From positions 60,084 to 124,083 of the forward strand of contig JAQVUX010000001.1 of NCBI GenBank assembly GCA_028699255.1: DNA of 64,000 bases, written 5' to 3'. A model generated the notes under the pieces. That model was not told where the DNA came from. It saw only the letters and a program-made list of their open reading frames with translations, and did no database searches. The position numbers were made by a program, and so were the translations under genes. This DNA comes from Candidatus Omnitrophota bacterium. Its GTDB lineage: Bacteria > Omnitrophota > Gorgyraeia > 2-01-FULL-45-10. Below, piece by piece: positions 1 through 64,000 of this stretch. Positions within the stretch are counted from its first letter, which is position 1. Each line of letters begins with the position of its first letter.

Positions 1-2
1 CC

Positions 3-3000
3 ATGGCGATGAAAAACGGCATAAAGCCTATCATCGGCAGTGAAGTGTATATAGCCCCCGGTTCAAGATTCGAAAAATCTAGCCACGGCATTCATGATGC
101 CTCGTTCCACCTCCTTCTGCTCGCTAAGAATGAAACAGGGTATAAGAACCTTATGAAGCTTGTTTCGGCAGGTTTCCTCGAAGGTTTTTACTACCGCCCC
201 AGGATCGACAAAGAGATACTCGCCAAGCATAAGGACGGGCTTATCTGCATGAGCGCTTGTCTTAAAGGCGAGATACCGCACCTTATCCATACCAATCAGA
301 TAGAACAGGCCAGGAAAACGATAGACGAATATCGTTCACTTTTCGGTAAGGAAAATTTCTATCTTGAAATACAGGATAATCTCATACCCGAACAGGAAAA
401 AGTAAACAAAGAGCTTATTAAAATGGGTAAAGAGATGGGCGTAGGGCTCGTTGCCACAAACGATATCCATTATCTGGAAAAAGAGCACGCCAGGGCGCAT
501 GAGACACTCTTGTGCATTCAGACCCAGACGACTATGGACGACCCGAACAGGATGCGCCTGCAGACCGATGAGTTCTATTTCAAGACACGCGACCAGATGA
601 TGCGCAGTTTCGGGGGAGTGGCGCCCGAGGCTATTAAAAATACCATGGTTATTGCCGAGAAATGCAATCTTGAGCTTGATTTCAAGCATCACCACCTCCC
701 TAATTATAAAGTGCCGGAAGGTAAGACGAGAGAAGGGTATTTAAGGGAGCTCGTTTTCGAGGGTATAAAAAAAAGGTATCCCGTAGCCGAAAAGAGCGTT
801 TATGACCGGGTGGAGCACGAGCTGAAAGTTATCGAGAACTTTGGGTATCCGAGTTACTTTTTGATCGCATGGGATTTTGTGAACTACGCGAAGAATAGCG
901 GCATACCTGTGGGGCCGGGCAGAGGAAGCGCCGCCGGTAGCGTAGTAAGTTACGCGCTCGGGATAACGAGCATTGACCCTTTGAAGTATGATCTGCTTTT
1001 TGAGCGTTTTTTAAACCCCGAACGTATAAGCCTGCCCGATATAGATATCGATTTTTGCTATGTCAGGCGCGGCGAAGTCATAGATTACGTCGTAAAGAAA
1101 TATTCCAAGGATAACGTCGCACAGATAATAACGTTCGGCACCATGATGGCGAAAGCCGTCATCCGGGATACCGGCCGGGCGCTCGGGATGCCGTATGCCG
1201 ATGTCGATAGGATCGCCAAGCTCATACCAAACGACCTGAATATGACGCTTAACCACGCGCTCGAGCAGGAATCGGAGCTCCGGAATCTCTACAAGATGGA
1301 TTCGAAGATCGCCCAGCTTATCGATACTTCGCTTGTTCTTGAGGGACTTACCAGACACGCTTCGACACACGCCGCAGGTGTAGTTATAAGCGAGGAGCCG
1401 CTGGTGAATTACGCTCCTCTTTACAAGATACAGGAAGGGCAGATTACCACTGCGTATCCGGCGACCTCCCTCGAGAAGATAGGCCTTCTTAAAATGGATC
1501 TCCTGGGGCTTCGCACGCTTACGGTCATAAGCGAGGCGCTCAAGATAATTCGGCGCACAAAAGGCGTTGATCTCGATATCGACGCGATATCGCTCGAAGA
1601 CCCGAAGACGTATAAACTCCTGGCGAATGCGGAATCCGTCGGCGTTTTTCAGCTCGAATCATCCGGCATGCGAGACCTGCTCAAAAAACTTAAACCCGAG
1701 CGGTTCGAGGATATTATAGCGCTCCTCGCGTTATTCCGTCCGGGGCCGATCGGATCCGGCATGCTCGACGATTTTATGAAACGAAAACACGGCGAGGTAA
1801 AGATCCGTTATGACCACCCGCTCCTCGAGCCGATCTTGAAAGAGACTAACGGCGTTATCCTATACCAGGAGCAGGTTATGAGGGTCGCTTCGTCGCTGGC
1901 CGGATTTTCACTTGCTCAAGCCGACAATCTTCGCCGCGCAATGGCGAAGAAGGTGCCGGAAGTTATGACACAGATGCGGGAATTATTCATAGCCGGCGGC
2001 TCTAAGAACCGTATCGACCAGAAGACTTCGGGTAAGATATTCGACCAGATAGAATATTTCGCCGGGTACGGATTTAATAAATCGCACTCGGCCGCGTACG
2101 CGCTCGTAAGTTTCAGGACGGCATATCTTAAGGCAAATTTTCCTGTTGAATTCATGACTGCGCTTCTAACAAGCGAAAAAGATAACTTAGACAAGATCGC
2201 GCTGTATATAGGCGAAGCGCAGAAGATGGGGATAAAAATACTGCCGCCGGATGCAAATGAAAGCTATGCCAATTTTACGGTGGTGGGGGATTCCATACGA
2301 TTTGGGCTTTTAGCCATCAAAAACGTAGGCGAGGGCGCGATCGACTCTATAATAAAAATGAGGCAGAGTTCCGGCAAGTTCAAGTCGCTCTACGATTTTA
2401 CCGAAAAGGTCGATTCACGTCTTGTGAACCGTAAAGTCGTGGAGAGCCTGATCAAGTGCGGGGCGATGGATTCGTTTGGTTTCTACCGCTCTCAGCTTTC
2501 AGCGATGATAGATAAAGCGCTTGAGATTGCCGGCGGCATACAAAAGGACCGCGCAAACGGGCAACTCTCATTTTTCGACAAGTTTGAGGACCAGGATAAT
2601 TTTAAAAAAAGTTACCAGGAAGTGCCGAACATACCGGAATGGCCCGAGAACCAGCTCCTTGCGTTTGAAAAAGAATTGCTTGGATTTTATATAACGAACC
2701 ATCCGCTGGCGAGATTCGAGAAGATATTGAAGACGTACTCTACATGCCCTACGACAGAATTGAAGAGCTGTGCGGACGGCGCGGAAGTGCTGATAGGCGG
2801 CATTATATCTAAAGTTAAATTTACAGTTACGCGCAAGACGAATGAGAAGATGGCGATCGTTTCTCTCGAGGATTTGAATGGCACTGTGGAGGTATTGATA
2901 TTCCCGGCCACATTCCAGAAGGTGGCGAATCTTGTAAAACAGGACGCGATACTTTTTATAAAAGGGCGGCTTAGTTTGAGAGAGGACGCGCCGAAGATAG

Positions 3001-3284
3001 TGGCCAACGAGGTCGCTTCCCTGGAATCCGTTAAGATGAAGTATACTAAGGTGGTTAGCATAGACCTTTTGACCGCGGGATTGGAGGCAGGGGCTTTAGA
3101 AAAACTCAAAAAAGTACTCGGCAGATACCCTGGCGGCATACCCGTCTATCTTACATTCACCAAACCGGACGGAAAGCGTATGCGCATGAATGCCAATAAC
3201 ACCCTCGCGGTGGAACCGCACGAAGGTCTTGTGCGCGATATCGAAAAGATATTCGGCCGCGATGTGGTAACGTTCAGGACATAG
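3..3284 (+). CDS. dnaE: DNA polymerase III alpha subunit DnaE, 5'-truncated at the window edge (the PHP domain N-terminus is outside the window)
   Basis: The 1093-aa ORF carries PHP, polymerase core and OB-fold regions typical of DnaE (GxGRGSAAGS, FGTMMAK, PDIDIDF). The frame runs into the window edge at position 1. Confidence 0.9.
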   Translation: MAMKNGIKPIIGSEVYIAPGSRFEKSSHGIHDASFHLLLLAKNETGYKNLMKLVSAGFLEGFYYRPRIDKEILAKHKDGLICMSACLKGEIPHLIHTNQIEQARKTIDEYRSLFGKENFYLEIQDNLIPEQEKVNKELIKMGKEMGVGLVATNDIHYLEKEHARAHETLLCIQTQTTMDDPNRMRLQTDEFYFKTRDQMMRSFGGVAPEAIKNTMVIAEKCNLELDFKHHHLPNYKVPEGKTREGYLRELVFEGIKKRYPVAEKSVYDRVEHELKVIENFGYPSYFLIAWDFVNYAKNSGIPVGPGRGSAAGSVVSYALGITSIDPLKYDLLFERFLNPERISLPDIDIDFCYVRRGEVIDYVVKKYSKDNVAQIITFGTMMAKAVIRDTGRALGMPYADVDRIAKLIPNDLNMTLNHALEQESELRNLYKMDSKIAQLIDTSLVLEGLTRHASTHAAGVVISEEPLVNYAPLYKIQEGQITTAYPATSLEKIGLLKMDLLGLRTLTVISEALKIIRRTKGVDLDIDAISLEDPKTYKLLANAESVGVFQLESSGMRDLLKKLKPERFEDIIALLALFRPGPIGSGMLDDFMKRKHGEVKIRYDHPLLEPILKETNGVILYQEQVMRVASSLAGFSLAQADNLRRAMAKKVPEVMTQMRELFIAGGSKNRIDQKTSGKIFDQIEYFAGYGFNKSHSAAYALVSFRTAYLKANFPVEFMTALLTSEKDNLDKIALYIGEAQKMGIKILPPDANESYANFTVVGDSIRFGLLAIKNVGEGAIDSIIKMRQSSGKFKSLYDFTEKVDSRLVNRKVVESLIKCGAMDSFGFYRSQLSAMIDKALEIAGGIQKDRANGQLSFFDKFEDQDNFKKSYQEVPNIPEWPENQLLAFEKELLGFYITNHPLARFEKILKTYSTCPTTELKSCADGAEVLIGGIISKVKFTVTRKTNEKMAIVSLEDLNGTVEVLIFPATFQKVANLVKQDAILFIKGRLSLREDAPKIVANEVASLESVKMKYTKVVSIDLLTAGLEAGALEKLKKVLGRYPGGIPVYLTFTKPDGKRMRMNANNTLAVEPHEGLVRDIEKIFGRDVVTFRT

Positions 3285-3434
3285 GTTAAGCGAATACGTT
3301 CTCGCTTGACTTTTCTAATTACCGATGTTACAGTAACTCGTTACGATATAAAATGTTATGACCCTTCGACACGTCACACACTAAAAACAAAGCCTTGCTC
3401 AGGTTAATGGCGAGCGAGTGAAACGAGTCGAATC

Positions 3435-3857
3435 ATGAAGGATAAAAAGACCGAGGCTGATATAAGGACGATGAGGGACTTTCTCGAGTTCTGGGGCAAG
3501 TTCCATTCCATATATTCCGGCATCCTTGTGAAGGACATCATAACGAAAGAGGACGAGGATAAGTTTTTCGAAACGAAAGGCATGATACGTACCAAGTATG
3601 AGGAGCTGAAGGGCTCTTTGGAATATCGCTACATGCCGCATGGGCGCTTGACCGATCCTGTATGCGATCTTCTGTCGATGCAGACGATACGCTTTATCTC
3701 CGAAGATAACCTGAAGAGACTGAATAATGATTGGAAGGATTCTTACATATTCCTGAATAATATCTTTGAGCGGCTAAAGGCCAGGCGCCGCCGTTTCGAG
3801 GATTTTAACGCGTTGGGTGTTTTTTTTAAAAGGTTCAGGGAACGAAAAACGGTGTAA
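3435..3857 (+). CDS. hypothetical protein, 140 aa, acidic with a basic C-terminus; no recognisable domain
   Basis: An intact ORF lies between dnaE and hup in core-like composition. Its stop codon lies inside the first copy of the 56-bp tandem repeat. Confidence 0.45.
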   Translation: MKDKKTEADIRTMRDFLEFWGKFHSIYSGILVKDIITKEDEDKFFETKGMIRTKYEELKGSLEYRYMPHGRLTDPVCDLLSMQTIRFISEDNLKRLNNDWKDSYIFLNNIFERLKARRRRFEDFNALGVFFKRFRERKTV

Positions 3858-4007
3858 TTAATAGCCCCGCCGGGAGCGAAGATAAGGGCGGGGTGGGTTG
3901 TCAGACGGTGTAATTAATAGCCCCGCCGGGAGTGAAAATAAGGGCGGGGTGGGTTGTCAGACGGTGTAATTAATAGCCCCGCCGGGAGTGAAAATAAGGG
4001 CGGGGCG
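3850..4007. repeat. 56-bp direct tandem repeat, about 2.8 copies (3850-3905, 3906-3961, 3962-4007). Each copy holds an inverted repeat, CCCCGCC-N15-GGCGGGG.
   Basis: Read directly: cggtgtaattaatagccccgccgggagYgaaRataagggcggggtgggttgtcaga occurs three times in succession, with the third copy truncated. It sits between the ORF stop at 3857 and the hup start at 4043. Confidence 0.9.
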
Positions 4008-4042
4008 ATTGCATGAGTTAGATAACATCAATCGGAGGATTT

Positions 4043-4318
4043 ATGACAAAAAAAGACATTGTGATGAAGATAGCCGAAGAGACGGGATTAAAGCAGATAG
4101 ACGTGAAATTGGTAGTGCAGAAGACGCTCGATCATATCACGAATTCCGTTGCCGCGGGCAAGACGGTGGAATTGCGTAATTTTGGCGTGTTCAAAGTTAA
4201 AACGCGCAAGCCCAGGATCGGTAGAAATCCGAAGACCGGAGTTACGGTATCAATACCGGAACGCAAGGTTGTAACGTTTAAATCCGGCATGATAATGAAG
4301 GCGAGAGTTGTAAAATAA
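4043..4318 (+). CDS. hup: DNA-binding protein HU (HU/IHF family nucleoid-associated protein)
   Basis: The 91-aa product contains the HU signature RNFGVFKVKTRKPRIGRNPKTG and a DNA-binding arm. An SD-like GGAGG lies 7 nt upstream of the ATG. Confidence 0.92.
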   Translation: MTKKDIVMKIAEETGLKQIDVKLVVQKTLDHITNSVAAGKTVELRNFGVFKVKTRKPRIGRNPKTGVTVSIPERKVVTFKSGMIMKARVVK

Positions 4319-4320
4319 AA

Positions 4321-5610
4321 ATGGAATATAAACCGGTAAAAGGGACAGCAGATATACTACCACCGCCTGCGGGTAATTCGGAACTTCGCCGGGCCATGGA
4401 GTCGATTTCTCAAAATGTTTTCCAGAAATTCGGCTACCGCGAAATAAGGACGCCGGTGATGGAAGAGAAGTCCTTATTTGTAAAGTCCGTCGGAGAAGAG
4501 ACCGACATAGTTACCAAGGAAATGTTCTCTTTCAAAGACCGCGGTGACAGAGAAATAGTTTTACGCCCGGAAGGTACCGCTCCGATAGTCAGGGCGTACC
4601 TCGCGGCGAATCTTCATAAAACCGATACCTTTCAGAAGTTCTGTTATATAGGCCCGATGTTCAGGGCTGAAAGGCCGCAGGCCGGACGCATGCGGCAGTT
4701 CCATCAGATAGGCGCCGAGGCGATTGGCTCTATGAGTCCGGAAATAGATGCCGAAGTTATCAGATTATTGACCGCGCTTCTCGACGCGATGAGTATAAAA
4801 GGTTATAAGATTAAGATCAATAATTTAGGATGCAAAGAGGATAAAGCGCGCCTTTCGCAAACATTGCGGGGAATCCTTTCGAAAGATAAGAGCGCGCTGT
4901 GCGATGATTGTAAAAAACGCCTCGAGATAAATCCTTTGCGCGTCCTGGACTGCAAAGTCGAATCGTGCCGCGCCTTGGTAAGGGGCGTTTTTAAAGACGT
5001 TGAATTCATATGTCCAAAATGCGGCGAACATTTTAAAAAAGTTTTAGCATGCCTTAAAAGTTTAGGTATAGATTACGAACTGGATCCGTATATAGTGCGG
5101 GGGCTCGATTATTATACGCAGACCGTTTTCGAGGTTACGCATCCCGGTCTGGGAAGCCAGGATGCTTTGGGGGCTGGTGGCCGGTACGACAATCTGATAA
5201 GCGATATGGGCGGTCCCGAGCTCGGCGCGGCAGGGTTTGCGCTCGGAGTGGAGCGTATCCTGATGGTGGCCGGTAAACAGGGCGCGGATATGTCGCTTGG
5301 GCCGGTTGTCCGGGTTGTTTATGTTGCGACTATGGGGCCGGCGGCACAGGCAAAAGGTTTTGAGCTGATCGATTCCTTACGAAGCGGTGAATGGAAAAAC
5401 GTATCATTCAATATCGATTACGAGAACAAATCTCTCAAGGCTCAAATGAGAGAGGCCGATAAGATGAATGCGACGATGGTTTTTATTATAGGAGATGATG
5501 AGTTGACAAAAGGCGGCGCTACTGTAAAATACATGAAAGATAAGAACAAGCCGCAGGAACTTGTGCGGTTTGATGCGGTCGCTCAAAAGATACGGGAGAG
5601 TTTAAACTAA
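4321..5610 (+). CDS. hisS: histidyl-tRNA synthetase (class II aaRS)
   Basis: The 429-aa product has class II motifs (FRPEGT, RMRQFHQIGAE, GGRYDNL) and a C-terminal anticodon-binding domain. It is tightly coupled to the aspS gene that follows. Confidence 0.92.
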   Translation: MEYKPVKGTADILPPPAGNSELRRAMESISQNVFQKFGYREIRTPVMEEKSLFVKSVGEETDIVTKEMFSFKDRGDREIVLRPEGTAPIVRAYLAANLHKTDTFQKFCYIGPMFRAERPQAGRMRQFHQIGAEAIGSMSPEIDAEVIRLLTALLDAMSIKGYKIKINNLGCKEDKARLSQTLRGILSKDKSALCDDCKKRLEINPLRVLDCKVESCRALVRGVFKDVEFICPKCGEHFKKVLACLKSLGIDYELDPYIVRGLDYYTQTVFEVTHPGLGSQDALGAGGRYDNLISDMGGPELGAAGFALGVERILMVAGKQGADMSLGPVVRVVYVATMGPAAQAKGFELIDSLRSGEWKNVSFNIDYENKSLKAQMREADKMNATMVFIIGDDELTKGGATVKYMKDKNKPQELVRFDAVAQKIRESLN

Positions 5611-7376
5611 TGCTTCGCACGCATACCTGTGGTGAACTGAATGATAAGTCGGTCGGTAAAAATGTCGTGCTTTGCGGATGGGTGGCCAACCGCCGCGATC
5701 ACGGCAATATTATTTTTATAGATTTGCGGGACGGTTACGGATTGACACAAATTGTGTTTAATCCACAGGCGACGGTTGAGGTCCACGGGATAGCCGAAGA
5801 GCTCAGGGCCGAATTTGTGGTGAGGATCGAGGGGCCGGTTGCTTTGCGTCCCGCCGGGACCGAGAATCCGAAGCTAAAGACTGGCCTCATCGAGGTTCAC
5901 GCCGAGAAAGTCAGTATACTGAATAAGGCTGACACTCCGCCGTTCGAAATAAACGACAATATATCCGTTACCGAAGAGACGAGGTTGAAATACAGGTACC
6001 TTGATTTGAGGCGAGGTACGATGCAGAAAAGTATGCGACTGCGCCACAAAGTATGCAAGGTCGCGCGGGATTATTTCGACGAAAAGGGTTTTGTGGAAGT
6101 GGAGACGCCGATACTCACCAAATCGACGCCTGAAGGCGCGAGAGACTACCTGGTACCGTCCAGAGTAAATCACGGGATGTTTTACGCGCTTCCGCAGTCT
6201 CCGCAATTATTTAAACAGATATTAATGATATCGTCTTTCGACAGGTATTTTCAGATAGCGAAATGCTTCCGCGATGAAGATCTCAGGGCGGACAGACAGC
6301 CGGAGTTTACGCAATTCGACATCGAAATGTCATTCGTCACCGAGGAGGATATATACGCGCTCTCCGAAGGGCTGATGAAGGATATATTTAAAAAATCTAT
6401 CGGGTATGATCTAAGGGTGCCGTTCCCGAGATTAAAATATTCCGAGGCGATGGCGCGTTACGGATGCGACAAGCCCGATACGCGGTTTGCCCTCGAGTTG
6501 GCCGAAATAAACGGTCTGGTTGCCGACAGCCAGTTTAAAATATTCCAGGATGTCCTAAAAAAGGGCGGACGAATAATCGCCATAAACGCGAAAGGCTGTG
6601 GTGGATATTCACGCGGAGAGATCGACCAGCTGGTGGAGTTTGTAAAGGAGTACGGCGCGAAGGGGCTTGCCAATTTTAAGTGTGAGGGCGATCTTCTTGT
6701 ATCCCCCATAGCCAAATTTTTCACAAAAGAAGAACTCTCTTCGATAAAATCCCGCCTCGCGGCAGTCGACGCCGACATGATCTTTATGGTCGCCGATAAA
6801 GAGAGGGTTGCGTATGAGGCGATGGCCGCATTGCGCAAACATCTCGGTAAGAAGCTTGGCCTGATCGATGAGAAACGGTTCGATTTTCTGTGGATTACCG
6901 ATTTCCCGTTATTTAAATATAACGACGAAGAAAAACGGTGGGAGTCCGAGCACCACCCGTTCACGTCCGTCCATCCCGACGATATCAAGCTTCTTGAGAC
7001 CGGCAAAGACCTGGACAAAGTCCGCTCTAGGTCTTACGACCTTGTGATAAACGGCACCGAGATTGGTTCGGGTAGTATAAGGATACATGAGCGTAAGATG
7101 CAGGAGCTTATATTTAAAACTATAGGTATAAGCGATGAACAGGCGCGTCTGAGGTTTGGCTTTTTGCTCGACGCATTCCGGTACGGCGCGCCTCCGCACG
7201 GCGGCGTTGCCTTCGGGCTCGACCGGCTCATGACCTTCCTGACCGGTTGCGATTCGATACGGGATGTTATCGCGTTTCCTAAAACGCAGAAGGCGTTTTG
7301 CCCGATGACGAGCGCTCCGTCCGATGTCGAGACAAAGCAGTTAGACGAATTGGGAATAAAGATAAAGGCAGAATAA
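5610..7376 (+). CDS. aspS: aspartyl-tRNA synthetase
   Basis: The 588-aa product has an N-terminal OB-fold anticodon-binding domain, the FYALPQSPQLFKQ and QFTQFDIEMSF motifs, and GAPPHGG at the C-terminus. The hisS-aspS pairing is conserved in many genomes. Confidence 0.93.
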   Translation: MLRTHTCGELNDKSVGKNVVLCGWVANRRDHGNIIFIDLRDGYGLTQIVFNPQATVEVHGIAEELRAEFVVRIEGPVALRPAGTENPKLKTGLIEVHAEKVSILNKADTPPFEINDNISVTEETRLKYRYLDLRRGTMQKSMRLRHKVCKVARDYFDEKGFVEVETPILTKSTPEGARDYLVPSRVNHGMFYALPQSPQLFKQILMISSFDRYFQIAKCFRDEDLRADRQPEFTQFDIEMSFVTEEDIYALSEGLMKDIFKKSIGYDLRVPFPRLKYSEAMARYGCDKPDTRFALELAEINGLVADSQFKIFQDVLKKGGRIIAINAKGCGGYSRGEIDQLVEFVKEYGAKGLANFKCEGDLLVSPIAKFFTKEELSSIKSRLAAVDADMIFMVADKERVAYEAMAALRKHLGKKLGLIDEKRFDFLWITDFPLFKYNDEEKRWESEHHPFTSVHPDDIKLLETGKDLDKVRSRSYDLVINGTEIGSGSIRIHERKMQELIFKTIGISDEQARLRFGFLLDAFRYGAPPHGGVAFGLDRLMTFLTGCDSIRDVIAFPKTQKAFCPMTSAPSDVETKQLDELGIKIKAE

Positions 7377-7392
7377 AAACAGGGGAGGGTGT

Positions 7393-7680
7393 ATGAGGAT
7401 AGGCTACGGAATATTGGTTGCGTGTACCGCCATGGCGCTCGTCGGGTGCGAATCGATAAGCAAGCCATATGTGATGACCGTCGATCGCGCGGATCAAAAA
7501 GTAAGCGGCAACAGGGGTTATATTAAAGGAACTCCGCCACCGTCAGAAGATAGAACCGGCTTAACGAGACCACTTATAGCGGTCGACATGGATCTGATCA
7601 GCATACAGGGAAAAGCGACGAAACCAACCACTATTATTACTAAGAAGACCGCCACTGCGGCAGAAGAGCAGACGAAGTAG
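7393..7680 (+). CDS. small putative lipoprotein (95 aa)
   Basis: The N-terminal signal peptide carries a lipobox, LVGC. There is no other recognisable domain. Confidence 0.45.
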   Translation: MRIGYGILVACTAMALVGCESISKPYVMTVDRADQKVSGNRGYIKGTPPPSEDRTGLTRPLIAVDMDLISIQGKATKPTTIITKKTATAAEEQTK

Positions 7681-7681
7681 G

Positions 7682-8146
7682 GTGGGAAAAGTACGCGTAA
7701 TAAATCTCCACGTTTCTTACCGCGTAAATGAGCGTCTCGTAAAAAAGATAGCGGCGCATATTTTAAAACTTTGCGGCGCTCGCGGCAGGATGGAGATAGA
7801 TCTGGTTTTTTTATCCAACAAACAAATTCGCCCGCTCAATAAGAAGTATAAAGGCGAAGACTCTTCGACGGATGTATTGAGTTTTGAATTGGGTGAAGAG
7901 GCGCCGGGAACCAGGCGCCTGGGCGAGATAATAGTATCTATCGATAAGGCCAGGAAAAATTCCGAAATATACGGTAACGATATTAAAAAAGAATTCGTAC
8001 TGTATGTCATACATGGCATTCTCCATTTGACAGGTTACGATGATCTATCCGCGAAGCAGAGATCCCGGATGGAGGCGCGACAGGAAGAGGTGCTGGATAT
8101 CATATGCAAGAGAGAAGACTTGTCGAAAGTTTTAACGCCGCGGTAG
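7682..8146 (+). CDS. ybeY: rRNA maturation endoribonuclease YbeY
   Basis: The zinc-binding motif HGILHLTGYDD and the TDVLSF box are present in a 154-aa product. The start codon is GTG. The 3' end overlaps the dgkA start by about 40 nt. Confidence 0.88.
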   Translation: MGKVRVINLHVSYRVNERLVKKIAAHILKLCGARGRMEIDLVFLSNKQIRPLNKKYKGEDSSTDVLSFELGEEAPGTRRLGEIIVSIDKARKNSEIYGNDIKKEFVLYVIHGILHLTGYDDLSAKQRSRMEARQEEVLDIICKREDLSKVLTPR

Positions 8147-8802
8147 AGGGGTTCGTATACGTTCTGAAGACGGAACGTAATATGCGCATCCATTTTTTGA
8201 CGGCCCTCTTTTTTATATTATTAGGTATCTATCTTAATTTTACCTACCTTGAGCTTTTAGCGCTCTGCATTACTATTACGCTCGTTCTTGCCGCCGAAAT
8301 GCTTAATACCGCCATAGAACTTACCGTCGATCTGGTAAAAAGCGAATTTCATCCGATAGCGAGAGTGATCAAGGATGTGTCTGCCGGGGCAGTGCTATTA
8401 ACTTCCGTAAACGCCGCAATAGTGGGGTATATGCTTTTTTTGAGCAAACTTCCCTTTAATGTCAGCGCGGCGATGGAAAACGTGCGCCGGTCGCCATGGC
8501 ACATAACGTTTATAACGCTCATACTGGTGTTTGGGTCTGTTGTTATCGGGAAAATGTTGTCTCGTAAAGGCACGCCGCTTCGAGGCGGTATGCCGTCGGG
8601 GCACGCGGCCATAGCGTTCTCGATATGGACGATAATAATGTTCCTCGCCGATAATTCGATAGTCATAGTCCTCTCGTTCCTCATGGCGCTCCTGATAGCC
8701 AGGCACAGGATAAAAGATTCCATCCATACGATATGGGAAGTGGTTGCCGGTAGTATCCTTGGAGCTCTCCTTACTATTCTTGTATTCCAGGTGTTTCGAT
8801 AA
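8104..8802 (+). CDS. dgkA: bifunctional-looking membrane protein: N-terminal diacylglycerol/undecaprenol kinase (DgkA) fused to a C-terminal PAP2-type lipid phosphatase-like domain
   Basis: Residues 1-115 match DgkA (amphipathic helix plus 3 TM; AAEMLNTAIE). Residues 130-232 carry PAP2 motifs (RKGTPLRGG, PSGH, ARHRIKDSIH). The product is 232 aa, about twice the size of a stand-alone DgkA. Confidence 0.75.
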   Translation: MQERRLVESFNAAVEGFVYVLKTERNMRIHFLTALFFILLGIYLNFTYLELLALCITITLVLAAEMLNTAIELTVDLVKSEFHPIARVIKDVSAGAVLLTSVNAAIVGYMLFLSKLPFNVSAAMENVRRSPWHITFITLILVFGSVVIGKMLSRKGTPLRGGMPSGHAAIAFSIWTIIMFLADNSIVIVLSFLMALLIARHRIKDSIHTIWEVVAGSILGALLTILVFQVFR

Positions 8803-8846
8803 ACTAAGCCAACAGCGCTGATAGTTAAAAACTGAAAGCTTTTATA

Positions 8847-9602
8847 ATGGCCATCCAGAAGACCGAAGGTATACTTTTAAGGCGGCAAGACCTTCGCGAG
8901 ACAAGTCTTATACTCACTTTCTATACCCGCGATTTCGGCAAAATAAAAGGTATAGTCAGAGGTGTCAGGGGCTCTCGTCCGGGCACTATCGGTGGAGCAA
9001 GTATGGAGATATTTGCGCTCGATGACATAGTTTTCTACGAGCGCCGTAAGAGCGACATATTTACCATATCGCAATGTGACCTCCTCGATTTTTTCGCGCC
9101 CGTGCGGGAATCTTTAGAGAAGACGGCGTATGCGGCATATCTTATCGAACTTATTGATTCCATAACGGCTCTCGGGGACAAGAGCGCTGAGGCGTTCGAA
9201 CTTCTACTTAATAGTCTGCGGCTCCTGGGTGGTGATGTCAGCACGAAAAGGGTCGTCAGGATATTCGAGATAAAATTACTCAATATACTGGGGCTTATGC
9301 CGACTCTGAGTTCTTGTACCGCGTGCGGTGGGGAAGTGGATAGCGTCGCGCGGTTCAGTTTGCGTAACGGCGGGCTCATCTGTAAGAAGTGCTTGTCCTC
9401 GGATCGTGATGCGCGGCCGATCCTCCAGGGGACGGTGAAATTTATTGAGCATATACGCGCGCTTCCGTTCGAGCGCGTTGCGCGGATAAAAGTTACCTCG
9501 GAGGTGGGTCACGAACTCGAGCGCACCCTGCGCAGGTTCCTCGATTATCATATCGAGCGCCGCCTCAAGACGGTAGAATTTTTAAAAGTTATCGATAGAT
9601 AA
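8847..9602 (+). CDS. recO: DNA repair protein RecO
   Basis: The 251-aa product has an N-terminal OB-fold (ILLRRQDLRETSLILTFYTRDFGKIKG) and a C4 zinc finger (CTACG...CKKC). The ybeY-dgkA-recO order mirrors Firmicutes synteny. Confidence 0.88.
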   Translation: MAIQKTEGILLRRQDLRETSLILTFYTRDFGKIKGIVRGVRGSRPGTIGGASMEIFALDDIVFYERRKSDIFTISQCDLLDFFAPVRESLEKTAYAAYLIELIDSITALGDKSAEAFELLLNSLRLLGGDVSTKRVVRIFEIKLLNILGLMPTLSSCTACGGEVDSVARFSLRNGGLICKKCLSSDRDARPILQGTVKFIEHIRALPFERVARIKVTSEVGHELERTLRRFLDYHIERRLKTVEFLKVIDR

Positions 9603-9703
9603 AAGTTTTTGCGCTGTGGAGGCATGTGTCTACCTGAAAAATTCCTTGATTTGTTTAACGGCGCGTGTTAAGATATCGGCAATTCGGAGTTATAAATAAA
9701 ATT

Positions 9704-11032
9704 ATGCAGGAAAATCAGAAGCAAGATACGATGGAGAAGATAGTCTCGCTTTGCAAGAGGCGCGGATTTATATTCCAATCGAGCGAAATATACGGCGGCC
9801 TGGCAAGCACCTGGGATTACGGTTCTCTGGGAGCCGAGCTTAAACGGAACCTGAAGAATGCCTGGTGGGCTTCCAATGTTTATGGCCGTGACGATATCGA
9901 GGGGCTGGATGCCTCGATCCTCATGCGCCCTGAAACGTGGATGGCTTCCGGCCACATTACCAGTTTCGAAGACACTCTAGTCGATTGTAAATCCTGCAAG
10001 AAACGGTTCAAGGTCGAACATGTAACGGGCAAGATTTGCCCCGAATGCGGCGGAGCTCTCACCGAGGCGCGCCAGTTCAACCTTATGCTTAAAACCCATC
10101 TCGGCCCGGTCGAGGATTCCGGCAGTCTTACCTACCTGCGACCGGAAACCGCCCAGGGCATATTCGTGAATTTCCAGAACGTCATAACATCGATGCGTCG
10201 CAAGCTTCCGTTCGGCATAGCCCAGGTTGGCAAATCATTCCGCAATGAAGTAACCACAGGCAATCTTACATTCCGTTCCCGCGAATTCGAGCAGATGGAG
10301 ATAGAGTTTTTTGTTAAGCCCGGTACGGATGAAGAGTGGTATGAGAAGTGGGTAGAGGAAAGGTTTAAGTGGTATATCGATCTGGGCATCAAAAAAGAGA
10401 ATCTGCAAAAGAGGGCGCATGAAAAGACGGAGCTCGCCCACTACGCGAAAGCTTGCACGGATATCGAATATAAGTTCCCGTTCGGATGGTCAGAATTAGA
10501 GGGCATAGCCAACAGAACCGATTTCGATCTAAAACAGCACATGCGTTTAAGCGGGAAAGACCTCCAGTATTTTGACGACGAATCTAAAGAAAAATATATT
10601 CCTTATGTTATCGAGCCTTCAGGCGGTGTAGATAGGTCGATATTGGCTTTTCTCACCGATTCATATAAAGAAGAAGAGGTGAAGGGCGAGAAACGCGTTT
10701 CGCTTGCTCTTGATAAACGGTTGGCGCCTATCAAAGTCGCGATATTACCTTTATTAAGGAACCGGCCGGAGATCGTGAAGCTGGCAAAAGATATTTTACA
10801 GAGCCTTAAGGCGTGCCCGGCGCTCGGCGGAAAAGTTATGTACGACGATACGGCTTCCATAGGCCGGTTATATCGCAGGCAGGACGAGGTTGGAACGCCA
10901 TTTTGTATAACTGTCGATGTAGACAGTTTGAGCGACAGGAAGGTGACTGTTCGCGATAGAGATTCTATGAAACAGGATAGGGTTGGGGTTGATAAGGTGG
11001 AAGAATACCTTGTCGGGAAATTTAAACGATAG
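9704..11032 (+). CDS. glyQS: glycyl-tRNA synthetase (single-chain, class II dimeric type)
   Basis: MQENQ...GGLASTWDYGSLG and an insertion zinc-ribbon-like CxxC...CxxC are typical of alpha2 GlyRS. The ORF track starts at 9665, but the ATG at 9704 is preferred. Confidence 0.9.
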   Translation: MQENQKQDTMEKIVSLCKRRGFIFQSSEIYGGLASTWDYGSLGAELKRNLKNAWWASNVYGRDDIEGLDASILMRPETWMASGHITSFEDTLVDCKSCKKRFKVEHVTGKICPECGGALTEARQFNLMLKTHLGPVEDSGSLTYLRPETAQGIFVNFQNVITSMRRKLPFGIAQVGKSFRNEVTTGNLTFRSREFEQMEIEFFVKPGTDEEWYEKWVEERFKWYIDLGIKKENLQKRAHEKTELAHYAKACTDIEYKFPFGWSELEGIANRTDFDLKQHMRLSGKDLQYFDDESKEKYIPYVIEPSGGVDRSILAFLTDSYKEEEVKGEKRVSLALDKRLAPIKVAILPLLRNRPEIVKLAKDILQSLKACPALGGKVMYDDTASIGRLYRRQDEVGTPFCITVDVDSLSDRKVTVRDRDSMKQDRVGVDKVEEYLVGKFKR

Positions 11033-11058
11033 ATTAAGGAAAGGAAGGTTGGGGTACG

Positions 11059-13809
11059 ATGGGCGGTAAAAGTAAAAAGTATGTTTACTTCTTTGGCGGC
11101 GGCAAGGCCGATGGTAATGAATCAATGAAAAACCTCCTCGGAGGCAAAGGCGCAAATCTGGCCGAAATGGCAGGGCATCCTAAATTGAGATTGCCTGTGC
11201 CGCCCGGCTTTACAATAACTACCGAAGTTTGCAATTATTTTTACGAAAATAAACGCAAATATCCATCTGAGCTCAAGGCGCAGGTAACCACAGCCATGGA
11301 GAAGGTCGAAAAAATAATGGGGAAAAAGTTCGGTGATGCTTCAAACCCGCTCCTCGTTTCAGTGCGCTCCGGAGCGCGCAAGTCCATGCCGGGCATGATG
11401 GAAACTGTTTTAAACGTAGGACTGACCGAAAAGACGATAGCGGGTTTGATAAAGCAGACCGGTAACGAGCGTTTCGCTTACGATGCGTATCGCAGGCTCA
11501 TCATGATGTATTCCGACGTAGTTATGGAAAAAGCCGCCGGCATTGAGCCTAAAGGCGGTAAGGGTATACGCAAAGTCCTCGACGAGATGCTTGATCAGGT
11601 TAAGCATTCTAAAGGATATAAAATCGACACAGACCTTACAGCCGCGGATCTTAAAACACTTGTGACGGATTTCAAGAAGAAGGTTAAAGAGGTTCTGGGC
11701 AGGCCATTCCCCGACGATGCCGAGGAGCAGATATGGGGCGGTATCGGCGCTGTGTTCGCCAGTTGGAACGGCAAGCGCGCATTCGAATACCGTCGCATCG
11801 AGAGGATACCTGATGAGTGGGGCACGGCTGTGACTGTGCAGACGATGGTGTTTGGTAATATGGGCGATGACTGCGCGACGGGTGTGGCGTTTAGCCGCAA
11901 TCCCGGTAACGGTGAAAACCAGTTCTACGGCGAGTATCTCGTAAACGCTCAGGGCGAGGACGTCGTCGCCGGTATCAGGACTCCGGGTCCGATCAACGAC
12001 TACTCCAAGAACGACCAGTCAAAGACTATGCCGACACTCTCGAAGATAATGCCTACGATATATAAAGAACTCGACAGCATTAAAACCCGTCTCGAGAATC
12101 ACTACAAAGACATGCAGGACATCGAGTTTACCATCGAAAAAGGTAAGCTATTCATGTTGCAGTGCCGTGTCGGAAAACGTAACGGTGTTGCCGCAGTGCG
12201 CATGGCGGTCGATATGTACAAAGATAAATTTATTAATGCTGAGACGGCTGTTATGCGTGTAGGGCCGAATCAGCTCGTCGAGCTACTTCTCCCGATGCTG
12301 GATCCCAAAGCCGAAATGGCGACGATTGCGATGGCTAAAGGTCTTCCTGCCGGCCCGGGCGGCGCTATAGGCCGGGCTGTGTTTACATCGAAAGATGCCG
12401 TCGAGTGGGCCTCGCGTGGTGAGAAGGTAATACTCGTCCGCGAAGAGACATCTCCGGAAGACGTCGATGGTATGCACAAAGCTCAGGCGATACTTACCTG
12501 CAAAGGCGGGATGACATCTCACGCGGCTTTAGTCGCGCGCGGATGGGGTAAGTGTTGCATAGTCGGATGCTCGGATATAGAGATAGGCGATGACAATAAG
12601 TCATTTCAGACTAAGAAGGGCAATACGATTAAAGAAGGCGACTGGATAAGCCTTAACGGTACGAAGGGGCTTGTTTTTCAAGGTAAATTACCGCTCGTGG
12701 ATGTTAACGTCGAGCATAATAAATCCTACACGGAACTTATGAAGCTCGTCGATAAAGTGCGCGTCCTGAAAGTCCGTACGAACGCGGATACGCCGAAAGA
12801 CGCCGCGCAAGCCATGAAGTTCGGGGCCGAGGGTATAGGCCTTTTCCGTACAGAGCACATGTTCTACGGGGAAGGCGCTGACAAGCCACTTTTCCTTCTA
12901 CGCAAGATGATCATGTCGAAGAGTGAGGCGGAACGCCGTAAAGCGCTCGCGGAATTATTCCCGTTCGTTAAGAACGATGTCAAAGCGACCCTCGAGGCGA
13001 TGAAGGGTTACCCTGTTACGATACGCCTTCTGGACCCGCCGCTTCACGAGTTCGTTCCTCATAGCGAGGATAAATTGGAAGCGCTCGCAAAAGAACTGAA
13101 TGTCGATATGAGCGAGCTCAACAAGCGCGCCGAATCGTTACGCGAAAATAATCCCATGCTCGGCCATCGCGGGGTGCGTCTCGGTATTACGTATCCTGAG
13201 ATCACCGAGATGCAGGTTCGCGCTATCCTTGAGGCGACGGCAGAGCTTATTAAGGAAGGTAAAAAAGCGGATCCGGAAATAATGATCCCCGTAACATGCG
13301 CCAAGACCGAACTTGACAATCAGAAAGCGATTGTTGAAAGGGTTCATAAAGAGGTAATGGCAAAGTTCGGTTTAAAGAAACTGCCATATATGTTCGGAAC
13401 GATGATAGAGATACCCAGGGCGGCATTGCAGGCTGGTAAGATGGCCGAGACCGCGGAGTTCTTCTCGTTCGGCACCAACGACCTTACACAGATGACGTTC
13501 GGATTCAGCCGTGACGACATTGGTAGCTTCCTGCCGGATTATTTAAGCTCAAAGCTGTTGCCTGCCGATCCGTTTCAGACGATCGACCAGGACGGTGTGG
13601 GCGAGCTTATAAAGTTCGGCATAGATCGCGGCCGTATGACGCGTAAGGGTCTAAAAGTAGGTATTTGCGGCGAGCATGGTGGTGACGCGGAGAGCGTGAA
13701 GTTCTGCCATCGCGTTGGTATGAATTACGTCAGCTGTTCGCCATTCCGCGTGCCGATATCGCGTCTGGCGGCGGCCCAGGCGGCGGTGGAAGACAAAAAG
13801 AAAAAATAA
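11059..13809 (+). CDS. ppdK: pyruvate, phosphate dikinase
   Basis: The 916-aa product shows the PEP-utilising enzyme organisation: an N-terminal ATP-grasp, a mobile phosphohistidine domain ([16 protein letters not shown]) and a C-terminal TIM barrel. Confidence 0.93.
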
Positions 13810-13810
13810 T

Positions 13811-14638
13811 ATGGATGCGATACGGTTATACCTGAAGGACATAAAGAAACTGCCGCTCCTTACTGCCGAGGAAGAGATAACTCTCGCCAATAAGATAAAG
13901 AGAGGGGACAAAGCCGCCCGGGCCAAGATGATACAATCCAACCTGCGGCTTGTCATCAATATCGCCAAGAAGTATTCACACCTCGGCGTGTCGATGCTCG
14001 ACCTGATCGAAGAAGGCAATATGGGGCTCATGAAGGCGGTCGAGAAGTTCAACCCCAAAAAGGGCTACAGATTCTCGACCTACGCGGCCTGGTGGATCCG
14101 CCAGTATATTTCACGGGCCATCGCGAATCAGGGCAAGACTGTGCGCATGCCGGTTTATATAATCGAACTTCTGATGCGTTTCAAAAAGATACAGGATCAT
14201 CTGACTAATTCCTTAAAAAGAAAACCGCGCCTTAATGAGATCGCGAAGAAGATGGGCCTTCCTATGAAGCGCGCCAAACAGCTCCACAAGATGGTATCCG
14301 GCACGTCGAGCCTTAACGCGCCGGTAGGCGAAGAGGGATCTACAGAGTTTCTTGATCTGATCGAAGATGAGAATATGGTCTCCGCGGTTGACGAGCTGTC
14401 GAACTTCCTGACACAGGAGAGGATAAATCTCCTTCTCGAGAAGATGTCGAAGAGAGAGCAAAAGATACTCTCCCTCCGGTTCGGGCTTAAAGACGGAGTT
14501 TCTCACACTCTGCGCGATACCGCGAAACACTTCGGTATTACGCGCGAACGGGTGCGGCAGATCGAGTCGGCCGCGATGCGCAAGATGCGCGAGATGATGC
14601 TTCAGCAGGAGCGCGAGGCCGTCCTGAAACGCGGGTGA
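13811..14638 (+). CDS. RNA polymerase sigma factor, sigma-70 family (regions 1.2-4, 275 aa; RpoD/RpoS-like group)
   Basis: The region 2 signature is [40 protein letters not shown], and a region 4 HTH is [19 protein letters not shown]. The product is short for a group-1 RpoD because it lacks region 1.1 and the non-conserved region. Confidence 0.85.
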
Positions 14639-14652
14639 GCGAAAGGGGTTAC

Positions 14653-15180
14653 TCGATGAACGAGCTTAAGTCAGCGATCCGTGACATCCCGGGATTTCCG
14701 AAAGAAGGCGTTATATTTAAAGACATAACCACCCTTCTTAAAGATAAAGAAAAGTTTCGACAGACTATCGATCTCTTTGCGGAAAAATTGAAAGGTAAAA
14801 AGATCGATGCCGTTGTCAGCATCGAAGCCCGGGGTTTTATCTTCGGTGCCGCCCTTGCCTATAAACTCGGTGCCGGGATTATCCCGGTAAGAAAAAAGGG
14901 GAAACTACCGTATAAAACCTATTCAGTTACCTACCAACTAGAATATGGCAATGATACTCTCGAGATACATCAGGATGCGTTTAAAAAAGGTGATAGCGTA
15001 CTGATAATCGACGATCTGCTCGCCACAGGCGGTACCTGTAAAGCCGTTATAGGGCTTGTCGAGAAGATGGGCGGCAAGATCGCCGGCATAGCTTTCCTCA
15101 TAGAACTGACAGCGTTAAAGGGGCGCGAGAAGTTCAAAGGCTACGATATCATAACTCTCATCCAGGACGAATATTGTTAA
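14653..15180 (+). CDS. apt: adenine phosphoribosyltransferase
   Basis: The PRPP-binding motif [13 protein letters not shown] and the [12 protein letters not shown] box are present. The ORF track begins at 14635 on an alternative start, but the ATG at 14653 is more likely. Confidence 0.88.
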
Positions 15181-15223
15181 TCGACCAACCTCTCCGAATT
15201 AAATAAAATTTTATGTTTTCGAT

Positions 15224-15252
15224 TTGACGCTTAATGATTATTCAGGTATACT
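15224..15252 (+). promoter_or_regulatory. sigma-70-type promoter, TTGACG-17-TATACT, upstream of the FadL-like outer-membrane protein gene
   Basis: Both hexamers are read directly with 17-nt spacing, in AT-rich intergenic DNA about 55 nt upstream of the ATG at 15308. Confidence 0.55.
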
Positions 15253-15307
15253 TATGCAAAACTAAAGTTAAATAGTGAAGGCTATTTAAAGAAAGGACGT
15301 CAAGAAA

Positions 15308-16564
15308 ATGGCTGTACAGAAAATGCGGAAAAGTTTTGCGGCTATACTTATATTATTTGCGGTTTGTTTGATTTTGAGTACGCCTGCTTATGCCACAAAC
15401 GGAATTCGGGAGCTTGGATTTAGTTCCCGAGATTCGGCCATGGCTGGCGCTACTACGGCTTCACCGGAAGACACCTCCTGTCTTGTGCGTAACCCCGCTG
15501 GACTTGTGTGGTTAGGAAACAGGATCGACTTGAACTATCAAAATATATTCCCTCATGATGTCACAATGCGCACCGACGGTCCTGCCGGAGGCCTTGCTAA
15601 TCGCGGCTTATCCCAAAAGAGTAATATAGATTATTTACCAGGAGGCAATGCAGGCGTAAGTTACCGTATCCCGGGAACAGATAAATATCCTATATCGGTA
15701 GGTTGCGGAGTTTTCACAATGTCTGGCGTGGCATTGAATTTCCCCTCATCGCGGATTTTAAGCGCCCTGACCGGCGATTATGACAAAATGATGGACTTGA
15801 GAAGCATGCGCATCGCGCCTGGTATAGCGGTTGCATTTAACGATAAGTTTTCTTTCGGCGCGACCGGCAATATAGGGTTGCAGGGATTGCGAACAAATAT
15901 GGCGACATCAACTTTTAATGGAGCGCAATATCCGGAAACTGCCGGAGCCGGGGATTGGGATTTCGCGCCGGGTGCGGGGTTTACGGTCGGCCTCCTGTAT
16001 AAATTCAACGAGATGCTAAATGTTGGCGCTTCATACGAAAGCCATGGATGGTTCGGCTATCATCATAAGTACAAGGACGCTCTGCCGTTCATAGATGAGC
16101 CTCCGATAATAAACGTTGGATTGTCATTTAAACCTACAAAAAATGTCGAGCTTACCTATGATACACGGTATATCAATTGGACGAACGTGAAGACTGCGGA
16201 AAGGTCGCCGATAGAAGGCGGCTTCGGCTGGAAGGACCAATGGGTTTTCGCCGTAGGCGGTGAATATACCTATAAAGAGAAACTTAAACTACGTCTCGGT
16301 TATAATTACGGTAAATCGCCTATCCGATCGAAAGTTGTATTCGCAAACGCGCTTTTGTCCGCCGCAACCATGGAACATCATGTTACTACGGGTTGCTCTT
16401 ATCTTTTTACGAAAAACTTGTCATGCGACTTAACGTGGGAACATCATTTTATGGGCGTTATGGCAGATGATGGCGCGGGGGACACATATAGTATTAATGG
16501 TTCAGGTACGAAAATAACCGCCGCCGCGGATATCATAAGCATAGGATTAGGATATAAGTTTTAG
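15308..16564 (+). CDS. outer membrane transport protein, FadL/TodX (OMPP1) family beta-barrel
   Basis: It has a signal peptide (AYA/TNG), the family N-terminal box (SAMAGATTASPEDTSCLVRNPAGL) and a C-terminal GYKF ending in Phe. This OM-barrel gene is one reason to think the organism is diderm. Confidence 0.75.
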   Translation: MAVQKMRKSFAAILILFAVCLILSTPAYATNGIRELGFSSRDSAMAGATTASPEDTSCLVRNPAGLVWLGNRIDLNYQNIFPHDVTMRTDGPAGGLANRGLSQKSNIDYLPGGNAGVSYRIPGTDKYPISVGCGVFTMSGVALNFPSSRILSALTGDYDKMMDLRSMRIAPGIAVAFNDKFSFGATGNIGLQGLRTNMATSTFNGAQYPETAGAGDWDFAPGAGFTVGLLYKFNEMLNVGASYESHGWFGYHHKYKDALPFIDEPPIINVGLSFKPTKNVELTYDTRYINWTNVKTAERSPIEGGFGWKDQWVFAVGGEYTYKEKLKLRLGYNYGKSPIRSKVVFANALLSAATMEHHVTTGCSYLFTKNLSCDLTWEHHFMGVMADDGAGDTYSINGSGTKITAAADIISIGLGYKF

Positions 16565-16587
16565 CAGGCGTAAAGTTTTATTAAAAA

Positions 16588-16619
16588 AACACCCGCAATT
16601 AAACGCGGGTGTTTTTTTA
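16588..16619. terminator. bidirectional rho-independent terminator (A7 - CACCCGC loop GCGGGTG - T7)
   Basis: A perfect 7-bp GC-rich stem is flanked by an A-run upstream and a T-run downstream. It sits between the fadL-like stop and the 3' end of the minus-strand tRNA. Confidence 0.75.
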
Positions 16620-16696
16620 TGGCGCCCCTGGCCCGAGTTGAACGGGCGACACCAGGTTTAGGAAACCTGTGCTCTATCCATCTGAGCTACAGGGGC
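16620..16696 (-). tRNA. tRNA-Arg (anticodon CCT), 77 nt, with encoded CCA
   Basis: I folded it manually. It has a 7-bp acceptor stem (GCCCCTG/CAGGGGC), a D-arm GCTC-AGATGGATA-GAGC, an anticodon stem CAGGT/ACCTG with loop TTCCTAA, a T-arm GCCCG-TTCAACT-CGGGC, and discriminator G followed by CCA. Confidence 0.85.
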
Positions 16697-16748
16697 ACTG
16701 AATTAAATTGAGCTACTCTATTACTGCACTGGATGCTCGCTACGCTCG

Positions 16749-16771
16749 CTATCCATCTGAGCTACAGGGGC
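16749..16771 (-). repeat. 23-nt direct duplicate of the 5' end (acceptor plus D-arm) of the adjacent tRNA-Arg; a tRNA gene fragment
   Basis: The string ctatccatctgagctacaggggc is present at 16674-16696 (inside the tRNA) and again at 16749-16771. A further mini-fragment, gagctac, lies at about 16713. Confidence 0.8.
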
Positions 16772-16849
16772 GTAATGAAAAGTGAAGAGATTATAACAAG
16801 AAAGAAAAATTCTTGCAATGAAAACTTGTTATATGTAATAATATAATCC

Positions 16850-17506
16850 ATGATCGATCTTCACACACATACGTTATTTTCTGATGGCGAATTATTGCCG
16901 AGTGAACTGGTCCGGCGTGCCGAGGTAAAGGGTTATACGGCTATCGCCTTGACAGACCATGTCGATTCATCCAATATCGATTTTGTTCTGCCCCGTATCG
17001 TCAAGGTTTGTAAGGTTTTAAACCGCTTCTGGAAGATACGCGCAATTCCTGGAGTTGAGATAACGCACGTGCCTGTTCAGGAGATAGGGGGGCTTGTGCG
17101 CTTCGCCAGAAAAAATGGGGCCAAGGTAGTGATCGTTCACGGAGAAACCATAGCAGAGCCCGTAATACCCGGAACGAATAGGGCCGCGATCGAGGCGGGA
17201 TGCGACATACTGGCGCACCCGGGACTGATCACTCAAAAGGATGTTGAACTTGCCGCGAAGCGCGGGGTATGCCTGGAAATAACTACACGCAAAACTCATT
17301 GCAGAACAAATAGGCGCCTGTTCAATTTGGCAAAAAAGTCCGGTACGAGTTTGGTTCTTAACAACGATGCTCATAACGATTCTGATCAGGTTACGGAGGC
17401 GCAAGCTAAGCGTATTTTAATAGCCATTGGAATGTCGCAACATGATATACAACAGGTATTTATGAATTCACAGGATATAGTGAAAAGAGTGGTTAGGAAT
17501 AAATAG
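16850..17506 (+). CDS. PHP-domain metal-dependent phosphoesterase (histidinol-phosphatase-like family)
   Basis: The N-terminal MIDLHTHTLFSDG and an ALTDH box are typical of PHP-family phosphoesterases. The product is 218 aa. Confidence 0.7.
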   Translation: MIDLHTHTLFSDGELLPSELVRRAEVKGYTAIALTDHVDSSNIDFVLPRIVKVCKVLNRFWKIRAIPGVEITHVPVQEIGGLVRFARKNGAKVVIVHGETIAEPVIPGTNRAAIEAGCDILAHPGLITQKDVELAAKRGVCLEITTRKTHCRTNRRLFNLAKKSGTSLVLNNDAHNDSDQVTEAQAKRILIAIGMSQHDIQQVFMNSQDIVKRVVRNK

Positions 17507-17516
17507 TCAATTGCAC

Positions 17517-17544
17517 TTGACAAATATCTGTGCTGTGGTATACT
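17517..17544 (+). promoter_or_regulatory. sigma-70-type promoter, TTGACA-16-TATACT, about 220 nt upstream of the porin gene
   Basis: It is a near-consensus promoter. It is followed by a 220-nt AT-rich leader with two AGGAGG-like motifs before the ATG at 17765. Confidence 0.55.
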
Positions 17545-17764
17545 TTTTTAATAAAAAGTTAGTTGCGCCTATAACATCATAGATAACTTAAATCTTGGCA
17601 AAGGAGGAGGTGGTGAATTACTAAGCTGTAGGTTATCAAAACGTGATGATATAGATATAGTAATGATACATATATAGCGGGTCGAACAACTTGATAAACA
17701 TTGTGATAGAACGGCCCAAAATTTAAAATATATTTGTTCTGACAAATCCTTAAAAGGAGGAAGC

Positions 17765-19204
17765 ATGAAATTTTTAAGATTTCTTTGCGTTCTCGCGTTA
17801 GCGCTTTGCGTAACAGCAAACGTGTACGCCGAAACACAGAGCGTGAAGGTAAGCGGTGATCTCACCATGAGAGGTATTTACAGGAACGACTACAGCATGA
17901 TCAGCCAGGTTGAGAAATCGGCTTCTATTGATGGAACCGATAAGAGCTGGGCGATGACCGTTGCCGCAGTTGAGGTAGACGCTGATCTTACCGATAACGT
18001 CACTACCGTAATCCGCTTGCTGAACCAGAGAGACTGGAATGTTGCCTCTTCGGTAACGAGCACTACCACTACGGCGAATGAAGACGAGTTTGACGTAATG
18101 GTCGATCTAGCTTACGTGCAGTTGAAGAACTTCATCTATTCACCGCTCACGTTGACGATCGGCCGTCAGAACCTATGGTTCGGCCGTGGCTTTATCATCG
18201 GCGCTAATCAGCAGAACCCCGGTTCTGCCACTGCGACCGATTCGACGTTTGTTCCCGGCAATTTGTCAGCGCCGGAATATACCGCTATCAATTCATTTGA
18301 TGCGGTGAAAGCGGTATTGGATTACGACCCATGGACGATCACGGGCGTATATGCAATGATCGATGAAGGTTCGGTTTCTGTCCGTGATAACATTAACCTG
18401 TGGGGCGTTAACGTCGGCTATAAGTTCAATAAAATGAACGGTGAAGCCGAAGGTTATTGGTTCTATAAGACCGATCGCGGCACACTTATACCGAACAAGG
18501 ATCTTAAGGCAAACAGCAATGATGTCTACACGATAGGCGCAAGAGGAAGTTTCGATCCTATCAGCTGGGTAACGCTTGCCGGCGAAGGTGCTTGGCAGGG
18601 GGGTCAGTATATCGGCAACATTAACCAGGTTAATTCCAGAGCCCGCTCCGCGTTTGCTATGGATTTCAGCGGAGAGGTCAGGTATTTCACCGATAAATTC
18701 GCGTGGAAGCCGAAATTTGGCGTAGAGTATATTTATTATTCGGGCGATCCTAGTTCCGATAATACGCCGGAGCTTGCTGGTGGTCTTTATCGTGGTTGGG
18801 ATTCGATGTATCGCGGCAAGTTCGATTCCGCTATTCGTGAATTCGTAGGTAAGTTCTACGCGAGCACGAGATACCCGGTGAGAACGAACTACACGCAGGC
18901 AACTGCGGATGATTCGCGCACCAATCAGAGCCAGGTTATTTTCCTCGGTAGCATACAGCCGATGGATAGCCTGACGATAAAAGGTAACTACAACCTGTTC
19001 TGGAACCTGGAACAGTATGATCAAGCTGTTGACAAGAGCCAGGGCTTTGTCGGCCAGGAAATCGACTTACAGGCCAACTGGGATTACACAGAAGATGTCA
19101 GCTTCGGCTTACTCGCGGGATGGTTTATACCCGGCGATGTTTATTATGATGGTAAGTCCGCCGTAGCGACTGATCTCGTTGGGTCAGTGAAGGTAAGCTT
19201 CTAA
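17765..19204 (+). CDS. putative outer-membrane beta-barrel porin (479 aa, signal peptide, C-terminal Phe)
   Basis: The signal peptide is MKFLRFLCVLALALCVTANVYA/ET. The body shows alternating hydrophobic beta-strand periodicity and is rich in aromatic, Gly and Asn residues, with a terminal ...VKVSF. No specific family could be assigned by eye. Confidence 0.6.
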   Translation: MKFLRFLCVLALALCVTANVYAETQSVKVSGDLTMRGIYRNDYSMISQVEKSASIDGTDKSWAMTVAAVEVDADLTDNVTTVIRLLNQRDWNVASSVTSTTTTANEDEFDVMVDLAYVQLKNFIYSPLTLTIGRQNLWFGRGFIIGANQQNPGSATATDSTFVPGNLSAPEYTAINSFDAVKAVLDYDPWTITGVYAMIDEGSVSVRDNINLWGVNVGYKFNKMNGEAEGYWFYKTDRGTLIPNKDLKANSNDVYTIGARGSFDPISWVTLAGEGAWQGGQYIGNINQVNSRARSAFAMDFSGEVRYFTDKFAWKPKFGVEYIYYSGDPSSDNTPELAGGLYRGWDSMYRGKFDSAIREFVGKFYASTRYPVRTNYTQATADDSRTNQSQVIFLGSIQPMDSLTIKGNYNLFWNLEQYDQAVDKSQGFVGQEIDLQANWDYTEDVSFGLLAGWFIPGDVYYDGKSAVATDLVGSVKVSF

Positions 19205-19220
19205 GTAACACGATAGTAAA

Positions 19221-19256
19221 AAAGCCCCGCTCTTATATAAGAGCGGGGCTTTTTTG
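19221..19256 (+). terminator. rho-independent terminator (AGCCCCGCTCTT-atata-AGAGCGGGGCT followed by T5)
   Basis: A perfect 11-12 bp stem and a T-tract follow immediately after the porin stop codon. Confidence 0.8.
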
Positions 19257-19295
19257 TTGACTTTTTACCGGCGTCAAAATACAATACTACGATAT

Positions 19296-20063
19296 ATGAG
19301 ATATCGGCATTCTAAGAGAGTAGTTATTGGCTGGCTTGCCTTTCTGGCCTTGGCTATTGCGCTATTTTTTATAATATTTATAGGGCGCCAGCGCGGCGCG
19401 GTAAAACCGCAGGCCGGATTTGGGTGTGAGATAATCAAGAAATTTTCGTTTTCAGATAGCGCCTCATTGAAGGAATGGGAAGAAAAGGTATTTAAAAATA
19501 AAGTTGCTTATCGGATAGAGAAAGACGGCGAGCTATCGTATGTAAGGGCGGTAAGTGAAAACGCGGCGTCGGCGTTATACTACCGTAAAAATATCGACGC
19601 GAAAAATAGGCGGCCCGTTATATTCTGGAAGTGGCGTGTTGAGAAATTTCCTGTCAAATCTGCCCCCGAGAGTCTTGAGACCGAAAAAGTGGACGACTTC
19701 GCGGCCAGGATTTACGTTATATTCCCGGCACTCTTTATAACCAACTCAAAGGTTCTGGAGTATGTATGGTCGGAGTCTTTACCTGTCGGAACGACCGGCA
19801 CCAGCCCGTATTCCGGTAATATAAAACTTATAGTTCTTCAGCAAGGTTTGGATAAAGATAAGAAATGGTTTTCCGAGGAGAGAGATATATATTCCGACTA
19901 TGTAAAACTTTTTGGCCGCCCTCCGGAATATAATGTGGGCGCCATAGCTTTTATGACCAATACGGAACATACCGGGAGTACCGCGGATGCCATGTACGAT
20001 GATGTCGGAATAGGATATCTCGCGGCAACCGAAACAAAAGGAGGCGGTAAGCGTGAGAACTAA
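19296..20063 (+). CDS. conserved hypothetical membrane-anchored protein, possibly DUF3047 family
   Basis: An N-terminal TM (VVIGWLAFLALAIALFFIIFIG) is followed by a soluble domain of about 200 aa. The ORF track start at 19254 lies inside the terminator, so the ATG at 19296 is preferred, downstream of a TTGACT-17-TACAAT promoter at 19256-19284. The family assignment is tentative. Confidence 0.5.
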   Translation: MRYRHSKRVVIGWLAFLALAIALFFIIFIGRQRGAVKPQAGFGCEIIKKFSFSDSASLKEWEEKVFKNKVAYRIEKDGELSYVRAVSENAASALYYRKNIDAKNRRPVIFWKWRVEKFPVKSAPESLETEKVDDFAARIYVIFPALFITNSKVLEYVWSESLPVGTTGTSPYSGNIKLIVLQQGLDKDKKWFSEERDIYSDYVKLFGRPPEYNVGAIAFMTNTEHTGSTADAMYDDVGIGYLAATETKGGGKREN

Positions 20064-20490
20064 ATTTTTGAGGACTAAATATTTGACGGGCAGTCGCATA
20101 CAGCTCCACTACCTTACGCTTTTGATGGTGTCTATAATAGTCCCGCTCGTGTTTTCCGCCGCATGCCTGTATTATCTTATTTTTAAAATAATGGCGGAAC
20201 AGATTGGTATACCGGAGTATATAGCGCTCAATCTATTCCCGGTAATACAAAAGATCAATATGATTTTGATCATTGGTGTGCCGCCGCTGTTTCTTGTCCT
20301 GGTTCTGTGGGGCGTGGTTTTGTCTCATCGCTTCGCAGGCCCGATCGAACGGCTCGAGAAAGAGATCAAGAGGATCGCGACTCATCATGATTACAAGGCG
20401 AGAGTGCACATAAGAAAAGGCGACGATGTCAAACCGATAGCGGATGCCGTAAACGTATTACTTGAGAGCGTGGAGAAAAAACAGAAATGA
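20053..20490 (+). CDS. small membrane protein with 2 TM helices and a HAMP-like linker domain (145 aa)
   Basis: Two hydrophobic helices are followed by LSHRFAGPIERLEKEIKRIA, a HAMP amphipathic pattern. There is no output domain. Confidence 0.5.
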   Translation: MRTKFLRTKYLTGSRIQLHYLTLLMVSIIVPLVFSAACLYYLIFKIMAEQIGIPEYIALNLFPVIQKINMILIIGVPPLFLVLVLWGVVLSHRFAGPIERLEKEIKRIATHHDYKARVHIRKGDDVKPIADAVNVLLESVEKKQK

Positions 20491-21287
20491 ACGATATAAG
20501 TCCGCTTGCCCAGATAAGTAAATCGGCGCATATTGCCGACGGTGTGTCCGTAGGACCATTTGCGATAATCGAAGATGGTGTCCAGATTTCATCCGGAGTT
20601 AAGATATGGGCTCATGCCTATATATGCAAGGATACGGTGATTGGCGAAGGCACCGAGGTGCATATGGGGGCAGTTCTCGGACATCTGCCTCAAGACCTGG
20701 GTTTTGATAAGAGCAGGAAGACTCGTGTAGTGGTAGGAAAAAACTGTGTTATTCGTGAATACGCTACTGTGCACAGGAGCACGAAAGAAGAGGCCCCCAC
20801 TTCCATCGGCGATGGTTGTTACCTTATGGCGGTTTCGCACCTGGGCCATGATTGCCACCTTGGGAACAATGTAATTGTCGCGAATGGCGCTCTTCTGGCA
20901 GGGCATGTTACGGTTGGAGACGGAGCTTTTATATCGGGCAATGTCGTTATACATCAATTTTGCAGAATAGGCGCGCTGGCCATGATAGGAGGGTTCACGG
21001 GGATAAACAAGGACGTGCCGCCTTATATGCTAGTCAGGGGGCCGTCCGTCGTGAGATCTGTTAATCTCGTGGGGCTCAGAAGAGCGAAATTCCCGCGTGA
21101 GCTGATACGAGATATTAAAGAAGCGTTTAAAGAATTATATCTATCTAATTTGAATACCGTGCAGGCATTGGAAAATATAAAGAAGCTAAACAAAACAAAA
21201 GAGATGAACTATCTTATCGAGTTTATTCAATCCTCAAAGCGCGGTATATGCAAGGCCAAAGATAGCGATGAGGAATTCTTCAGTTAG
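20487..21287 (+). CDS. lpxA: acyl-ACP--UDP-N-acetylglucosamine O-acyltransferase LpxA
   Basis: Left-handed beta-helix hexapeptide repeats are present throughout, together with the MAVSHLGHDCHLGNNVIVANGALLAGHV box and a C-terminal helical domain. The product is 266 aa. Confidence 0.88.
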   Translation: MNDISPLAQISKSAHIADGVSVGPFAIIEDGVQISSGVKIWAHAYICKDTVIGEGTEVHMGAVLGHLPQDLGFDKSRKTRVVVGKNCVIREYATVHRSTKEEAPTSIGDGCYLMAVSHLGHDCHLGNNVIVANGALLAGHVTVGDGAFISGNVVIHQFCRIGALAMIGGFTGINKDVPPYMLVRGPSVVRSVNLVGLRRAKFPRELIRDIKEAFKELYLSNLNTVQALENIKKLNKTKEMNYLIEFIQSSKRGICKAKDSDEEFFS

Positions 21288-21954
21288 CATCCCACCCGGA
21301 ATGTTTATCAGGATATACAATAAGCTATATAAATTTTATGGCCCGCAGGGTTGGTGGCCCGCACGGAGCCGCTTTGAGGTTATTGTCGGAGCCATTCTTA
21401 CTCAGAATACTGCGTGGACCAACGTGGAGCGTGCTATACGAAACCTTAAGGGGCAGGGTTATCTGACGTCTCCGCGAAAAATATGCGATCTCGACGCGCC
21501 TGAACTTTCGCGCATTATACGCCCTGCCGGTTATCATAATGTTAAAGCCCAACGGCTTAAAAATTTTACGAATTTTTTACTAAATCGTTACGCTTGCAGG
21601 CTTGACAGATTGTCCCACATTCCGACCGACGGATTGCGCGGGGAATTATTAGGTGTAAATGGTATCGGGCCGGAAACGTGCGATTCCATACTGCTGTACG
21701 CGTTTAAAAGGCCTGTTTTTGTCGTGGATGCCTATACAAAAAGGATATTTTCACGCCATGGTTTTTTCAGCCAGGAATCCACGTACGAATTTGTGCAGGA
21801 TTTATTTATGAAAAATCTTCCGACGGAGAGTATCTTATTTAACGAATATCACGCATTAATCGTGCGTCTTGCCAAAGAATACTGCAGAAAGAGTCCGCGT
21901 TGCGGCGATTGTCCTCTCAAAATTTCTTGCAAAAGGCAAGGCGTGATAATATAA
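21268..21954 (+). CDS. HhH-GPD superfamily DNA glycosylase (endonuclease III-like, with a C-terminal Fe-S cluster loop)
   Basis: The helix-hairpin-helix is LLGVNGIGPETCDSILLYAF, followed by the catalytic Asp region VVDAY and a cysteine cluster CRKSPRCGDCPLKISC. The likely true start is the ATG near 21301. Confidence 0.75.
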   Translation: MRNSSVSIPPGMFIRIYNKLYKFYGPQGWWPARSRFEVIVGAILTQNTAWTNVERAIRNLKGQGYLTSPRKICDLDAPELSRIIRPAGYHNVKAQRLKNFTNFLLNRYACRLDRLSHIPTDGLRGELLGVNGIGPETCDSILLYAFKRPVFVVDAYTKRIFSRHGFFSQESTYEFVQDLFMKNLPTESILFNEYHALIVRLAKEYCRKSPRCGDCPLKISCKRQGVII

Positions 21955-21964
21955 TATGAGCCAT

Positions 21965-22007
21965 TAGCCCCGCCAGATTTGTTAACGCAAATCCAAGCGG
22001 CAGGGCG
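21965..22007. repeat. single degenerate copy of the TAGCCCCGCC...GGC(A/G)GGG inverted-repeat motif also found in the 56-bp tandem repeat at 3850-4007
   Basis: The sequence tagccccgcc-N24-ggcagggcg is read directly, about 40 nt upstream of the Lys-rich protein gene at 22044. Confidence 0.5.
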
Positions 22008-22043
22008 ATTTGCCTGAATCAAATAACAGCAAATCGGAGGTGC

Positions 22044-22424
22044 GTGATGCTTAAGAAAAAGAAGAAGCCGGCAAAGAAGGCTAAGGTTGTAAAAAAAACA
22101 GCCAAGCCCGTAAAAAAGCGTTCTAAAGCTAAGGCCCGAACAATAAAGAAAAAGCTTCCGATTGAGAACATGATCAAGGTTGGCGAGATTACGCATTATT
22201 TTCCGCACGTTAAAGCCGCCGCGCTTCTTATCCTGAAGGACAGTATCAAGATCGGCGATGAGATATATATAAAAGGGCATACCAGTGATTTTAAGGAGAA
22301 GATCGTATCTATACAGCTTGATCGTGCTCCAATAAAAGAAGGCAGGAAGGGGCAGGAGATAGGGCTTTTAGTAAAGAAGCGTGTTAGGATAGGGGATAGC
22401 GTTTATAAAGTCGGTAACAAATAA
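22044..22424 (+). CDS. small basic protein: N-terminal Lys/Ala-rich (histone H1-like KKAKK repeats) tail plus a C-terminal EF-Tu domain-2-like beta-barrel
   Basis: The N-terminus reads MMLKKKKKPAKKAKVVKKTAKPVKKRSKAKARTIKKK. The C-terminal part (about 85 aa) resembles translation-factor beta-barrel domain II. An SD-like GGAGG lies upstream of the ATG. Confidence 0.55.
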   Translation: MMLKKKKKPAKKAKVVKKTAKPVKKRSKAKARTIKKKLPIENMIKVGEITHYFPHVKAAALLILKDSIKIGDEIYIKGHTSDFKEKIVSIQLDRAPIKEGRKGQEIGLLVKKRVRIGDSVYKVGNK

Positions 22425-22445
22425 CGGCAATAGCGTAAGGGGCAT

Positions 22446-22712
22446 ATGGCGATAAATAGAAATTACAAAAAGCTTCTCCTCGGCCTGGGTTTTGACTCTA
22501 AGGATGGGCATCTTAGGATAACTAAGGGCGAGAACTTCCGTCTTTATGGCGGCTCGGAAGAGACTCACGAGATGATGCAGGAGAAGGCGATAAAATTCAA
22601 CGAACAACTTGAAAAGCGGCGTAAAAATATCGAGGAAATAAACGAAAAAGAGTTTAAGGATATATCCAGGGCAATAGGTTTAAAAATACCTGACGACGAA
22701 GAATCAAGATAA
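22446..22712 (+). CDS. hypothetical protein (88 aa), acidic C-terminus
   Basis: The ORF is intact and co-directional with its neighbours. No domain is recognised. Confidence 0.4.
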   Translation: MAINRNYKKLLLGLGFDSKDGHLRITKGENFRLYGGSEETHEMMQEKAIKFNEQLEKRRKNIEEINEKEFKDISRAIGLKIPDDEESR

Positions 22713-22729
22713 AAAAAAGGAGATGAAAG

Positions 22730-22912
22730 ATGGCAAAGATCGCTATAGATGATTCATTATGTACGGGTTGCGGGTTGTGTGCGTCGAATTGTTCCGAGGT
22801 TTTTGAGATAGGCGACGATAACATCGCGCACGTAATAGCGTCCGCTTGCTCTACCTGTGATATTAAAGAAGTGGCCGATCAGTGTCCGGTCAGCGCCATA
22901 AGCGTTCAATAG
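22730..22912 (+). CDS. ferredoxin, single [4Fe-4S] cluster type (60 aa)
   Basis: CTGCGLCASNC...C...CP matches the Pyrococcus/Thermotoga-type 4Fe ferredoxin pattern. An SD-like GGAG lies upstream. Confidence 0.75.
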   Translation: MAKIAIDDSLCTGCGLCASNCSEVFEIGDDNIAHVIASACSTCDIKEVADQCPVSAISVQ

Positions 22913-22918
22913 GCGTTA

Positions 22919-23506
22919 ATGATAAAGGTTTTAGGTATAAGCGGTAGCCCGAGACGGCATGGTAATACCGAAACTCTGCTTGATAAGGCGCTCGAAGGCG
23001 CCTCGGCGACGGCAGGGGTTGTGGTTGAGAAGATAATCCTGGACGAGATGGATTTGCGGCCTTGCAGGTCTTGCGGCGGTTGTTCTGATACGGCCAGTTG
23101 TATAGTTGAAGACGATATGCGCCTGATTCGCGCCAGAGTAAGCGAGGCAGATGTGTTGATAGTCGCTTCACCGGTATATTACGGTAGCATAAGCGCCCAG
23201 CTCAAGACCATGATAGATAGGTTCCAGCCGAATTGGATAGCGAAATACGCTCTAAAGAAACCTGTACTGAAGAATAGCCGCAGAAAAGGGCTATTCCTCT
23301 GCGTATCTTCCTTTAACAAACCAGCCTTTTTCCAAAATGCGGATAGTATAGTAAGTATCTTTTTTAGAACGCTCGATGTTGAGTATTCGGGCGGCATATT
23401 CTGCGGCGGAGTGGACGCTGTCGGCGAGATAAATAAAAAAACATCCGTCATGACGAAAGCGTTTAGGGCGGGTGCGAAACTCGCGGAAGGATTATGGCGT
23501 GGATAA
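22919..23506 (+). CDS. iron-sulfur flavoprotein (Isf-like, NADPH-dependent FMN reductase fold)
   Basis: The flavodoxin-like N-terminus is VLGISGSPRRHGNTETLL and the compact Cys motif is CRSCGGCSDTASC. Both are typical of the Isf family. Confidence 0.75.
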   Translation: MIKVLGISGSPRRHGNTETLLDKALEGASATAGVVVEKIILDEMDLRPCRSCGGCSDTASCIVEDDMRLIRARVSEADVLIVASPVYYGSISAQLKTMIDRFQPNWIAKYALKKPVLKNSRRKGLFLCVSSFNKPAFFQNADSIVSIFFRTLDVEYSGGIFCGGVDAVGEINKKTSVMTKAFRAGAKLAEGLWRG

Positions 23507-24275
23507 AGAGCTTAGGGATTTAATTAAAGCGGCCGCTCTTAAGAGCGGTTCTCTTATAAAGAAGTCCATTGGTAGGATAAGCACGATATCTTACAAAGGC
23601 CGCGACAATATCGTAACGGATGTCGATAAAAAGTCCGAACGCATAATAATAAAAATGATAACTTCGCGTTTTCCGGGTCATTCTATATTATCCGAAGAGG
23701 CGGGAGTTATGGATAATCGCTCGGAATATAGATGGATAATAGACCCTCTTGACGGTACGACCAATTTTGCTCATGCCTTTCCTTTCTTTTCCGTGTCGAT
23801 AGCGCTTGAAAGGTCGGGGGAGATCGTTATGGGCGCGGTATACGATCCCTGTCGTGACGAGCTTTTCTTTGCCGAATCCGGCCGCGGCGCTTATCTCAAT
23901 AAAAAGCGAATTGAGGTTTCCGGAGTAAGGAAACTCTCAGGGGCATTTCTTGCCACGGGATTTTCTTACGGCATACAACGCAAGGATAAAAATATTGGTA
24001 ATTATAGACGCCTTTTAAATAGAACGATGGCTATCAGGCGCGCCGGCTCAGCGGCATTGGATCTATCGTATGTTGCCTGTGGACGTTTTGATGGATTCTG
24101 GGAGATGGATCTTCGCGCCTGGGATACTGCGGCTGGATATCTGATAGTAAAAGAAGCAAAAGGCATGATCACGAGATTTGACGGTACACTCTATTTCCCC
24201 GGCGACCGCTATATGCTTGCCACGAACAACAGGATACATTCTCAAATCGTACCTCTCCTAAAATACTCAGGTTAA
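23472..24275 (+). CDS. inositol monophosphatase family protein (SuhB/IMPase-like)
   Basis: The metal-binding motifs are WIIDPLDGTTNF and a WD-TAAG box (AWDTAAGYLIV). The 5' end overlaps the Isf gene, so the true start may be downstream. Confidence 0.8.
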   Translation: MRNSRKDYGVDKELRDLIKAAALKSGSLIKKSIGRISTISYKGRDNIVTDVDKKSERIIIKMITSRFPGHSILSEEAGVMDNRSEYRWIIDPLDGTTNFAHAFPFFSVSIALERSGEIVMGAVYDPCRDELFFAESGRGAYLNKKRIEVSGVRKLSGAFLATGFSYGIQRKDKNIGNYRRLLNRTMAIRRAGSAALDLSYVACGRFDGFWEMDLRAWDTAAGYLIVKEAKGMITRFDGTLYFPGDRYMLATNNRIHSQIVPLLKYSG

Positions 24276-24301
24276 GATATAAAATATTTAGTTTTTGCCT
24301 A

Positions 24302-24330
24302 TTGACATACTTTTTCTGTTAGTATACACT
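24302..24330 (+). promoter_or_regulatory. sigma-70-type promoter, TTGACA-17-TACACT, upstream of the hypothetical gene at 24351
   Basis: Both hexamers are read directly. A GGAG RBS lies 7 nt before the ATG. Confidence 0.5.
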
Positions 24331-24350
24331 AAGCTTACAGGAGAAAAAGT

Positions 24351-24719
24351 ATGAGGTTTAAAACCACGATAAACATCACGACGGAAGCCAAGGATAAGAA
24401 CGAGGCTATGGATATAGCCGGCGAGTATCTGTCGGGTAACTTAATGACCGGCATCGATATGAAGTTGCGTACAACCTCCGTGAACACTAATAGAAAGATC
24501 GCGGTAGCGGCGTTAGCTGTTTTCGCGATATCCGGAACTCTTATTGCGAATATGACTCATATGCGACAGCAATCAAAGATGTTCTCGTATGACATTTCCG
24601 CCGACTATGCTGTTCAGGCGCCGCTCAAAACATCGGCAGTTTATAGAGAGTATACTGATTTTAAGCAGGAGTGGCAGATGCGGCATTCGGCTGAAGTTTT
24701 GGGATCTATACCTAAGTAA
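24351..24719 (+). CDS. hypothetical protein (122 aa) with one central TM helix
   Basis: The ORF is intact and has its own promoter and RBS. No domain is recognised. Confidence 0.45.
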   Translation: MRFKTTINITTEAKDKNEAMDIAGEYLSGNLMTGIDMKLRTTSVNTNRKIAVAALAVFAISGTLIANMTHMRQQSKMFSYDISADYAVQAPLKTSAVYREYTDFKQEWQMRHSAEVLGSIPK

Positions 24720-24752
24720 AACATTTTAAAGATAACGAACACAGGACAGGCT

Positions 24753-26279
24753 TTGCGAAATACCGCGAAGCCTGTTTTTTATGCCTTCAAATATAGAATG
24801 TTGTATGGTATATTTAACGATATGGTAATAAAATCCGATATCGATGCTATCCGCAATTATTTTGAGGACAGCTCGAACCTTAAAGGCGGCCATGCCGATA
24901 AAGTGGTAGTTCCGGAGGATGCCGAAGAGTTGTCGTCATTTATCAAGACTGCCGCGGCGGAAGGCGCACCTGTTACTGTTTCCGGGGGCGGAACAGGCAC
25001 AACAGGATCCCGTATACCTTTCGGCGGGGTGGCGCTATCAATGGAAAAATTCAACGTTATACGCGAAGTGTCCGTAGACGGGATGTCCGCAATTGCGGGC
25101 GCCGGAGTTTTTGTAGACGCGTTGAAAAGCGCCGCGGAAGCCATGGGATTATTTTACGTCTCGCACCCGACCGAGGGATCGGCGATGATCGGCGGAACGG
25201 TCGCGACAAATGCTTCCGGCGCCAGATCGTTTCGCTATGGCCCGACCCGAAAGTATGTAAAACGTCTTAAGATGGTTATGGCCGACGGGGAAATATTTGA
25301 AATTACGCGCGGTGAGAAATTTCTTTCAAAGAACGATTCATATATAAGTTTTCCATCAGGCCGCTCGGTAAAAATACCAATGCCTTCCTATGTAATGCCG
25401 GCGGTAAAAAATTCCGCAGGATATTATATTACGGACGGGATGGATCTTATCGACCTTTTTATAGGACAGGAGGGGACTCTGTCGGTAATAACCGAGGTGG
25501 AGATGGGACTCGTTAAAAAACCGGCCGCAGTATTGAGTTGTTTCGTTTTTTTTAAAAAAGAGGAGGATGCGTGGTTTTTCTCCGAAGAAATAAAGAAAAG
25601 ACGTAATATGGGTGTTATGTCCGTCGAATACTTTGACATGAACGCTGTCCGGATGTTGATGGCGAAAAATAGTAATGTTCCGCGCGATTCGGAAGCGGCA
25701 ATATTCTTCGAACAGGACATGGATGAGCTAAAGATTGAGTCTGTATTGTCCGGGTGGGAGGCGGCTATATCGCGGCACTCTTCATCTCTCGACGATACCT
25801 GGGTTGCCATGAATGAAAAAGAGGCGCAAGCCTTTACCGCCCTCAGATATGCGATTCCTGAAACGATCAATGATATTATTCGGCGCAGTGGTTTCAAAAA
25901 ATTCAGTACCGACATAGCTGTGCCGGACGACAATTTTTTGAAGATGCTAAAATTTTACCGGAAGATTTTTCGCCGTGAACGTATCGGCCACGTCATATTC
26001 GGACATATAGGCGAAAGTCACCTGCATGTCAATATCCTACCGACATCTCCGGAGGAAGTAAGGGTCGCGGAGAAGCTTGCGGCAGAGTTTGTGAAAAAAG
26101 GTGTTTCTCTTGGAGGTACGATTTCAGCGGAGCATGGGGTGGGAAAGTTAAAACACCGATACCTTGAGACGATGTACGGCCGAAGAGGTGTTTTGGAAAT
26201 GGCGCGGCTCAAAAAAACGCTTGACCCAAAATGCATATTGGGGCTGGATAATATATTTGATAAAGAATTGCTTGTATAA
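24753..26279 (+). CDS. FAD-binding oxidoreductase, FAD-linked oxidase family (GlcD / D-lactate dehydrogenase-like)
   Basis: An N-terminal FAD-binding PCMH domain (VTVSGGGTGTTGS, SHPTEGSAMIGGTVATNASG) is followed by a C-terminal oxidase domain (EHGVGKLK). The product is 508 aa; the true start may be internal. Confidence 0.8.
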   Translation: MRNTAKPVFYAFKYRMLYGIFNDMVIKSDIDAIRNYFEDSSNLKGGHADKVVVPEDAEELSSFIKTAAAEGAPVTVSGGGTGTTGSRIPFGGVALSMEKFNVIREVSVDGMSAIAGAGVFVDALKSAAEAMGLFYVSHPTEGSAMIGGTVATNASGARSFRYGPTRKYVKRLKMVMADGEIFEITRGEKFLSKNDSYISFPSGRSVKIPMPSYVMPAVKNSAGYYITDGMDLIDLFIGQEGTLSVITEVEMGLVKKPAAVLSCFVFFKKEEDAWFFSEEIKKRRNMGVMSVEYFDMNAVRMLMAKNSNVPRDSEAAIFFEQDMDELKIESVLSGWEAAISRHSSSLDDTWVAMNEKEAQAFTALRYAIPETINDIIRRSGFKKFSTDIAVPDDNFLKMLKFYRKIFRRERIGHVIFGHIGESHLHVNILPTSPEEVRVAEKLAAEFVKKGVSLGGTISAEHGVGKLKHRYLETMYGRRGVLEMARLKKTLDPKCILGLDNIFDKELLV

Positions 26280-26365
26280 GCGCAATATTAGCCTTGAATT
26301 TTTGATTTTTACAGGTATAATTGAACTATTACAATTCAGATTACGTTATCAGGAGGATGATTGTC

Positions 26366-27025
26366 ATGGTAAAAATAGCGTCTGTAATATTTGTCGCGGC
26401 GATTTTGATCGTATCGGTATCAGGTTCGGTTTATTCGATGGACGATGATTCATCGCGTGAGTTATTAAAGCAAGGCTTGCTGGGCGCAGGAACGGGGGCT
26501 ATAGCTTCCGGCGCTTCCGGTGGTGATGCCGGTAAGGGCGCTTTGATAGGCGCGGGTACAGGCGCTATAGGCGGCATACTTTTGGACGCTATAACTAAAC
26601 CTTCGTCGTCATCGCGGCGCACCGCCGCGGCCACGCAGGATGAATACTACGATGATCAGCAGGAAGAATATTACGAAGAGCCACAGCAGGAATCAGGTAC
26701 GCAGAAAGCCTTAAAACAGGGCCTGCTTGGCGCGGGCACCGGCGCAATCGCATCGGGTGCGTCGGGTGGTAATGCCGGGCAGGGCGCTTTGATAGGCGCG
26801 GGCACCGGTATAATCGGCGGCATCCTTCTGGACTCTTTGACCCAACCTTCGCAACCTAAAAAGGTATACAAACGTCGTCCACAAGCGGTTACCCAGCAAA
26901 TTCAAACACAGCAGAATGTGAAAGTGGAGGAAGAACAGGCCGGGTCGGAGGGTGGAAAGAAGAAGATCATAAAAAAATATGATCCAACCGGGAAACTGGT
27001 CTCCGAAGAAGAGGTATATTACTAA
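26366..27025 (+). CDS. glycine-zipper membrane/surface protein with two internally duplicated GAGTGAIASGASGG...ALIGAGTG modules
   Basis: A signal/TM segment (VKIASVIFVAAILIVSVSGSV) is followed by two Gly-zipper modules of about 45 aa each, separated by an acidic/Gln linker. An AGGAGG RBS lies 9 nt before the ATG at 26366; the ORF track start is 26321. Confidence 0.6.
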   Translation: MVKIASVIFVAAILIVSVSGSVYSMDDDSSRELLKQGLLGAGTGAIASGASGGDAGKGALIGAGTGAIGGILLDAITKPSSSSRRTAAATQDEYYDDQQEEYYEEPQQESGTQKALKQGLLGAGTGAIASGASGGNAGQGALIGAGTGIIGGILLDSLTQPSQPKKVYKRRPQAVTQQIQTQQNVKVEEEQAGSEGGKKKIIKKYDPTGKLVSEEEVYY

Positions 27026-27059
27026 TATAAATCAAAAGATAATAAGCGCGGAGCCGGGA

Positions 27060-27100
27060 TAAAAACCTCCTTCTTGTCAAACGATCCGAAAAGGAGGTTT
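27060..27100 (+). terminator. rho-independent terminator (AAACCTCCTT...AAGGAGGTTT followed by T4)
   Basis: An inverted repeat of about 10 bp with a T-tract lies immediately downstream of the glycine-zipper gene. Confidence 0.6.
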
Positions 27101-27111
27101 TTTATTAGCGT

Positions 27112-27666
27112 ATGAAGACACCAAAAGAATTTGTTTTAATACAAACGGCGGTTTTAATCATAGCGGTTGCGATATACGCCGGCATTAAACTTTTACCTGT
27201 TGTCGACAAGACATCGGTAAATAAGCGGGAGTCATCTTTTGTTGCCAGAGTTGTCGATGGTGATACGCTACGGCTGTCGGACGGCAGGAAGGTGCGTCTG
27301 ATAGGCGTGGATACGCCGGAAGTGCATTACAGCGAGAAGCTTCTGCGCGATTCGAAGAGAACGCATAAAGATGTCGACGTTATCAGGTCGCTGGGACGAA
27401 GATCCGCGGATTTTACCAGGCGGCTATGTGAAGGCAAGGCGATAAAAATCGAGAAGGATATTACTAAGTTGGATAGATATGGCAGGATCTTGGGCTATGT
27501 TTATCTTGAAGACGGTATTTTCGTGAATGCCGAAATAATAAAAGAAGGCTACGGCCAGGTTATGACGATACCTCCGAATGTAAAATACTCGGAATATTTT
27601 TATAATTTGCAACGCGAAGCCAGGAATAAGCGCATAGGCCTGTGGGCAGATACGGATGTCATGTGA
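27112..27666 (+). CDS. thermonuclease / staphylococcal nuclease (SNase) homologue with N-terminal TM or signal anchor
   Basis: SNase motifs are present: VVDGDTLRL...VRLIGVDTPE, YGRILGYVYL and RIGLWAD. Confidence 0.8.
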   Translation: MKTPKEFVLIQTAVLIIAVAIYAGIKLLPVVDKTSVNKRESSFVARVVDGDTLRLSDGRKVRLIGVDTPEVHYSEKLLRDSKRTHKDVDVIRSLGRRSADFTRRLCEGKAIKIEKDITKLDRYGRILGYVYLEDGIFVNAEIIKEGYGQVMTIPPNVKYSEYFYNLQREARNKRIGLWADTDVM

Positions 27667-28586
27667 ATATAGATAAACTGAAATACAGTAAAGACATTGG
27701 ACTTATAAATCCCTCTATGATAGCGGGATGGCCGGGAATGGGTAATGTGGCTCTCGGTGTCGTTGATTATTTACAGCGTAAACTGCGCGCCGCTAAATTT
27801 GCCGAGATCGAAATCGACCCTATGTCGGTAATCGATTCGGTTTCTGTGGAGAACGGCATTGCTTCTTTTGGGCCAGCTCCAAAAAATGTATTCTATTATA
27901 CAAAAAATCCGGATATTATCATATTTAAAGGCGAGGCGCAGTTGCCCGGCCAGGACGGTATTCTGTTACTTGAAGAGGTTCTCGATCTGGCTTCCAAGTT
28001 AAAGGTGAAACGGATATATACCGGTGCCGCATTCCCAGTTCCCGTTAGCCATAAAGAGCCCTCAAGGGTTTATTCCGCGGTTAATAAGAGGTCTTTAAAG
28101 GCCCCCCTTGCCAGATTCGGCTTGCTTCCTATGGAGAGCGGGCACATAGCGGGGCTTAACGGATTACTTCTTGGATTTGCCGAAAAGAAGGGGATGGAGG
28201 CGGCCTGCCTTCTGGCAACTATGCCTCAATACGCGATAAGCTTGCCTAACCCAAGGGCAACGGCGGCTATAATAGAGGCTTTACGAAGGATCCTTGGCTT
28301 TGAACCGGATATGGCGGAATTAAGCGAATGCATAAAGGACATGGACGAAAAGATGATGGTTATCGAGGACAAGATGAAGGATGTTATGTCCGTAGAGACT
28401 AAAGAAGCAAGCGCTCAGCCATTATCCTCAGGTAAAATTCTACCGCCTTATATAAAAGTCAGAATCGAGAAGTTGTTTGCAGAGGCCGCAGGAGATAAAG
28501 CAAAAGCCATTTTGCTTAAGAGCGAGCTTGACCGATGGGATCTTTTTAAAACATACGAAGATAGATTTCTGGACCTGTTTAAATAG
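27642..28586 (+). CDS. PAC2-family protein (COG1938, proteasome-assembly-chaperone-2-like fold)
   Basis: The N-terminal LINPSMIAGWPGMGNVALGV box and overall length and pattern are typical of the PAC2 family. The ORF track start is a GTG at 27642 that overlaps the nuclease stop; the ATG near 27717 is an alternative. Confidence 0.65.
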   Translation: MGRYGCHVNIDKLKYSKDIGLINPSMIAGWPGMGNVALGVVDYLQRKLRAAKFAEIEIDPMSVIDSVSVENGIASFGPAPKNVFYYTKNPDIIIFKGEAQLPGQDGILLLEEVLDLASKLKVKRIYTGAAFPVPVSHKEPSRVYSAVNKRSLKAPLARFGLLPMESGHIAGLNGLLLGFAEKKGMEAACLLATMPQYAISLPNPRATAAIIEALRRILGFEPDMAELSECIKDMDEKMMVIEDKMKDVMSVETKEASAQPLSSGKILPPYIKVRIEKLFAEAAGDKAKAILLKSELDRWDLFKTYEDRFLDLFK

Positions 28587-28616
28587 AATAGCAAATATAA
28601 AAAAGGGGGGCCGTTT

Positions 28617-29807
28617 ATGCTGAAGAAGCCGGTTATTATAACGGCGGCGATCATAATTATTACGGCCGCTTCTATTTTTATATACCGCTACCAGATATTG
28701 CAGTATACCGCTGAGTCGCTTATCAGGAAGTATCTCCCGGCCTACGTGAGTATCGACACTATTAAATTCGATTTTACAAAATCGGATATAATCCTTACAG
28801 GATTCCGCATGTCAAACCCACCCGGATTTTCCAATCCTAACTTGATAGAGATAAATAAGATCACATGTCATTATGCGCTTCAGGGCAAAAACATGCTGAA
28901 CGGTTTTGTTCTGTCAAATCCGGTTTTGACCGACGCATCGCTTGATATCGAAAGGCTTGGCGACGGCAGACTTAACCTCTTTGAGGCGCAATCGATTATG
29001 ATAAAGAATCCGGCCGCTTCCTCTAAAGGAAATCTTGAAGAAGAAGCCACTCCAGATAAGGGCAAACAAGAAGCTGATAAAAATGCCGGGGTTATCCTGC
29101 CCGAGGTATTTACGCTAAAGAACGCGAAGATGACTTTTTCAGACGGCATGGTCGGTGATAGGCCCCATGTTATATCCCTGGAAAATATCGACACGGTGCT
29201 TACGATGAAGATGAACAGGCAATGTACCAGAGTATTATCGGTTACAGCCGTAGGCGGCGGTAATCTTATGGGGGATCGAGCTCAATCCGTTAGATGGACC
29301 ATAGGTATGGATCCAACGGCACAGCGCCTTACGATGTCCAACAGGTTCGAGGTTTCCGGCGTATTTATACCGCTATTCGAACCATATTATGATAAGTATT
29401 CTCCGTTAGTTTTTAAATCCGGAAGATTCTCCGGGCTTCTTATTTTTGATTTTGATAATGGCATGATAGGGTCAAGTGATGAGCTCCATTTGTCGGGAGT
29501 AAAGTTTTTTGTAAAACCCGGATACGAAAACGCGACATTCTGGGAGACCACCGTTCCCGACCTGGTGAAGTATTTCACATCCCCATACGGAGACATAATT
29601 TTTGATTTTAAGATAAAAGGAGATATGGCAGATCCAAAATTCTATCTCGGCCCTAAATCAAAAAAAGCGATCGTGGCCATGGCGATCGATAAGATATCAG
29701 AGGCAATGCAAAAAACTGCCGCGTCAGGCAATGGTCAGGGCGCAAAGTCCGATATCGAAAAAGCGCAGGATTACATCGAGCTTTTTAGAGGACTGATCAA
29801 AAAATAA
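28617..29807 (+). CDS. hypothetical membrane-anchored protein (396 aa), N-terminal TM with a large beta-rich periplasmic domain; possibly AsmA/DUF748-like
   Basis: It has a single N-terminal TM (VIITAAIIIITAASIFIY) and lies at the start of the lower-GC segment. The family is uncertain. Confidence 0.45.
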   Translation: MLKKPVIITAAIIIITAASIFIYRYQILQYTAESLIRKYLPAYVSIDTIKFDFTKSDIILTGFRMSNPPGFSNPNLIEINKITCHYALQGKNMLNGFVLSNPVLTDASLDIERLGDGRLNLFEAQSIMIKNPAASSKGNLEEEATPDKGKQEADKNAGVILPEVFTLKNAKMTFSDGMVGDRPHVISLENIDTVLTMKMNRQCTRVLSVTAVGGGNLMGDRAQSVRWTIGMDPTAQRLTMSNRFEVSGVFIPLFEPYYDKYSPLVFKSGRFSGLLIFDFDNGMIGSSDELHLSGVKFFVKPGYENATFWETTVPDLVKYFTSPYGDIIFDFKIKGDMADPKFYLGPKSKKAIVAMAIDKISEAMQKTAASGNGQGAKSDIEKAQDYIELFRGLIKK

Positions 29808-29815
29808 AAAAGGTT

Positions 29816-31048
29816 TTGATGGAAAAACTTTCGAAAAATGTGACATGGTTGGCTGCCGCGAATATCGTGAGCAGCCTTTTTAGTACGGTTCTGTTCGTAT
29901 ATCTTGCCAGGATGCTGGGGCCGGATGCATTTGGGTATATATCGTATGCATTTACGATAGCATTCTTTCTTGCTAATTTTGTCGATATAGGGCTGTCCAC
30001 ATACGGCATACGCGAGATAGCAAAAACACCGGATAAAGTGCACGATTACGTTTCTGAGATAGTCTCTTTCCGTTTTCTTATAGCAAGCGCGTTATTTGCA
30101 ATGCTTTGTGCTGTCACTCTCATCTCATCGCATTCATCATCGATGAAAGCCGTTATATTAGCATCGGGGTTGATGCTATTTACCTTTGCCGTAGGTACGG
30201 AGTGGGCGTTTCAGGGTGTAGAGAAGATGAGGATGGTGTTTATTTCCTGCGCAGTAACATCATTTTTACAGCTCGGATTGACGCTGATTTTTGTTAAAAG
30301 ACCTTCAGACCTGTTGAAAGCTCCGGTCATATACTTTCTGGCAACGTTGCCGATCATCGTAGTTTTTTTACGTCTCTTCAAATACAGGGTACTTTTAAAA
30401 AAGGCGGACGTAAAGAAGATTTTTTCGTATCTGTCAAGCGCCGTTGTCATATGGTCGATATCGATATTTGCTCAGGTATATAACGGGCTCGACATTTTTA
30501 TCGTAGGACTTTTCAGGCCTATCGAGGACGTAGGCTACTTTACCATAGCCCGCAGGGTTATCGGTGCCTTTATCATGTTCATGGTATTTTTAACCAATGC
30601 GATCTTGCCTAGGCTGTCTCACGCTTCCTGCAATGACCCGGAACTTTTTAAGTCGACCACTCGAAAGTTTTTCAGAATGTGCGTAGCGGTGACAATATTT
30701 GTTCTGGTGCCGGCTATCTTTTTATGCGAGAGAGTTATTTTGATGGCAGTAGGTTGGGAATACTTACCAGCAGTTCTTCCGTTGAATATTATGATAGTCG
30801 GCCTGGTATTCGTTCTGTTTAACCTGCCGTATTCCACAGGTCTTATTGCATGCGGTATGGAAAAGGACGTTATGATACAAACTGCCGCCAGCGCGGCCTT
30901 AAGCCTCTTAATAAACTTTATTATTATACCGATATATGGTATTATTGGTGCCGCTATATCATTTACCATTGTTGAAATATTTGCATTTGTATGGATCTTC
31001 TGGATATACGAAAAGAGGATCCGCCGTACCATAGCCAGTAAAAAATAA
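29816..31048 (+). CDS. polysaccharide biosynthesis protein / flippase (Wzx-like, MOP superfamily, multi-TM)
   Basis: The 410-aa product is highly hydrophobic, with about 12 predicted TM segments. Its N-terminus (NVTWLAAANIVSSLFSTVLFVYLARMLGPDAFGYISYAFT) is typical of Wzx/RfbX flippases. Confidence 0.75.
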   Translation: MMEKLSKNVTWLAAANIVSSLFSTVLFVYLARMLGPDAFGYISYAFTIAFFLANFVDIGLSTYGIREIAKTPDKVHDYVSEIVSFRFLIASALFAMLCAVTLISSHSSSMKAVILASGLMLFTFAVGTEWAFQGVEKMRMVFISCAVTSFLQLGLTLIFVKRPSDLLKAPVIYFLATLPIIVVFLRLFKYRVLLKKADVKKIFSYLSSAVVIWSISIFAQVYNGLDIFIVGLFRPIEDVGYFTIARRVIGAFIMFMVFLTNAILPRLSHASCNDPELFKSTTRKFFRMCVAVTIFVLVPAIFLCERVILMAVGWEYLPAVLPLNIMIVGLVFVLFNLPYSTGLIACGMEKDVMIQTAASAALSLLINFIIIPIYGIIGAAISFTIVEIFAFVWIFWIYEKRIRRTIASKK

Positions 31049-31060
31049 AGGAGGGGAGAG

Positions 31061-31228
31061 ATGGTTGAAAGAAGCGAGTATAAAGGGAAGCCGGTTTTAA
31101 TATTGAAAAGGGATGAGAACGATAAGTATCCGTTTGCTTTCGGGCTTAATAAAGCAAAAATGATGCTGGAAAACATAGAAGAGATCAAAAGATTCGTAGA
31201 AGAGAACGATAAGGCCGTTGATCAATAA
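31061..31228 (+). CDS. small ORF (55 aa) with a strong AGGAGG RBS, immediately after the flippase gene
   Basis: It is not in the supplied ORF track because it is under 60 aa. The reading is ATG at 31061, AAGGAGGGGAGAG 0-8 nt upstream, stop TAA at 31226-31228, product MVERSEYKGKPVLILKRDENDKYPFAFGLNKAKMMLENIEEIKRFVEENDKAVDQ. Confidence 0.4.
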   Translation: MVERSEYKGKPVLILKRDENDKYPFAFGLNKAKMMLENIEEIKRFVEENDKAVDQ

Positions 31229-31237
31229 TCGCCGGTT

Positions 31238-31591
31238 TTGTTTATGAAAAGGCTCATAAACAAGTCCGTATTTTTTATAGGATGGTTGCTTTCGCCGCTT
31301 ACTTTTTGGAACGACATCTTCGTAAACATACCAATATCGTATCTGACGGCAAGCTTTCTGGTGCGTTTTACCCATATCAATTTCGGAGTATTGGTGGTCG
31401 CTTGTTACTGGGTAAGTAACATCATTGGCCTTGCCATGATGTATGTAGCCGGAAAGAACATAGCGCGCCAGGGTAAGGGCATGGCCAGGGAAATATTTGG
31501 TATTGTAGCCGCGATCGTAATTTATAGCGTCGCATTATTACTGCTGACATGGGCCGGAATTATTAATCCTTTGCAAGCTTCCGCAATATAA
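31238..31591 (+). CDS. small integral membrane protein (117 aa, about 3 TM)
   Basis: The ORF is hydrophobic and sits in the same operon-like run as the flippase. No recognisable family. Confidence 0.45.
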   Translation: MFMKRLINKSVFFIGWLLSPLTFWNDIFVNIPISYLTASFLVRFTHINFGVLVVACYWVSNIIGLAMMYVAGKNIARQGKGMAREIFGIVAAIVIYSVALLLLTWAGIINPLQASAI

Positions 31592-31776
31592 TAATCTATA
31601 ATCACGCAAAATCATCAACGTAACAGGAGTAAGTCATACCTATGAACCCATATATTGGCTATATGTCTACGTCCTATAATATATCTTATGTTAACTTGAT
31701 GTATGGAAAAGAATAGACATAACATATTGTAAATAAATATGTTATGTAAAATATGGTGTTTCCTGTGAATAAGTGT

Positions 31777-34125
31777 TTACTTCTTGGCGGGCGCTTCTGC
31801 ATCTTTAAGCGTATTACCGAGTTTCTTTGTGAAGTCCTGCATCATGCCTTTCATGTCTTCATGTAATTTCCGCTTGTTTGGATCAAGGTATGTTTGACGG
31901 TATTTAGCTTCCTGTTGCTGTATGTAGCCGACCTCGAACGCGCTATCGTTTGATTTACGTATTCTGTCCAGTATTTTATCCAGTTCGCTTGGCGGTAGTT
32001 TTTCCAGTTCTTCCTGAGTTATGTTCGGTTTGAGTATACTACGAAGCTGTAGTAAAGCCATGTTTTTTGCCAGGTCTTTTAGTATGTTGTCGTAATATGG
32101 CTTAGTCGATTTCGCATATTCATTTATTATCCTGCACTTAGCGTTCTCCAGTTCCGAGAAAACCTCTTTTATATTTGCCATATCGCCTTTTTTCAATAAA
32201 TCTGGCATAGCTTGAGCCAAAAGTATGTTTGTAACTGCTTGCAATAGATCGTTTTGGGCTTTCTTCAGCTCCGGATCCATATTTCCATCCGCGCCAGCCT
32301 CTATTTTATTAACGTCTCCTACGAGTGCCCTTATGGCGTCAAGTATCGTCTTCTGATCTTCCGAAGGGTTACTCATTATTTTCATAAGCGCGGACATAAC
32401 CCCAAGCGTTTCTTCTTTACTGGCAATTTCGCCATTTGGGGCTATAGCTCCAGAGTTAAGCGCCGCTAACGCTATCATATTAAATACCTCGTCCTTCGGC
32501 ATCATCTTGACGCCATCCTGATATGTTGATTGATTACCGGAAAAATTGTTTTTTGCCGTTATATCGTATAATCTGTTACCATTTTCGGTATCTTGGCCAA
32601 AGTATAAAGAGTAACCATCCGCAACATTACTTGTCTCACTTGCTATGTTATATAGTGATATTAATTCCCCTGTTGTTACGGCGAGTGTCGCTACCCCGTA
32701 ATCATTAATAGGTGTGATAGATGTTGTGGTTATACTGTCGTATGTATATGTTTCCGGTATCCATACATCTGGATCGGAATAAGCATCAAGATATACCGAA
32801 TTGTAACTTTGAGTTATACCATACTCGTTAGACATGGTTATGGTAGAGTCGGGAGAAAGACTATACCAGTCATCAGCCGAAAGCTCACTCCAGGAGTAAT
32901 AGGAATTATCCATCCCATCCCAAGTATTACTCAAGTACCCTTTATGAAAGAATTCCCCATCATAAGAATAATCGGTCCAGAATGTACCATTAACGAACAT
33001 TCCGCCTGTATACCAGCTTACTCCAGTGTATACTTTTTCGCCCGTACCGTTGGTGTAATATTCAAGAAGTCCTTTAACATTACCATAGGCGGTTCCGTAA
33101 CCAGCCACTTGCACATCCATATATCCTAGATCAACTGATTCATACGATGTTGCTACGTAGCTTCCTTCATGCCATTGCCCCGTTTCATAATATCCGCCTG
33201 ACCATATCCGACCAATGGACGTGCTATCGCCGGAGTTTAAACTGGCCGTGGTCGAAATCGTATTATTATTAAGCCTGTCCAATATGTCAATGCCTATACG
33301 ATCACCGTATACCGGATCACTTGCAAAGTAGACAGATGTAACCTCAGTATTTGCATCAAACGCGAAATGATTACTTATATTACCATAAGAATTCAATACT
33401 TCAACGGAGGTAGTAGAGTCGCTATTACGTACTACCAGCGCAAGAGAGCCATTACTTAAGAGTAGCCCTTGCACATCTATATAGTCATCACTGGAAAAGG
33501 ATAGGCGTTGGTAGTAGAAATCATCGATCGTGGTCGTGCTTATGGCTTGCTTAGAGAGAAGCACCTCATTACTTCCGTCATTTTTGATTATATCAAAGTA
33601 GTAGCTCTCCCCTTCCTTATATGCGTGAAGTATATTGCCACTACCAAGTATTATGGCCGGAGTACCATCTGCAAGTATGATTGTGGCGGTGGCAGTTGCC
33701 TTTTGCCCCCGCGCGCTACTTTTTTGCTTCAGTACCGGGGTAATCTTTTCCGGTGTTTTACTTTCAGGTTTTTTTTTGGCTAAATTAAGATTGGCGGCGT
33801 TTGGAGACTTATTAAGGAGGCCGATCTTTTCAAGTATTTTATCGAGCATTCCGGGTTGCTTTCCGTTATTTTGGTGCATTACGGCCTCAGCCTGATACCT
33901 TGCTATATTTAAATAGCCTGGAGAGAATACCGATGAACTACTATTACTAGTGCGATCATTTTCACTTATACTGGTATAAGCCATAGCATTACCTGCAAGG
34001 AATAACATTATAGTTACACCAATGATTTGTACACACCCTATTCTACCGAAAATTTTTGTTTTCATTTTCGCACCTCTATAATTCATCGTTTCTATTCTTC
34101 TAACTAAAGTATACACTATATCCAA
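31777..34125 (-). CDS. large secreted or surface protein (about 760 aa mature). It has a signal peptide, a Tyr/Gly/Ser/Thr/Asp/Asn-rich beta-type central region and a Lys/Glu-rich alpha-helical C-terminal third. Candidate adhesin.
   Basis: The signal peptide is MKTKIFGRIGCVQIIGVTIMLFLAGNAMA/YT, so the likely true start is the ATG at 34065. Local GC is about 34-46% against 55-62% in core genes. No catalytic motifs are recognised. Confidence 0.6.
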   Translation of the reverse strand: MDIVYTLVRRIETMNYRGAKMKTKIFGRIGCVQIIGVTIMLFLAGNAMAYTSISENDRTSNSSSSVFSPGYLNIARYQAEAVMHQNNGKQPGMLDKILEKIGLLNKSPNAANLNLAKKKPESKTPEKITPVLKQKSSARGQKATATATIILADGTPAIILGSGNILHAYKEGESYYFDIIKNDGSNEVLLSKQAISTTTIDDFYYQRLSFSSDDYIDVQGLLLSNGSLALVVRNSDSTTSVEVLNSYGNISNHFAFDANTEVTSVYFASDPVYGDRIGIDILDRLNNNTISTTASLNSGDSTSIGRIWSGGYYETGQWHEGSYVATSYESVDLGYMDVQVAGYGTAYGNVKGLLEYYTNGTGEKVYTGVSWYTGGMFVNGTFWTDYSYDGEFFHKGYLSNTWDGMDNSYYSWSELSADDWYSLSPDSTITMSNEYGITQSYNSVYLDAYSDPDVWIPETYTYDSITTTSITPINDYGVATLAVTTGELISLYNIASETSNVADGYSLYFGQDTENGNRLYDITAKNNFSGNQSTYQDGVKMMPKDEVFNMIALAALNSGAIAPNGEIASKEETLGVMSALMKIMSNPSEDQKTILDAIRALVGDVNKIEAGADGNMDPELKKAQNDLLQAVTNILLAQAMPDLLKKGDMANIKEVFSELENAKCRIINEYAKSTKPYYDNILKDLAKNMALLQLRSILKPNITQEELEKLPPSELDKILDRIRKSNDSAFEVGYIQQQEAKYRQTYLDPNKRKLHEDMKGMMQDFTKKLGNTLKDAEAPAKK

Positions 34126-34201
34126 GGAAAAGGAATAGGGGTATGGCTGACTTTTTTATTTTTAATTCGGAGCCTCGGCCTGTAGACCGAGGAGGCTCCA
34201 C

Positions 34202-35518
34202 TTACTGTGTTCTGCGGTCTAAGAGGAAGGTACTTTTCTGCACCTGTTTCACGCGGCTTTTTATGTTTACAGCGATGTTGGTGAGCTCGCCGTAGCTTGA
34301 AATGGCTCGTAATTGGTTGGTTACCCCTGCCAAAGATATCGTCATTATGGGAAACTTCATAAGCTCTCCCCTTCGGCTCTTCTCTACTATGAACCCTATG
34401 TCGAGATCCTCTTTATTATAAAAAGCCCTGACCTTGGTATCGAATTGATGGATTATCTCCTGCGCGATGGCATCTGCTCTTGCCGGACTTGTTATCATGA
34501 AAAAGTCGTCGCCGCCCTCATGTCCGACAAAATCCCCGGGAGCTCCTTTTAGTTTCACAGCATTCTCGATGACATCGCATGTAAACTTTATTATATCGTC
34601 GCCTTTCGCTATGCCGTAGTGGTCGTTATAGGCTTTAAAATTATCCAGATCTATATGCACAGCTACAAATTTTTCGTTAATTTTGATCCTTCGCTCCACC
34701 TCTTCACGTATTATCGTATTACCCGGTAATTTTGTGAGCGGATTGACGTTCTCCGCCCGCTCCTTCATCTTTTTCAAGGCTATCGTCATTAGGTTAAAAG
34801 TATCCCCCAGCTCCTGTATCTCGTCCCGTGTATTTATCTTTACATTTAGGTCGAGGTTTCCGGAAGATATCTCTTTAGTAGCTTTATTGAGCAATCTTAT
34901 AGGCCAGACGATCGTACGAACCAGCATGAATCCCAGGAATAGATTGCCGATTATTACGGCGATTGCTGTTAATGCGATCGGTATTAAAATATCGGCAACA
35001 GCTTTGCTTATATTGGCTATAGAAAAAGAAAGCTTAGCGATATATTTCGGCGAGTTACCAAGCCATATCGGTATATAAATATCTATCATCTTCGTTTTTC
35101 CGTTGACGGTAGAATAGAACCAGTCATTACCCTCCGCTGTTTTTGACAAGCGCAAATATGTATTTATATCTTCTTTAGTTTCTCCGAACTCTTTTGCGAT
35201 AGGATCGTTTGTAGCTATGGCATTTCCGTCCATCGACATTATGGATATCCTGTCCGCTATCCCCTCTTTTGAAAAAGATTCAACGGCGGCTTCGAATATA
35301 GCCGGTACGGTTTCGTCAGTATCGATGCCTTTTAATAGCATCTCGAGAGTGGTTTTGACTATGATGGTACCTACGCGGGCACGATATTTATTATAGGAAT
35401 TCAGGCGGTCGAGATGATTATTGAGTTGTATAGAAGTAAAAATAGAAATGAATAAGAGGGATAGCCCCGCTATCAGAAGAGTTACTCTAACCTGCAGTCG
35501 GAACTTGTGCATATGCAA
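34202..35518 (-). CDS. membrane sensor diguanylate-cyclase-family protein (TM - periplasmic sensor - TM - HAMP - GGDEF domain) with a variant GGDDF active-site motif
   Basis: The GGDEF domain is recognisable (HIDLDNFKAYNDHYGIAKGDD...GDFVGHEGGDDFFMI). Two TM segments flank a periplasmic domain of about 150 aa, and a HAMP-like linker is present (LLNKATKEISSGNLD). Confidence 0.75.
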   Translation of the reverse strand: MHMHKFRLQVRVTLLIAGLSLLFISIFTSIQLNNHLDRLNSYNKYRARVGTIIVKTTLEMLLKGIDTDETVPAIFEAAVESFSKEGIADRISIMSMDGNAIATNDPIAKEFGETKEDINTYLRLSKTAEGNDWFYSTVNGKTKMIDIYIPIWLGNSPKYIAKLSFSIANISKAVADILIPIALTAIAVIIGNLFLGFMLVRTIVWPIRLLNKATKEISSGNLDLNVKINTRDEIQELGDTFNLMTIALKKMKERAENVNPLTKLPGNTIIREEVERRIKINEKFVAVHIDLDNFKAYNDHYGIAKGDDIIKFTCDVIENAVKLKGAPGDFVGHEGGDDFFMITSPARADAIAQEIIHQFDTKVRAFYNKEDLDIGFIVEKSRRGELMKFPIMTISLAGVTNQLRAISSYGELTNIAVNIKSRVKQVQKSTFLLDRRTQ

Positions 35519-35626
35519 AGTATTATATATCGCTTAAGGAATTAATACAATATTTTTTAAAAAAGGCTCCCTTGTTTTTGACGATTCTTGTGATATAATT
35601 AATTTACAATACGAAAGGTCGCAATA

Positions 35627-36856
35627 ATGAAAAAAGTCATAGCATTGATACTGGGCGGCGGGCAGGGCAAGCGGCTCTTCCCCTTAACAATGTACCGCTC
35701 CAAACCTGCGGTTCCGATAGGCGGTAAGTATCGCCTTATCGACATACCGATAAGCAATTGCCTGCATTCCGGCTTAAAAGATATATATGTCCTCACGCAG
35801 TTCAACTCCGAGTCGTTGAATAATCATATTAATAATACTTATAGATTCGACTATTTCTCCCGCGCGTTTGTGCGTATATTGGCGGCCGAGCAGACGGTGG
35901 ATAATACGAGCTGGTTCCAGGGTACCGCCGACGCTGTGAGACGCAATCTTTCCCATCTTGATCTAAAAGGCGATGAACAGATACTCATACTCTCCGGCGA
36001 TCATCTTTACAATATGGATTACAGGGAGCTTATTGATTATCATATTTCCCGCAAGGCGGACGTTACCGTATCGGCTATACCTGTATCCGAAAAAGAGGTC
36101 GGTGAATTCGGAATATTGAAGATGTCGAAAGAAGGCAGGATAGCAAGTTTTAAGGAAAAACCGAAGAGCCGCGCGGAGCTTAAAGGATATAAGATAAGTA
36201 GTGGTGTCGACGGCAATTATCTCGCGTCTATGGGTGTATATGTCTTCAATTCCAGGACGCTTACGGAGGCGTTGTCAGGCAATGACGCGGATTTCGGTAA
36301 AGAGGTTATCCCTCATTCAATAAAACGATCGCGTAGTTTCGGTTATACTTTCAGCGGCTACTGGAAGGATGTCGGAACGATACAGTCGTTCTATGAAGTC
36401 AATATGGGTATGTCCGCGTCGAAACAGCAATTTTCGTTCTTCTACGATGGCTCATTATTTACCAGGCCGAGGTTTTTACCATCCGCCAGGATATTTAATT
36501 CGGATATTAAGAATTCGCTGATCACGGAAGGATCGGTTATATCCGACGCAGATATAACTAATTCGATAATAGGATTAAGGTCCATAATAGGTAAAAATTG
36601 CCGTATCTCGCGGACTGTAATGATGGGCGCCGATTATTATGAAGCTAAAGACTCAAAGGAAGTGATATCCGTCGGTATCGGGGATGGGGCTTTTATAGAC
36701 AAGGCCATCGTAGACAAGAATGCCCGCATAGGCAAAAATGTAACAATAAAAAATATGCGTAATATAGATAATTTCGACGGAGAAAATTATTTTATACGTG
36801 ATGGTATAGTGATAGTGCCGAAGGGTGCGATAATAAAACCCGGCACTAAGATATAG
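35627..36856 (+). CDS. glgC: glucose-1-phosphate adenylyltransferase (ADP-glucose pyrophosphorylase)
   Basis: The N-terminal nucleotidyltransferase motif is ILGGGQGKRLFPLTMYRSKPAVPIGGKYRLIDIPISNC, followed by a C-terminal left-handed beta-helix. The product is 409 aa. Confidence 0.9.
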   Translation: MKKVIALILGGGQGKRLFPLTMYRSKPAVPIGGKYRLIDIPISNCLHSGLKDIYVLTQFNSESLNNHINNTYRFDYFSRAFVRILAAEQTVDNTSWFQGTADAVRRNLSHLDLKGDEQILILSGDHLYNMDYRELIDYHISRKADVTVSAIPVSEKEVGEFGILKMSKEGRIASFKEKPKSRAELKGYKISSGVDGNYLASMGVYVFNSRTLTEALSGNDADFGKEVIPHSIKRSRSFGYTFSGYWKDVGTIQSFYEVNMGMSASKQQFSFFYDGSLFTRPRFLPSARIFNSDIKNSLITEGSVISDADITNSIIGLRSIIGKNCRISRTVMMGADYYEAKDSKEVISVGIGDGAFIDKAIVDKNARIGKNVTIKNMRNIDNFDGENYFIRDGIVIVPKGAIIKPGTKI

Positions 36857-37769
36857 CGGTTTTCCCGTAAAAAGACCCCTGGCATGTACCTCTTTTTGTA
36901 AGCACTTGCTTGATCCTGTTGATAGTTCCGGTCTTGTTCATGGCCCACGCAGGAGCAACGTGGGTTTTACTGTCTCCTTCCCCTGTCAATCGCTGTATTA
37001 TGATATCCGGATCGAGGCGCTCGATAAAGTCGCAGGCAAGCTCAACATATTCCTCCCGCGTCATTAAAGATATCTCCCCTTGAGCGTATAGTTTTTCCAT
37101 GGGACTGTTTTTCAGCACGTGCAAAAGGTGCATCTTTATTCCATCTATTTTTAAAGCACTCAAACTTTTCGCCGTTTTCATCATATCTTCCCTGCTTTCA
37201 CCGGGAAGCCCCAGTATCACATGAACACAGACCGGGATATGAAATTTCTGCGTAAGTTTTAAAGCCGACAGGAAATCCTCAAAAGTATGCCCTCTATTTA
37301 TGGCGTTGAGCGTACGATTGTGTATAGATTGTAATCCCAACTCGATCCACATCTCGTATCGATCGGCGTATGAGGAGATGAGTTTCAATTTTGCATCATC
37401 CAGCGTATCCGGGCGGGTTCCTATGGATATGCCGACGACATCGTCGATGCCGAGAGTCTGATCGTAGCGCTCCTTAAGCGCCTCCGGCGAGTCGTAGGTA
37501 TTAGTGAATGCCTGGAAATACGCGATAAATCTCGACGCATTTTTAGCCTGCCGCAGATATTTAATCCGTGAAATTAACTGCTCCCTGATAGAATTTTTCG
37601 GATCTGTGTAAGAGGATCTTGCGCCAACGTCACTGCAATACAAACAGCCGCTGGTACTTATAGTGCCGTCGCGATTTGGACATGAGAAGCCCCCGTCGAG
37701 GCCTATCCTGTATACCTTGCATCCGTATTTTTCGCGTAAGACGGAATTGTAGTCGTTGTAGAGTTTCAT
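36846..37769 (-). CDS. radical SAM protein, TIGR01212 family (YhcC/Elp3-like)
   Basis: A CxxxxxxxxxxCxxC cluster ([18 protein letters not shown]) lies close to the N-terminus, which is characteristic of TIGR01212. The product is 307 aa. Confidence 0.8.
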
Positions 37770-39547
37770 TTTTTCCGTAGATAGACCATGAGTATGGATA
37801 TCGCCGCTGGCGTTACTCCGGAAATCCTGGAGGCTTGAGCCAGGTTTATCGGCCGTATTTTTTCAAGCTTCTCTTTTATTTCGGCCGACAGCCCGTTTAT
37901 CTTTTTATAATCTATGCCCGCCGGGATTTTTATCCTTTCGATCTTTTTGAGACGCGATATTTCCGCCCCTTGCCGTCGGATATAACCGGCGTATTTTACC
38001 TCTATTTCTACCGATTTTATTTCGTCCGCAGAAATGCGTTCTCCGGCTGTTTCCGGCACGATTTCATTGTATGATGTTCCCGGCCGCCTCAAAATCTTTT
38101 CGAGGTTATTTTCTTTTAGTCGTTTCACCTCGTCATTTATATGCCTGTTTTTTTCGGACACTCGTTTATACGATTCGTCGTCGATCAAGCCTATTGCATG
38201 GCCTATCGGCGTAAGGCGCGTATCGGCATTGTCTTCACGCAGTAATAATCGGTACTCTACGCGTGAAGTGAACATGCGATACGGCTCATTCGTCCCTTTG
38301 GTAACCAGGTCATCTATCAATACGCCTATATATGCCTGAGAGCGGCTTAAGACAAGAGCGTCGGAGCCTTTTATCTTCAGGGCGGCGTTTATACCCGCCA
38401 TGAGTCCCAGGGCCGCGGCTTCTTCGTAACCTGTCGTGCCATTTATCTGTCCTGCCAGATACAGGCCGGGGACGGTTTTAGCCTCCAGCGTCGGGTATAG
38501 CTGGGTCGGATAAATGAAATCATACTCTATGCCGTAGCCGGGCTTTGTTATCCTGGCTTTTTCCAGGCCTTCGATGGAAAAAAGGATCTTCTCCTGTACA
38601 TCGACAGGCAGGCTTGTCGATATGCCGTTGGGGTAATATTCCGTTGTGCCGAGCCCTTCGGGTTCCAGGAATATGTGGTGCCGGGTGCGTTCCGGAAAAC
38701 GGAAGACCTTGTCCTCTATCGACGGGCAGTAGCGTACGCCGGTTCCTTTGATAACACCTGTGAATAGCGGTGAACGATCGAGGTTAGACCTTATAATATC
38801 GTGAGTCTTTTCATTTGTGTATGTTATGTAGCACGGGAGTTGCTCTCGCGCTATGTGTTTTGTTCTGGATGAAAAAGGCAGGATGTTAAGATCGCCGTTT
38901 TGCGATGAAAGCTTTTTAAAGTCTATCGTCCTGCCGTCTAAGCGGGCACAGGTTCCGGTCTTAAGCCTGCCCATTTCAAGCCCTAAATCCCGCAGGGAAT
39001 CAGAGAGATTGCAAGCGCTCTTCTCCCCCATTCGCCCTCCCGGATGGTGCTCGAGCCCTATGTGTATGAGGCCATTGAGGAACGTTCCGGTGGTTATTAT
39101 AAGCGCTTTTGTAAGATATGTCTCGTTAATGGATGTGCGAACGCCCGATATGGTGCCGCGCTCCGTAATTACCTGAACCGCCTCCCCTTCTTTTATATCA
39201 AGGTTGTTCTGCCCCTCCACTATAGCTTTCATGCATGCCTGGTATGCGTGGCGGTCGATTTGCGCCCTCGAAGATTGTACGGCAGGCCCTTTACTGGTAT
39301 TGAGCAGGCGGAATTGCAACATGGAAGCATCTGTCGCCATTCCCATGTATCCACCCAAGGCGTCGACCTCTCGAACCAACTGCCCTTTTGCCAGGCCGCC
39401 TATGGCGGGATTGCAGGATATGGCGCCGATAGTATCCGTGTTCATGGTTATTAGCAATGTCTTGCACCCTAATCTCGCGGATGCCAAGGACGCTTCGCAT
39501 CCCGCGTGTCCGGCGCCAATCACTATAACGTCGTAAACAATTTTCAT
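37766..39547 (-). CDS. mnmG: tRNA uridine 5-carboxymethylaminomethyl modification enzyme MnmG (GidA)
   Basis: The FAD-binding N-terminus is [14 protein letters not shown]; GidA-family motifs are present throughout, with a C-terminal helical domain. The ORF track start is 39601, but the ATG giving MKIVYDVIV at 39547 is preferred. Confidence 0.9.
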
Positions 39548-39779
39548 TGCCGTGCCCTTGCTTTTTAAATAATCGTCAGGTATACTTGTATTGGATGACA
39601 ACAGCCTAGAGTGACCCGTTCTCGGGCCTTAGGTACTCGATACCTGCAAAGTGCTGTTGCCATCCCTTTTTTTGTGTAAAAAACCGGCAACAACACTTTT
39701 TATAGAAGTTATTTCTTATAGATACAACTTTCTGCGGGGTGTCGGCAACGAAGCCTTTTACTGCAGTAATCATACCCTT

Positions 39780-40991
39780 CTAAAGATTTATTATAGAATC
39801 GAAAGTACCAAAAGCGTTTTGAACACGTTCCGCATTCCGGGAATCGAGCACCCATTGGCCGTCGACTAAGAATTTATACTTGTGTTTACCCGGGACGAGC
39901 CCCATGCGCTTTTCCCATTTGCCATCCTGGACACTGGATAAGCGATGTTCTTCCGTTACTTTCCAGTCGTTAAAGTCTCCCACTATGTATATATCTTTGG
40001 CGCCGGGTGCGTCGATGGCGAAGATCACTTCTTTTGCCAGGGATTCTACCGCATCCATAAGAGACGGCGAATCCGCCGCCATCCTGCTTGACCGCCCATC
40101 TTCTTTGAACCGGTTGGTCCCCTGCGAAATGACCATTATCGCTTTTTCGGACTCTATGGCTTGTTTGGTTTCTTCGATCTTCTCTATCTCCAGAGCATTG
40201 GATGCCTCCGTTATTTCGCGTTCCTCATTATCACCTTTTAGTATTTCCTTTGAAAGGCTGATATGATCGGCCGCGCCGTTCGACTCCTTGTCGAACTGTA
40301 TTACGGAAACGCCTTTAGATGCGGCTTTCTTTAACGCGACATTAAGTCGTATCACCGTTTCCAGGAGTTGCTCTTTAAATAACGTGCGTATCTCATCGAG
40401 CATCGTTTGCGAATATTTTGTACGTTTGTCGAAAATAGTAGCCACCGCATTGACGCGCGGCGCATGGCCTATCTTAACTTTTATAAGTTCCAGCATACCG
40501 AGAAGTTTCGCGACCCCCATAAGAGAAAAAGCGCTCATGTCTATCGGCACCAAAACCAGATCGGCGGCTCTTAAGGCGTTGAATGTGAGAAATCCTAAGG
40601 ATGGCGGGCAATCGACTACGACATAATCGTAATCGAGCCGGCTTGAACGCAAGCTTTCGTGCAGTTTTGAAACAGCGTCTTCCTTGTCTTTTAATTCCTG
40701 TTCGATGGTGCTGAGGAGGATACTGGATGGTATAATATCGAGATTTACGGATACATTAAAAATGCAGTCCCGCAGGTTTCTGCGCCTATCGGCATTATCG
40801 GTAAGTATGCTGTAGATCGATTTGTCCGCAGTTTGATTGGCAACCCCGAGGCCATAAGTTGCGTGAGCTTGCGGATCGAGATCGATAAGAAGGATTTTTT
40901 TACCGGAAAGAGCAAGCGCGGCAGAGAGATTTATCGCTGTGGTAGTTTTTCCGCATCCGCCCTTTTGATTCGCTATCGATATCGTCTTCAT
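39780..40991 (-). CDS. ParA/MinD-family P-loop ATPase fused to a C-terminal AMPK-beta-type glycogen-binding domain (CBM48)
   Basis: The deviant Walker A (NQKGGCGKTTTAINLS) and ParA/Soj-like core span about 260 aa, followed by an acidic or coiled linker of about 60 aa. The C-terminal 85 aa (DIYIVGDFNDWKV...GKHKYKFLVDGQWVLDSRNAERVQNAFGTFDSII) closely matches the AMPK beta GBD (EVYLSGSFNNW...GEHQYKFFVDGQWTHDPSEPIVTSQLGTVNNII). The ORF track start is 41045; the ATG giving MKTISIANQKGG at 40991 is preferred. Confidence 0.8.
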   Translation of the reverse strand: MKTISIANQKGGCGKTTTAINLSAALALSGKKILLIDLDPQAHATYGLGVANQTADKSIYSILTDNADRRRNLRDCIFNVSVNLDIIPSSILLSTIEQELKDKEDAVSKLHESLRSSRLDYDYVVVDCPPSLGFLTFNALRAADLVLVPIDMSAFSLMGVAKLLGMLELIKVKIGHAPRVNAVATIFDKRTKYSQTMLDEIRTLFKEQLLETVIRLNVALKKAASKGVSVIQFDKESNGAADHISLSKEILKGDNEEREITEASNALEIEKIEETKQAIESEKAIMVISQGTNRFKEDGRSSRMAADSPSLMDAVESLAKEVIFAIDAPGAKDIYIVGDFNDWKVTEEHRLSSVQDGKWEKRMGLVPGKHKYKFLVDGQWVLDSRNAERVQNAFGTFDSIINL

Positions 40992-41056
40992 AGCCAATCT
41001 CCTTATATTTATCAAAAAGCCGTCATTTGTAATACTATATAACAAAATGTAAAAGA

Positions 41057-41872
41057 TTACAAATATTTTTTAGCAAACTTGACGCCATTTTTAAATATTA
41101 CGAGACCGTCGCCTTCTTCACCTTTTTTTCGTTTTACATTTAACCTGGTCCAATGCGGATCCTGAAAAATAGATATATGCCTTTCCGGATGCGGCATGAG
41201 GCCGAATATTCTGCCCGTCCTGTCGCAAATGCCCGCTATGTTATCGACCGAACCGTTTGGATTATCCGGATAGCCGCATTTTTTGCCATGAGCGTCGACA
41301 TATTCCAGCGCTATCAACCCCTCTTTTTTTAGAATGCCTAATATTTTTTTATTTGCCGGTATAAATTTTCCCTCGCCGTGGGCTACGGGTAAGTGAATTA
41401 CTTTTTCGATGCCGCCGGTCCATACGCACTTGTTCCTTTTCCCGCTCCCCGCCCCGTTTTTCAAATAAACCCATCGATCTTCGAATTTATTCGAATCATT
41501 CAGTGTTAATGTGGTTTCGATGGTGCAGAAGTCGCCGGAGAGGTTCGGTAAAAGCCCCGCTTTTACCAAAACCTGGAACCCGTTACAGATGCCGATTATT
41601 AATTTTCCATCTTCGATGAATTTCTGCAGGCTATCTTCGATCTTGAACTTTAATTCATTGGCGAGTATTTTGCCGCTAGCGATATCGTCCCCATAAGTAA
41701 ATCCACCCGGTATGGCCAGAATGTGATAATCGTTTATATCCTTACGCCGCGCGGTTAATTCGTTTATATGCACAAGCTCTGTTTCGGCCCCTGCCGTTTC
41801 GAACGCAAAGGCCGTCTCTTTATCGCAGTTTGTACCGGCTGTACGCAGGACTATTACCTTAGGTTTTCTCAT
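41057..41872 (-). CDS. purQ: phosphoribosylformylglycinamidine synthase subunit PurQ (glutamine amidotransferase, long form)
   Basis: The class I GATase Cys motif is GICNGFQVL, with a His/Glu region LMPHPERH. The product is 271 aa, and the gene overlaps the purL stop. Confidence 0.85.
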   Translation of the reverse strand: MRKPKVIVLRTAGTNCDKETAFAFETAGAETELVHINELTARRKDINDYHILAIPGGFTYGDDIASGKILANELKFKIEDSLQKFIEDGKLIIGICNGFQVLVKAGLLPNLSGDFCTIETTLTLNDSNKFEDRWVYLKNGAGSGKRNKCVWTGGIEKVIHLPVAHGEGKFIPANKKILGILKKEGLIALEYVDAHGKKCGYPDNPNGSVDNIAGICDRTGRIFGLMPHPERHISIFQDPHWTRLNVKRKKGEEGDGLVIFKNGVKFAKKYL

Positions 41873-44730
41873 AGTTTGGCGAACGGCTTTTGCCAGGCCG
41901 CCTTAAGTTTATGTATATCCGTGCGCACTATAAGCCTGCCTTTTGTGTCGGATATTCTGAACGATGCATTTTCGGTTACTTTGCCAAGTTTCGTTATCGG
42001 CAGGCCCTTCATCTTTTTCAGGAACGCTTTTTCGTCCGCAAGCTCGACTAAGAAGCGCGTATTCGATTCGGAAAATAATAACGTGTCGTTGCGGAGCGCG
42101 CCGGAGACCTGCGCATCGACGCCAAGCCCGCCCGCAAAAGCCATCTCCGCGAGCGCTACACCGAGGCCGCCGTCGGAACAGTCGTGGCAGGAGCGTACAC
42201 ACCCACTGTCGATGGCGCGCGCCAATGTCTGCATGAGCCGTTTCCCGTAGAATGCGTCGACGACCGGGACACCGTTGCCGAGGTAACCTTTCATCTTGTA
42301 ATACTGCGAACCTCCCAGCTCGTCAGCGGTCTTGCCCACAAGATATATCGCGTTGCCCGGTTTTTTCAGGTCCATCGAAACGGCCTTTGTTACGTCGTCC
42401 ATTACGGCGATGCATGAGATAAGGAGCGTTGGCGGTATCGATATTGTTTCTGTGCCGGTAGAGTATTCGTTATTCAGGCTATCCTTGCCGGATATGAACG
42501 GAACGCCGTATGTTTTTGCGATGTCGTAACAGGCCTGTGATGCCCTGACGAGCGAACCGAGCCGGTCCGGCTTATTAGTATTGCCCCAACAGAAGTTATC
42601 GAGGATGGCCGCTTTTGTAATATCGCCGCCCACTGCGACTACCTGTCGTAGCGCCTCATCTATTACGCTTGCCGCCATCCAGTAAGGATCGATCTTGCCG
42701 TAATCAGGATTTATTCCGCATGAAAGTATTATGCCTTTGTTTGATCCGAACACAGGCCGTGTTATAGAAGCGTCGCCCGGCCCTTCGTTTATGCCCTGAA
42801 GAGGCTTCAAAACACTGCCGCCCTGAACCTCGTGGTCATATTGCCTTATTATCCATTCTTTGCTCGCGATATTAAGGTTTGATAGTAACTCTAAAAGGTC
42901 TGCGGTCAGGTCTTTTTGTATCGGCAGACGCGGTTCCGGAAAGGATTCTTTTTTCCATACAGCTTTTCGCTTTATTTCCGGAAGGCCGTTGTGTATAAAA
43001 TCCATGGACATGTCGCAAACGCATTCATCATTAAAGAATAATTTTAATAGGCCGCTTCCTGTGAACTTTCCTATGACCGTTGCCTCGACGTTCTCTTTCG
43101 CGAAGACATCGATTAGCTTGTCGATCTTTTCCGGGTTTACCGAGAGGACCATTCGCTCCTGCGCTTCCGATATCCATATCTCGTCGTAATTCAAACCCTT
43201 GTATTTTAAAGGCACCTTCTCCAGATAAACTTCGGCCCCCAACTCCTCGGCCATTTCGCCGACCGCGCTCGAAAGCCCGCCCGCCCCGCAATCGGTTATG
43301 GCGCTGTAGAGGCCCATGTCTCGCGCGCGTAGCAGGGTATCGGTAACCTTCTTCTCCTGGATCGGATTGCCTATCTGCACCGCGGAGCCGGAAACGCCTT
43401 TGGATTCATGAGTAAGCTCGCCCGAAGAGAATGTGGCGCCGTGTATGCCATCGCGGCCGGTTCGTCCGCCTACAACTACGACCAGGTCGCCCTTATGCAC
43501 TTTTTTAAATGACATCTCTTTAGGCATGATACCGACATTACCGCAAAATACTAAAGGATTACCCGTGAACCTTTCGTCGAATACGACAGCACCGTTCGAG
43601 GTCGGGATGCCCATCCTGTTACCATAATCGCGGACGCCGGCGACCACGCCTTTCATTATACGTTTCGGATGGAGAACGTTTTTCGGCAGTTTTTTGTACG
43701 GGTAGTCCGGAAGCCCGAAGCAAAATACGTCGGTATTTACTATAGGCTTGGCGCCGAGTCCCGTCCCCAGCGGATCGCGTATGACACCGCCCGCGCCTGT
43801 ACCCGCGCCTCCGTACGGCTCGAGAGCGGAAGGATGGTTGTGAGTCTCGACTTTGAAGCAGACGTTGTTTTTTTCGTCAAAACGTATTATGCCGGAATTA
43901 TCGTGAAAAACCGATACGCACCATGATTTATTAAGCTCTTTAGTCACCTTCATTATCGTCGATTTGAGAAGATTATCTATATTGGTAGTTTTGTATTTTG
44001 AATTTTGGATCTCTTCGCGATATTCGATCTTCCCGCGGAAAGTTTTGTGCTTGCAATGCTCGCTCCATGTCTGGGCGATAGTTTCCAACTCGCAATCCGT
44101 CGGGTTGCGGCCCATCTTTTTAAAATATTTCTGTATCGTTCTCATCTCCTCGATATTTAAAAATAGCTGGCCATCTTTCGAGATGTTTTTGAGTTTCATT
44201 CCGGAAGCGCCGAGGATATCCACGTGTCTTAACTCGAACCGGCATGACTCGGTTTCCGGCGTATGGCCTTCGGCGCAATCCGTAACATGCTGTATCACTT
44301 TATTGTATAGGATATTTTCGGCTATCGAGCCTATGTCTTTTTTGGTGAGATTTCCGCGGATCAGATATTTCTTGGCTGTTTTGACGGAACGGATGCCTCG
44401 GACCCCGAGATCCGAGATCGCTTTTCTGACAGATTCTTCTACCGGATCCATAACACCGGAATTATACGCGACTTCCACGGTTTTGTATTTCTTATCGTCG
44501 CCGATGTTGCCGTTATATGCGTATTCCTGGGTTATCGGATCGATGAGGAGGTCTTCGCATATCTTTTTAGTATCACGCTCTTCGAGGGTTCCTTCGAGGA
44601 TATAAACCTGTATTGCTTTTACTTCGGATATCTTCTTACCAAGCCCGAGGTCGATTACATCCTTCTTGACGCCTTCGCCCACGGCATCGTAGAAATTTCT
44701 TTTTTCCCTTACTTCTATTCTCCAGAGCAC
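41869..44730 (-). CDS. purL: phosphoribosylformylglycinamidine synthase PurL with an N-terminal PurS-like domain (PurS-PurL fusion)
   Basis: An N-terminal PurS-like module of about 80 aa (LWRIEVREK...ICEDLLIDPITQEYAY) is followed by the AIR-synthase-related tandem domains of PurL. The product is 953 aa. Confidence 0.88.
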   Translation of the reverse strand: MLWRIEVREKRNFYDAVGEGVKKDVIDLGLGKKISEVKAIQVYILEGTLEERDTKKICEDLLIDPITQEYAYNGNIGDDKKYKTVEVAYNSGVMDPVEESVRKAISDLGVRGIRSVKTAKKYLIRGNLTKKDIGSIAENILYNKVIQHVTDCAEGHTPETESCRFELRHVDILGASGMKLKNISKDGQLFLNIEEMRTIQKYFKKMGRNPTDCELETIAQTWSEHCKHKTFRGKIEYREEIQNSKYKTTNIDNLLKSTIMKVTKELNKSWCVSVFHDNSGIIRFDEKNNVCFKVETHNHPSALEPYGGAGTGAGGVIRDPLGTGLGAKPIVNTDVFCFGLPDYPYKKLPKNVLHPKRIMKGVVAGVRDYGNRMGIPTSNGAVVFDERFTGNPLVFCGNVGIMPKEMSFKKVHKGDLVVVVGGRTGRDGIHGATFSSGELTHESKGVSGSAVQIGNPIQEKKVTDTLLRARDMGLYSAITDCGAGGLSSAVGEMAEELGAEVYLEKVPLKYKGLNYDEIWISEAQERMVLSVNPEKIDKLIDVFAKENVEATVIGKFTGSGLLKLFFNDECVCDMSMDFIHNGLPEIKRKAVWKKESFPEPRLPIQKDLTADLLELLSNLNIASKEWIIRQYDHEVQGGSVLKPLQGINEGPGDASITRPVFGSNKGIILSCGINPDYGKIDPYWMAASVIDEALRQVVAVGGDITKAAILDNFCWGNTNKPDRLGSLVRASQACYDIAKTYGVPFISGKDSLNNEYSTGTETISIPPTLLISCIAVMDDVTKAVSMDLKKPGNAIYLVGKTADELGGSQYYKMKGYLGNGVPVVDAFYGKRLMQTLARAIDSGCVRSCHDCSDGGLGVALAEMAFAGGLGVDAQVSGALRNDTLLFSESNTRFLVELADEKAFLKKMKGLPITKLGKVTENASFRISDTKGRLIVRTDIHKLKAAWQKPFAKL

Positions 44731-44769
44731 GATACTAATCTTTCGTTTGTATAATTTTAAATCGTATTT

Positions 44770-46311
44770 TTATTCCCATTCAATGGTCGATGGCGGCTTC
44801 GAGCTTATGTCATACGCCACCCTGTTAACGCCCTTGACCTCGTTGATTATTCTGTTCGATATTTTACCCAGTACCTCATACGGTATCTTCGCCCAATCGG
44901 CCGTCATCCCATCGACGCTTGTAACCGCGCGTATCGCTACTACGCTCTCATAAGTACGTTCATCGCCCATCACGCCGACCGATTTTATCGGCAGAAGCAC
45001 CGCAAAAGCCTGCCATATCTTATCGTACAAGCCCTCTTTCCGCAATACCTGAATAAAGCGGTCGTCGACTTCCCGCAGAATGTCGCACCGTTCTTTGGTT
45101 ATGTCCCCGATTATTCGCACCGCGAGCCCCGGCCCCGGGAATGGATGGCGGCCAAGAACTTCGGCGGGTATCCGCAATTCTTTCCCCACTCGTCTTACCT
45201 CGTCTTTAAAGAGATATTTCAGCGGCTCTATCAATTTCAAATTCATCTTTTTCGGCAACCCGCCTACGTTGTGATGCGTTTTGATCGTAGCGCTGGGGCC
45301 GCCGAACGCGGATCGCGATTCGATAAGATCCGGGTAAAGGGTGCCCTGGGCGAGGAATTTTACATTGCCGATCCTTTTAGCCTCGCGATCGAAAACTTTA
45401 ATAAATGTCCGGCCTATTATCTTGCGCTTCTTCTCCGGATCGACGACACCTTTGAGAGCGGTGAGAAATTCCACGGAGGCGTCCACGACCTTCAGATTGA
45501 TCTTGAAATGTTTCTGGAATACTTCCCTAACGAGCTTCGCTTCATTTTTGCGGAGAAGGCCGTTATCGACGAATATGCACGCCAACCGGTGGCCGATAGC
45601 CTTATTTATAAGGACGGCGGCCACGGAAGAATCGACTCCTCCGGATAGCCCCAGGATAACCTTATCCTTGCCCGCGGTTTGACTTATCTCACGTATAGTC
45701 TCTTTAACAAATGACTTCATCGACCAGTCGCATCGGGCGCCGCATACGTCCTTTACGAAATTTTGCAATATAGCCTTACCGTTTTCAGTATGCGCCACTT
45801 CCGGATGGAACTGGACGCCGAATAGACGCCTGTCAAAATTCGCGAACGCCGCAATAGACGTATTGTGCGACATGCCTATGCGCTTGAATCCGCGCGGCAT
45901 CCTCTTTACCTTGTCGCCATGGCTCATCCAGGTGACGCTTTTTCGCGGGATGCCGCTAAATAAAAGGCGATGATCGGTTACGTTGAACGCGGCGCGGCCG
46001 TATTCTCTCGAATGGGCCCGCTCTACATGTCCGCCGAGCGTCTTCGACATAAGTTGCATGCCGTAGCATATTCCGAGGACGGGTATGCCTAATTGGAATA
46101 TACGGCTGTCGCATGTCGGCGCGTTTTTGGCGTACACGCTCGCCGGGCCACCGGAGAGTATTATTCCTCTGGTCTCTGCGGGGTTTATCGCGGTTGCCGT
46201 AATCGTCGGCGGAACTATCTCGCAGAATACGTTCAACTCGCGTATTTTACGCGCTATAAGCTGATTGTACTGCGACCCGAAATCGATTATAAGTATCTTC
46301 TCCTGAGCCAT
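44770..46311 (-). CDS. guaA: GMP synthase (glutamine-hydrolysing)
   Basis: The GATase domain carries GICYGMQ, followed by an ATP-PPase domain with SGGVDSSV and a C-terminal dimerisation domain. The product is 513 aa. Confidence 0.93.
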
Positions 46312-46312
46312 C

Positions 46313-47722
46313 TTATTTTATCTCCATTCCGGCGCACCGCGTTTTTTCTAATGCTTTCTTTGACGGCGGTTTACATATTGCCGTAGGATAATTTCCGGTG
46401 AAGCATGCCGTGCAGAACTCTTCCTTTGGCAACATCATGGAGCTGAGCATTCCTTCCAAGCTTAAGTATTCCAGGGAATCCACGCCTATGAACTGGCGTA
46501 TTTCTTCTATAGTGTGGTTGGATGCGATAAGTTCTTTTTTTGTGGGGAAATCGATACCGTAAAAACAAGGCGATATGAGCGGCGGACAGCTGACGCGCAT
46601 ATGTATCTCTTTTACTCCGGCCTGTCGAAGCGCCCTCACCCTTCCGCGCGACGTTGTCCCTCGCACGATCGAATCTTCCACTATAACTACCCTCTTATCT
46701 TTTAAAACATCACGTATCGGGTTCAATTTGATTTTTACTTTAAAATCTCTTATCAGCTGGCTCGGTTGTATGAACGTCCTGCCTATGTAATGGTTACGCA
46801 CATACCCCATCTCGAGCGGGATATGCGACTCCTCTGCATATCCTAATGCGGCATATGTTCCGGAGTCGGGTATCGGCATTACCATATCAGCGTCTACAGG
46901 GTGCTCTTTGGCGAGAGCTCTGCCAAGATTCTTGCGGGTAAGGTATACGCTTTTCGTGAATATGTTCGAATCCGGACGGGAGAAGTATATGTATTCGAAA
47001 ATGCAGAAAGCATGCTTCTTCTGTTCCGGGGATTTTAACGAAGTAAGGCCGTTTTTATCGATTATTACTATCTCGCCGGGTTCGACATCTCGTATGTACT
47101 GCGCTTGTACCATATCGAGAGCGCACGTCTCACTCGCCACTACATACGCTCCGTCGTCGAGCTTGCCTATGCAGAGCGGCCTGAAGCCATGAGGATCGCG
47201 CATCGCGTATATGGAGTCGTTTATCATGATGACAAATGAATACGAGCCTTCCATATGCTGAGCGATCGGTAGTATTTTTGATCTATAGTTATTTTTATGA
47301 TCTCGGACGAGGAAATGGACGATGAGCTCGGAATCCATAGTTGTCTGCAGTATGGAGCCGCTGTCCTCGAGCTCATTTCTTAAGGCTACGGAATTGGTGA
47401 GGTTGCCGTTATGGGCTACGGCGATAAAACCTTTTTTGTGATTTATGAGTAACGGCTGGACGTTTTTTACGGTGCTCGACCCTGTGGTCGAATAGCGAAC
47501 GTGGCCTATAGCCATCGAACCTTTAAGTTTCTTAAGATCCGCTTCCTTAAAAAGATCACCTACAAGCCCCATGCCTTTGTGCAGATGGGTCTTTTTACCA
47601 TCGAAACTTACTATGCCGGCCGACTCTTCCCCCCGATGCTGAAGCGCATATAAAGCAAGGTAAGCCAGCTGGCTTGCGTTCTTGTGCCCGTATATTCCAA
47701 CTACACCGCAATATTCTTTCAT
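46313..47722 (-). CDS. purF: amidophosphoribosyltransferase
   Basis: The Ntn-hydrolase N-terminus is [12 protein letters not shown], a PRTase domain follows, and an Fe-S Cys-ligand region lies near the C-terminus. The product is 469 aa. Confidence 0.92.
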
Positions 47723-49281
47723 GAATTATAATAATCCTGCAACGGTTTTACCGATATTTTTTTGCGTTTCATCATGTTCTCGATCCCGTTTACCGAGGCT
47801 TGCGCGCCGGATACGGTTGTGATGAGTGGTACATTGTGAATTATGGCATGCGAACGTATCTTAGCTTCGTCCTCTTTGGTCGCTTTGCCGGACGGAGTAT
47901 TGATTATAAGCGCTATTTTACCGTCTTTCATAAGATCGAGCATGTTGGGCCTGCCTTCCTGCAATTTAGGCAGTACCTCTACGTCTATGTCACTGCTCCT
48001 GAGCGCGTCGGCGGTTCCTGACGTAGCCATTATCTTAAAACCGAGATCGAATAGTTTCTTTGCCACAAATATAATGTTGCGCTTATCCTGATTTCGCACG
48101 CTTATAAAAACGTTACCTTCGACCGGCAGGTTCTGTCCGGCCGCAAGCTGGCTTTTCGCGTAGGCGGCGCCGAAAGTCGTATCTATACCCATTACCTCTC
48201 CGGTCGATTTCATTTCAGGCCCCAGAATGGCGTCGACCCCCGGGAATCTCGAAAATGGGAACACGGATTCTTTTACGCAGACATGTTTTATCGTTTTTTC
48301 TTTTATAAACCCAATCTCTTTAAGTTTTTTCCCAAGCATTATTTTGGTCGCGAGCTTTGCCAGTGGAACGCCGATAGCTTTGCTGACAAATGGGATGGTT
48401 CTTGATGCGCGGGGATTCACTTCCAATATGTAGACGATGTTGTTTTTTACCGCGTACTGGACATTCATCAGTCCTTTAACTTTTAACTCCATCGCCATTG
48501 CGTACGTATTCTTGCGTATCGTATCGAGGATATCCTTGCCGAGTGTGTGGGGCGGCATAACCATGGCGCTATCTCCCGAATGGATACCGGCCTCTTCGAT
48601 ATGCTCGAGTATTCCGCCTATCACGCAGGTTTCCCCGTCGGCTATGGCGTCGACGTCGACTTCTATGGCGTCCTCCAGGAATCTATCTATAAGTATCGGA
48701 CGTTCAGGCGACGCTTCTATGGCGCGAGCCATATAATCGGTCAGGCCTTTTTCGTCATAAACTATCTCCATTGCCCTGCCGCCCAAGACGAACGACGGCC
48801 GCACTACTACAGGATAGCCGATTCTATTGGCAACCTGTATAGCGTCATCAGGCGAGATGGCGGTTCCGTTATCCGGCTGGATGAGCTTGAGTTTCTTCAA
48901 CATCTGCTGGAAGCGTTTTCGGTCTTCGGCGATGTCGATAGAATCCGGGCTTGTGCCCAGGATATTGAGGCCTGCCCTGGCAAGCGCGCCGGATATATTA
49001 AGAGGCGTTTGCCCGCCGAACTGCACTATCGCGCCCATAGGATTTTCTACGTCGACGATGCTCATGACGTCTTCAACCGTGAGCGGTTCGAAATAGAGCT
49101 TGTCGGATGTATCGTAATCGGTAGATACGGTCTCGGGGTTGCAGTTTATCATGATGCTCTCCACGCCCTCTTCTTTAAGCGCAAATGAAGCGTGGCAACA
49201 GCAATAGTCGAATTCTATACCCTGGCCGATCCTGTTTGGCCCGCCTCCGAGTATCAGAACCTTATCTTTATTTGATATCAT
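47719..49281 (-). CDS. carB: carbamoyl-phosphate synthase large subunit, C-terminal half (second ATP-grasp/CPSase module plus MGS-like domain); split carB
   Basis: The 520-aa product starts with the CarB second-half signature LILGGGPNRIGQGIEFDYCCCHASFALKEEG and ends with an MGS-like domain. The matching N-terminal half is encoded at 57197-58861. Confidence 0.82.
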   Translation of the reverse strand: MISNKDKVLILGGGPNRIGQGIEFDYCCCHASFALKEEGVESIMINCNPETVSTDYDTSDKLYFEPLTVEDVMSIVDVENPMGAIVQFGGQTPLNISGALARAGLNILGTSPDSIDIAEDRKRFQQMLKKLKLIQPDNGTAISPDDAIQVANRIGYPVVVRPSFVLGGRAMEIVYDEKGLTDYMARAIEASPERPILIDRFLEDAIEVDVDAIADGETCVIGGILEHIEEAGIHSGDSAMVMPPHTLGKDILDTIRKNTYAMAMELKVKGLMNVQYAVKNNIVYILEVNPRASRTIPFVSKAIGVPLAKLATKIMLGKKLKEIGFIKEKTIKHVCVKESVFPFSRFPGVDAILGPEMKSTGEVMGIDTTFGAAYAKSQLAAGQNLPVEGNVFISVRNQDKRNIIFVAKKLFDLGFKIMATSGTADALRSSDIDVEVLPKLQEGRPNMLDLMKDGKIALIINTPSGKATKEDEAKIRSHAIIHNVPLITTVSGAQASVNGIENMMKRKKISVKPLQDYYNS

Positions 49282-49388
49282 ATTATTATTTTTAACACGG
49301 CTATCAGTCTATGTCAAGGTCATTTGCAATCAAGGCTAACCGCGCAGGTTGACTTTTAGCCGATCGGCAGATAATTTCCGCGGTTATT

Positions 49389-52300
49389 TTAAGCGGCCGC
49401 CATAAACTCCTTGTAAAGGCCATTCGTCTTTAGTAACTCCTGCGTCTCCAACTCTTTTGCTCTCGGTAATAATTTAAACAAAAGATATGGTACTTCTTTT
49501 CCGTCTCCATCCTTGTTGATTATGTCTGCCAAATTTAACTTGTCGAGTGTAATGCCTTCGTTATTTAATGACTCAACAACCTCTTCCACACTGTAATTAT
49601 TGTGGTGCTTTACAATCGTCAGCGTGATTATCTCCATGAGCGGGTATCGCGCTCTGCCATGAAAATCCGTCTCGTCGATATAGACGGCGTGCGCCGTATC
49701 TTCCGGGTTCGGGACGTGAATACTCCTATTCTCGCTCATATTTATGAACATCTGCCGTTTGCTCTGTCTGGCGAATACGAATACCTCGGTATTTTCATCC
49801 CTGTCCATGTCGCGCAAGAGATACGGTATCTTCTCCGCCGGTACAATCTTAACCTCCAGATTTTTCAATAATCGCGCAAGCGGCCAGTTCTTATCTGCCA
49901 TGAGAGTCTGGAGCTTCGTAATTATGGCTAAAACCCTCGACCATTGCGAAGACCCGATCCCGTCCTCGAATATCAGCTTCAATTTCTTCCCGGATAAAAG
50001 TATCGAGATGACCGTCTCGAAGAAGTTCTTGATAGTTTCGTCCGGTTTAGTCAAATCGCGCAGACGCAGTGCATCTTCTTGCCCAAGCCCGGATTGGGAG
50101 GAATTGATGCTTGCTGATGTTTCAGGTACGGTCTGCATGGATGGTTCTTCGTGTATAGGCTTGACTTGGGGAGAAATATATTCTACGGGCTTCGCTTGTT
50201 GCGCTTTTCCGAGCCTCTTTAGTCTTTCCTTTGGAGTTTTCATGAATGCCGGGCGCGTTCCTCGCAATCCGCGCGACAGGCCTTCCGCAGGAAGGTCTTC
50301 CAACGGGTCATCGGTAATTTGCGGTGAAACGAACGGTTTCTCTATCGCGTTTGCGTGTGTAGCGGTTCCGCCCGCCGATTCCCGAGCTCTTACTATGACC
50401 CATAACGGGATGTATTGTTTTCTCAGTATCCCCCTAATCTGCGTCCGGGACAGAGGATGCGTCGGGCTTATTAGTTTCCAGAACTCCGCGTTTGTGGGAG
50501 TGCCTCGCAATGATCTTAGAATTTCGCGCGCTCGTTTTTGATAAATATTATTAGCCGCCATCATAGCGTTGTAGTCAATATAAACATCCTTGCACGATCT
50601 TATTTTTTCGATGTCCGATGGTTTTATTCCGATCATCGCGCCGAGCTCAGATATTTCAATGTCGAGAGCTATGCATATATCTCTAAGCCTTTTGGGCGCA
50701 TTTGCGCGATAGAGAGCGCGGGCTTTTATTAGATTTGATGCAGGGTTGTTGGTAAGTAACCCCTTCCCTTTATTACCAGCCGCGATGTCATATGTTTCCC
50801 ACGTAATATCGAGGGCATCTTTAATGGCCAGTATCTCTTTTTTTTGCTGATTTCTCTCGTCGGCTTTTTCGATCTCTTTTCGAAGTTTATCATTTTTAGC
50901 AAACATCGGCCTAATGTAAGGGTTATCGGCGATGCCCTCCCATACTTCCATGACGATTGTGCTGATACGCTGTTTAGTTATGCCATTATTCAAACCACAT
51001 CTCACCACCGAAAGTCCGGTAATATCTCTATCGTAGAATATCTCCGCATCTCTTTTACTGCATCCGGTCTCTCGCTGTAATAATGAGATTAGGGCATTTT
51101 TGTCAGGAACTTCTCCATGCTTATCATCGTCTTTATCAGCGTCCATGTACTTTTTATACTGATTATCATCAAACACAAAATCAGGGGCCTGGCGCTCTTT
51201 GTTCCATTTTTCAGAATGTGTTGCCGCGGTTCTGATAACAAGCTTCAGTGAATAGTATAGATATGTTTTAAAAGTGGCATTATTATGCGCGGAACTCGCC
51301 CTCCGAAATTTTTTAACGCAGGTTTTTAATACAGATTTGTAAGGTATAATTTCACAAACTTCTTCAATCGAAAGTTTAAACTTACGCCTGAAACTTTTTG
51401 AAGCATCGCCCAGTTCGATCTCGGCCAATTGCGTCAATATCTTTTCGCTTGCCAAGTTAGGCGCGACACACTCTCCTCCTTTTGTGTCAAGGGCAAGCGC
51501 ATCTATTTCATCGTTTGACAGTTTTTCACTCATAATAGCACCTATCGTACCGGGCAGGTACATAGCCGTAGCCGGATGCCCGGGCGCGAGAAGGCTTATT
51601 GTGCGCGTCCAGTCCTCGATCGCCTTAGGGCGCTTATCAATGCCCAGATGCTTATTTAATGCTAAAACCGCTTCTTTCAGATTAGCGGTATTAAATTCTT
51701 TCTTTGCCCATCGCAGTAAGCTAAATATTTTCCTCCCACCGAGTTCAGCGATGCGCGTTATTTTATAATCCGTAGCTATCAATTCTACAGGATCTTTCCC
51801 GAGTTGCTTAGCAAGCATTTCGATCACCAAAAACTTAGCTCGCTTTGTTGTTATGCGCCAGCGAATCAGTCTTTTTGTCGCTCCTATCGTGCGTATATTA
51901 TCAATCCTTCCATCCGGGCTATATATCGGCGACTGAGATTCAGTCACATCTATAATTACCTTGGGTGGTCTTATGATGTCTAAAAGATAAGCTTTTACGC
52001 AGGATTCGATGTCCGAATATCCATCAAGATATACAGAAGCTATGGAGCCATCGTCCTGAATCGGGATCATCCGCCGTACCGCATTGCAATATTCCGTCAG
52101 AGTCATGCGCCTGCGCTGTTTTTTATTCTCTAAATAAATATCTTCCACCATGTTTCGTATGCTCGCAACCGGCGACCCTCCGCCGGCGAATGACTCATGC
52201 CGTTTTGCCGCGACACTGCGAATTTGTGCGAATATTTTATCCAGGTTTTCTTTAGATGTTATTTTTTTCCGTAAAGCCTGATAAGGCATTTTGGAATGCA

Positions 52301-53171
52301 TGTACAGAGAATCGGGCTCGGGGTAATCTCCGTCCGTATCTAATCGCAATTCTTCATTCCCGAGAAGGAGAAATGTTTTATTTTTTAGATCGAGTTCCGG
52401 ATATTTTTTTAAGAGATCTTTGATATGATCGTTAGTCATTACAAAGACAAGATCCGCGCTCTTAAGATCTTCGCGTGTTGCGCGATAAGGCGTGTGTCCG
52501 CTTAATACGCGATCTCTTGACCTGTATTCCCACGCGTAATTGGCATCCGGAAGTTTGTATATCGATCCCGAGGTTATATCCAATTTCCCCTCCAGGTCCT
52601 CGGGCGTGTTTATGCTCAATAGCCTGGCGACGAGCGGGGATCTTTCCATGTTATGACTACATAATACAAGCACATTAGTTTTTTTGATAGCATGAATTCC
52701 ATTTCTTCGGCTTTCACGTGCTTTAGTCGAATGATACACTAACGCCCCCTGCGTCTCCTTGGATTTAAGGTGCCCCTGTATGCGAATAGACTTGGCCGCC
52801 GTGTTAATCACAGCATCATATTGCATAAAGCTCCGATCTGTCGTTATCGAGCATGGTACGAATATCGTGCCGTTGTCTTCGATGCGCATCTTTTCAAAAT
52901 TGAATTCAAGCGATGAGTTTCGTATCTTTGGAGTTATGCGCAGTTTAAAAGACCTGATATCCGGAACGGCCAGCGTGAAATACTTTAAGAGCGCTTCGAG
53001 GGTATTTTCGTAAGAATTGATGTTAAGGTCTTGGAATGTAGTGGGTGCTTGCAGAGCGGGAGTGCCGGCGTGGGTCTCCAGTAGCTCTGGGTTCGCGCAC
53101 AGGGCCTCCTGCCATAGCATTGATATGGCGAGGATAATGCTTATTGGTCGTACTATATGATTTAATTTCAT
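49389..53171 (-). CDS. very large secreted protein (1260 aa) containing an embedded low-molecular-weight protein-tyrosine-phosphatase (LMW-PTP/Wzb-like) domain; remainder of unknown function
   Basis: The signal peptide is ISIILAISMLWQEALCA/NP. Residues about 165-300 carry the P-loop VLVLCSHNMERSP (CX5R with conserved N) and the downstream ADLVFVMTNDHIKDL...LLLGNE...DYPEPD, which parallels the LMW-PTP DYILCMDESNLRDL...LLGSYDP...DPYY. Local GC is about 35-44%. Confidence 0.6.
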   Translation of the reverse strand: MKLNHIVRPISIILAISMLWQEALCANPELLETHAGTPALQAPTTFQDLNINSYENTLEALLKYFTLAVPDIRSFKLRITPKIRNSSLEFNFEKMRIEDNGTIFVPCSITTDRSFMQYDAVINTAAKSIRIQGHLKSKETQGALVYHSTKARESRRNGIHAIKKTNVLVLCSHNMERSPLVARLLSINTPEDLEGKLDITSGSIYKLPDANYAWEYRSRDRVLSGHTPYRATREDLKSADLVFVMTNDHIKDLLKKYPELDLKNKTFLLLGNEELRLDTDGDYPEPDSLYMHSKMPYQALRKKITSKENLDKIFAQIRSVAAKRHESFAGGGSPVASIRNMVEDIYLENKKQRRRMTLTEYCNAVRRMIPIQDDGSIASVYLDGYSDIESCVKAYLLDIIRPPKVIIDVTESQSPIYSPDGRIDNIRTIGATKRLIRWRITTKRAKFLVIEMLAKQLGKDPVELIATDYKITRIAELGGRKIFSLLRWAKKEFNTANLKEAVLALNKHLGIDKRPKAIEDWTRTISLLAPGHPATAMYLPGTIGAIMSEKLSNDEIDALALDTKGGECVAPNLASEKILTQLAEIELGDASKSFRRKFKLSIEEVCEIIPYKSVLKTCVKKFRRASSAHNNATFKTYLYYSLKLVIRTAATHSEKWNKERQAPDFVFDDNQYKKYMDADKDDDKHGEVPDKNALISLLQRETGCSKRDAEIFYDRDITGLSVVRCGLNNGITKQRISTIVMEVWEGIADNPYIRPMFAKNDKLRKEIEKADERNQQKKEILAIKDALDITWETYDIAAGNKGKGLLTNNPASNLIKARALYRANAPKRLRDICIALDIEISELGAMIGIKPSDIEKIRSCKDVYIDYNAMMAANNIYQKRAREILRSLRGTPTNAEFWKLISPTHPLSRTQIRGILRKQYIPLWVIVRARESAGGTATHANAIEKPFVSPQITDDPLEDLPAEGLSRGLRGTRPAFMKTPKERLKRLGKAQQAKPVEYISPQVKPIHEEPSMQTVPETSASINSSQSGLGQEDALRLRDLTKPDETIKNFFETVISILLSGKKLKLIFEDGIGSSQWSRVLAIITKLQTLMADKNWPLARLLKNLEVKIVPAEKIPYLLRDMDRDENTEVFVFARQSKRQMFINMSENRSIHVPNPEDTAHAVYIDETDFHGRARYPLMEIITLTIVKHHNNYSVEEVVESLNNEGITLDKLNLADIINKDGDGKEVPYLLFKLLPRAKELETQELLKTNGLYKEFMAAA

Positions 53172-53242
53172 GGTTTATGAATAAATATAACATGAAATTA
53201 AATGAAAACAATGCTAAAAATATAGCTTTTTTATATCTTAAT

Positions 53243-54793
53243 TTATGTGACGAAAAGGTTTCTGGAAGAAAACTTACCATCGGAAGTAAGATTGACGCCG
53301 AGCATCTTTATCCCCGTCTCATCGCCTGGCGGCGGTATATGGGTTAAGTGCATTTCACAGCCGCGTAACTCTATAAGTCTCTTCAGCGCTATTTCTGCCG
53401 TGTGATTTGTGGCGGCGCTTATAGAAAGAGCTATCAGCGTCTCTTCTAAGTCTAAGCTTTCCGGCTCGAGTTTGAGGATGCCCTCTTTGAGTTTATTTAT
53501 CTGATTGATTATCTGCGGCGACAGCAAAAGTATCTCGTCGGGTATATTTGCCAGCGTCTTTATCGCGTTAAGGACGAGCGCGGATGCGGCATGCATGAGG
53601 TCTGAGTTTTTACCCGTTATCATCCTGCCGTCTTTCAACTCTATCGCGGCGCCGCAATATATACCGGCAAACCCTTTATTCTTCTTCTCCGCCTCTTCCG
53701 CGGCTTTACGGGCCGCTTCTACGACGCGCCTGTCCGTAACCTTAACGCCCATCTCTTCCATGAGAGACGCTACCCTGTCGACCGTCTCTTTCCTCTCAAT
53801 ACCGAGGACGTATTCGCAGTTATAACGGAAATATCTGCGTATAAGCTCCTGCATAGCGGCGTCGCATACGGCCGCATCGTCGACTATGCCGAATCCGGCA
53901 CGGTTTACGCCCATGTCCGTCGGAGAATTGTAAACCGGCAGGTTCGCGCTCTTGTCGAGTATCCGCGTGAGGATTATCTTTAATATCGGGAAGCTTTCGA
54001 CATCGCGATTATAATTAATCGTCGTTTCGTTATATTTCGCCAGATGAAACGGATCGACCAGGTTGTAGTCGAGGATGTCCGCGGTCGCGGCTTCGTACGC
54101 CACATTGACGGGATGTTTCAACGGGATGTTCCATATCGGGAATGTTTCGAATTTGGCATAGCCGGCATTAATGCCTCGCTTGTGATCCTGATATAATTGG
54201 GACAGGCATACGGAGAGTTTTCCGGAATTTGGTCCGGGCGCAGTTACTACTACGATGGGCTTCGTAGTCTCAATGTAATCGTTTTTACCGAGCCCTTTTT
54301 CACTTGCCACGGTATCGACATTGGCGGGATAGCCTTCGATCGGATAATGCAAATATACCTTCACGCCGCGGCGCTCGAGCTTATTTTTAAATATAACCGC
54401 CGCTGATTGATTAGCAAAACGCGTTATGACTACCGACGATATATCGAGCCCCCATTTGCGCAGGTCATCGATGAGTTTGAATGTGGCGGCGTCGTAAGTA
54501 ATACCGAAATCACCTCGCACCCTCCCCTTCTCTATATCCCCGGCATAAATAGAGAGGACTATCTCGATCTTGTCTTTTAAGGATTGAAGAAGGCGTATCT
54601 TTACGTTGGGATCGTACCCTGGCAGTACCCTCGCGGCGTGGTAATCGTAACAGAGTTTTCCGCCGAACTCGAGGTATAATTTATTGCCGAACTTTTTTAC
54701 CCTGTCGGTAATGGCGGCGGTCTGCTCTTTCAGGTATTTGTCGTTATCGAATCCTATCGTGGCTGTGGTCTTGCGTGTATCATTCTTGATCAT
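53243..54793 (-). CDS. UPF0371 / DUF1846 family protein
   Basis: It matches the UPF0371 family across its length, including [10 protein letters not shown]...[69 protein letters not shown] and SPTDMGVN. The product is 516 aa. Confidence 0.8.
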   Translation of the reverse strand: [516 protein letters not shown]

Positions 54794-54804
54794 TTGTCTT
54801 ATTC

Positions 54805-55218
54805 CTATTTTGTGTTTTCGGGTACGTTCAACTTCATACTTCTTCGATAGCTTTCGAGTTGTTTTTTGAATGCCTCATTGGCTCTTTTAAAAATATCAGA
54901 GTCCTTCTGCCACCCACGGTATTCTTTCCGGGAGTTGGCCCACTCTTCAAAGACCGCCCAGCGAAGTTTAGCCATAGCGACCTCTTCGTCAGTCAGCCCC
55001 ATCTTGCTCGTCTTTCCGGCTTCTACGGTGCGCAGGTTCGTCTTGCCGGCATAGCCGGTGATCGGCCTTACCGAACCGGTTATGATATTGTACCTCGACG
55101 GTATTTTTATACCGCCTATCTCGTAATAGACCGTACGGATCAGGATAAACTTATAAACGCAAAAAGCCACAGCACCGATGAGTAAAAGGGTCAGTATCAT
55201 TTTGAATTTACCGGTCAT
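54805..55218 (-). CDS. hypothetical membrane-anchored protein (137 aa)
   Basis: It has an N-terminal TM (MILTLLLIGAVAFCVYKFILI). No domain is recognised. Confidence 0.45.
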   Translation of the reverse strand: MTGKFKMILTLLLIGAVAFCVYKFILIRTVYYEIGGIKIPSRYNIITGSVRPITGYAGKTNLRTVEAGKTSKMGLTDEEVAMAKLRWAVFEEWANSRKEYRGWQKDSDIFKRANEAFKKQLESYRRSMKLNVPENTK

Positions 55219-55228
55219 ACGCTACCTC

Positions 55229-55672
55229 CTAAGTTTTATCTTCAACTTTTCCTTCGACGTCGATTATATTATCATCATCCGGCCGGACGCGTCCGGAGTT
55301 GCGCGTAAACGATGTTCGGGCAATGTTTATCTTTGGAGTAAGAATAAAATTCAGGATGGAACTTATGACGCTAAAGGCGAGTGCCGCCCAGAACGCGCTC
55401 CAAAAGTTTATGATCTCAAAGCCAACAACGAATTTCGATGCCAGATAAAATATGCCCGCATTGATTATGAGTGTAAAGAAGCCGAGCGTCATTATCGTGA
55501 AAGGAAGCGTGAATAGTATTATGAAAGGTTTGACGAAAGCGTTGAGTAGCCCGAGGATGAATGCCGCTACTACTATTGCGCCCCAACTGTCGGCGCTGAC
55601 ACCGGCGACGATATGGATAACCATGAATAGCGTTATTATGTTCACGAACCATTTTATCAAAAAGTTTTTCAT
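55229..55672 (-). CDS. small 4-TM membrane protein, DUF360/YvlD-like (holin family IV-like superfamily)
   Basis: It has four hydrophobic helices and a charged C-terminal tail. The length and topology are typical of DUF360. Confidence 0.5.
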   Translation of the reverse strand: MKNFLIKWFVNIITLFMVIHIVAGVSADSWGAIVVAAFILGLLNAFVKPFIILFTLPFTIMTLGFFTLIINAGIFYLASKFVVGFEIINFWSAFWAALAFSVISSILNFILTPKINIARTSFTRNSGRVRPDDDNIIDVEGKVEDKT

Positions 55673-55683
55673 CGATTATCCGT

Positions 55684-56685
55684 CTATTGTCGCGCCGTTT
55701 GCATCAGGCTATCGATCAATTCTATCATCTTTTCGTAACTTTTTACAACAGAAACTTGGGCGCGTGTCTCCGGGGCGCTGGGAAAGCCTTTCAAGTACCA
55801 CAGCGCAACCTTGCGCATAATACCCACTTTACCGGACGAGCGGCTGTCGTTATATTCTTCGATGTACGCGAGGTGGCGTTTCAATGTCTCGAGTCTTTGA
55901 GGTAGCCCGGGTTTTGCCGGCGACGAGCCGCTTTTGAGGTATTCCTCTATTTCGGAGAATATCCACGGGTTGCCGAACGCGCCCCTGGCTACGAATACTC
56001 CGTCGCAGAGCGTCTCATCGAACATTCGCGCGGCGGAAGGGCCGTCGAAGATGTTCCCACTGCCGACGACCGGAATACTGACAGAATCTTTCACGACCTT
56101 TATAGCCGCGTAATCGATATCACCGGCATAGCCCTGGGCTCTCGTCCTGCCGTGAACGAATATTGCCCCCGCCCCGCTCGATTCGCACCCCTTCGCTATA
56201 TTCGCGAGGGCTTTTTTGTCAACGATGTCATAGCCTGCGCGTATTTTTACCGTCACCGGCACGGGTAATGCCGGTACAAGCGTCTTGATTATTTTAAAGA
56301 GCGCGCTTGTGTCGCGCAATAGATATGCGCCCGTCTTCTTCTTTACGGCTTTCTTAACCGGGCAGGCCGCGTTTATATCCAGGAACGAGATGTCCGTCGA
56401 ACTTATTATCTCTTGTGCCGCCTTTAGCATCATCGACGGCTCTCTTCCCAGAAGTTGGGCCGCTACAGGTTTATCGGAAGGGTTAGTCTTTAGTATCGTG
56501 CGGGTTTTGCGTTTTGGGCCATAGGTTATGGCGTTATTATCGATCATTTCAAAGAAACAAAAAGAAGCGCCGTGTTCACGCGCTATCGTTCTGAAAGCCA
56601 GGTCCGAGCATCCCGCGAGCGGCGCGAGCAGGACTCTGGACGGTATCTTTACGGAACCAATATTCAGCATTAGCGGTAATTGCAA
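55684..56685 (-). CDS. dus: tRNA-dihydrouridine synthase
   Basis: A TIM-barrel flavoenzyme with LAPLAGCSDLAFR and the FMN-binding and catalytic-Cys region DINAACPVKK. The product is 333 aa. Confidence 0.85.
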   Translation of the reverse strand: MQLPLMLNIGSVKIPSRVLLAPLAGCSDLAFRTIAREHGASFCFFEMIDNNAITYGPKRKTRTILKTNPSDKPVAAQLLGREPSMMLKAAQEIISSTDISFLDINAACPVKKAVKKKTGAYLLRDTSALFKIIKTLVPALPVPVTVKIRAGYDIVDKKALANIAKGCESSGAGAIFVHGRTRAQGYAGDIDYAAIKVVKDSVSIPVVGSGNIFDGPSAARMFDETLCDGVFVARGAFGNPWIFSEIEEYLKSGSSPAKPGLPQRLETLKRHLAYIEEYNDSRSSGKVGIMRKVALWYLKGFPSAPETRAQVSVVKSYEKMIELIDSLMQTARQ

Positions 56686-57170
56686 AACGTAAGCGCCAAA
56701 GGAAAGTCAATCTTTCGCAGGTGAGTTATCACTTCCTGCAGGTCATCCTTTTTCGATGAAACGACACGTATTTTTTCACCCTCGATTTGCGCCTGAACCT
56801 TAAGGCCTAAACCCTTTATTATCGCGACGAGTTCTTTCGCCCTCTCTTTTGATATCCCGCTGGCGAGCTCCACCGATTGCTGAAGGTTGCCCGCGAAGAC
56901 CTTCTCGGGATCTTTAAAGGTCAGCGATTTCAAAGATATGCCCCGTTTAACCATTTTCGACGAGAGCATATCGGCGAGAGATTTTAGTTTAAAGTCGTCG
57001 GTCGATACGAGTGTTATCTTCTTCTCGGCGCGATTGTAGTCGATCGAGGAATTGGTGCCTTTAAAATCAAATCTCTGCGCAAGCTCTTTCTTCGCCTGAT
57101 TCACGGCGTTATCGGCTTCCTGGAGGTCGACCTCAGAGACTATATCGAATGAAAAATTATCTTTTGCCAT
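56670..57170 (-). CDS. yajQ: YajQ-family nucleotide-binding protein (UPF0234, c-di-GMP-binding in characterised members)
   Basis: MAKDNFSFDIVSEVDLQEADNAVNQAKKELAQRFDFKG matches the YajQ N-terminus. The 166-aa product has the two-KH-like-domain architecture. Confidence 0.85.
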   Translation of the reverse strand: MAKDNFSFDIVSEVDLQEADNAVNQAKKELAQRFDFKGTNSSIDYNRAEKKITLVSTDDFKLKSLADMLSSKMVKRGISLKSLTFKDPEKVFAGNLQQSVELASGISKERAKELVAIIKGLGLKVQAQIEGEKIRVVSSKKDDLQEVITHLRKIDFPLALTFCNYR

Positions 57171-57196
57171 AGAATGTTTTCCTTTTAGTGAATATT

Positions 57197-58861
57197 TTAC
57201 CGTCGATCATATGTCGAGTAGTAATACGGGGTATGCGCCCGGAACTCGGCCGCGCAAGTATCGACCAATTTAAAGTCGGGCGATATTTTTTTTGCCCGGC
57301 GCAGAGCGGCCACCTTCTCTTCCCGGCTGTTTGTGAGATCCGCCAGCTGTTTATCGCTGAAACCGTACTGTTTTGCTTTCAAAAGAAGATCATCGCTCAG
57401 ATTGCCGGCGGCGGCTATTTTCCGCTCTAAAGCCACTATCTCTTTGATATTGCACAGAAACCATCTGTCGATCTTGGTCAGTTCGTATATTTTATCGATA
57501 TCAACGCCGGCCCTTATCGCGTCGGCAACATAAAAAATACGTTCGGCATTAGGAAGCCGCATTTTTTTATACAAAAGCTCCATCGTTTCCGAATCCGCCG
57601 CGGCGTCTTTAATGGAATTTTTAAAAAGAATGCTCTCAAGTCCGGATTTTTTTATCTCAAGCGATCGCAGGCCTTTTTGAAGGGCCTCTTTGAATGTGCG
57701 CCCGATGGACATCGCTTCTCCGACGGACTTCATCGCGATTGTAAGCGTAGGATCCGCCGCGGGGAACTTTTCGAACGTGAATCTGGGTATCTTTACCACG
57801 CAATAGTCGATGGACGGCTCGAAGCAGGCCGGCGTCTCTTTTGTGATATCATTGGGTATCTCGTCGAGGGTGTAGCCTACCGCGAGCTTGGCGGCTATCT
57901 TGGCTATCGGGAAGCCGGTCGCTTTCGAAGCGAGAGCCGAGCTACGGGAGACCCTCGGATTCATCTCTATGACGACCATGCGGCCTGTGTCCGGATGTAC
58001 GGCAAATTGCACATTAGAGCCGCCCGTCTGTACCCCGATCTCGCGGATACAAGCGACTGCGGCGTCACGCATGATCTGGTACTCCCTGTCCGTCAATGTC
58101 TGGGCGGGGGCTACCGTTATGCTGTCGCCTGTATGAACGCCCATAGGATCGACATTTTCGATAGAGCAGATGATGACGACATTATCTTTCGTATCCCGCA
58201 TGACCTCTAATTCGAATTCTTTCCAGCCTATCACCGATTCCTCGATGAGTATCTCGCTTATCATGCTCGATTCGAGCCCGGTTTTGGCGAGCTCGGAAAA
58301 ATCCTCAACGTTATACGCGATACTGCCGCCGGTGCCGCCCAGTGTAAAACTCGGACGGATTATAGCCGGGAACCCTATGTGTTTTACCACCGCATGCGCC
58401 TCTTTAAGATTATACGCCCTGCCGCTCTTCGGAAGATCCAGCCCTATCTTTTGCATTGCCATCTTGAAGAGCTGGCGGTCTTCCGCTTTTTTTATCGACT
58501 TTATGTTCGCGCCTATCGTCTCAACTTTGTACTTGCGCAGTATGCCTTTTTCCGCCAGGCCGACAGCCGTATTGAGCGCCGTCTGCCCGCCGAGAGTCGG
58601 CAATAGCGCGTCCGGCCGTTCCTTCTCGATTATCTTTGCTACGACATCTACCGTTATCGGCTCGATGTACGTCTTGTCAGCTATCTCGGGATCGGTCATG
58701 ATGGTGGCCGGATTCGAATTCACCAGGACAACCTTATATCCTTCCTGCCTTAAAACTTTACATGCCTGGGAACCGGAATAGTCGAATTCGCAGGCCTGGC
58801 CTATGACTATCGGCCCGGAGCCTATTATAAGTATCTTTTTTATATCTTTTCGTTTGGGCAT
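57197..58861 (-). CDS. carB: carbamoyl-phosphate synthase large subunit, N-terminal half (first ATP-grasp/CPSase module plus oligomerisation domain); split carB
   Basis: The 554-aa product starts with the CarB N-terminus [35 protein letters not shown]. It is adjacent to carA. Confidence 0.85.
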
Positions 58862-58874
58862 GAGGATTATTCCA

Positions 58875-59957
58875 TTATCGCTTATATTTTTTCATCATAT
58901 CTGTAAACTTATTGAAGAGATATTCCGTGTCGTGCGGTCCGGGCGCGGCTTCAGGATGGAACTGCACGGAAAATGCCGGTAGTTTTTTGTGGCGCATACC
59001 CTCGAGCGTCTCGTCGTTTAAGTTTACATGCGTCAATTCGACATCTTTTTTGCTCAGCGTATCTATATCTACGCAGAAACCGTGGTTCTGGACGCTTATC
59101 GCGACCTTTCCCGTCTTGAGATCCTTTACCGGCTGGTTGCCGCCGTGATGGCCGAACTTCAGCTTGAACGTTTTGCCTCCAAGCGCCTGCCCGAGTATCT
59201 GGTGGCCCAGGCATATTCCGAATATGGGCACCTTACCCAATAATTCCTGCGCTGTTTTGACTATATACGGCAGTGCGGCCGGGTCTCCCGGGCCATTGGA
59301 AAGCAATACCCCGTCCGGCTTTAACTCGAGTATCTCTCTGTAGGCAGTCTTTGCGGGAACGACTATTACCCGGCAGTTATTCTTCGCAAGTTCGCGCAGA
59401 GAATTGAATTTTACTCCGCAATCCAGCACTACGACCTTATATTTGCCGCTGTTGTTCCATTCGTATTTTTTGGGGCAAGCCACGTTTTTTATCAGATCGA
59501 CGCCTAATAATCCGGGAGAGTTTTTCGCTTTGTGTACCAGGCTCTCACCGTCGGTATCTACGGTAGAGATCACGGCCTTCATGGCGCCCGCCTGTCTTAT
59601 GTGTAAAGTGAGCGAGCGGGTATCGATGCCTTCGATGCCGGGTATACCGCTTTCTTTTAGATAATCACCGAGGGATCTTTTGGCGCGCCAATTACTGAAG
59701 GTTTTACTGTATTCTTTTACTATAAATCCTTCGGCAAAAATAGCGGAGGATTCGACGTCTTCATCATTTACGCCGTAGTTGCCGATCAAAGGATTCGTCA
59801 TTGCGACGATCTGCCCCTTATACGAAGGGTCTGTGAGTATCTCCTGGTAGCCGGTCATGCTGGTATTAAACACGACCTCACCGAACTTTTCACCGTCTGC
59901 TCCAAAGGATTCGCCGGTGAATATATTTCCGTCTTCTAACGCAAGTATAGCTTTCAT
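58875..59957 (-). CDS. carA: carbamoyl-phosphate synthase small subunit (glutamine amidotransferase)
   Basis: An N-terminal CPSase small-chain domain is followed by a GATase domain with GICLGHQ. The product is 360 aa. Confidence 0.9.
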
Positions 59958-60007
59958 ATTGCCTAATTATATACTTTTGAGATGCAAAGTCAATCTTAAA
60001 GGCTCGG

Positions 60008-60289
60008 TCAAATAATTTCCACTACCTTATCCCGGCTCTTCAATCCCATTTTTATCACTATTCTGCTTTTTGGCAAGTCAAAATAATCGCTCAAACATTT
60101 AACAACAGCTTCGTTTGCCCTTCCTTCGAGAGCTTTTTCTTTTACGCGCACAGTATATTTATTATCGCCCGCAAGCTCTACAATGGCCTTTTTGGAATTT
60201 GGCTTGACCCTTACCGATATTTTCACCACTTCCCCGACTTTTGTTTTTTTGCCTTCGGCAGTTCCTTTATTGCGTCGAGCGATTCGCAA
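60008..60289 (-). CDS. DUF167 / YggU-family protein (UPF0235)
   Basis: The family core is [56 protein letters not shown]. The true start is probably a downstream GTG near 60230-60250, so the overlap with trpB2 is small. Confidence 0.7.
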
Positions 60290-61614
60290 AGATCCTCTTC
60301 GGAGAGGTGCAGTTCCTTAAGGTGGCCTGACATATATTTATCGTATCCGGTAAGATCGAGAAGGCCGTGTCCGCTGTAGCTGAAAAGTATGGTCTTCTCT
60401 TTGCCTTCCGCCTTCGCCTTCTTCGCCTCATCTATGACGCATGCGATCGCGTGGCTCGTTTCGGGAGCGCATATCGATCCTTCCGTTCTCGCCCATGTAA
60501 GCGCCGCTTCGTAACACTTCACCTGATCGTATGAACGCGGTGTGGCAAGCCCTTCGACTATGCACTGGCTTACTAAAGGCGCCATGCCGTGGTAGCGAAG
60601 GCCGCCGGCGTGTATCGGCGGCGGTATGAACTTGTGTCCGAGAGTGTACATCGGTAAAAGCGGCGTCATACGGGCGACGTCGCCGAAGTCGTACGTGAAC
60701 GGCCCGCGTGTCATCTTTGGGCAGGTCGTCGACTCGACGGGATACACCTCTATCTTTTCGCCGTTAATTTTATCGTGTATAAAAGGAAACGCTATCCCCG
60801 CGAAATTACTTCCGCCTCCGGCACAGCCGATAATTATATCCGGCTTTTTTACCCCGGCCAGCTTGAGCTGTTTCTTCGCCTCCAGGCCTATCACCGTCTG
60901 GTGGAGCAGTACGTGGTTCAACACGCTTCCCAATGTGTAACGCGTCTTGCCGGTTTTATCGGACACAGCCTCTTCTATCGCCTCGCTTATGGCTATACCG
61001 AGCGATCCGGGAGTGTCGGGCAATCTCTTCAATATATCTCTACCGGCGTTCGTTTCATTGCTGGGGCTTGCTACACACTTGCCGCCCCAGACCTGCATCA
61101 TCGTCTTCCTGAAAGGCTTCTGGTCGAAGCTTATTCTGACCATGAAGATCTTGCATTCCAATCCTAATAGATTTGACGCGAACGCAAGCGCGGACCCCCA
61201 TTGTCCGGCGCCGGTCTCGGTCGTTAGTTTCTTTATGCCGAACTCTTTATTGTACCAGACCTGCGCTACGGCCGAATTTGGTTTGTGACTGCCGGCCGGG
61301 CTTACGCTTTCGTCTTTGCAATATATCCGCGCGGGTGTTTTCAGGAACTTTTCGAGCCTTGTCGCGCGGATAAGCGGCGTAGGCCGCCAGATGCGCAACA
61401 ACTCCCGGACTTCTTCCGGGATATCGATCCAGCGCTCGCGGCTCATCTCCTGCTCGATAAGGTTGACCGGGAATACGGGCGCGAGCATCTCGGGGGTTAT
61501 CGGATTACCATCGGGGCCTATGGGCGGCTGCATCGGGGTGGGCAGATCGGCGGCTATGTTGTACCACTGCTTCGGCATATCATCTTCATGCAGGAAAAAC
61601 TTTTTAGTTTGCAT
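60223..61614 (-). CDS. trpB: tryptophan synthase beta-chain-like PLP enzyme, TrpB2 (long) type
   Basis: The PLP-Lys region is [15 protein letters not shown]. TrpB2-type N-terminal extension and insertions are present, along with the [13 protein letters not shown] glycine loop. The product is 463 aa. Confidence 0.85.
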
Positions 61615-61628
61615 ATATCCTTCCTCGG

Positions 61629-63047
61629 CTAAACTATTGCCCGTTTCTCTCTCTTATACTGGTCAAATGTTTTTTTATTGCGCAAAAAATCGATCGTCCC
61701 GGTTACTTTTGATATGGAAATTATCCATTTATACCAAAACATTTCGGTAAACGCCAGAAAAATCATATAAAGGACGTAGTTAAGTTTGAATACTTTCTGG
61801 CTACGTATGAACGTAAATAGAGATGCGAGCGAAATAAATGTCTGCGCCGCCGCCGATAGCAGGAAGAATGCCAGAAATATCTTTACGTCAAGGATTCCGG
61901 ACAGGCAACCCCATGCGATCAATAAAATACTTACGACCTCCAGAAATACTCCTAATACCTCGTAAAGCAGATAGTACGGCATAGTGATAAGCCCGAAACC
62001 CCGGAAGCGCGGGTTGAAAAGCATATATTTGTATCCCCAGACTGTTTCATCTATTACCCTCTGCCATCGGCCGCGTTGAGATAGCAACGACTTTATATTT
62101 GCCGGGCCTTCCGTCCAGCTTACATAATAAGGTAACATGATTATTTTATAATCTTTATCTCTGTTCTTAACTATATAATCATGTGCCCGGAACGTTATCT
62201 CTATGTCTTCGCAGGTGTAGTCTGTAGAATATCCGCCCATATCGTAAAGGACATCTCTGCGCCATATGCCGAATCCGCCCGGGACATTTGGCATGGCGTT
62301 GAACGCGCTCCAGGCTATACGGTTACCGAAGAATGAACGAACGTACTCGAGGTTCTGATATGCAAGGAGCGGGTTTAGGGAAAAACTCCGTTTTTCTATT
62401 ATGCCGTCTTTGATCTTAAAGCCGTTGGAAAGGCCGAAGTAACTGCCTATTCCTATGACGCGCTCAGGATCCTTCTCAACGTATGCCATGACTTTCAGGA
62501 GCGAGTCGCGCTCGAGGACGGTATCAGCGTCGATGACACAAACGTATTTATGACGTGCCATATTCAGCCCGGCGTTAACCGCGCCCGCTTTTTTCAGTCC
62601 CTCCGTTTTGCTTATTACCGTAACATTCGGGTGTTTGGCGCTCTTTAGTATTTCTATGACTTTCCCGTCCTTAAAATGCTTCAGATAAGGGGTTTCGACG
62701 GGCTGGAGGCTCAATATCTCGTCGAGTATAGCCATCGTCCTGTCGGTGGATTTATCGTCCACGACCACTACTTCAAACTCAGGGTAATTAAGGTTAAGTA
62801 TAGATAGAAAGGCGTCGCGGATCCACTCTTCCTCGTTCCTCGCGGGGATAATTATGGAGACAGGCAGAGTAAATGAAGAGAAGTATGTTAATGGATAATC
62901 TTCCGCTTCCGCTTCCCACCTCTTCCGCCTTTCTTCGATAAATCCTACTATAGCGAGGAACATGTAGTACGCGATAAGGATGACGAAATATATAAAGAAG
63001 GCGACCGATATCGCGTATATTGTTTTTGGCATCAATGCGTTTGTCAT
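61629..63047 (-). CDS. family-2 glycosyltransferase, processive beta-glycan synthase type (PgaC/cellulose-synthase-like; N- and C-terminal TM segments)
   Basis: The GT-A motifs are [21 protein letters not shown] and CVIDADT, and a QRGRWQRV (QxxRW) processivity motif is present. There are 2 N-terminal and about 3 C-terminal TM helices. Confidence 0.8.
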
Positions 63048-63050
63048 ATT

Positions 63051-63890
63051 TTACCGCCGCCCTTTTCTGAATCTATTCTCTATTTGGCCTGCCACGGCAG
63101 GGTCAAAGCTTCTTAACGAACCGATGACTTCGCTGTGCAGGCCGGGGTCATCGCTTTCCATGAGCGCGCTCTCCATCGCTTCTATGCAGATCTTTTTCCC
63201 AAAATCATCTTTACCCTCGAATATCTTTTTTATGTGCGGCATGGCCGCGCGGATATGCTCTTTCATCGCGTCCCTAACGCTTTCGAGGACAAAGAGCGAC
63301 CCGTCATTTATCGAGTTTATTATAATAGAGATCGACCTGTCGGCCAGTATTGCGGATAGCGCTTTGACGGAGTGCATCCGGACAAGCCACGCGTCATCGG
63401 ATAGACATTTTATCAGCGCCGGCTCTGAAGCCTTGTCACCTATCGCCCCGAGACACTCGCAGGCGGCGGCGCGCACATCGTCCGAGGTATCGTCGAGTAA
63501 CTTCTCGATCTGCTTGCGGTACTTTGCGGGTTTAAGTTTAGCCAGAAGTTTTAATATCCAGAATCTGAGGTTGGGATCTTTTTCGCCGGTCATCTCTATC
63601 GCCGCGTCAGACGCATCCCCGGCGGGAAAAGTTTCGAGTAGCGAGACCACCTTGCGCCTTATAAGGCGATCCTTTTTTAGCAGGTCGAGTAATATCCCGG
63701 CCGAGGCCTTTGTTTTAATGCGCCCCAGCGCCATGGCTGAAAAATACCGCGTATCGGTATCCGTGCTCAAGAGCGCGTTCTTGATTATTTTTTCCGCGCC
63801 TTCCGTGCCGAGGTGCCCGAGCGCTATTATCGCCTCGATCCGGCGCCACTTGTTACCGGAGCGCATCGCCGTTTTTTCGATCACACCCAC
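63051..63890 (-). CDS. HEAT / PBS-lyase-type repeat protein; N-terminus probably lies beyond the window edge
   Basis: It has multiple HEAT-like repeats (IEAIIALGHLG, RYFSAMALGRI, VRAAACECLGAIG, VRMHSVKALSAI). The ORF track start is a GTG at 63890, but the frame stays open to position 64000, so the gene is likely 5'-partial. Confidence 0.55.
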   Translation of the reverse strand: MGVIEKTAMRSGNKWRRIEAIIALGHLGTEGAEKIIKNALLSTDTDTRYFSAMALGRIKTKASAGILLDLLKKDRLIRRKVVSLLETFPAGDASDAAIEMTGEKDPNLRFWILKLLAKLKPAKYRKQIEKLLDDTSDDVRAAACECLGAIGDKASEPALIKCLSDDAWLVRMHSVKALSAILADRSISIIINSINDGSLFVLESVRDAMKEHIRAAMPHIKKIFEGKDDFGKKICIEAMESALMESDDPGLHSEVIGSLRSFDPAVAGQIENRFRKGRR

Positions 63891-64000
63891 GGACTTAGAG
63901 GCTATGAGGCACTTCTTGAATAATTCCTGCTCCGACCGGTTAAAGAATACCGCTTCGCGGCGTCTATTGCCTTCGATATCGAGAAGCTGTTGGACGGTGG

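Follow-up and report, generated by a model that had tools for sequence, protein, structure and literature searches.

A tandem hairpin array 5' of hup as a probable local amplification of a REP-like palindromic repeat of Omnitrophota

The hup gene in a metagenome-assembled genome (MAG) of a Candidatus Omnitrophota bacterium is preceded by a tandem array of 56-nt units, each of which contains a short GC-rich hairpin, subsequently designated HP1. We consider it likely, at a probability of about 0.7, that this array is a locally amplified cluster of HP1 and that HP1 represents a new REP-like family of dispersed palindromic repeats of Omnitrophota rather than a hup-specific control element. The array was analyzed within a stretch of 64 kb (“the window”), and its copy number rests on a short-read MAG assembly and is only as reliable as that assembly.

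Tandem Repeats Finder placed the array at positions 3849–4005 with a period of 56, 2.8 copies, 98% matches and a score of 300, confirming a 56-bp head-to-tail repeat in front of hup, as had been described in an earlier interpretation made from the letters of the DNA (the “sequence-only reading”). Of the three copies claimed there, units 1 and 2 are complete, while the third is partial and lacks the linker: the repeat search frames it as 3961–4016, but the match is confined to its first 45 nt. Over these 45 nt copies 2 and 3 are identical, as had been stated, and copy 1 is set apart by two positions in the loop (C3877 versus T and G3881 versus A). The array adjoins hup, the distance from its end to the ATG being 37 nt and not 36. 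The first unit begins within the upstream ORF, whose final codons read ACG GTG TAA (stop codon at 3855–3857). The inverted repeat CCCCGCC-N15-GGCGGGG, which had been noticed in every unit, was found three times in the 64 kb and exclusively in the array; shuffled sequences gave an expectation of 0.02 matches, and three matches were reached in 0 of 100 shuffles. The 11-nt linker TGGGTTGTCAG, which is replaced by CGATTGCATGA in the third copy, had no further copy in the window or in any related locus collected, and plain duplication of the single-copy allele cannot yield it. The tail CGATTGCATGA and the motif GGTTCAG (3833–3839) were considered as sources of the linker; by eye, however, the resemblance is weak and not convincing. 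A CRISPR array was rejected because the whole 56-nt period is repeated without unique spacers.

Table 1. Features at the junction between the upstream ORF and hup (window positions).
Feature	Position	Strand	Details
Upstream ORF	3435–3857	+	140 aa; conserved hypothetical protein of Omnitrophota; from the ORF list
Repeat unit 1	3849–3904	+	56 nt; ACGGTGTAATTAATAG (16-nt flank), HP1 and 11-nt linker; loop variant GGGAGCGAAGATAAG
Segment extra relative to relatives with ATGA overlap	3861–4043	+	183 nt here, ~72 nt in the single-copy form; Alignment A2
HP1 copy 1	3865–3893	+	7-bp stem CCCCGCC/GGCGGGG, 15-nt loop
Linker TGGGTTGTCAG	3894–3904 and 3950–3960	+	11 nt; in no single-copy allele
Repeat unit 2	3905–3960	+	56 nt; loop GGGAGTGAAAATAAG
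HP1 copy 2	3921–3949	+	CCCCGCC-N15-GGCGGGG
Repeat unit 3, partial	3961–4005	+	45 nt, without linker; same sequence as nt 1–45 of unit 2
HP1 copy 3	3976–4006 (7-bp core 3977–4005)	+	8-bp stem GCCCCGCC/GGCGGGGC
HP2	4006–4034	+	CGATTG-N17-CAATCG; outside the tandem array, ends at the Shine-Dalgarno sequence
Shine-Dalgarno sequence GGAGG	4034–4038	+	4 nt 5' of the hup ATG; 3' end of the inserted module
hup	4043–4318	+	91-aa HU/IHF-family protein; PF00216, E 8e-30
hisS	4321–5610	+	3' of hup
aspS	5610–7376	+	3' of hisS

The product of the upstream ORF exactly matches the MAG protein PHS46_00340/MDD3904962.1. A Pfam match was not obtained for it, and those of its 256 homologues that are named all derive from Omnitrophota/Omnitrophica. 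The gene downstream of the array encodes HU, as the sequence-only reading had recognized, and is followed by hisS and aspS, the three genes being spaced by 0–2 nt. A second hairpin, HP2, separates the array from the Shine-Dalgarno (SD) sequence of hup and is homologous to the hairpins GATTTG(Y)-N15-17-(R)CAAATC that accompany HP1 at four other loci (L009, L018, L030, L038).

In strains of the species from other metagenomes, the flanks are 96–100% identical to the window. The HP1 unit is present at the hup site in one copy in L001, L004 and L005, in two copies in L006/L053 and in three copies in the window. Since near-identical strains differ in copy number, the site represents a VNTR, and this combination of a dispersed intercistronic unit, tandem arrangement and strain-variable copy number (1, 2 or 3) is that of MIRU-type repeats. 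In L005 an AsnC-type gene takes the place of hup next to the module, reflecting either chimerism of the contig or a genuine rearrangement.

Comparison with related species revealed how the junction is organized without the hairpins. In L007, L013 and L017, the ORF and hup overlap by ATGA and there is no intergenic DNA, and spacers of 18 nt and 4 nt are found in L016 and L021, respectively; the element is missing from the junction in five of eight related species, the nearest ones included. The extra DNA falls inside the ATGA overlap (Alignment A2). In its single-copy form it is a module of ~72 nt with the order ATAG-HP1-HP2-GGAGG, positioned exactly at the stop/start overlap of the relatives. 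Because the closest related species have overlapping ORF and hup genes, we regard the hairpin module as a ~72-nt insertion. Its borders are uncertain by 3 nt because TTA is found at both edges in the window, which may represent a short target duplication; terminal inverted repeats as in MITEs were not detected at the window insertion besides the hairpin arms. In a neighbor-joining tree of the ORF, HU and HisRS sequences, the module bearers (the window species, L009 and L018) are not monophyletic, and the nearest relatives of the window, L013 and L017, are devoid of the element. Nonetheless, three species that are not sisters have the module at this junction, and in L018 the HP1 stem is changed yet paired (GGTGC/GCACC) while the loop is kept, which leaves room for some selected function at the ORF-hup site.

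HP1 hairpins share a 7-bp YCCCGCC stem and a 15-nt loop reading NGGAGTRARA..., often with (G/A)TAG just 5' of the stem. The pattern CCCGCCNGRAGTRARANNNNNGGCGGG matched 22 times in 185,579 species genomes, and 10 of these matches are in Omnitrophota MAGs. The non-Omnitrophota matches, in other genomes that are mostly GC-rich, are attributed to chance; several of them represent ordinary long-stem hairpins or terminators. Four Omnitrophota MAGs have two matches each, on separate contigs; one of them, STD1_81, has an ORF-hup junction without hairpin. Further Omnitrophota loci were retrieved by a metagenome scan, with assignment to the phylum where checked, whereas viral contigs yielded 0 matches to the family pattern. 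As counted from MAGs, HP1 thus occurs with two strict matches per MAG and at least five copies in one, and the species of the window has at least two HP1 loci (the hup locus and L045), one of which is in the 64-kb window. The loop comprises 15 nt in almost all of the ~35 distinct hairpins listed. Some two thirds of the distinct copies carry the tag (G/A)TAG (ATAG in the window) at a distance of 0–7 nt on the 5' side of the stem, and about a third, e.g. L034, L037 and L045, lack it. The collecting pattern fixes the stem sequence, and for covariation only L018 is informative.

The genomic contexts of HP1 are diverse. Extragenic copies, positioned in the manner of REP elements, are present in the window and at L009, L018, L025, L028, L030, L036, L038, L039 and L045. 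A GGTAGT-HP1-HP2-SD module precedes genes for a membrane protein (L030) and a peptidase-like protein (L038), and at four different gene pairs the module extends from just after the stop codon to the SD sequence. At other loci HP1 is located within decayed tRNA copies adjoining intact tRNAs, which are tRNA-Arg in six of seven cases, and here GTAG is part of the tRNA D-arm. These “mini-tRNA” units were also considered as tRNA genes; ARAGORN makes no tRNA call and they are treated as decayed copies. The single intragenic case among the gene contexts is a hairpin pair inside a gene for a family-4 uracil-DNA glycosylase (UDG). One MAG contains at least five copies of a ~400-nt composite repeat with HP1, and a core of 350 nt is bordered by inverted hairpin pairs in one MAG. 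A second array was detected in the species of the window (L045): its window-type HP1 plus tail is 94% identical over 52 nt, the period is 54 with at least 2.5 copies, and the adjoining protein MDD3905804.1 belongs to the same accession series as MDD3904962-65 of the window. Both arrays reiterate the hairpin together with flanking DNA, as do clusters of REP elements, with periods of 56 (including 11 nt of ancestral flank) and 54.

The dispersed HP1 copies and this second array support what the sequence-only reading had offered as a fallback, a small REP/MITE-like element that expanded in tandem. Dozens of copies in unrelated intergenic contexts had been named there as the sign of a generic REP-like element; such contexts were indeed found, but with several copies per genome rather than dozens. 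A RAYT gene was not evident, since tblastn gave no credible match to E. coli TnpA-REP (query verified against PDB 4ER8) in 427 kb, an amount of sequence far too small to rule such a gene out; a weak match in the window runs antisense to a real gene. In the collection of papers searched, nothing was found on REP elements in Omnitrophota.

The first interpretation offered in the sequence-only reading was an autoregulatory or HU/IHF-binding array or a structured RNA leader. In a hup-specific model of this kind, the repeats would provide HU/IHF sites in the DNA or an HU-bound RNA structure, and each extra copy would tune HU autoregulation. The location of the array directly 5' of a gene for a nucleoid-associated protein and the homologous two-hairpin module at this junction in three species, with the paired stem and conserved loop of L018, are compatible with this idea, as is the folding of the 206-nt leader, which is more stable than that of shuffled sequences (z = -4.7). 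However, a lone 56-nt unit (-17.8 kcal/mol) does not fold better than its shuffles (z = -1.65), and the proposed Rfam check returned no RNA family for the repeat in the window at the gathering threshold and tRNAs only for 11 related loci; the best hit of a permissive scan of positions 3780–4100, PK-BYV, scored 18.7 bits against a threshold of 50 and is at chance level. The module is neither conserved at the orthologous junction nor restricted to hup. Control specific to hup is not supported because of this patchy presence, the unstable copy number and the occurrence of the same module at unrelated genes and of its hairpin at tRNAs and in the UDG gene, along with a second array at a non-hup locus, and we judge it very unlikely. 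A broader function is conceivable if still rather improbable: HP1 and HP2 could constitute an Omnitrophota-wide intercistronic RNA module, bound at the 15-nt loop by a dedicated protein or nuclease that processes or stabilizes polycistronic and tRNA precursor transcripts, and the array would be a dosage variant of this real signal. In agreement, loop sequence and length are kept across species and loci, nearly all copies are oriented with the flanking transcription, the module fills the interval between stop codon and SD sequence at the four gene pairs, and the stems can be extended by G-U pairs on the sense strand only (pair 3864–3894 in HP1 copy 1). On the other hand, the stem sequence itself is conserved beyond pairing, as in recently copied DNA, and copies are also inverted, nested, antisense inside a coding region or within decayed tRNA copies. 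Presence at orthologous sites is patchy, and a candidate binding protein was not identified.

GC-rich stems directly 3' of a stop codon, in this case repeated three times, are also reminiscent of Rho-independent terminators, and triplication could strengthen termination or attenuation at the ORF-hup junction. However, the loop of 15 nt is long, a T-run (U-tract) does not follow, and the promoter/terminator scan found no promoter-like or terminator-like site on the + strand within the repeat, in line with the sequence-only reading, which had likewise dismissed an intrinsic terminator. Two weak terminator-like calls concerned the - strand of copy 1 only and occurred at the rate of shuffled sequences, whereas textbook T-tract terminators are present elsewhere in the organism, e.g. 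at 19205–19268 and just 3' of a tRNA gene. Moreover, HP1 is also located 5' of tRNAs and of genes that need transcription, and read-through is favored because the hup/hisS/aspS gaps measure 0–2 nt and the relatives couple the ORF to hup, making termination at this site a highly unlikely explanation. Finally, tandem repeats are handled poorly by short-read assemblers, and the triple repeat might have arisen by mis-joining of strain variants of one hairpin. Indeed, the two SNPs distinguishing copy 1 from copies 2 and 3 resemble strain differences, with L001 carrying C at the first site, and the contig of L003 ends exactly at the hairpin. Yet an independent JGI assembly from a different sample (L006/L053) contains the junction with the linker as well as a 2-copy allele, assemblers tend to collapse rather than expand tandem repeats, and the array at L045 has a different period. 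We therefore give an assembly artefact hardly any credence.

Interpretation of HP1 as a REP-like repeat is based on comparison with REP/BIME elements and GTAG-tagged repeats (E. coli REP, Pseudomonas REPIN, Stenotrophomonas SMAG; Di Nocera et al. 2013, PMC3733652), with which HP1 (29 nt, 7-bp GC-rich stem) shares the short palindrome. The GTAG-tagged repeats have stems of 6–9 bp and a terminal GTAG tag, are situated between ORFs of the same direction and occur in the PVC superphylum, and their clusters have been described as arising when a unit is reiterated in tandem along with flanking DNA (PMC3733652). Like REPs, HP1 is usually extragenic, mostly following ORFs between co-directional genes, has several dispersed copies per genome, is conserved as a family across the phylum and often carries a (G)TAG motif at one end; occasional copies reside in repair genes, and G-U pairs hint at transcription. 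Unlike in REPs, the loop is long (15 nt), conserved in sequence and not self-complementary, A+B pairs of hairpins are mostly head-to-tail whereas classical REPs favor inverted pairs, and the apparent copy number is low as compared to tens to hundreds. HP1 further differs in its degenerate tag (ATAG in the window), in its strong association with decayed tRNA-Arg gene copies and in that no RAYT gene has been linked to it.

Mycobacterial interspersed repetitive units (MIRUs) measure 40–100 bp, occur at many loci and are described as mobile and as inserting at start codons (PMC12548453). HP1 resembles MIRU-VNTRs in its location at stop/start junctions within operons, in forming direct tandem arrays and in the strain-variable copy number. 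However, a GC-rich hairpin is not what defines MIRUs, and their small ORF is coupled (-4 nt) to the downstream gene, whereas here the module supplies an SD sequence; the frame ending at the hup ATGA is open for 6 codons only and has no start codon, i.e. a MIRU-style coupled mini-ORF is not present. Correia elements of Neisseria and Rickettsia palindromic elements (RPEs) are small non-autonomous palindromic insertions of 100–150 bp with terminal inverted repeats. They land in intergenic or intragenic positions, are transcribed along with the neighboring genes and can affect how the mRNA is processed; for RPEs, the targets include coding and RNA genes, into which they insert in frame. The HP1 insertions in the UDG gene and in tRNA copies are similar to those of RPEs, and TA/TTA at both edges of the window insertion is a further point of likeness. 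This likeness is one of description, with no sequence similarity claimed, and the basic HP1 unit is only a 29-nt hairpin or a 58-nt pair.

As a REP-like repeat, HP1 would have spread as non-autonomous mobile or recombinogenic DNA. By analogy with REP/RAYT systems, a HUH/Y1 transposase that acts on single strands adjacent to GTAG may have mobilized it, or it may have spread through template switching. Slippage during replication or unequal recombination among its units may have made the array grow and shrink. We predict that the repeats are transcribed as part of an ORF-hup-hisS-aspS message because the ORF and hup are translationally coupled in the relatives. In this mRNA the hairpins, of ~-17 kcal/mol each and with the first one 7 nt after the stop codon, would replace translational coupling by an independent SD sequence and probably serve as barriers in mRNA processing or decay, shifting the ORF:HU expression ratio. 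Such an effect would be a side-effect that depends on copy number and not a dedicated HU autoregulatory device. More tentatively, and in our view unlikely, HP1 could be a mobile hairpin, possibly of tRNA-Arg origin, that seeks out loops of structured nucleic acids and inserts there cleanly, as 29 nt or as a 58-nt A+B pair and with local target duplication; the insertions would follow GTAGCT in the tRNA D-loop and GTTC in the T-loop, or fall into the loop of a further hairpin. If true, this would leave “mini-tRNA” units 5' of intact tRNA-Arg genes as well as arrays like that of hup, and would point to a mobilization mechanism or a conserved RNA-protein recognition system undescribed for bacterial repeats.

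Under the reading of HP1 as an amplified REP-like repeat, the array does not speak for HU autoregulation. The analysis documents a family of small palindromic repeats in an uncultivated phylum, and the hup site is a hypervariable locus that could serve as a VNTR strain marker in Omnitrophota populations. The locus shows how an element can break an ancestral translationally coupled gene pair and substitute its own SD sequence. How such hairpins move is poorly understood even for classical REPs, and the link to decayed tRNA-Arg copies together with the clean insertion into loops provides a handle on this question.

The triple tandem repeat upstream of hup, the gene of an HU/IHF-family protein, which had been noticed in a sequence-only reading, was confirmed by TRF as a head-to-tail array with a period of 56 nt, 2.8 copies and 98% identity (score 300). 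Each unit starts with 16 nt (ACGGTGTAATTAATAG), in which the upstream ORF ends, its last two sense codons and its TAA stop making up the first nine bases; the hairpin CCCCGCC-N15-GGCGGGG, designated HP1, and an 11-nt linker (TGGGTTGTCAG) follow. Unit 3 lacks the linker and continues as CGATTGCATGAG..., and the loop of copy 1 differs from those of copies 2 and 3 at two positions. HP1 is reiterated in tandem along with host flank. The HP1 pattern matches three times in the window, with 0.02 matches expected by chance, and no match outside the array was obtained when the 64 kb were scanned.

Coordinates of the array, its neighbors and further features of the window and of retrieved loci
Feature	Source	Position	Strand
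ORF, 140 aa	window	3435-3857	
HP1 tandem array	window	3849-4005	
Hairpin HP2, CGATTG-N17-CAATCG	window	4006-4034	
hup, downstream of array	window	4043-4318	
Canonical T-tract terminator after tRNA gene	window	~16575-16615	-
tRNA-Arg(CCT)	window	16620-16696	-
Exact 23-nt copy of tRNA-Arg(CCT) 5' end, GCCCCTGTAGCTCAGATGGATAG	window	16749-16771	-
Perfect bidirectional intrinsic terminator, AAAAAAGCCCCGCTCTTAT/ATAAGAGCGGGGCTTTTTT	window	19205-19268	
141-nt direct repeat, first copy	window	26465-26605	
141-nt direct repeat, second copy	window	26711-26851	
ORF, HP1, HP2, GGAGG, AsnC/Lrp-type HTH gene	L005, ENA ERZ27247350 k141_1765665	1255-1404	
IS4-like transposase gene (DUF4372 + DDE_Tnp_1)	L019, ENA ERZ27247916	1-703	
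Hairpin pair in UDG ORF	L041	2971-3025 (reoriented locus)	opposite to ORF
Second HP1 tandem array	L045, JGI Ga0172381_10233527	about 1330-1475	reverse
Composite repeat	L051	1-530	

The upstream ORF, an exact match to PHS46_00340 from an Omnitrophica MAG, has no domain detectable by Pfam search and 256 homologues, all named ones of which belong to Candidatus Omnitrophota. In the window it is preceded by dnaE, while hisS and aspS follow hup with gaps of 0-2 nt. This Omnitrophota-specific ORF is located immediately 5' of hup in all loci retrieved, in most of them with dnaE ahead of it; in L019 an IS4-like transposase gene takes the place of dnaE, which is present upstream of the ORF in L018 and L020, loci that are otherwise identical. 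Elsewhere in the window, the two copies of a 141-nt direct repeat share 77% identity at a distance of 246 nt and probably reflect repetition within a coding region.

In the nearest related species (L007, L013, L017) ORF and hup overlap by ATGA, and they are spaced by 18 nt in L016 and 4 nt in L021. An alignment (A2) places the extra ~72 nt that the window species has exactly within the ATGA of the relatives, with TTA at both edges and the layout ATAG-HP1-HP2-GGAGG-ATTTA, in which HP2 is a second hairpin and GGAGG is the Shine-Dalgarno sequence (SD) of hup. The ATGA overlap is where the hairpin module was inserted. Homologous two-hairpin modules occupy the same junction in two other species (L009/L010 and L018-L020). 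Their first stems are TCCCGCC/GGCGGGA in L009 and GGTGC/GCACC within an outer CCC/GGG helix in L018, with a conserved loop (NGRAGTRARA...); HP2 reads GATTTGC-N15-GCAAATC. On a simple NJ tree of ORF, HU and HisRS, which carries no support values, the three bearers of the module do not form a clade and the nearest relatives of the window species are without the element, so that repeated gain or repeated precise loss is needed. Since the intergenic space is 0-18 nt, any tolerated insertion between ORF and hup has to land at this spot.

Contigs of the same species from other samples, chosen by the same or a 99%-identical ORF (L003 by an identical HU protein), have flanks 96-100% identical to the window. 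They carry one copy in L001 (Logan SRR8925730), L004 (JGI 3300037067) and L005 (ENA) and two in L006/L053 (JGI 3300014204), compared with three in the source MAG of the window. Array copy number differs between strains and is unstable. Contig L003 begins precisely at the last hairpin, as expected if the assembly broke at a repeat. None of the single-copy alleles has the 11-nt linker, and therefore the first duplication was not a plain tandem copy of such an allele; no source of the linker was found in the window or the retrieved loci. In L005 the module is followed by an AsnC/Lrp-type HTH gene rather than hup, the switch falling right at the SD. This junction is either a chimeric join via a second module copy or a real rearrangement; the 64-kb window does not contain the AsnC-type gene.

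The HP1 hairpin family is dispersed. A pattern derived from the hairpins of the window and L009 (CCCGCCNGRAGTRARANNNNNGGCGGG) was scanned against one genome per species (185,579 species) and gave 22 matches, 10 of which fell in MAGs of Omnitrophota, a small phylum. Four of these MAGs have two matches each on separate contigs, including STD1_81, whose own ORF-hup junction is hairpin-free (L014). The other 12 matches came from unrelated, mostly GC-rich genomes, and several are ordinary long-stem hairpins or terminators with a self-complementary 'loop'. Metagenomes provided further Omnitrophota loci (L045, L046, L050, L051, L053, L055, L061, L062), the phylum being verified for L045, L051, L055 and L062, while viral contigs gave no match to the family pattern. 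Nearly all of ~35 distinct hairpins with the HP1 stem have a 15-nt loop; two recurrent loop types, A (NGGAGTRARAYNRGG) and B (CYGAGCWARAC...), often abut as a 58-nt head-to-tail pair, and about two-thirds of copies carry (G/A)TAG 0-7 nt 5' of the stem.

Family members sit in diverse contexts. In the fen_1322 MAG (L030, L038) an entire GGTAGT-HP1-HP2-SD module separates a stop codon from the start of an unrelated gene, and the HP2 loop of L038 contains two further nested hairpins. Seven loci (L028, L036, L039, L050, L061, L035, L025) adjoin tRNA genes, six of them tRNA-Arg (CCT, CCG, TCT) and one tRNA-Thr. Here, the intact gene is preceded by a decayed partial tRNA copy that contains HP1: D-loop sequence picks up directly after the hairpin(s) in L036 and L025, and in L035 the 3' end of a tRNA is duplicated and bears an A+B pair precisely in its T-loop. 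The six copies at tRNA-Arg lie in 'mini-tRNA' units, in which HP1 stands between tRNA positions 1-13 and what is left of the 3' strand of the acceptor and which ARAGORN did not call as tRNAs, or are clean insertions into a partial tRNA copy, in its D-loop or T-loop. The tRNA-Arg(CCT) gene of the window also has a copy of its 5' end 75 nt upstream, with an extra D-arm-like fragment (GAGTAGCTCAATT) in between and no CCCGCC hairpin in the region 16620-16771; at the matching tRNA-Arg(CCT) locus of other Omnitrophota (L028, L036) HP1 comes after the duplicated 5' fragment.

A hairpin pair also lies on the opposite strand inside an ORF for a uracil-DNA glycosylase (UDG), assigned to family 4 by motif recognition (L041, L054, L059). 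The pair encodes ~19 residues (PAFDLTSGGIPPERDRRRD) flanked by conserved UDG motifs and looks like an intragenic palindromic insertion, similar to reported cases of REPs and RPEs within repair genes. One Omnitrophota MAG (Ga0265297 contigs L046, L051, L055, L062; proteins MFA498xxxx) has a non-coding composite repeat of ~400 nt in at least five copies. Besides A+B pairs it includes a perfect palindrome of 32 nt and, internally, a direct repeat of ~50 nt. In L051 a 350-nt core is bracketed by inverted hairpin pairs and appears MITE- or REPIN-like. The subtype of the window itself, HP1 plus CGATTGCCTGAGTTAGATA, recurs in L045 with 94% identity over 52 nt. There, downstream of a peptidoglycan-binding protein gene and following a T-tract terminator, it forms a second array with a period of 54 nt and at least 2.5 copies, reaching the contig end; tandem amplification recurs at this second locus. 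The peptidoglycan-binding protein is identical to MDD3905804.1 and the window proteins are MDD3904962-65, from which accession run we infer that L045 belongs to the same MAG or species.

What kind of element is this? The sequence-only reading had disfavored an intrinsic terminator, and this was borne out by the 15-nt loop and the lack of a 3' T-tract; textbook terminators elsewhere, two of which serve as internal controls in the window, demonstrate that the organism uses T-tract terminators. Its proposal of a structured leader gained nothing from Rfam, where no family matches the repeat, and no sigma-70-like promoter was found on the plus strand within the repeat. A CRISPR array was rejected for the window repeat. 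Regulation specific to HU is not supported either, as the module is absent in the nearest relatives and the family is dispersed at unrelated genes. By contrast, the fallback of a tandemly expanded REP/MITE-like element is supported by insertion, dispersal and tandem reiteration with flank.

The closest known kind is that of the REP/BIME-type GTAG-tagged palindromes, which have 6-9 bp stems and a GTAG tag, lie between unidirectional ORFs and are present in the PVC superphylum (PMC3733652); stem length, location between ORFs and occurrence in that superphylum fit HP1, as does the tag in part, with (G/A)TAG at about two-thirds of copies. By behavior at the locus it is MIRU-VNTR, MIRUs being dispersed between cistrons, with insertion at start codons and a variable number of copies (PMC12548453). 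However, the MIRU-type coupled mini-ORF is absent here, and therefore the array is not a MIRU. HP1 differs in that it has a long, sequence-conserved loop (15 nt), occurs in head-to-tail A+B pairs, has an apparently low copy number and a degenerate tag, is linked to no transposase yet and is strikingly tied to decayed tRNA-Arg copies. No RAYT-like gene was found in 427 kb of sequence from the window and the retrieved loci with a query that matched PDB 4ER8; one may lie elsewhere in the genome. We file HP1 under the REP-like kind as a new family, some features of that kind being present and none contradicted. A full-text search of a paper library combining Omnitrophota with repetitive extragenic palindromic found no report.

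The element would be REP-like non-autonomous DNA, and array length would change through slippage or unequal recombination. Since relatives couple ORF and hup translationally, the repeats are almost certainly part of the operon mRNA; the ATGA overlap in several species (window 3435-4046; L007, L013, L017) also suggests a functional link between the ORF protein and HU. In the mRNA, the three hairpins, about -17 kcal/mol each, would swap translational coupling for an independent SD. E. coli REPs are reportedly exonuclease barriers and, within ~15 nt of a stop codon, are said to disturb terminating ribosomes, in work attributed to Newbury et al. in 1987 and to Liang, Rudd and Deutscher in 2015. 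As the first HP1 stem begins 7 nt past the ORF stop codon, the hairpins may, by analogy, shift the ORF:HU ratio. The hup array is probably ordinary selfish or neutral DNA with a possible side-effect on expression; of wider interest, beyond the hup locus, are the HP1 family and its pattern of insertion into loops and at tRNA-Arg.

Follow-up and report, generated by a model that had tools for sequence, protein, structure and literature searches.

A ParA-like gene directly upstream of mnmG (gidA) raises the question of whether the pair is a remnant of the origin-proximal gidA-gidB-soj-spo0J block or whether a distinct ParA came to adjoin mnmG. We addressed this question in a 64,000-nt stretch of an Omnitrophota contig (hereafter the window). 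The initial annotation had described the upstream gene as carrying a CBM48 domain and lying on the same strand as mnmG; ORF prediction and Pfam searches confirmed this arrangement, with a gap of 232 nt between the two genes.

The neighbourhood of the gene and the origin-cluster question

The gene (ParA-CBM, 403 aa) occupies positions 39780-40991 of the minus strand, with an AAGGAG Shine-Dalgarno sequence 8 nt upstream of its ATG start. Pfam searches identified a minus-strand run ahead of it consisting of the carB C-half (47719-49281), purF (46313-47722), guaA (44770-46311), a purS-purL fusion (41869-44730), and purQ (41057-41872), and the order continues through ParA-CBM to mnmG and mnmL. The co-directional run described earlier is real, and its description as an unusual context for a partition ATPase was correct; the same context was found in 8/8 close relatives. 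The spacer between purQ and ParA-CBM (66 nt; 40992-41062, minus strand) holds the AAGGAG ribosome-binding site, with the purQ stop codon at 41057-41059. A promoter scan also gave a weak sigma-70-like site there (TTGTAA-17-TATAGT, 41062-41034; score 9/12, with no enrichment over shuffled sequences), the first hexamer of which extends into the end of purQ.

Downstream, mnmG (37766-39547, minus strand) matched Pfam GIDA at 5e-165 and TIGR00136 with 857 bits (cutoff 525); an alternative TTG start is located at 39601. Next comes an mnmL/ytqA-type tRNA-modification radical SAM gene (36846-37769, minus strand; NCBIfam TIGR01212, 373 bits, cutoff 180), and the two genes share 4 nt at the mnmG stop. 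Seven of the eight close relatives keep the mnmG-mnmL pair. mnmL is the functional partner of mnmG and not of parA. Convergent with mnmL lies glgC (glucose-1-phosphate adenylyltransferase; 35627-36856, plus strand; NF002772, 547 bits, cutoff 537), the sole glycogen-pathway gene of the window, whose position is kept in 8/8 close relatives.

One reading of the locus is that the protein is the chromosomal Soj, which gained a CBM, stayed by mnmG, and lost rsmG and parB. The absence of rsmG and parB from the window, as initially described, was confirmed: Pfam scans of ORFs of at least 150 aa, opposite-strand shadow ORFs aside, gave no match to ParBc, GidB/RsmG, or DnaA, and tblastn of the window with Spo0J and RsmG probes was negative. 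This reading is also consistent with the window containing no further recognisable ParA or ParB. Against it, the suggested search for parS sites found none within the 64 kb window at up to 3 mismatches, and DnaA boxes occurred at chance level (16 versus 12.3 expected) without clustering. The GC skew flips at ~32 kb, its cumulative maximum, but this flip tracks the coding strand and is not seen in the skew at third codon positions. Canonically, soj comes after gidA, as in B. subtilis and Pseudomonas; here parA lies upstream of mnmG, the reverse of the gidA-gidB-soj-spo0J order.

Domain architecture and family membership of ParA-CBM

A Candidatus Omnitrophica MAG encodes a protein with 100% identity to ParA-CBM, P0001, annotated as an "AAA family ATPase". 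On the minus strand, the gene encodes an ATPase domain (~residues 1-255; 40227-40991), an E/K-rich predicted long helix with a disordered linker (~residues 256-317; 40041-40226), and an AMPK-beta/CBM48-type beta-sandwich (~residues 318-403; 39783-40040), and ends with a stop codon at 39780-39782. Pfam analysis revealed matches to AAA_31 (5e-55), CbiA (4.5e-21), AMPK1_CBM (2.3e-11; 44.2 bits, cutoff 26.8), and CBM_48 (1.1e-5; 26.1 bits, cutoff 22.4), while none of the NCBIfam ParA models reached its cutoff. The C-terminal module was predicted as a beta-sandwich in the AlphaFold2 model (pLDDT 79). Neither a signal peptide nor a transmembrane segment is present in the protein, which makes the CBM cytoplasmic.

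The ATPase domain is of the Soj type, a point in favour of the chromosomal-Soj reading: its best PDB sequence matches were ParA/Soj proteins (1e-48 to 5e-35), as were the top Foldseek matches of the model (TM 0.84-0.90, target-normalised). It shows the ParA/MinD (SIMIBI) hallmarks of a KGGxxK[ST] P-loop, Walker A' aspartates, and a Walker B motif, and K10, K15, D37, D39, and D127 were invariant in 75/75 family sequences. The deviant Walker A motif reads KGGCGKT, with the signature lysine K10 and K15 invariant; the invariance of its cysteine may partly stem from the search pattern NQKGGCGK. R190, which corresponds to R189 of B. subtilis Soj, was kept in 74/75 sequences, and position 221, a lysine here, was K/R in 74/75. 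Judged from these residues, the catalytic residues and the Soj-type DNA-binding arginine appear intact across the family, and DNA binding is predicted.

In the C-terminal module, W343 and W380 (AMPK beta1 W100 and W133) were each kept in 74/75 family sequences, position 373 (equivalent to K126) was K/R in 64/75, and the N150-equivalent position was N/D in 73/75. The roles of W100, W133, and K126 are those known from the AMPK beta1 CBM-cyclodextrin structure. The alignment suggests that the module is a putative alpha-glucan binder whose sugar platform is intact.

Database searches returned more than 120 proteins with 57-77% identity to ParA-CBM, all with PF16561, and both domains were matched in 79 of 80 species-representative loci. 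These proteins occur in Omnitrophota, Planctomycetota, Myxococcota, Desulfobacterota, Margulisiibacteriota, and other phyla. Of the top 150 cluster representatives (clustering at 50% identity), most were two-domain proteins of 340-700 aa, and the linker between ParA and CBM varies across the family, being helical or disordered. ParA-CBM thus is a large, phylum-spanning, so far unnamed and undescribed family that combines a Soj-type ParA with an AMPK-beta/CBM48-type module.

Neighbour-joining trees gave no clean split of this family from Soj; in a tree with only three Soj references, Soj was monophyletic in 81/100 bootstraps and the ParA-CBM family in 25/100. This phylogeny is compatible with a nesting inside Soj, and so is the 36-40% identity of the window protein to the Soj references, together with its conserved R190. 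The references are, however, 50-58% identical to each other and only 32-47% identical to ParA-CBM family members. A further argument against a modified chromosomal Soj is the presence of the family in Myxococcota, the phylum of M. xanthus, which has an essential ParABS system.

Gene order and partner genes across the family

Comparison of the 80 species-representative loci revealed only two (L001 and L004) with mnmG no more than 10 kb from the ParA-CBM gene, the adjacency being missing in the other 78. In all eight close relatives examined, parA and mnmG are separated by at least one gene, of the LOG family, and in five of them additionally by a small membrane-protein or response-regulator gene. 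Because intervening genes are present in all eight, the direct adjacency in the window is best read as a local deletion. The 232-nt spacer (39548-39779, minus strand) lies where the relatives have these genes, and tblastn found no LOG homologue in the window. The spacer contains a hairpin with a 15-bp stem (~39649-39699; RNA fold -68.5 kcal/mol, z = -3.3), whose stem sequence is single-copy in the window. As a single event, the adjacency is not amenable to a chance statistic; comparative synteny confines it to one clade.

Among more distant Omnitrophota, 37 loci carry the gene in a different block, made up of porin, GH57, membrane partner c1, and ParA-CBM. The flanks of this usual block were located in the window at 11059-22424 (plus strand) by cluster synteny, tblastn of cluster members, and Pfam, and include ppdK, sigma-70, apt, and PHP protein genes, an Alginate_exp-type porin (cluster c3; 17765-19204, plus strand), and a Lys-rich small-barrel protein (cluster c2; 22044-22424, plus strand). 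Between these flanks the window has no GH57, membrane partner, ParA-CBM, or small membrane protein gene, and HMM searches of the window for clusters c1, c12, c4, and c5 were negative. We propose that the ParA-CBM gene would have moved, in the ancestor of the clade, from the porin/GH57/membrane partner block to the end of the pur operon, and that the genes parting it from mnmG would later have been deleted in the window's own lineage.

A dedicated partner gene adjoins ParA-CBM in ~63 of the 80 loci: c1 or c12 lies directly upstream in 45, and a protein with a "SHLFLS" peptide is encoded directly downstream in ~18. None of these is ParB, which was found neither in the window nor in 85 related loci. 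The c1 protein of the 37 Omnitrophota loci is bitopic in the membrane, and its C-terminal domain is beta-rich; c12, to which it is related, has a weak CBM30 match (1e-3, below cutoff). The N-terminal peptide of the partner in Omnitrophota, carried on a single-pass membrane protein, reads "IYEHLAKIYL" or "LADIYFS", while in Planctomycetota, Myxococcota, and Desulfobacterota it reads "GRGL..ISHLFLS" and resembles the ParB N-terminus. In phyla other than Omnitrophota, the partners are soluble and contain degenerate P-loop domains. Near ParA-CBM in the window, and likewise in five close relatives, no recognisable partner was found.

The reversed order, the lack of oriC signs in the window, the proximity of mnmG in only two of 80 loci, and the GH57-block ancestry led us to reject an origin-cluster relic, which we regard as highly improbable. 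The proposed resemblance to the origin-proximal block fails on order, oriC signature, and conservation of the adjacency, and repurposing of a chromosomal Soj in place by a CBM48 domain is unsupported, the ancestral Omnitrophota context being GH57, membrane partner, and ParA-CBM. The alternative that a distinct ParA came to adjoin mnmG fits the synteny data, and very probably the gene is part of a distinct ParA-CBM family and adjoins mnmG incidentally. gidA-parA adjacency alone is no origin marker, and such readings call for caution.

The membrane partner and the porin that precedes it suggest another reading, a BcsQ-like envelope machine in which the CBM-like domain would bind an exported glucan or protein and the ATPase would place a membrane complex together with its single-pass partner and the Alginate_exp-type porin. 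The bitopic c1, the weak CBM30 match of c12, and the presence of BcsQ among the Pfam, NCBIfam, and Foldseek matches are consistent with it. Identity to BcsQ is, however, 16-19%, against 33-39% for Soj; the porin sits in an extended block of neighbours that are conserved but unrelated, the partners outside Omnitrophota are soluble, and the CBM of a protein lacking export or membrane signals would face the cytoplasm. We consider this reading improbable, though less so than an origin relic.

Candidate function and comparison with known systems

Gene neighbourhoods link the family to glycogen. GH57 lies within 10 kb of ParA-CBM in 25 loci, and glgC lies 2-5 kb from it in the window and 8/8 close relatives; the GH57 link sits in a long syntenic block of related genomes and may reflect inherited gene order. 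In other phyla, the genes flanking ParA-CBM (two on either side) showed no enrichment of glycogen genes, and our literature search found no paper tying a ParA/MinD ATPase to glycogen. We envisage that the ATP-bound dimer would bind nucleoid DNA non-specifically, like Soj, while its two CBMs would grip glycogen with avidity; glycogen granules would thereby be tethered to and spread along the nucleoid, and the short N-terminal peptide of the partner would trigger ATP hydrolysis and release. Our leading, though tentative, functional assignment is that ParA-CBM would tether or position glycogen granules on the nucleoid in an ATP-dependent manner, at somewhat less than even odds. Counting against it, the window protein and those of five close relatives have no recognisable partner encoded nearby, and the partner rather than the ATPase binds the cargo in known ParA systems.

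That same feature, a cargo-binding domain on the ATPase itself, would also suit a scaffold or sensor, in which an ATP-dependent dimerisation switch on glycogen would recruit or regulate GH57 or enzymes of the ADP-glucose pathway, or report carbon status in the manner of AMPK beta, with no nucleoid-based transport. The CBM evidence (Pfam, AMPK beta alignment, conserved residues) and the nearby GH57 and glgC genes apply equally to this alternative, and in the window's clade the gene ends a purine-biosynthesis operon. A conserved DNA-binding arginine and basic patch would, however, be needless in a purely granule-bound role, and a ParB-like N-terminal peptide on the partner is typical of ParA cycling systems. 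We judge the scaffold or sensor role unlikely, yet the least unlikely of the alternatives weighed here.

Overall, we assign a probability of roughly 0.55 to the combined explanation of a ParA-CBM family, an incidental position beside mnmG, and a granule-tethering mechanism. That ParA-CBM and its peptide-bearing partner constitute an unrecognised multi-phylum ParA-type system with the glycogen granule as cargo is a possibility that we put forward more guardedly still than the tethering function. The known repertoire of ParA/MinD ATPases covers chromosomes, plasmids, carboxysomes, chemoreceptor arrays, flagella, and division sites; if real, this system would be the first to partition or position granules of stored polysaccharide. 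The family offers a testable route to the long-open question of how such granules are distributed and inherited.

Among known systems, ParA-CBM is closest in sequence and fold to chromosomal ParA/Soj (T. thermophilus 1WCV/2BEK, H. pylori 6IUB/8JMJ, ParA 8RAY, and B. subtilis Soj), sharing KGGxGKT with the signature lysine, Walker A' and B, and the R189-equivalent arginine. Its partners in other phyla begin with a GRGL-containing peptide, as does the ParB N-terminus. It differs from Soj in having an additional 150-aa C-terminal linker and CBM and in reading KGGCGKT and DPQAHA where Soj has KGGVGKT and DPQGNA, and from ParABS in lacking an adjacent ParB, parS, or rsmG.

The AMPK beta CBM (CBM48 family; 1Z0M, 4Y0G, and 2F15) gave the best PDB matches of the C-terminal 100 residues (1.4e-8), and the beta1 and beta2 CBMs align with the module, beta1 W100, K126, and W133 corresponding to W343, K373, and W380. 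Relative to beta1, L146 is replaced by F/Y and N150 is N/D, the glucan ligand being putative; in fusion context, a bacterial P-loop ATPase takes the place of the kinase scaffold.

MinD carries two membrane-targeting helices as a C-terminal appendage, and the two CBMs of a ParA-CBM dimer may by analogy provide a similar ATP-dimer-dependent surface avidity. Identity to E. coli MinD is ~25%, TIGR01968 scored 50 bits against a cutoff of 213, the C-terminus is a CBM rather than an amphipathic helix, and neither minC nor minE was found in the window. McdA is likewise distant (1e-15, 22% identity), and Pfam scans found no carboxysome genes in the window. McdA/McdB and other cargo-positioning ParA/MinD systems nevertheless follow a like logic, in which a ParA-type ATPase serves a cytoplasmic cargo other than the chromosome and the gene for a small, dedicated partner adjoins its own. 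Unlike in McdA/McdB, the presumed cargo-binding domain of ParA-CBM is on the ATPase itself and not on the partner, and if the proposed function is correct, this would be the first such system with the cargo adaptor built into the ATPase, a new design principle.

Gene order and origin signals at the locus

ORF and domain scanning of the window revealed a minus-strand run comprising the C-terminal half of carB (47719–49281), purF (46313–47722), guaA (44770–46311), a purS-purL fusion with the PurS domain at the PurL N-terminus (41869–44730; 953 aa), purQ (41057–41872), a ParA-like gene of 403 aa (39780–40991; Pfam AAA_31, CbiA, AMPK1_CBM, and CBM_48), hereafter ParA-CBM, mnmG (37766–39547, or to 39601 with a TTG start), and a radical SAM gene assigned to MnmL/YtqA by NCBIfam (36846–37769), on which the plus-strand gene glgC (35627–36856) converges. 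MnmL/YtqA is a tRNA-modification enzyme, and the radical SAM gene is therefore a functional partner of mnmG. ParA-CBM starts at an ATG at 40991, with the Shine-Dalgarno sequence AAGGAG 8 nt upstream. The ORFs and domains (Pfam, NCBIfam) confirmed the initial annotation in placing a parA-like gene just upstream of mnmG, on the same strand and after the pur run, and its statement that the window lacks rsmG and parB also held, with no GidB/RsmG or ParBc domain detected by Pfam in real ORFs of at least 150 aa. No Rfam element matched in the spacers, and the window contains only one tRNA.

Several other features of the region were recorded. The PurS-PurL fusion is kept in most relatives; the relative L088 has no fusion and a PurL of 742 aa. 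The carB gene is present as two genes approximately 8 kb apart (47719–49281 and 57197–58861), with the N-terminal half adjoining carA and the C-terminal half, which carries the MGS domain, adjoining purF. Between them lie DUF520, dus, DUF1846, and a 1260-aa ORF (49389–53171, minus strand) with a low-molecular-weight phosphotyrosine phosphatase domain at residues 167–287 and approximately 1100 further, unannotated residues. A HAMP-GGDEF protein (34202–35518, minus strand) has the active-site motif GGDDF rather than GG(D/E)EF, and its gene adjoins glgC here and in five of the eight close relatives inspected for synteny. At the gene-orientation switch, a Ser/Thr/Tyr/Asn-rich protein of 782 aa with a hydrophobic N-terminal segment (31777–34125, minus strand) gave no match in Pfam or NCBIfam.

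In the canonical origin-proximal block, gidA comes before soj; the window has the reverse order, with parA before mnmG. Pfam found no DnaA domain in any real ORF of 150 aa or more, no parS-like site was present in the window when up to three mismatches were allowed, and DnaA boxes occurred at chance level; on these three grounds, an origin near the locus was ruled out. The GC skew changes sign at approximately 32 kb, coinciding with the switch from plus- to minus-strand genes. The skew of glgC, the sole plus-strand gene within the minus-strand block, matches the strand that encodes it, and plus-strand GC skew at third codon positions does not fall below zero on either side of the switch, so the flip is a coding-strand effect. 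The cumulative GC-skew maximum at approximately 32 kb was dropped as a terminus-like feature for the same reasons. Coding strands are purine-rich throughout positions 1–64000, so that plain GC and AT skew track gene orientation.

Synteny and relocation of ParA-CBM

Synteny was compared across 80 species-representative genome loci encoding ParA-CBM relatives. The mnmG gene lay within 10 kb of ParA-CBM in only two of these loci, L001 and L004, which are the two closest. Eight close relatives with 54–72% identity (L001, L004, L082, L084, L086, L087, L088, and L089) all shared the neighbourhood of pur genes, ParA-CBM, mnmG, and convergent glgC, with mnmL directly after mnmG in seven. A LOG-family gene separates ParA-CBM from mnmG in every one of the eight, and five have an additional gene for a 135–150-aa membrane protein or response regulator in this interval. 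In the window, parA and mnmG are separated by only a 232-nt spacer, and tblastn detected no LOG homologue in the window and no LOG remnant in the spacer. Since the LOG gene is present in all eight relatives and absent here, the direct parA-mnmG adjacency results from a recent local deletion. The spacer contains a strong hairpin (39649–39699, minus strand) with a 15-bp stem, and the whole spacer folds at −68.5 kcal/mol (z = −3.3). The hairpin lacks both a U-tract and an Rfam match and occurs once in the window; transcript processing, attenuation, or a scar left by a deletion could each account for it.

In more distant Omnitrophota (37 loci), ParA-CBM occupies a different conserved block, ordered as a PHP protein, c11, c3, c4, c1, ParA-CBM, c5, and c2, where the c labels denote clusters of neighbouring proteins. 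The c3 cluster is an Alginate_exp-type porin, c1 a 190-aa membrane protein, c5 a small membrane protein, c2 a Lys-rich small-barrel protein, and c4 a GH57 protein (Pfam, 1e-60) present in 24 of the 37 loci. The window retains the flanks of this block at 11–22 kb, including ppdK, sigma-70, apt, PHP, the porin (17765–19204), and a c2 homologue (22044–22424), while HMM searches showed that the segment with GH57, c1, ParA, and c5 is missing between them. Because the flanks are kept and the middle segment is gone, we conclude that the gene moved to the end of the pur operon in the clade's ancestor.

The initial annotation had likened the mnmG-parA pair to the gidA-gidB-soj-spo0J cluster. A degraded block of this kind is not supported, given the reversed order, the lack of an origin signal, the synteny, and the different ancestral context; the resemblance is ordinary and is explained by rearrangement. 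We therefore regard ParA-CBM as a distinct family member that lies beside mnmG incidentally, a reading to which we assign a probability of roughly 85%.

Domain architecture and family extent

Residues 1–250 matched AAA_31 (5e-55) and CbiA (4.5e-21) in Pfam, and the best PDB sequence matches were to ParA 8RAY (1e-48), Thermus thermophilus Soj (3e-38), and Helicobacter pylori Soj (5e-35), whereas McdA and MinD reached only 1e-15 and approximately 1e-13, respectively. The AlphaFold2 model (pLDDT 79) superposed on ParA/Soj structures with target-normalised TM scores of 0.84–0.90. Across 75 family sequences, the signature and catalytic residues K10, K15, D37, D39, and D127 were invariant, and R190, the equivalent of the DNA-binding R189 of Bacillus subtilis Soj, was kept in 74. 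Judged from sequence and modelled fold, the ATPase domain is Soj-type and intact, with a conserved DNA-binding-type arginine.

The family nevertheless differs from Soj in its own signatures, KGGCGKT and DPQAHA, although the search pattern itself, through ascertainment, accounts in part for the invariance of the Walker A cysteine in KGGCGKT. Three Soj references (one rebuilt from a PDB match alignment) were 50–58% identical to each other, whereas family members were 32–47% identical to them. None of the NCBIfam ParA models reached its cutoff on the protein, and a small NJ tree with the three references did not separate a placement as sister to Soj from one nested within it. We consider it very improbable that a chromosomal Soj was repurposed at this locus, one of the readings offered by the initial annotation.

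In the AlphaFold2 model, the ATPase is followed by a long helix rich in E and K (residues 238–293), a disordered stretch (294–317), and a beta-sandwich (320–395). AMPK1_CBM (2.3e-11) and CBM_48 (1.1e-5) both exceeded their Pfam gathering scores (residues ~338–418 of the long ORF), and the last 100 residues aligned to the AMPK beta1/beta2 CBMs at 1.4e-8. The sugar platform of AMPK beta1 consists of two tryptophans, W100 and W133. Their equivalents, W343 and W380, were kept in 74 of 75 family members, and the K126 position was K or R in 64 of 75. An AMPK-beta-type glucan-binding site is accordingly predicted to be intact, on a flexible or helical tether. AMPK-beta-type CBMs are also used repetitively in other metagenomic proteins: P0121 (1812 aa) and P0129 (1436 aa), database proteins among the best matches to the query, contain 7–18 tandem copies.

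A protein from a Candidatus Omnitrophica MAG, annotated as 'AAA family ATPase', matched ParA-CBM at 100% identity. The AMPK1_CBM domain was present in all of the best 120 database matches (57–77% identity), both domains were matched in 79 of the 80 genome-collection loci, and when 1.84 billion cluster representatives were searched exhaustively, most of the best 150 proved to be two-domain proteins of 340–700 aa. Hosts of the 80 loci belonged to Omnitrophota, Planctomycetota (Phycisphaerae, Tepidisphaerales, Sedimentisphaerales), Myxococcota, Desulfobacterota, Margulisiibacteriota, and other phyla. Some close homologues had no CBM. One of them, P0256, bears a 'partial' annotation and shares its cluster with a protein of 421 aa; two, P0226 and P0272 (301–319 aa), are named as ParA family proteins from Omnitrophota and match the query at family level (48–51% identity); and the remaining three are unnamed. 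No canonical Soj was identified among these homologues. In source records, the protein is labelled only 'chromosome partitioning protein' or 'AAA family ATPase'. Searches of the literature gave no publication connecting glycogen or a CBM with a ParA/MinD ATPase, and nothing relevant on Omnitrophota together with ParA or ParB.

Partner genes and candidate function

Neither the window nor 85 related loci yielded a ParB. A cognate partner gene with an N-terminal peptide was present in approximately 63 of the 80 loci, in two recurrent kinds. In 45 Omnitrophota loci, c1 or its relative c12 is encoded directly upstream of ParA-CBM (e.g., L021:9414–9989, L001:2489–3211, and L089:5287–5997), often with a gap of just 0–60 nt to the ParA start. 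HMM searches showed the two to be homologous. Their shared features are a conserved N-terminal peptide (DIYEHLAKIYLD with the motif IYEHLAKIYL in c1; EQLADIYFS with the motif LADIYFS in c12), a stretch rich in Lys, a single transmembrane helix, and a C-terminal domain that is rich in beta structure and gave a weak CBM30 match below threshold.

In approximately 18 non-Omnitrophota loci (L040, L045, L048, L055–L057, L060–L062, L065, L068, L070, L071, L073, and L077–L080), the immediately downstream gene begins with [KR]..(G)RGL.[DE][IV]SH[LI]F[LF]S. These proteins (104–560 aa) are otherwise diverse, many with a degenerate CbiA/ParA-like P-loop body. ParB activates Soj through an LG(R/K)GL N-terminus; the conserved peptide resembles this terminus and has the look of a ParA activator of the ParB type, carried by proteins other than ParB. 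Neither partner lies near ParA-CBM in the window or in five of its closest relatives (L082, L084, L086, L087, and L088), so the partner is elsewhere in the window's genome or lost; c12 is retained in L089, L001, and L004. HMM and motif searches detected no c1, c12, GH57, or c5 at other positions in the window.

Alpha-glucan genes occur near ParA-CBM in two independent contexts: GH57 lies within 10 kb in 25 loci, a linkage that falls inside a long syntenic block, and glgC lies 2–5 kb away in the window's clade. No glycogen-gene enrichment was seen outside Omnitrophota (two genes on each side, 33 loci, 119 proteins). ParA-CBM might act on glycogen as a scaffold or sensor without positioning it, which we consider unlikely. 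Given the membrane-protein partner and the porin in the block, it might also organise a machine of the envelope or of polysaccharide in the manner of BcsQ, a still less probable reading.

We tentatively favour a mechanism in which ParA-CBM would tether glycogen granules to the nucleoid. Its ATP dimer would bind the nucleoid and its two CBMs would bind glycogen particles with avidity, so that granules would be held on and spread along the nucleoid, while the partner peptide would stimulate hydrolysis and release, giving ParA-type dynamics. The gene is a good candidate for experimental follow-up. In classical ParA systems, cargo binding is the role of the partner and not of the ATPase. Membership tests placed ParA-CBM outside McdA and MinD and also outside ParABS loci, from which it differs in having an extra domain and no ParB, parS, or rsmG in the window. 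In its predicted working mode, it would be closest to Soj or McdA-type systems.
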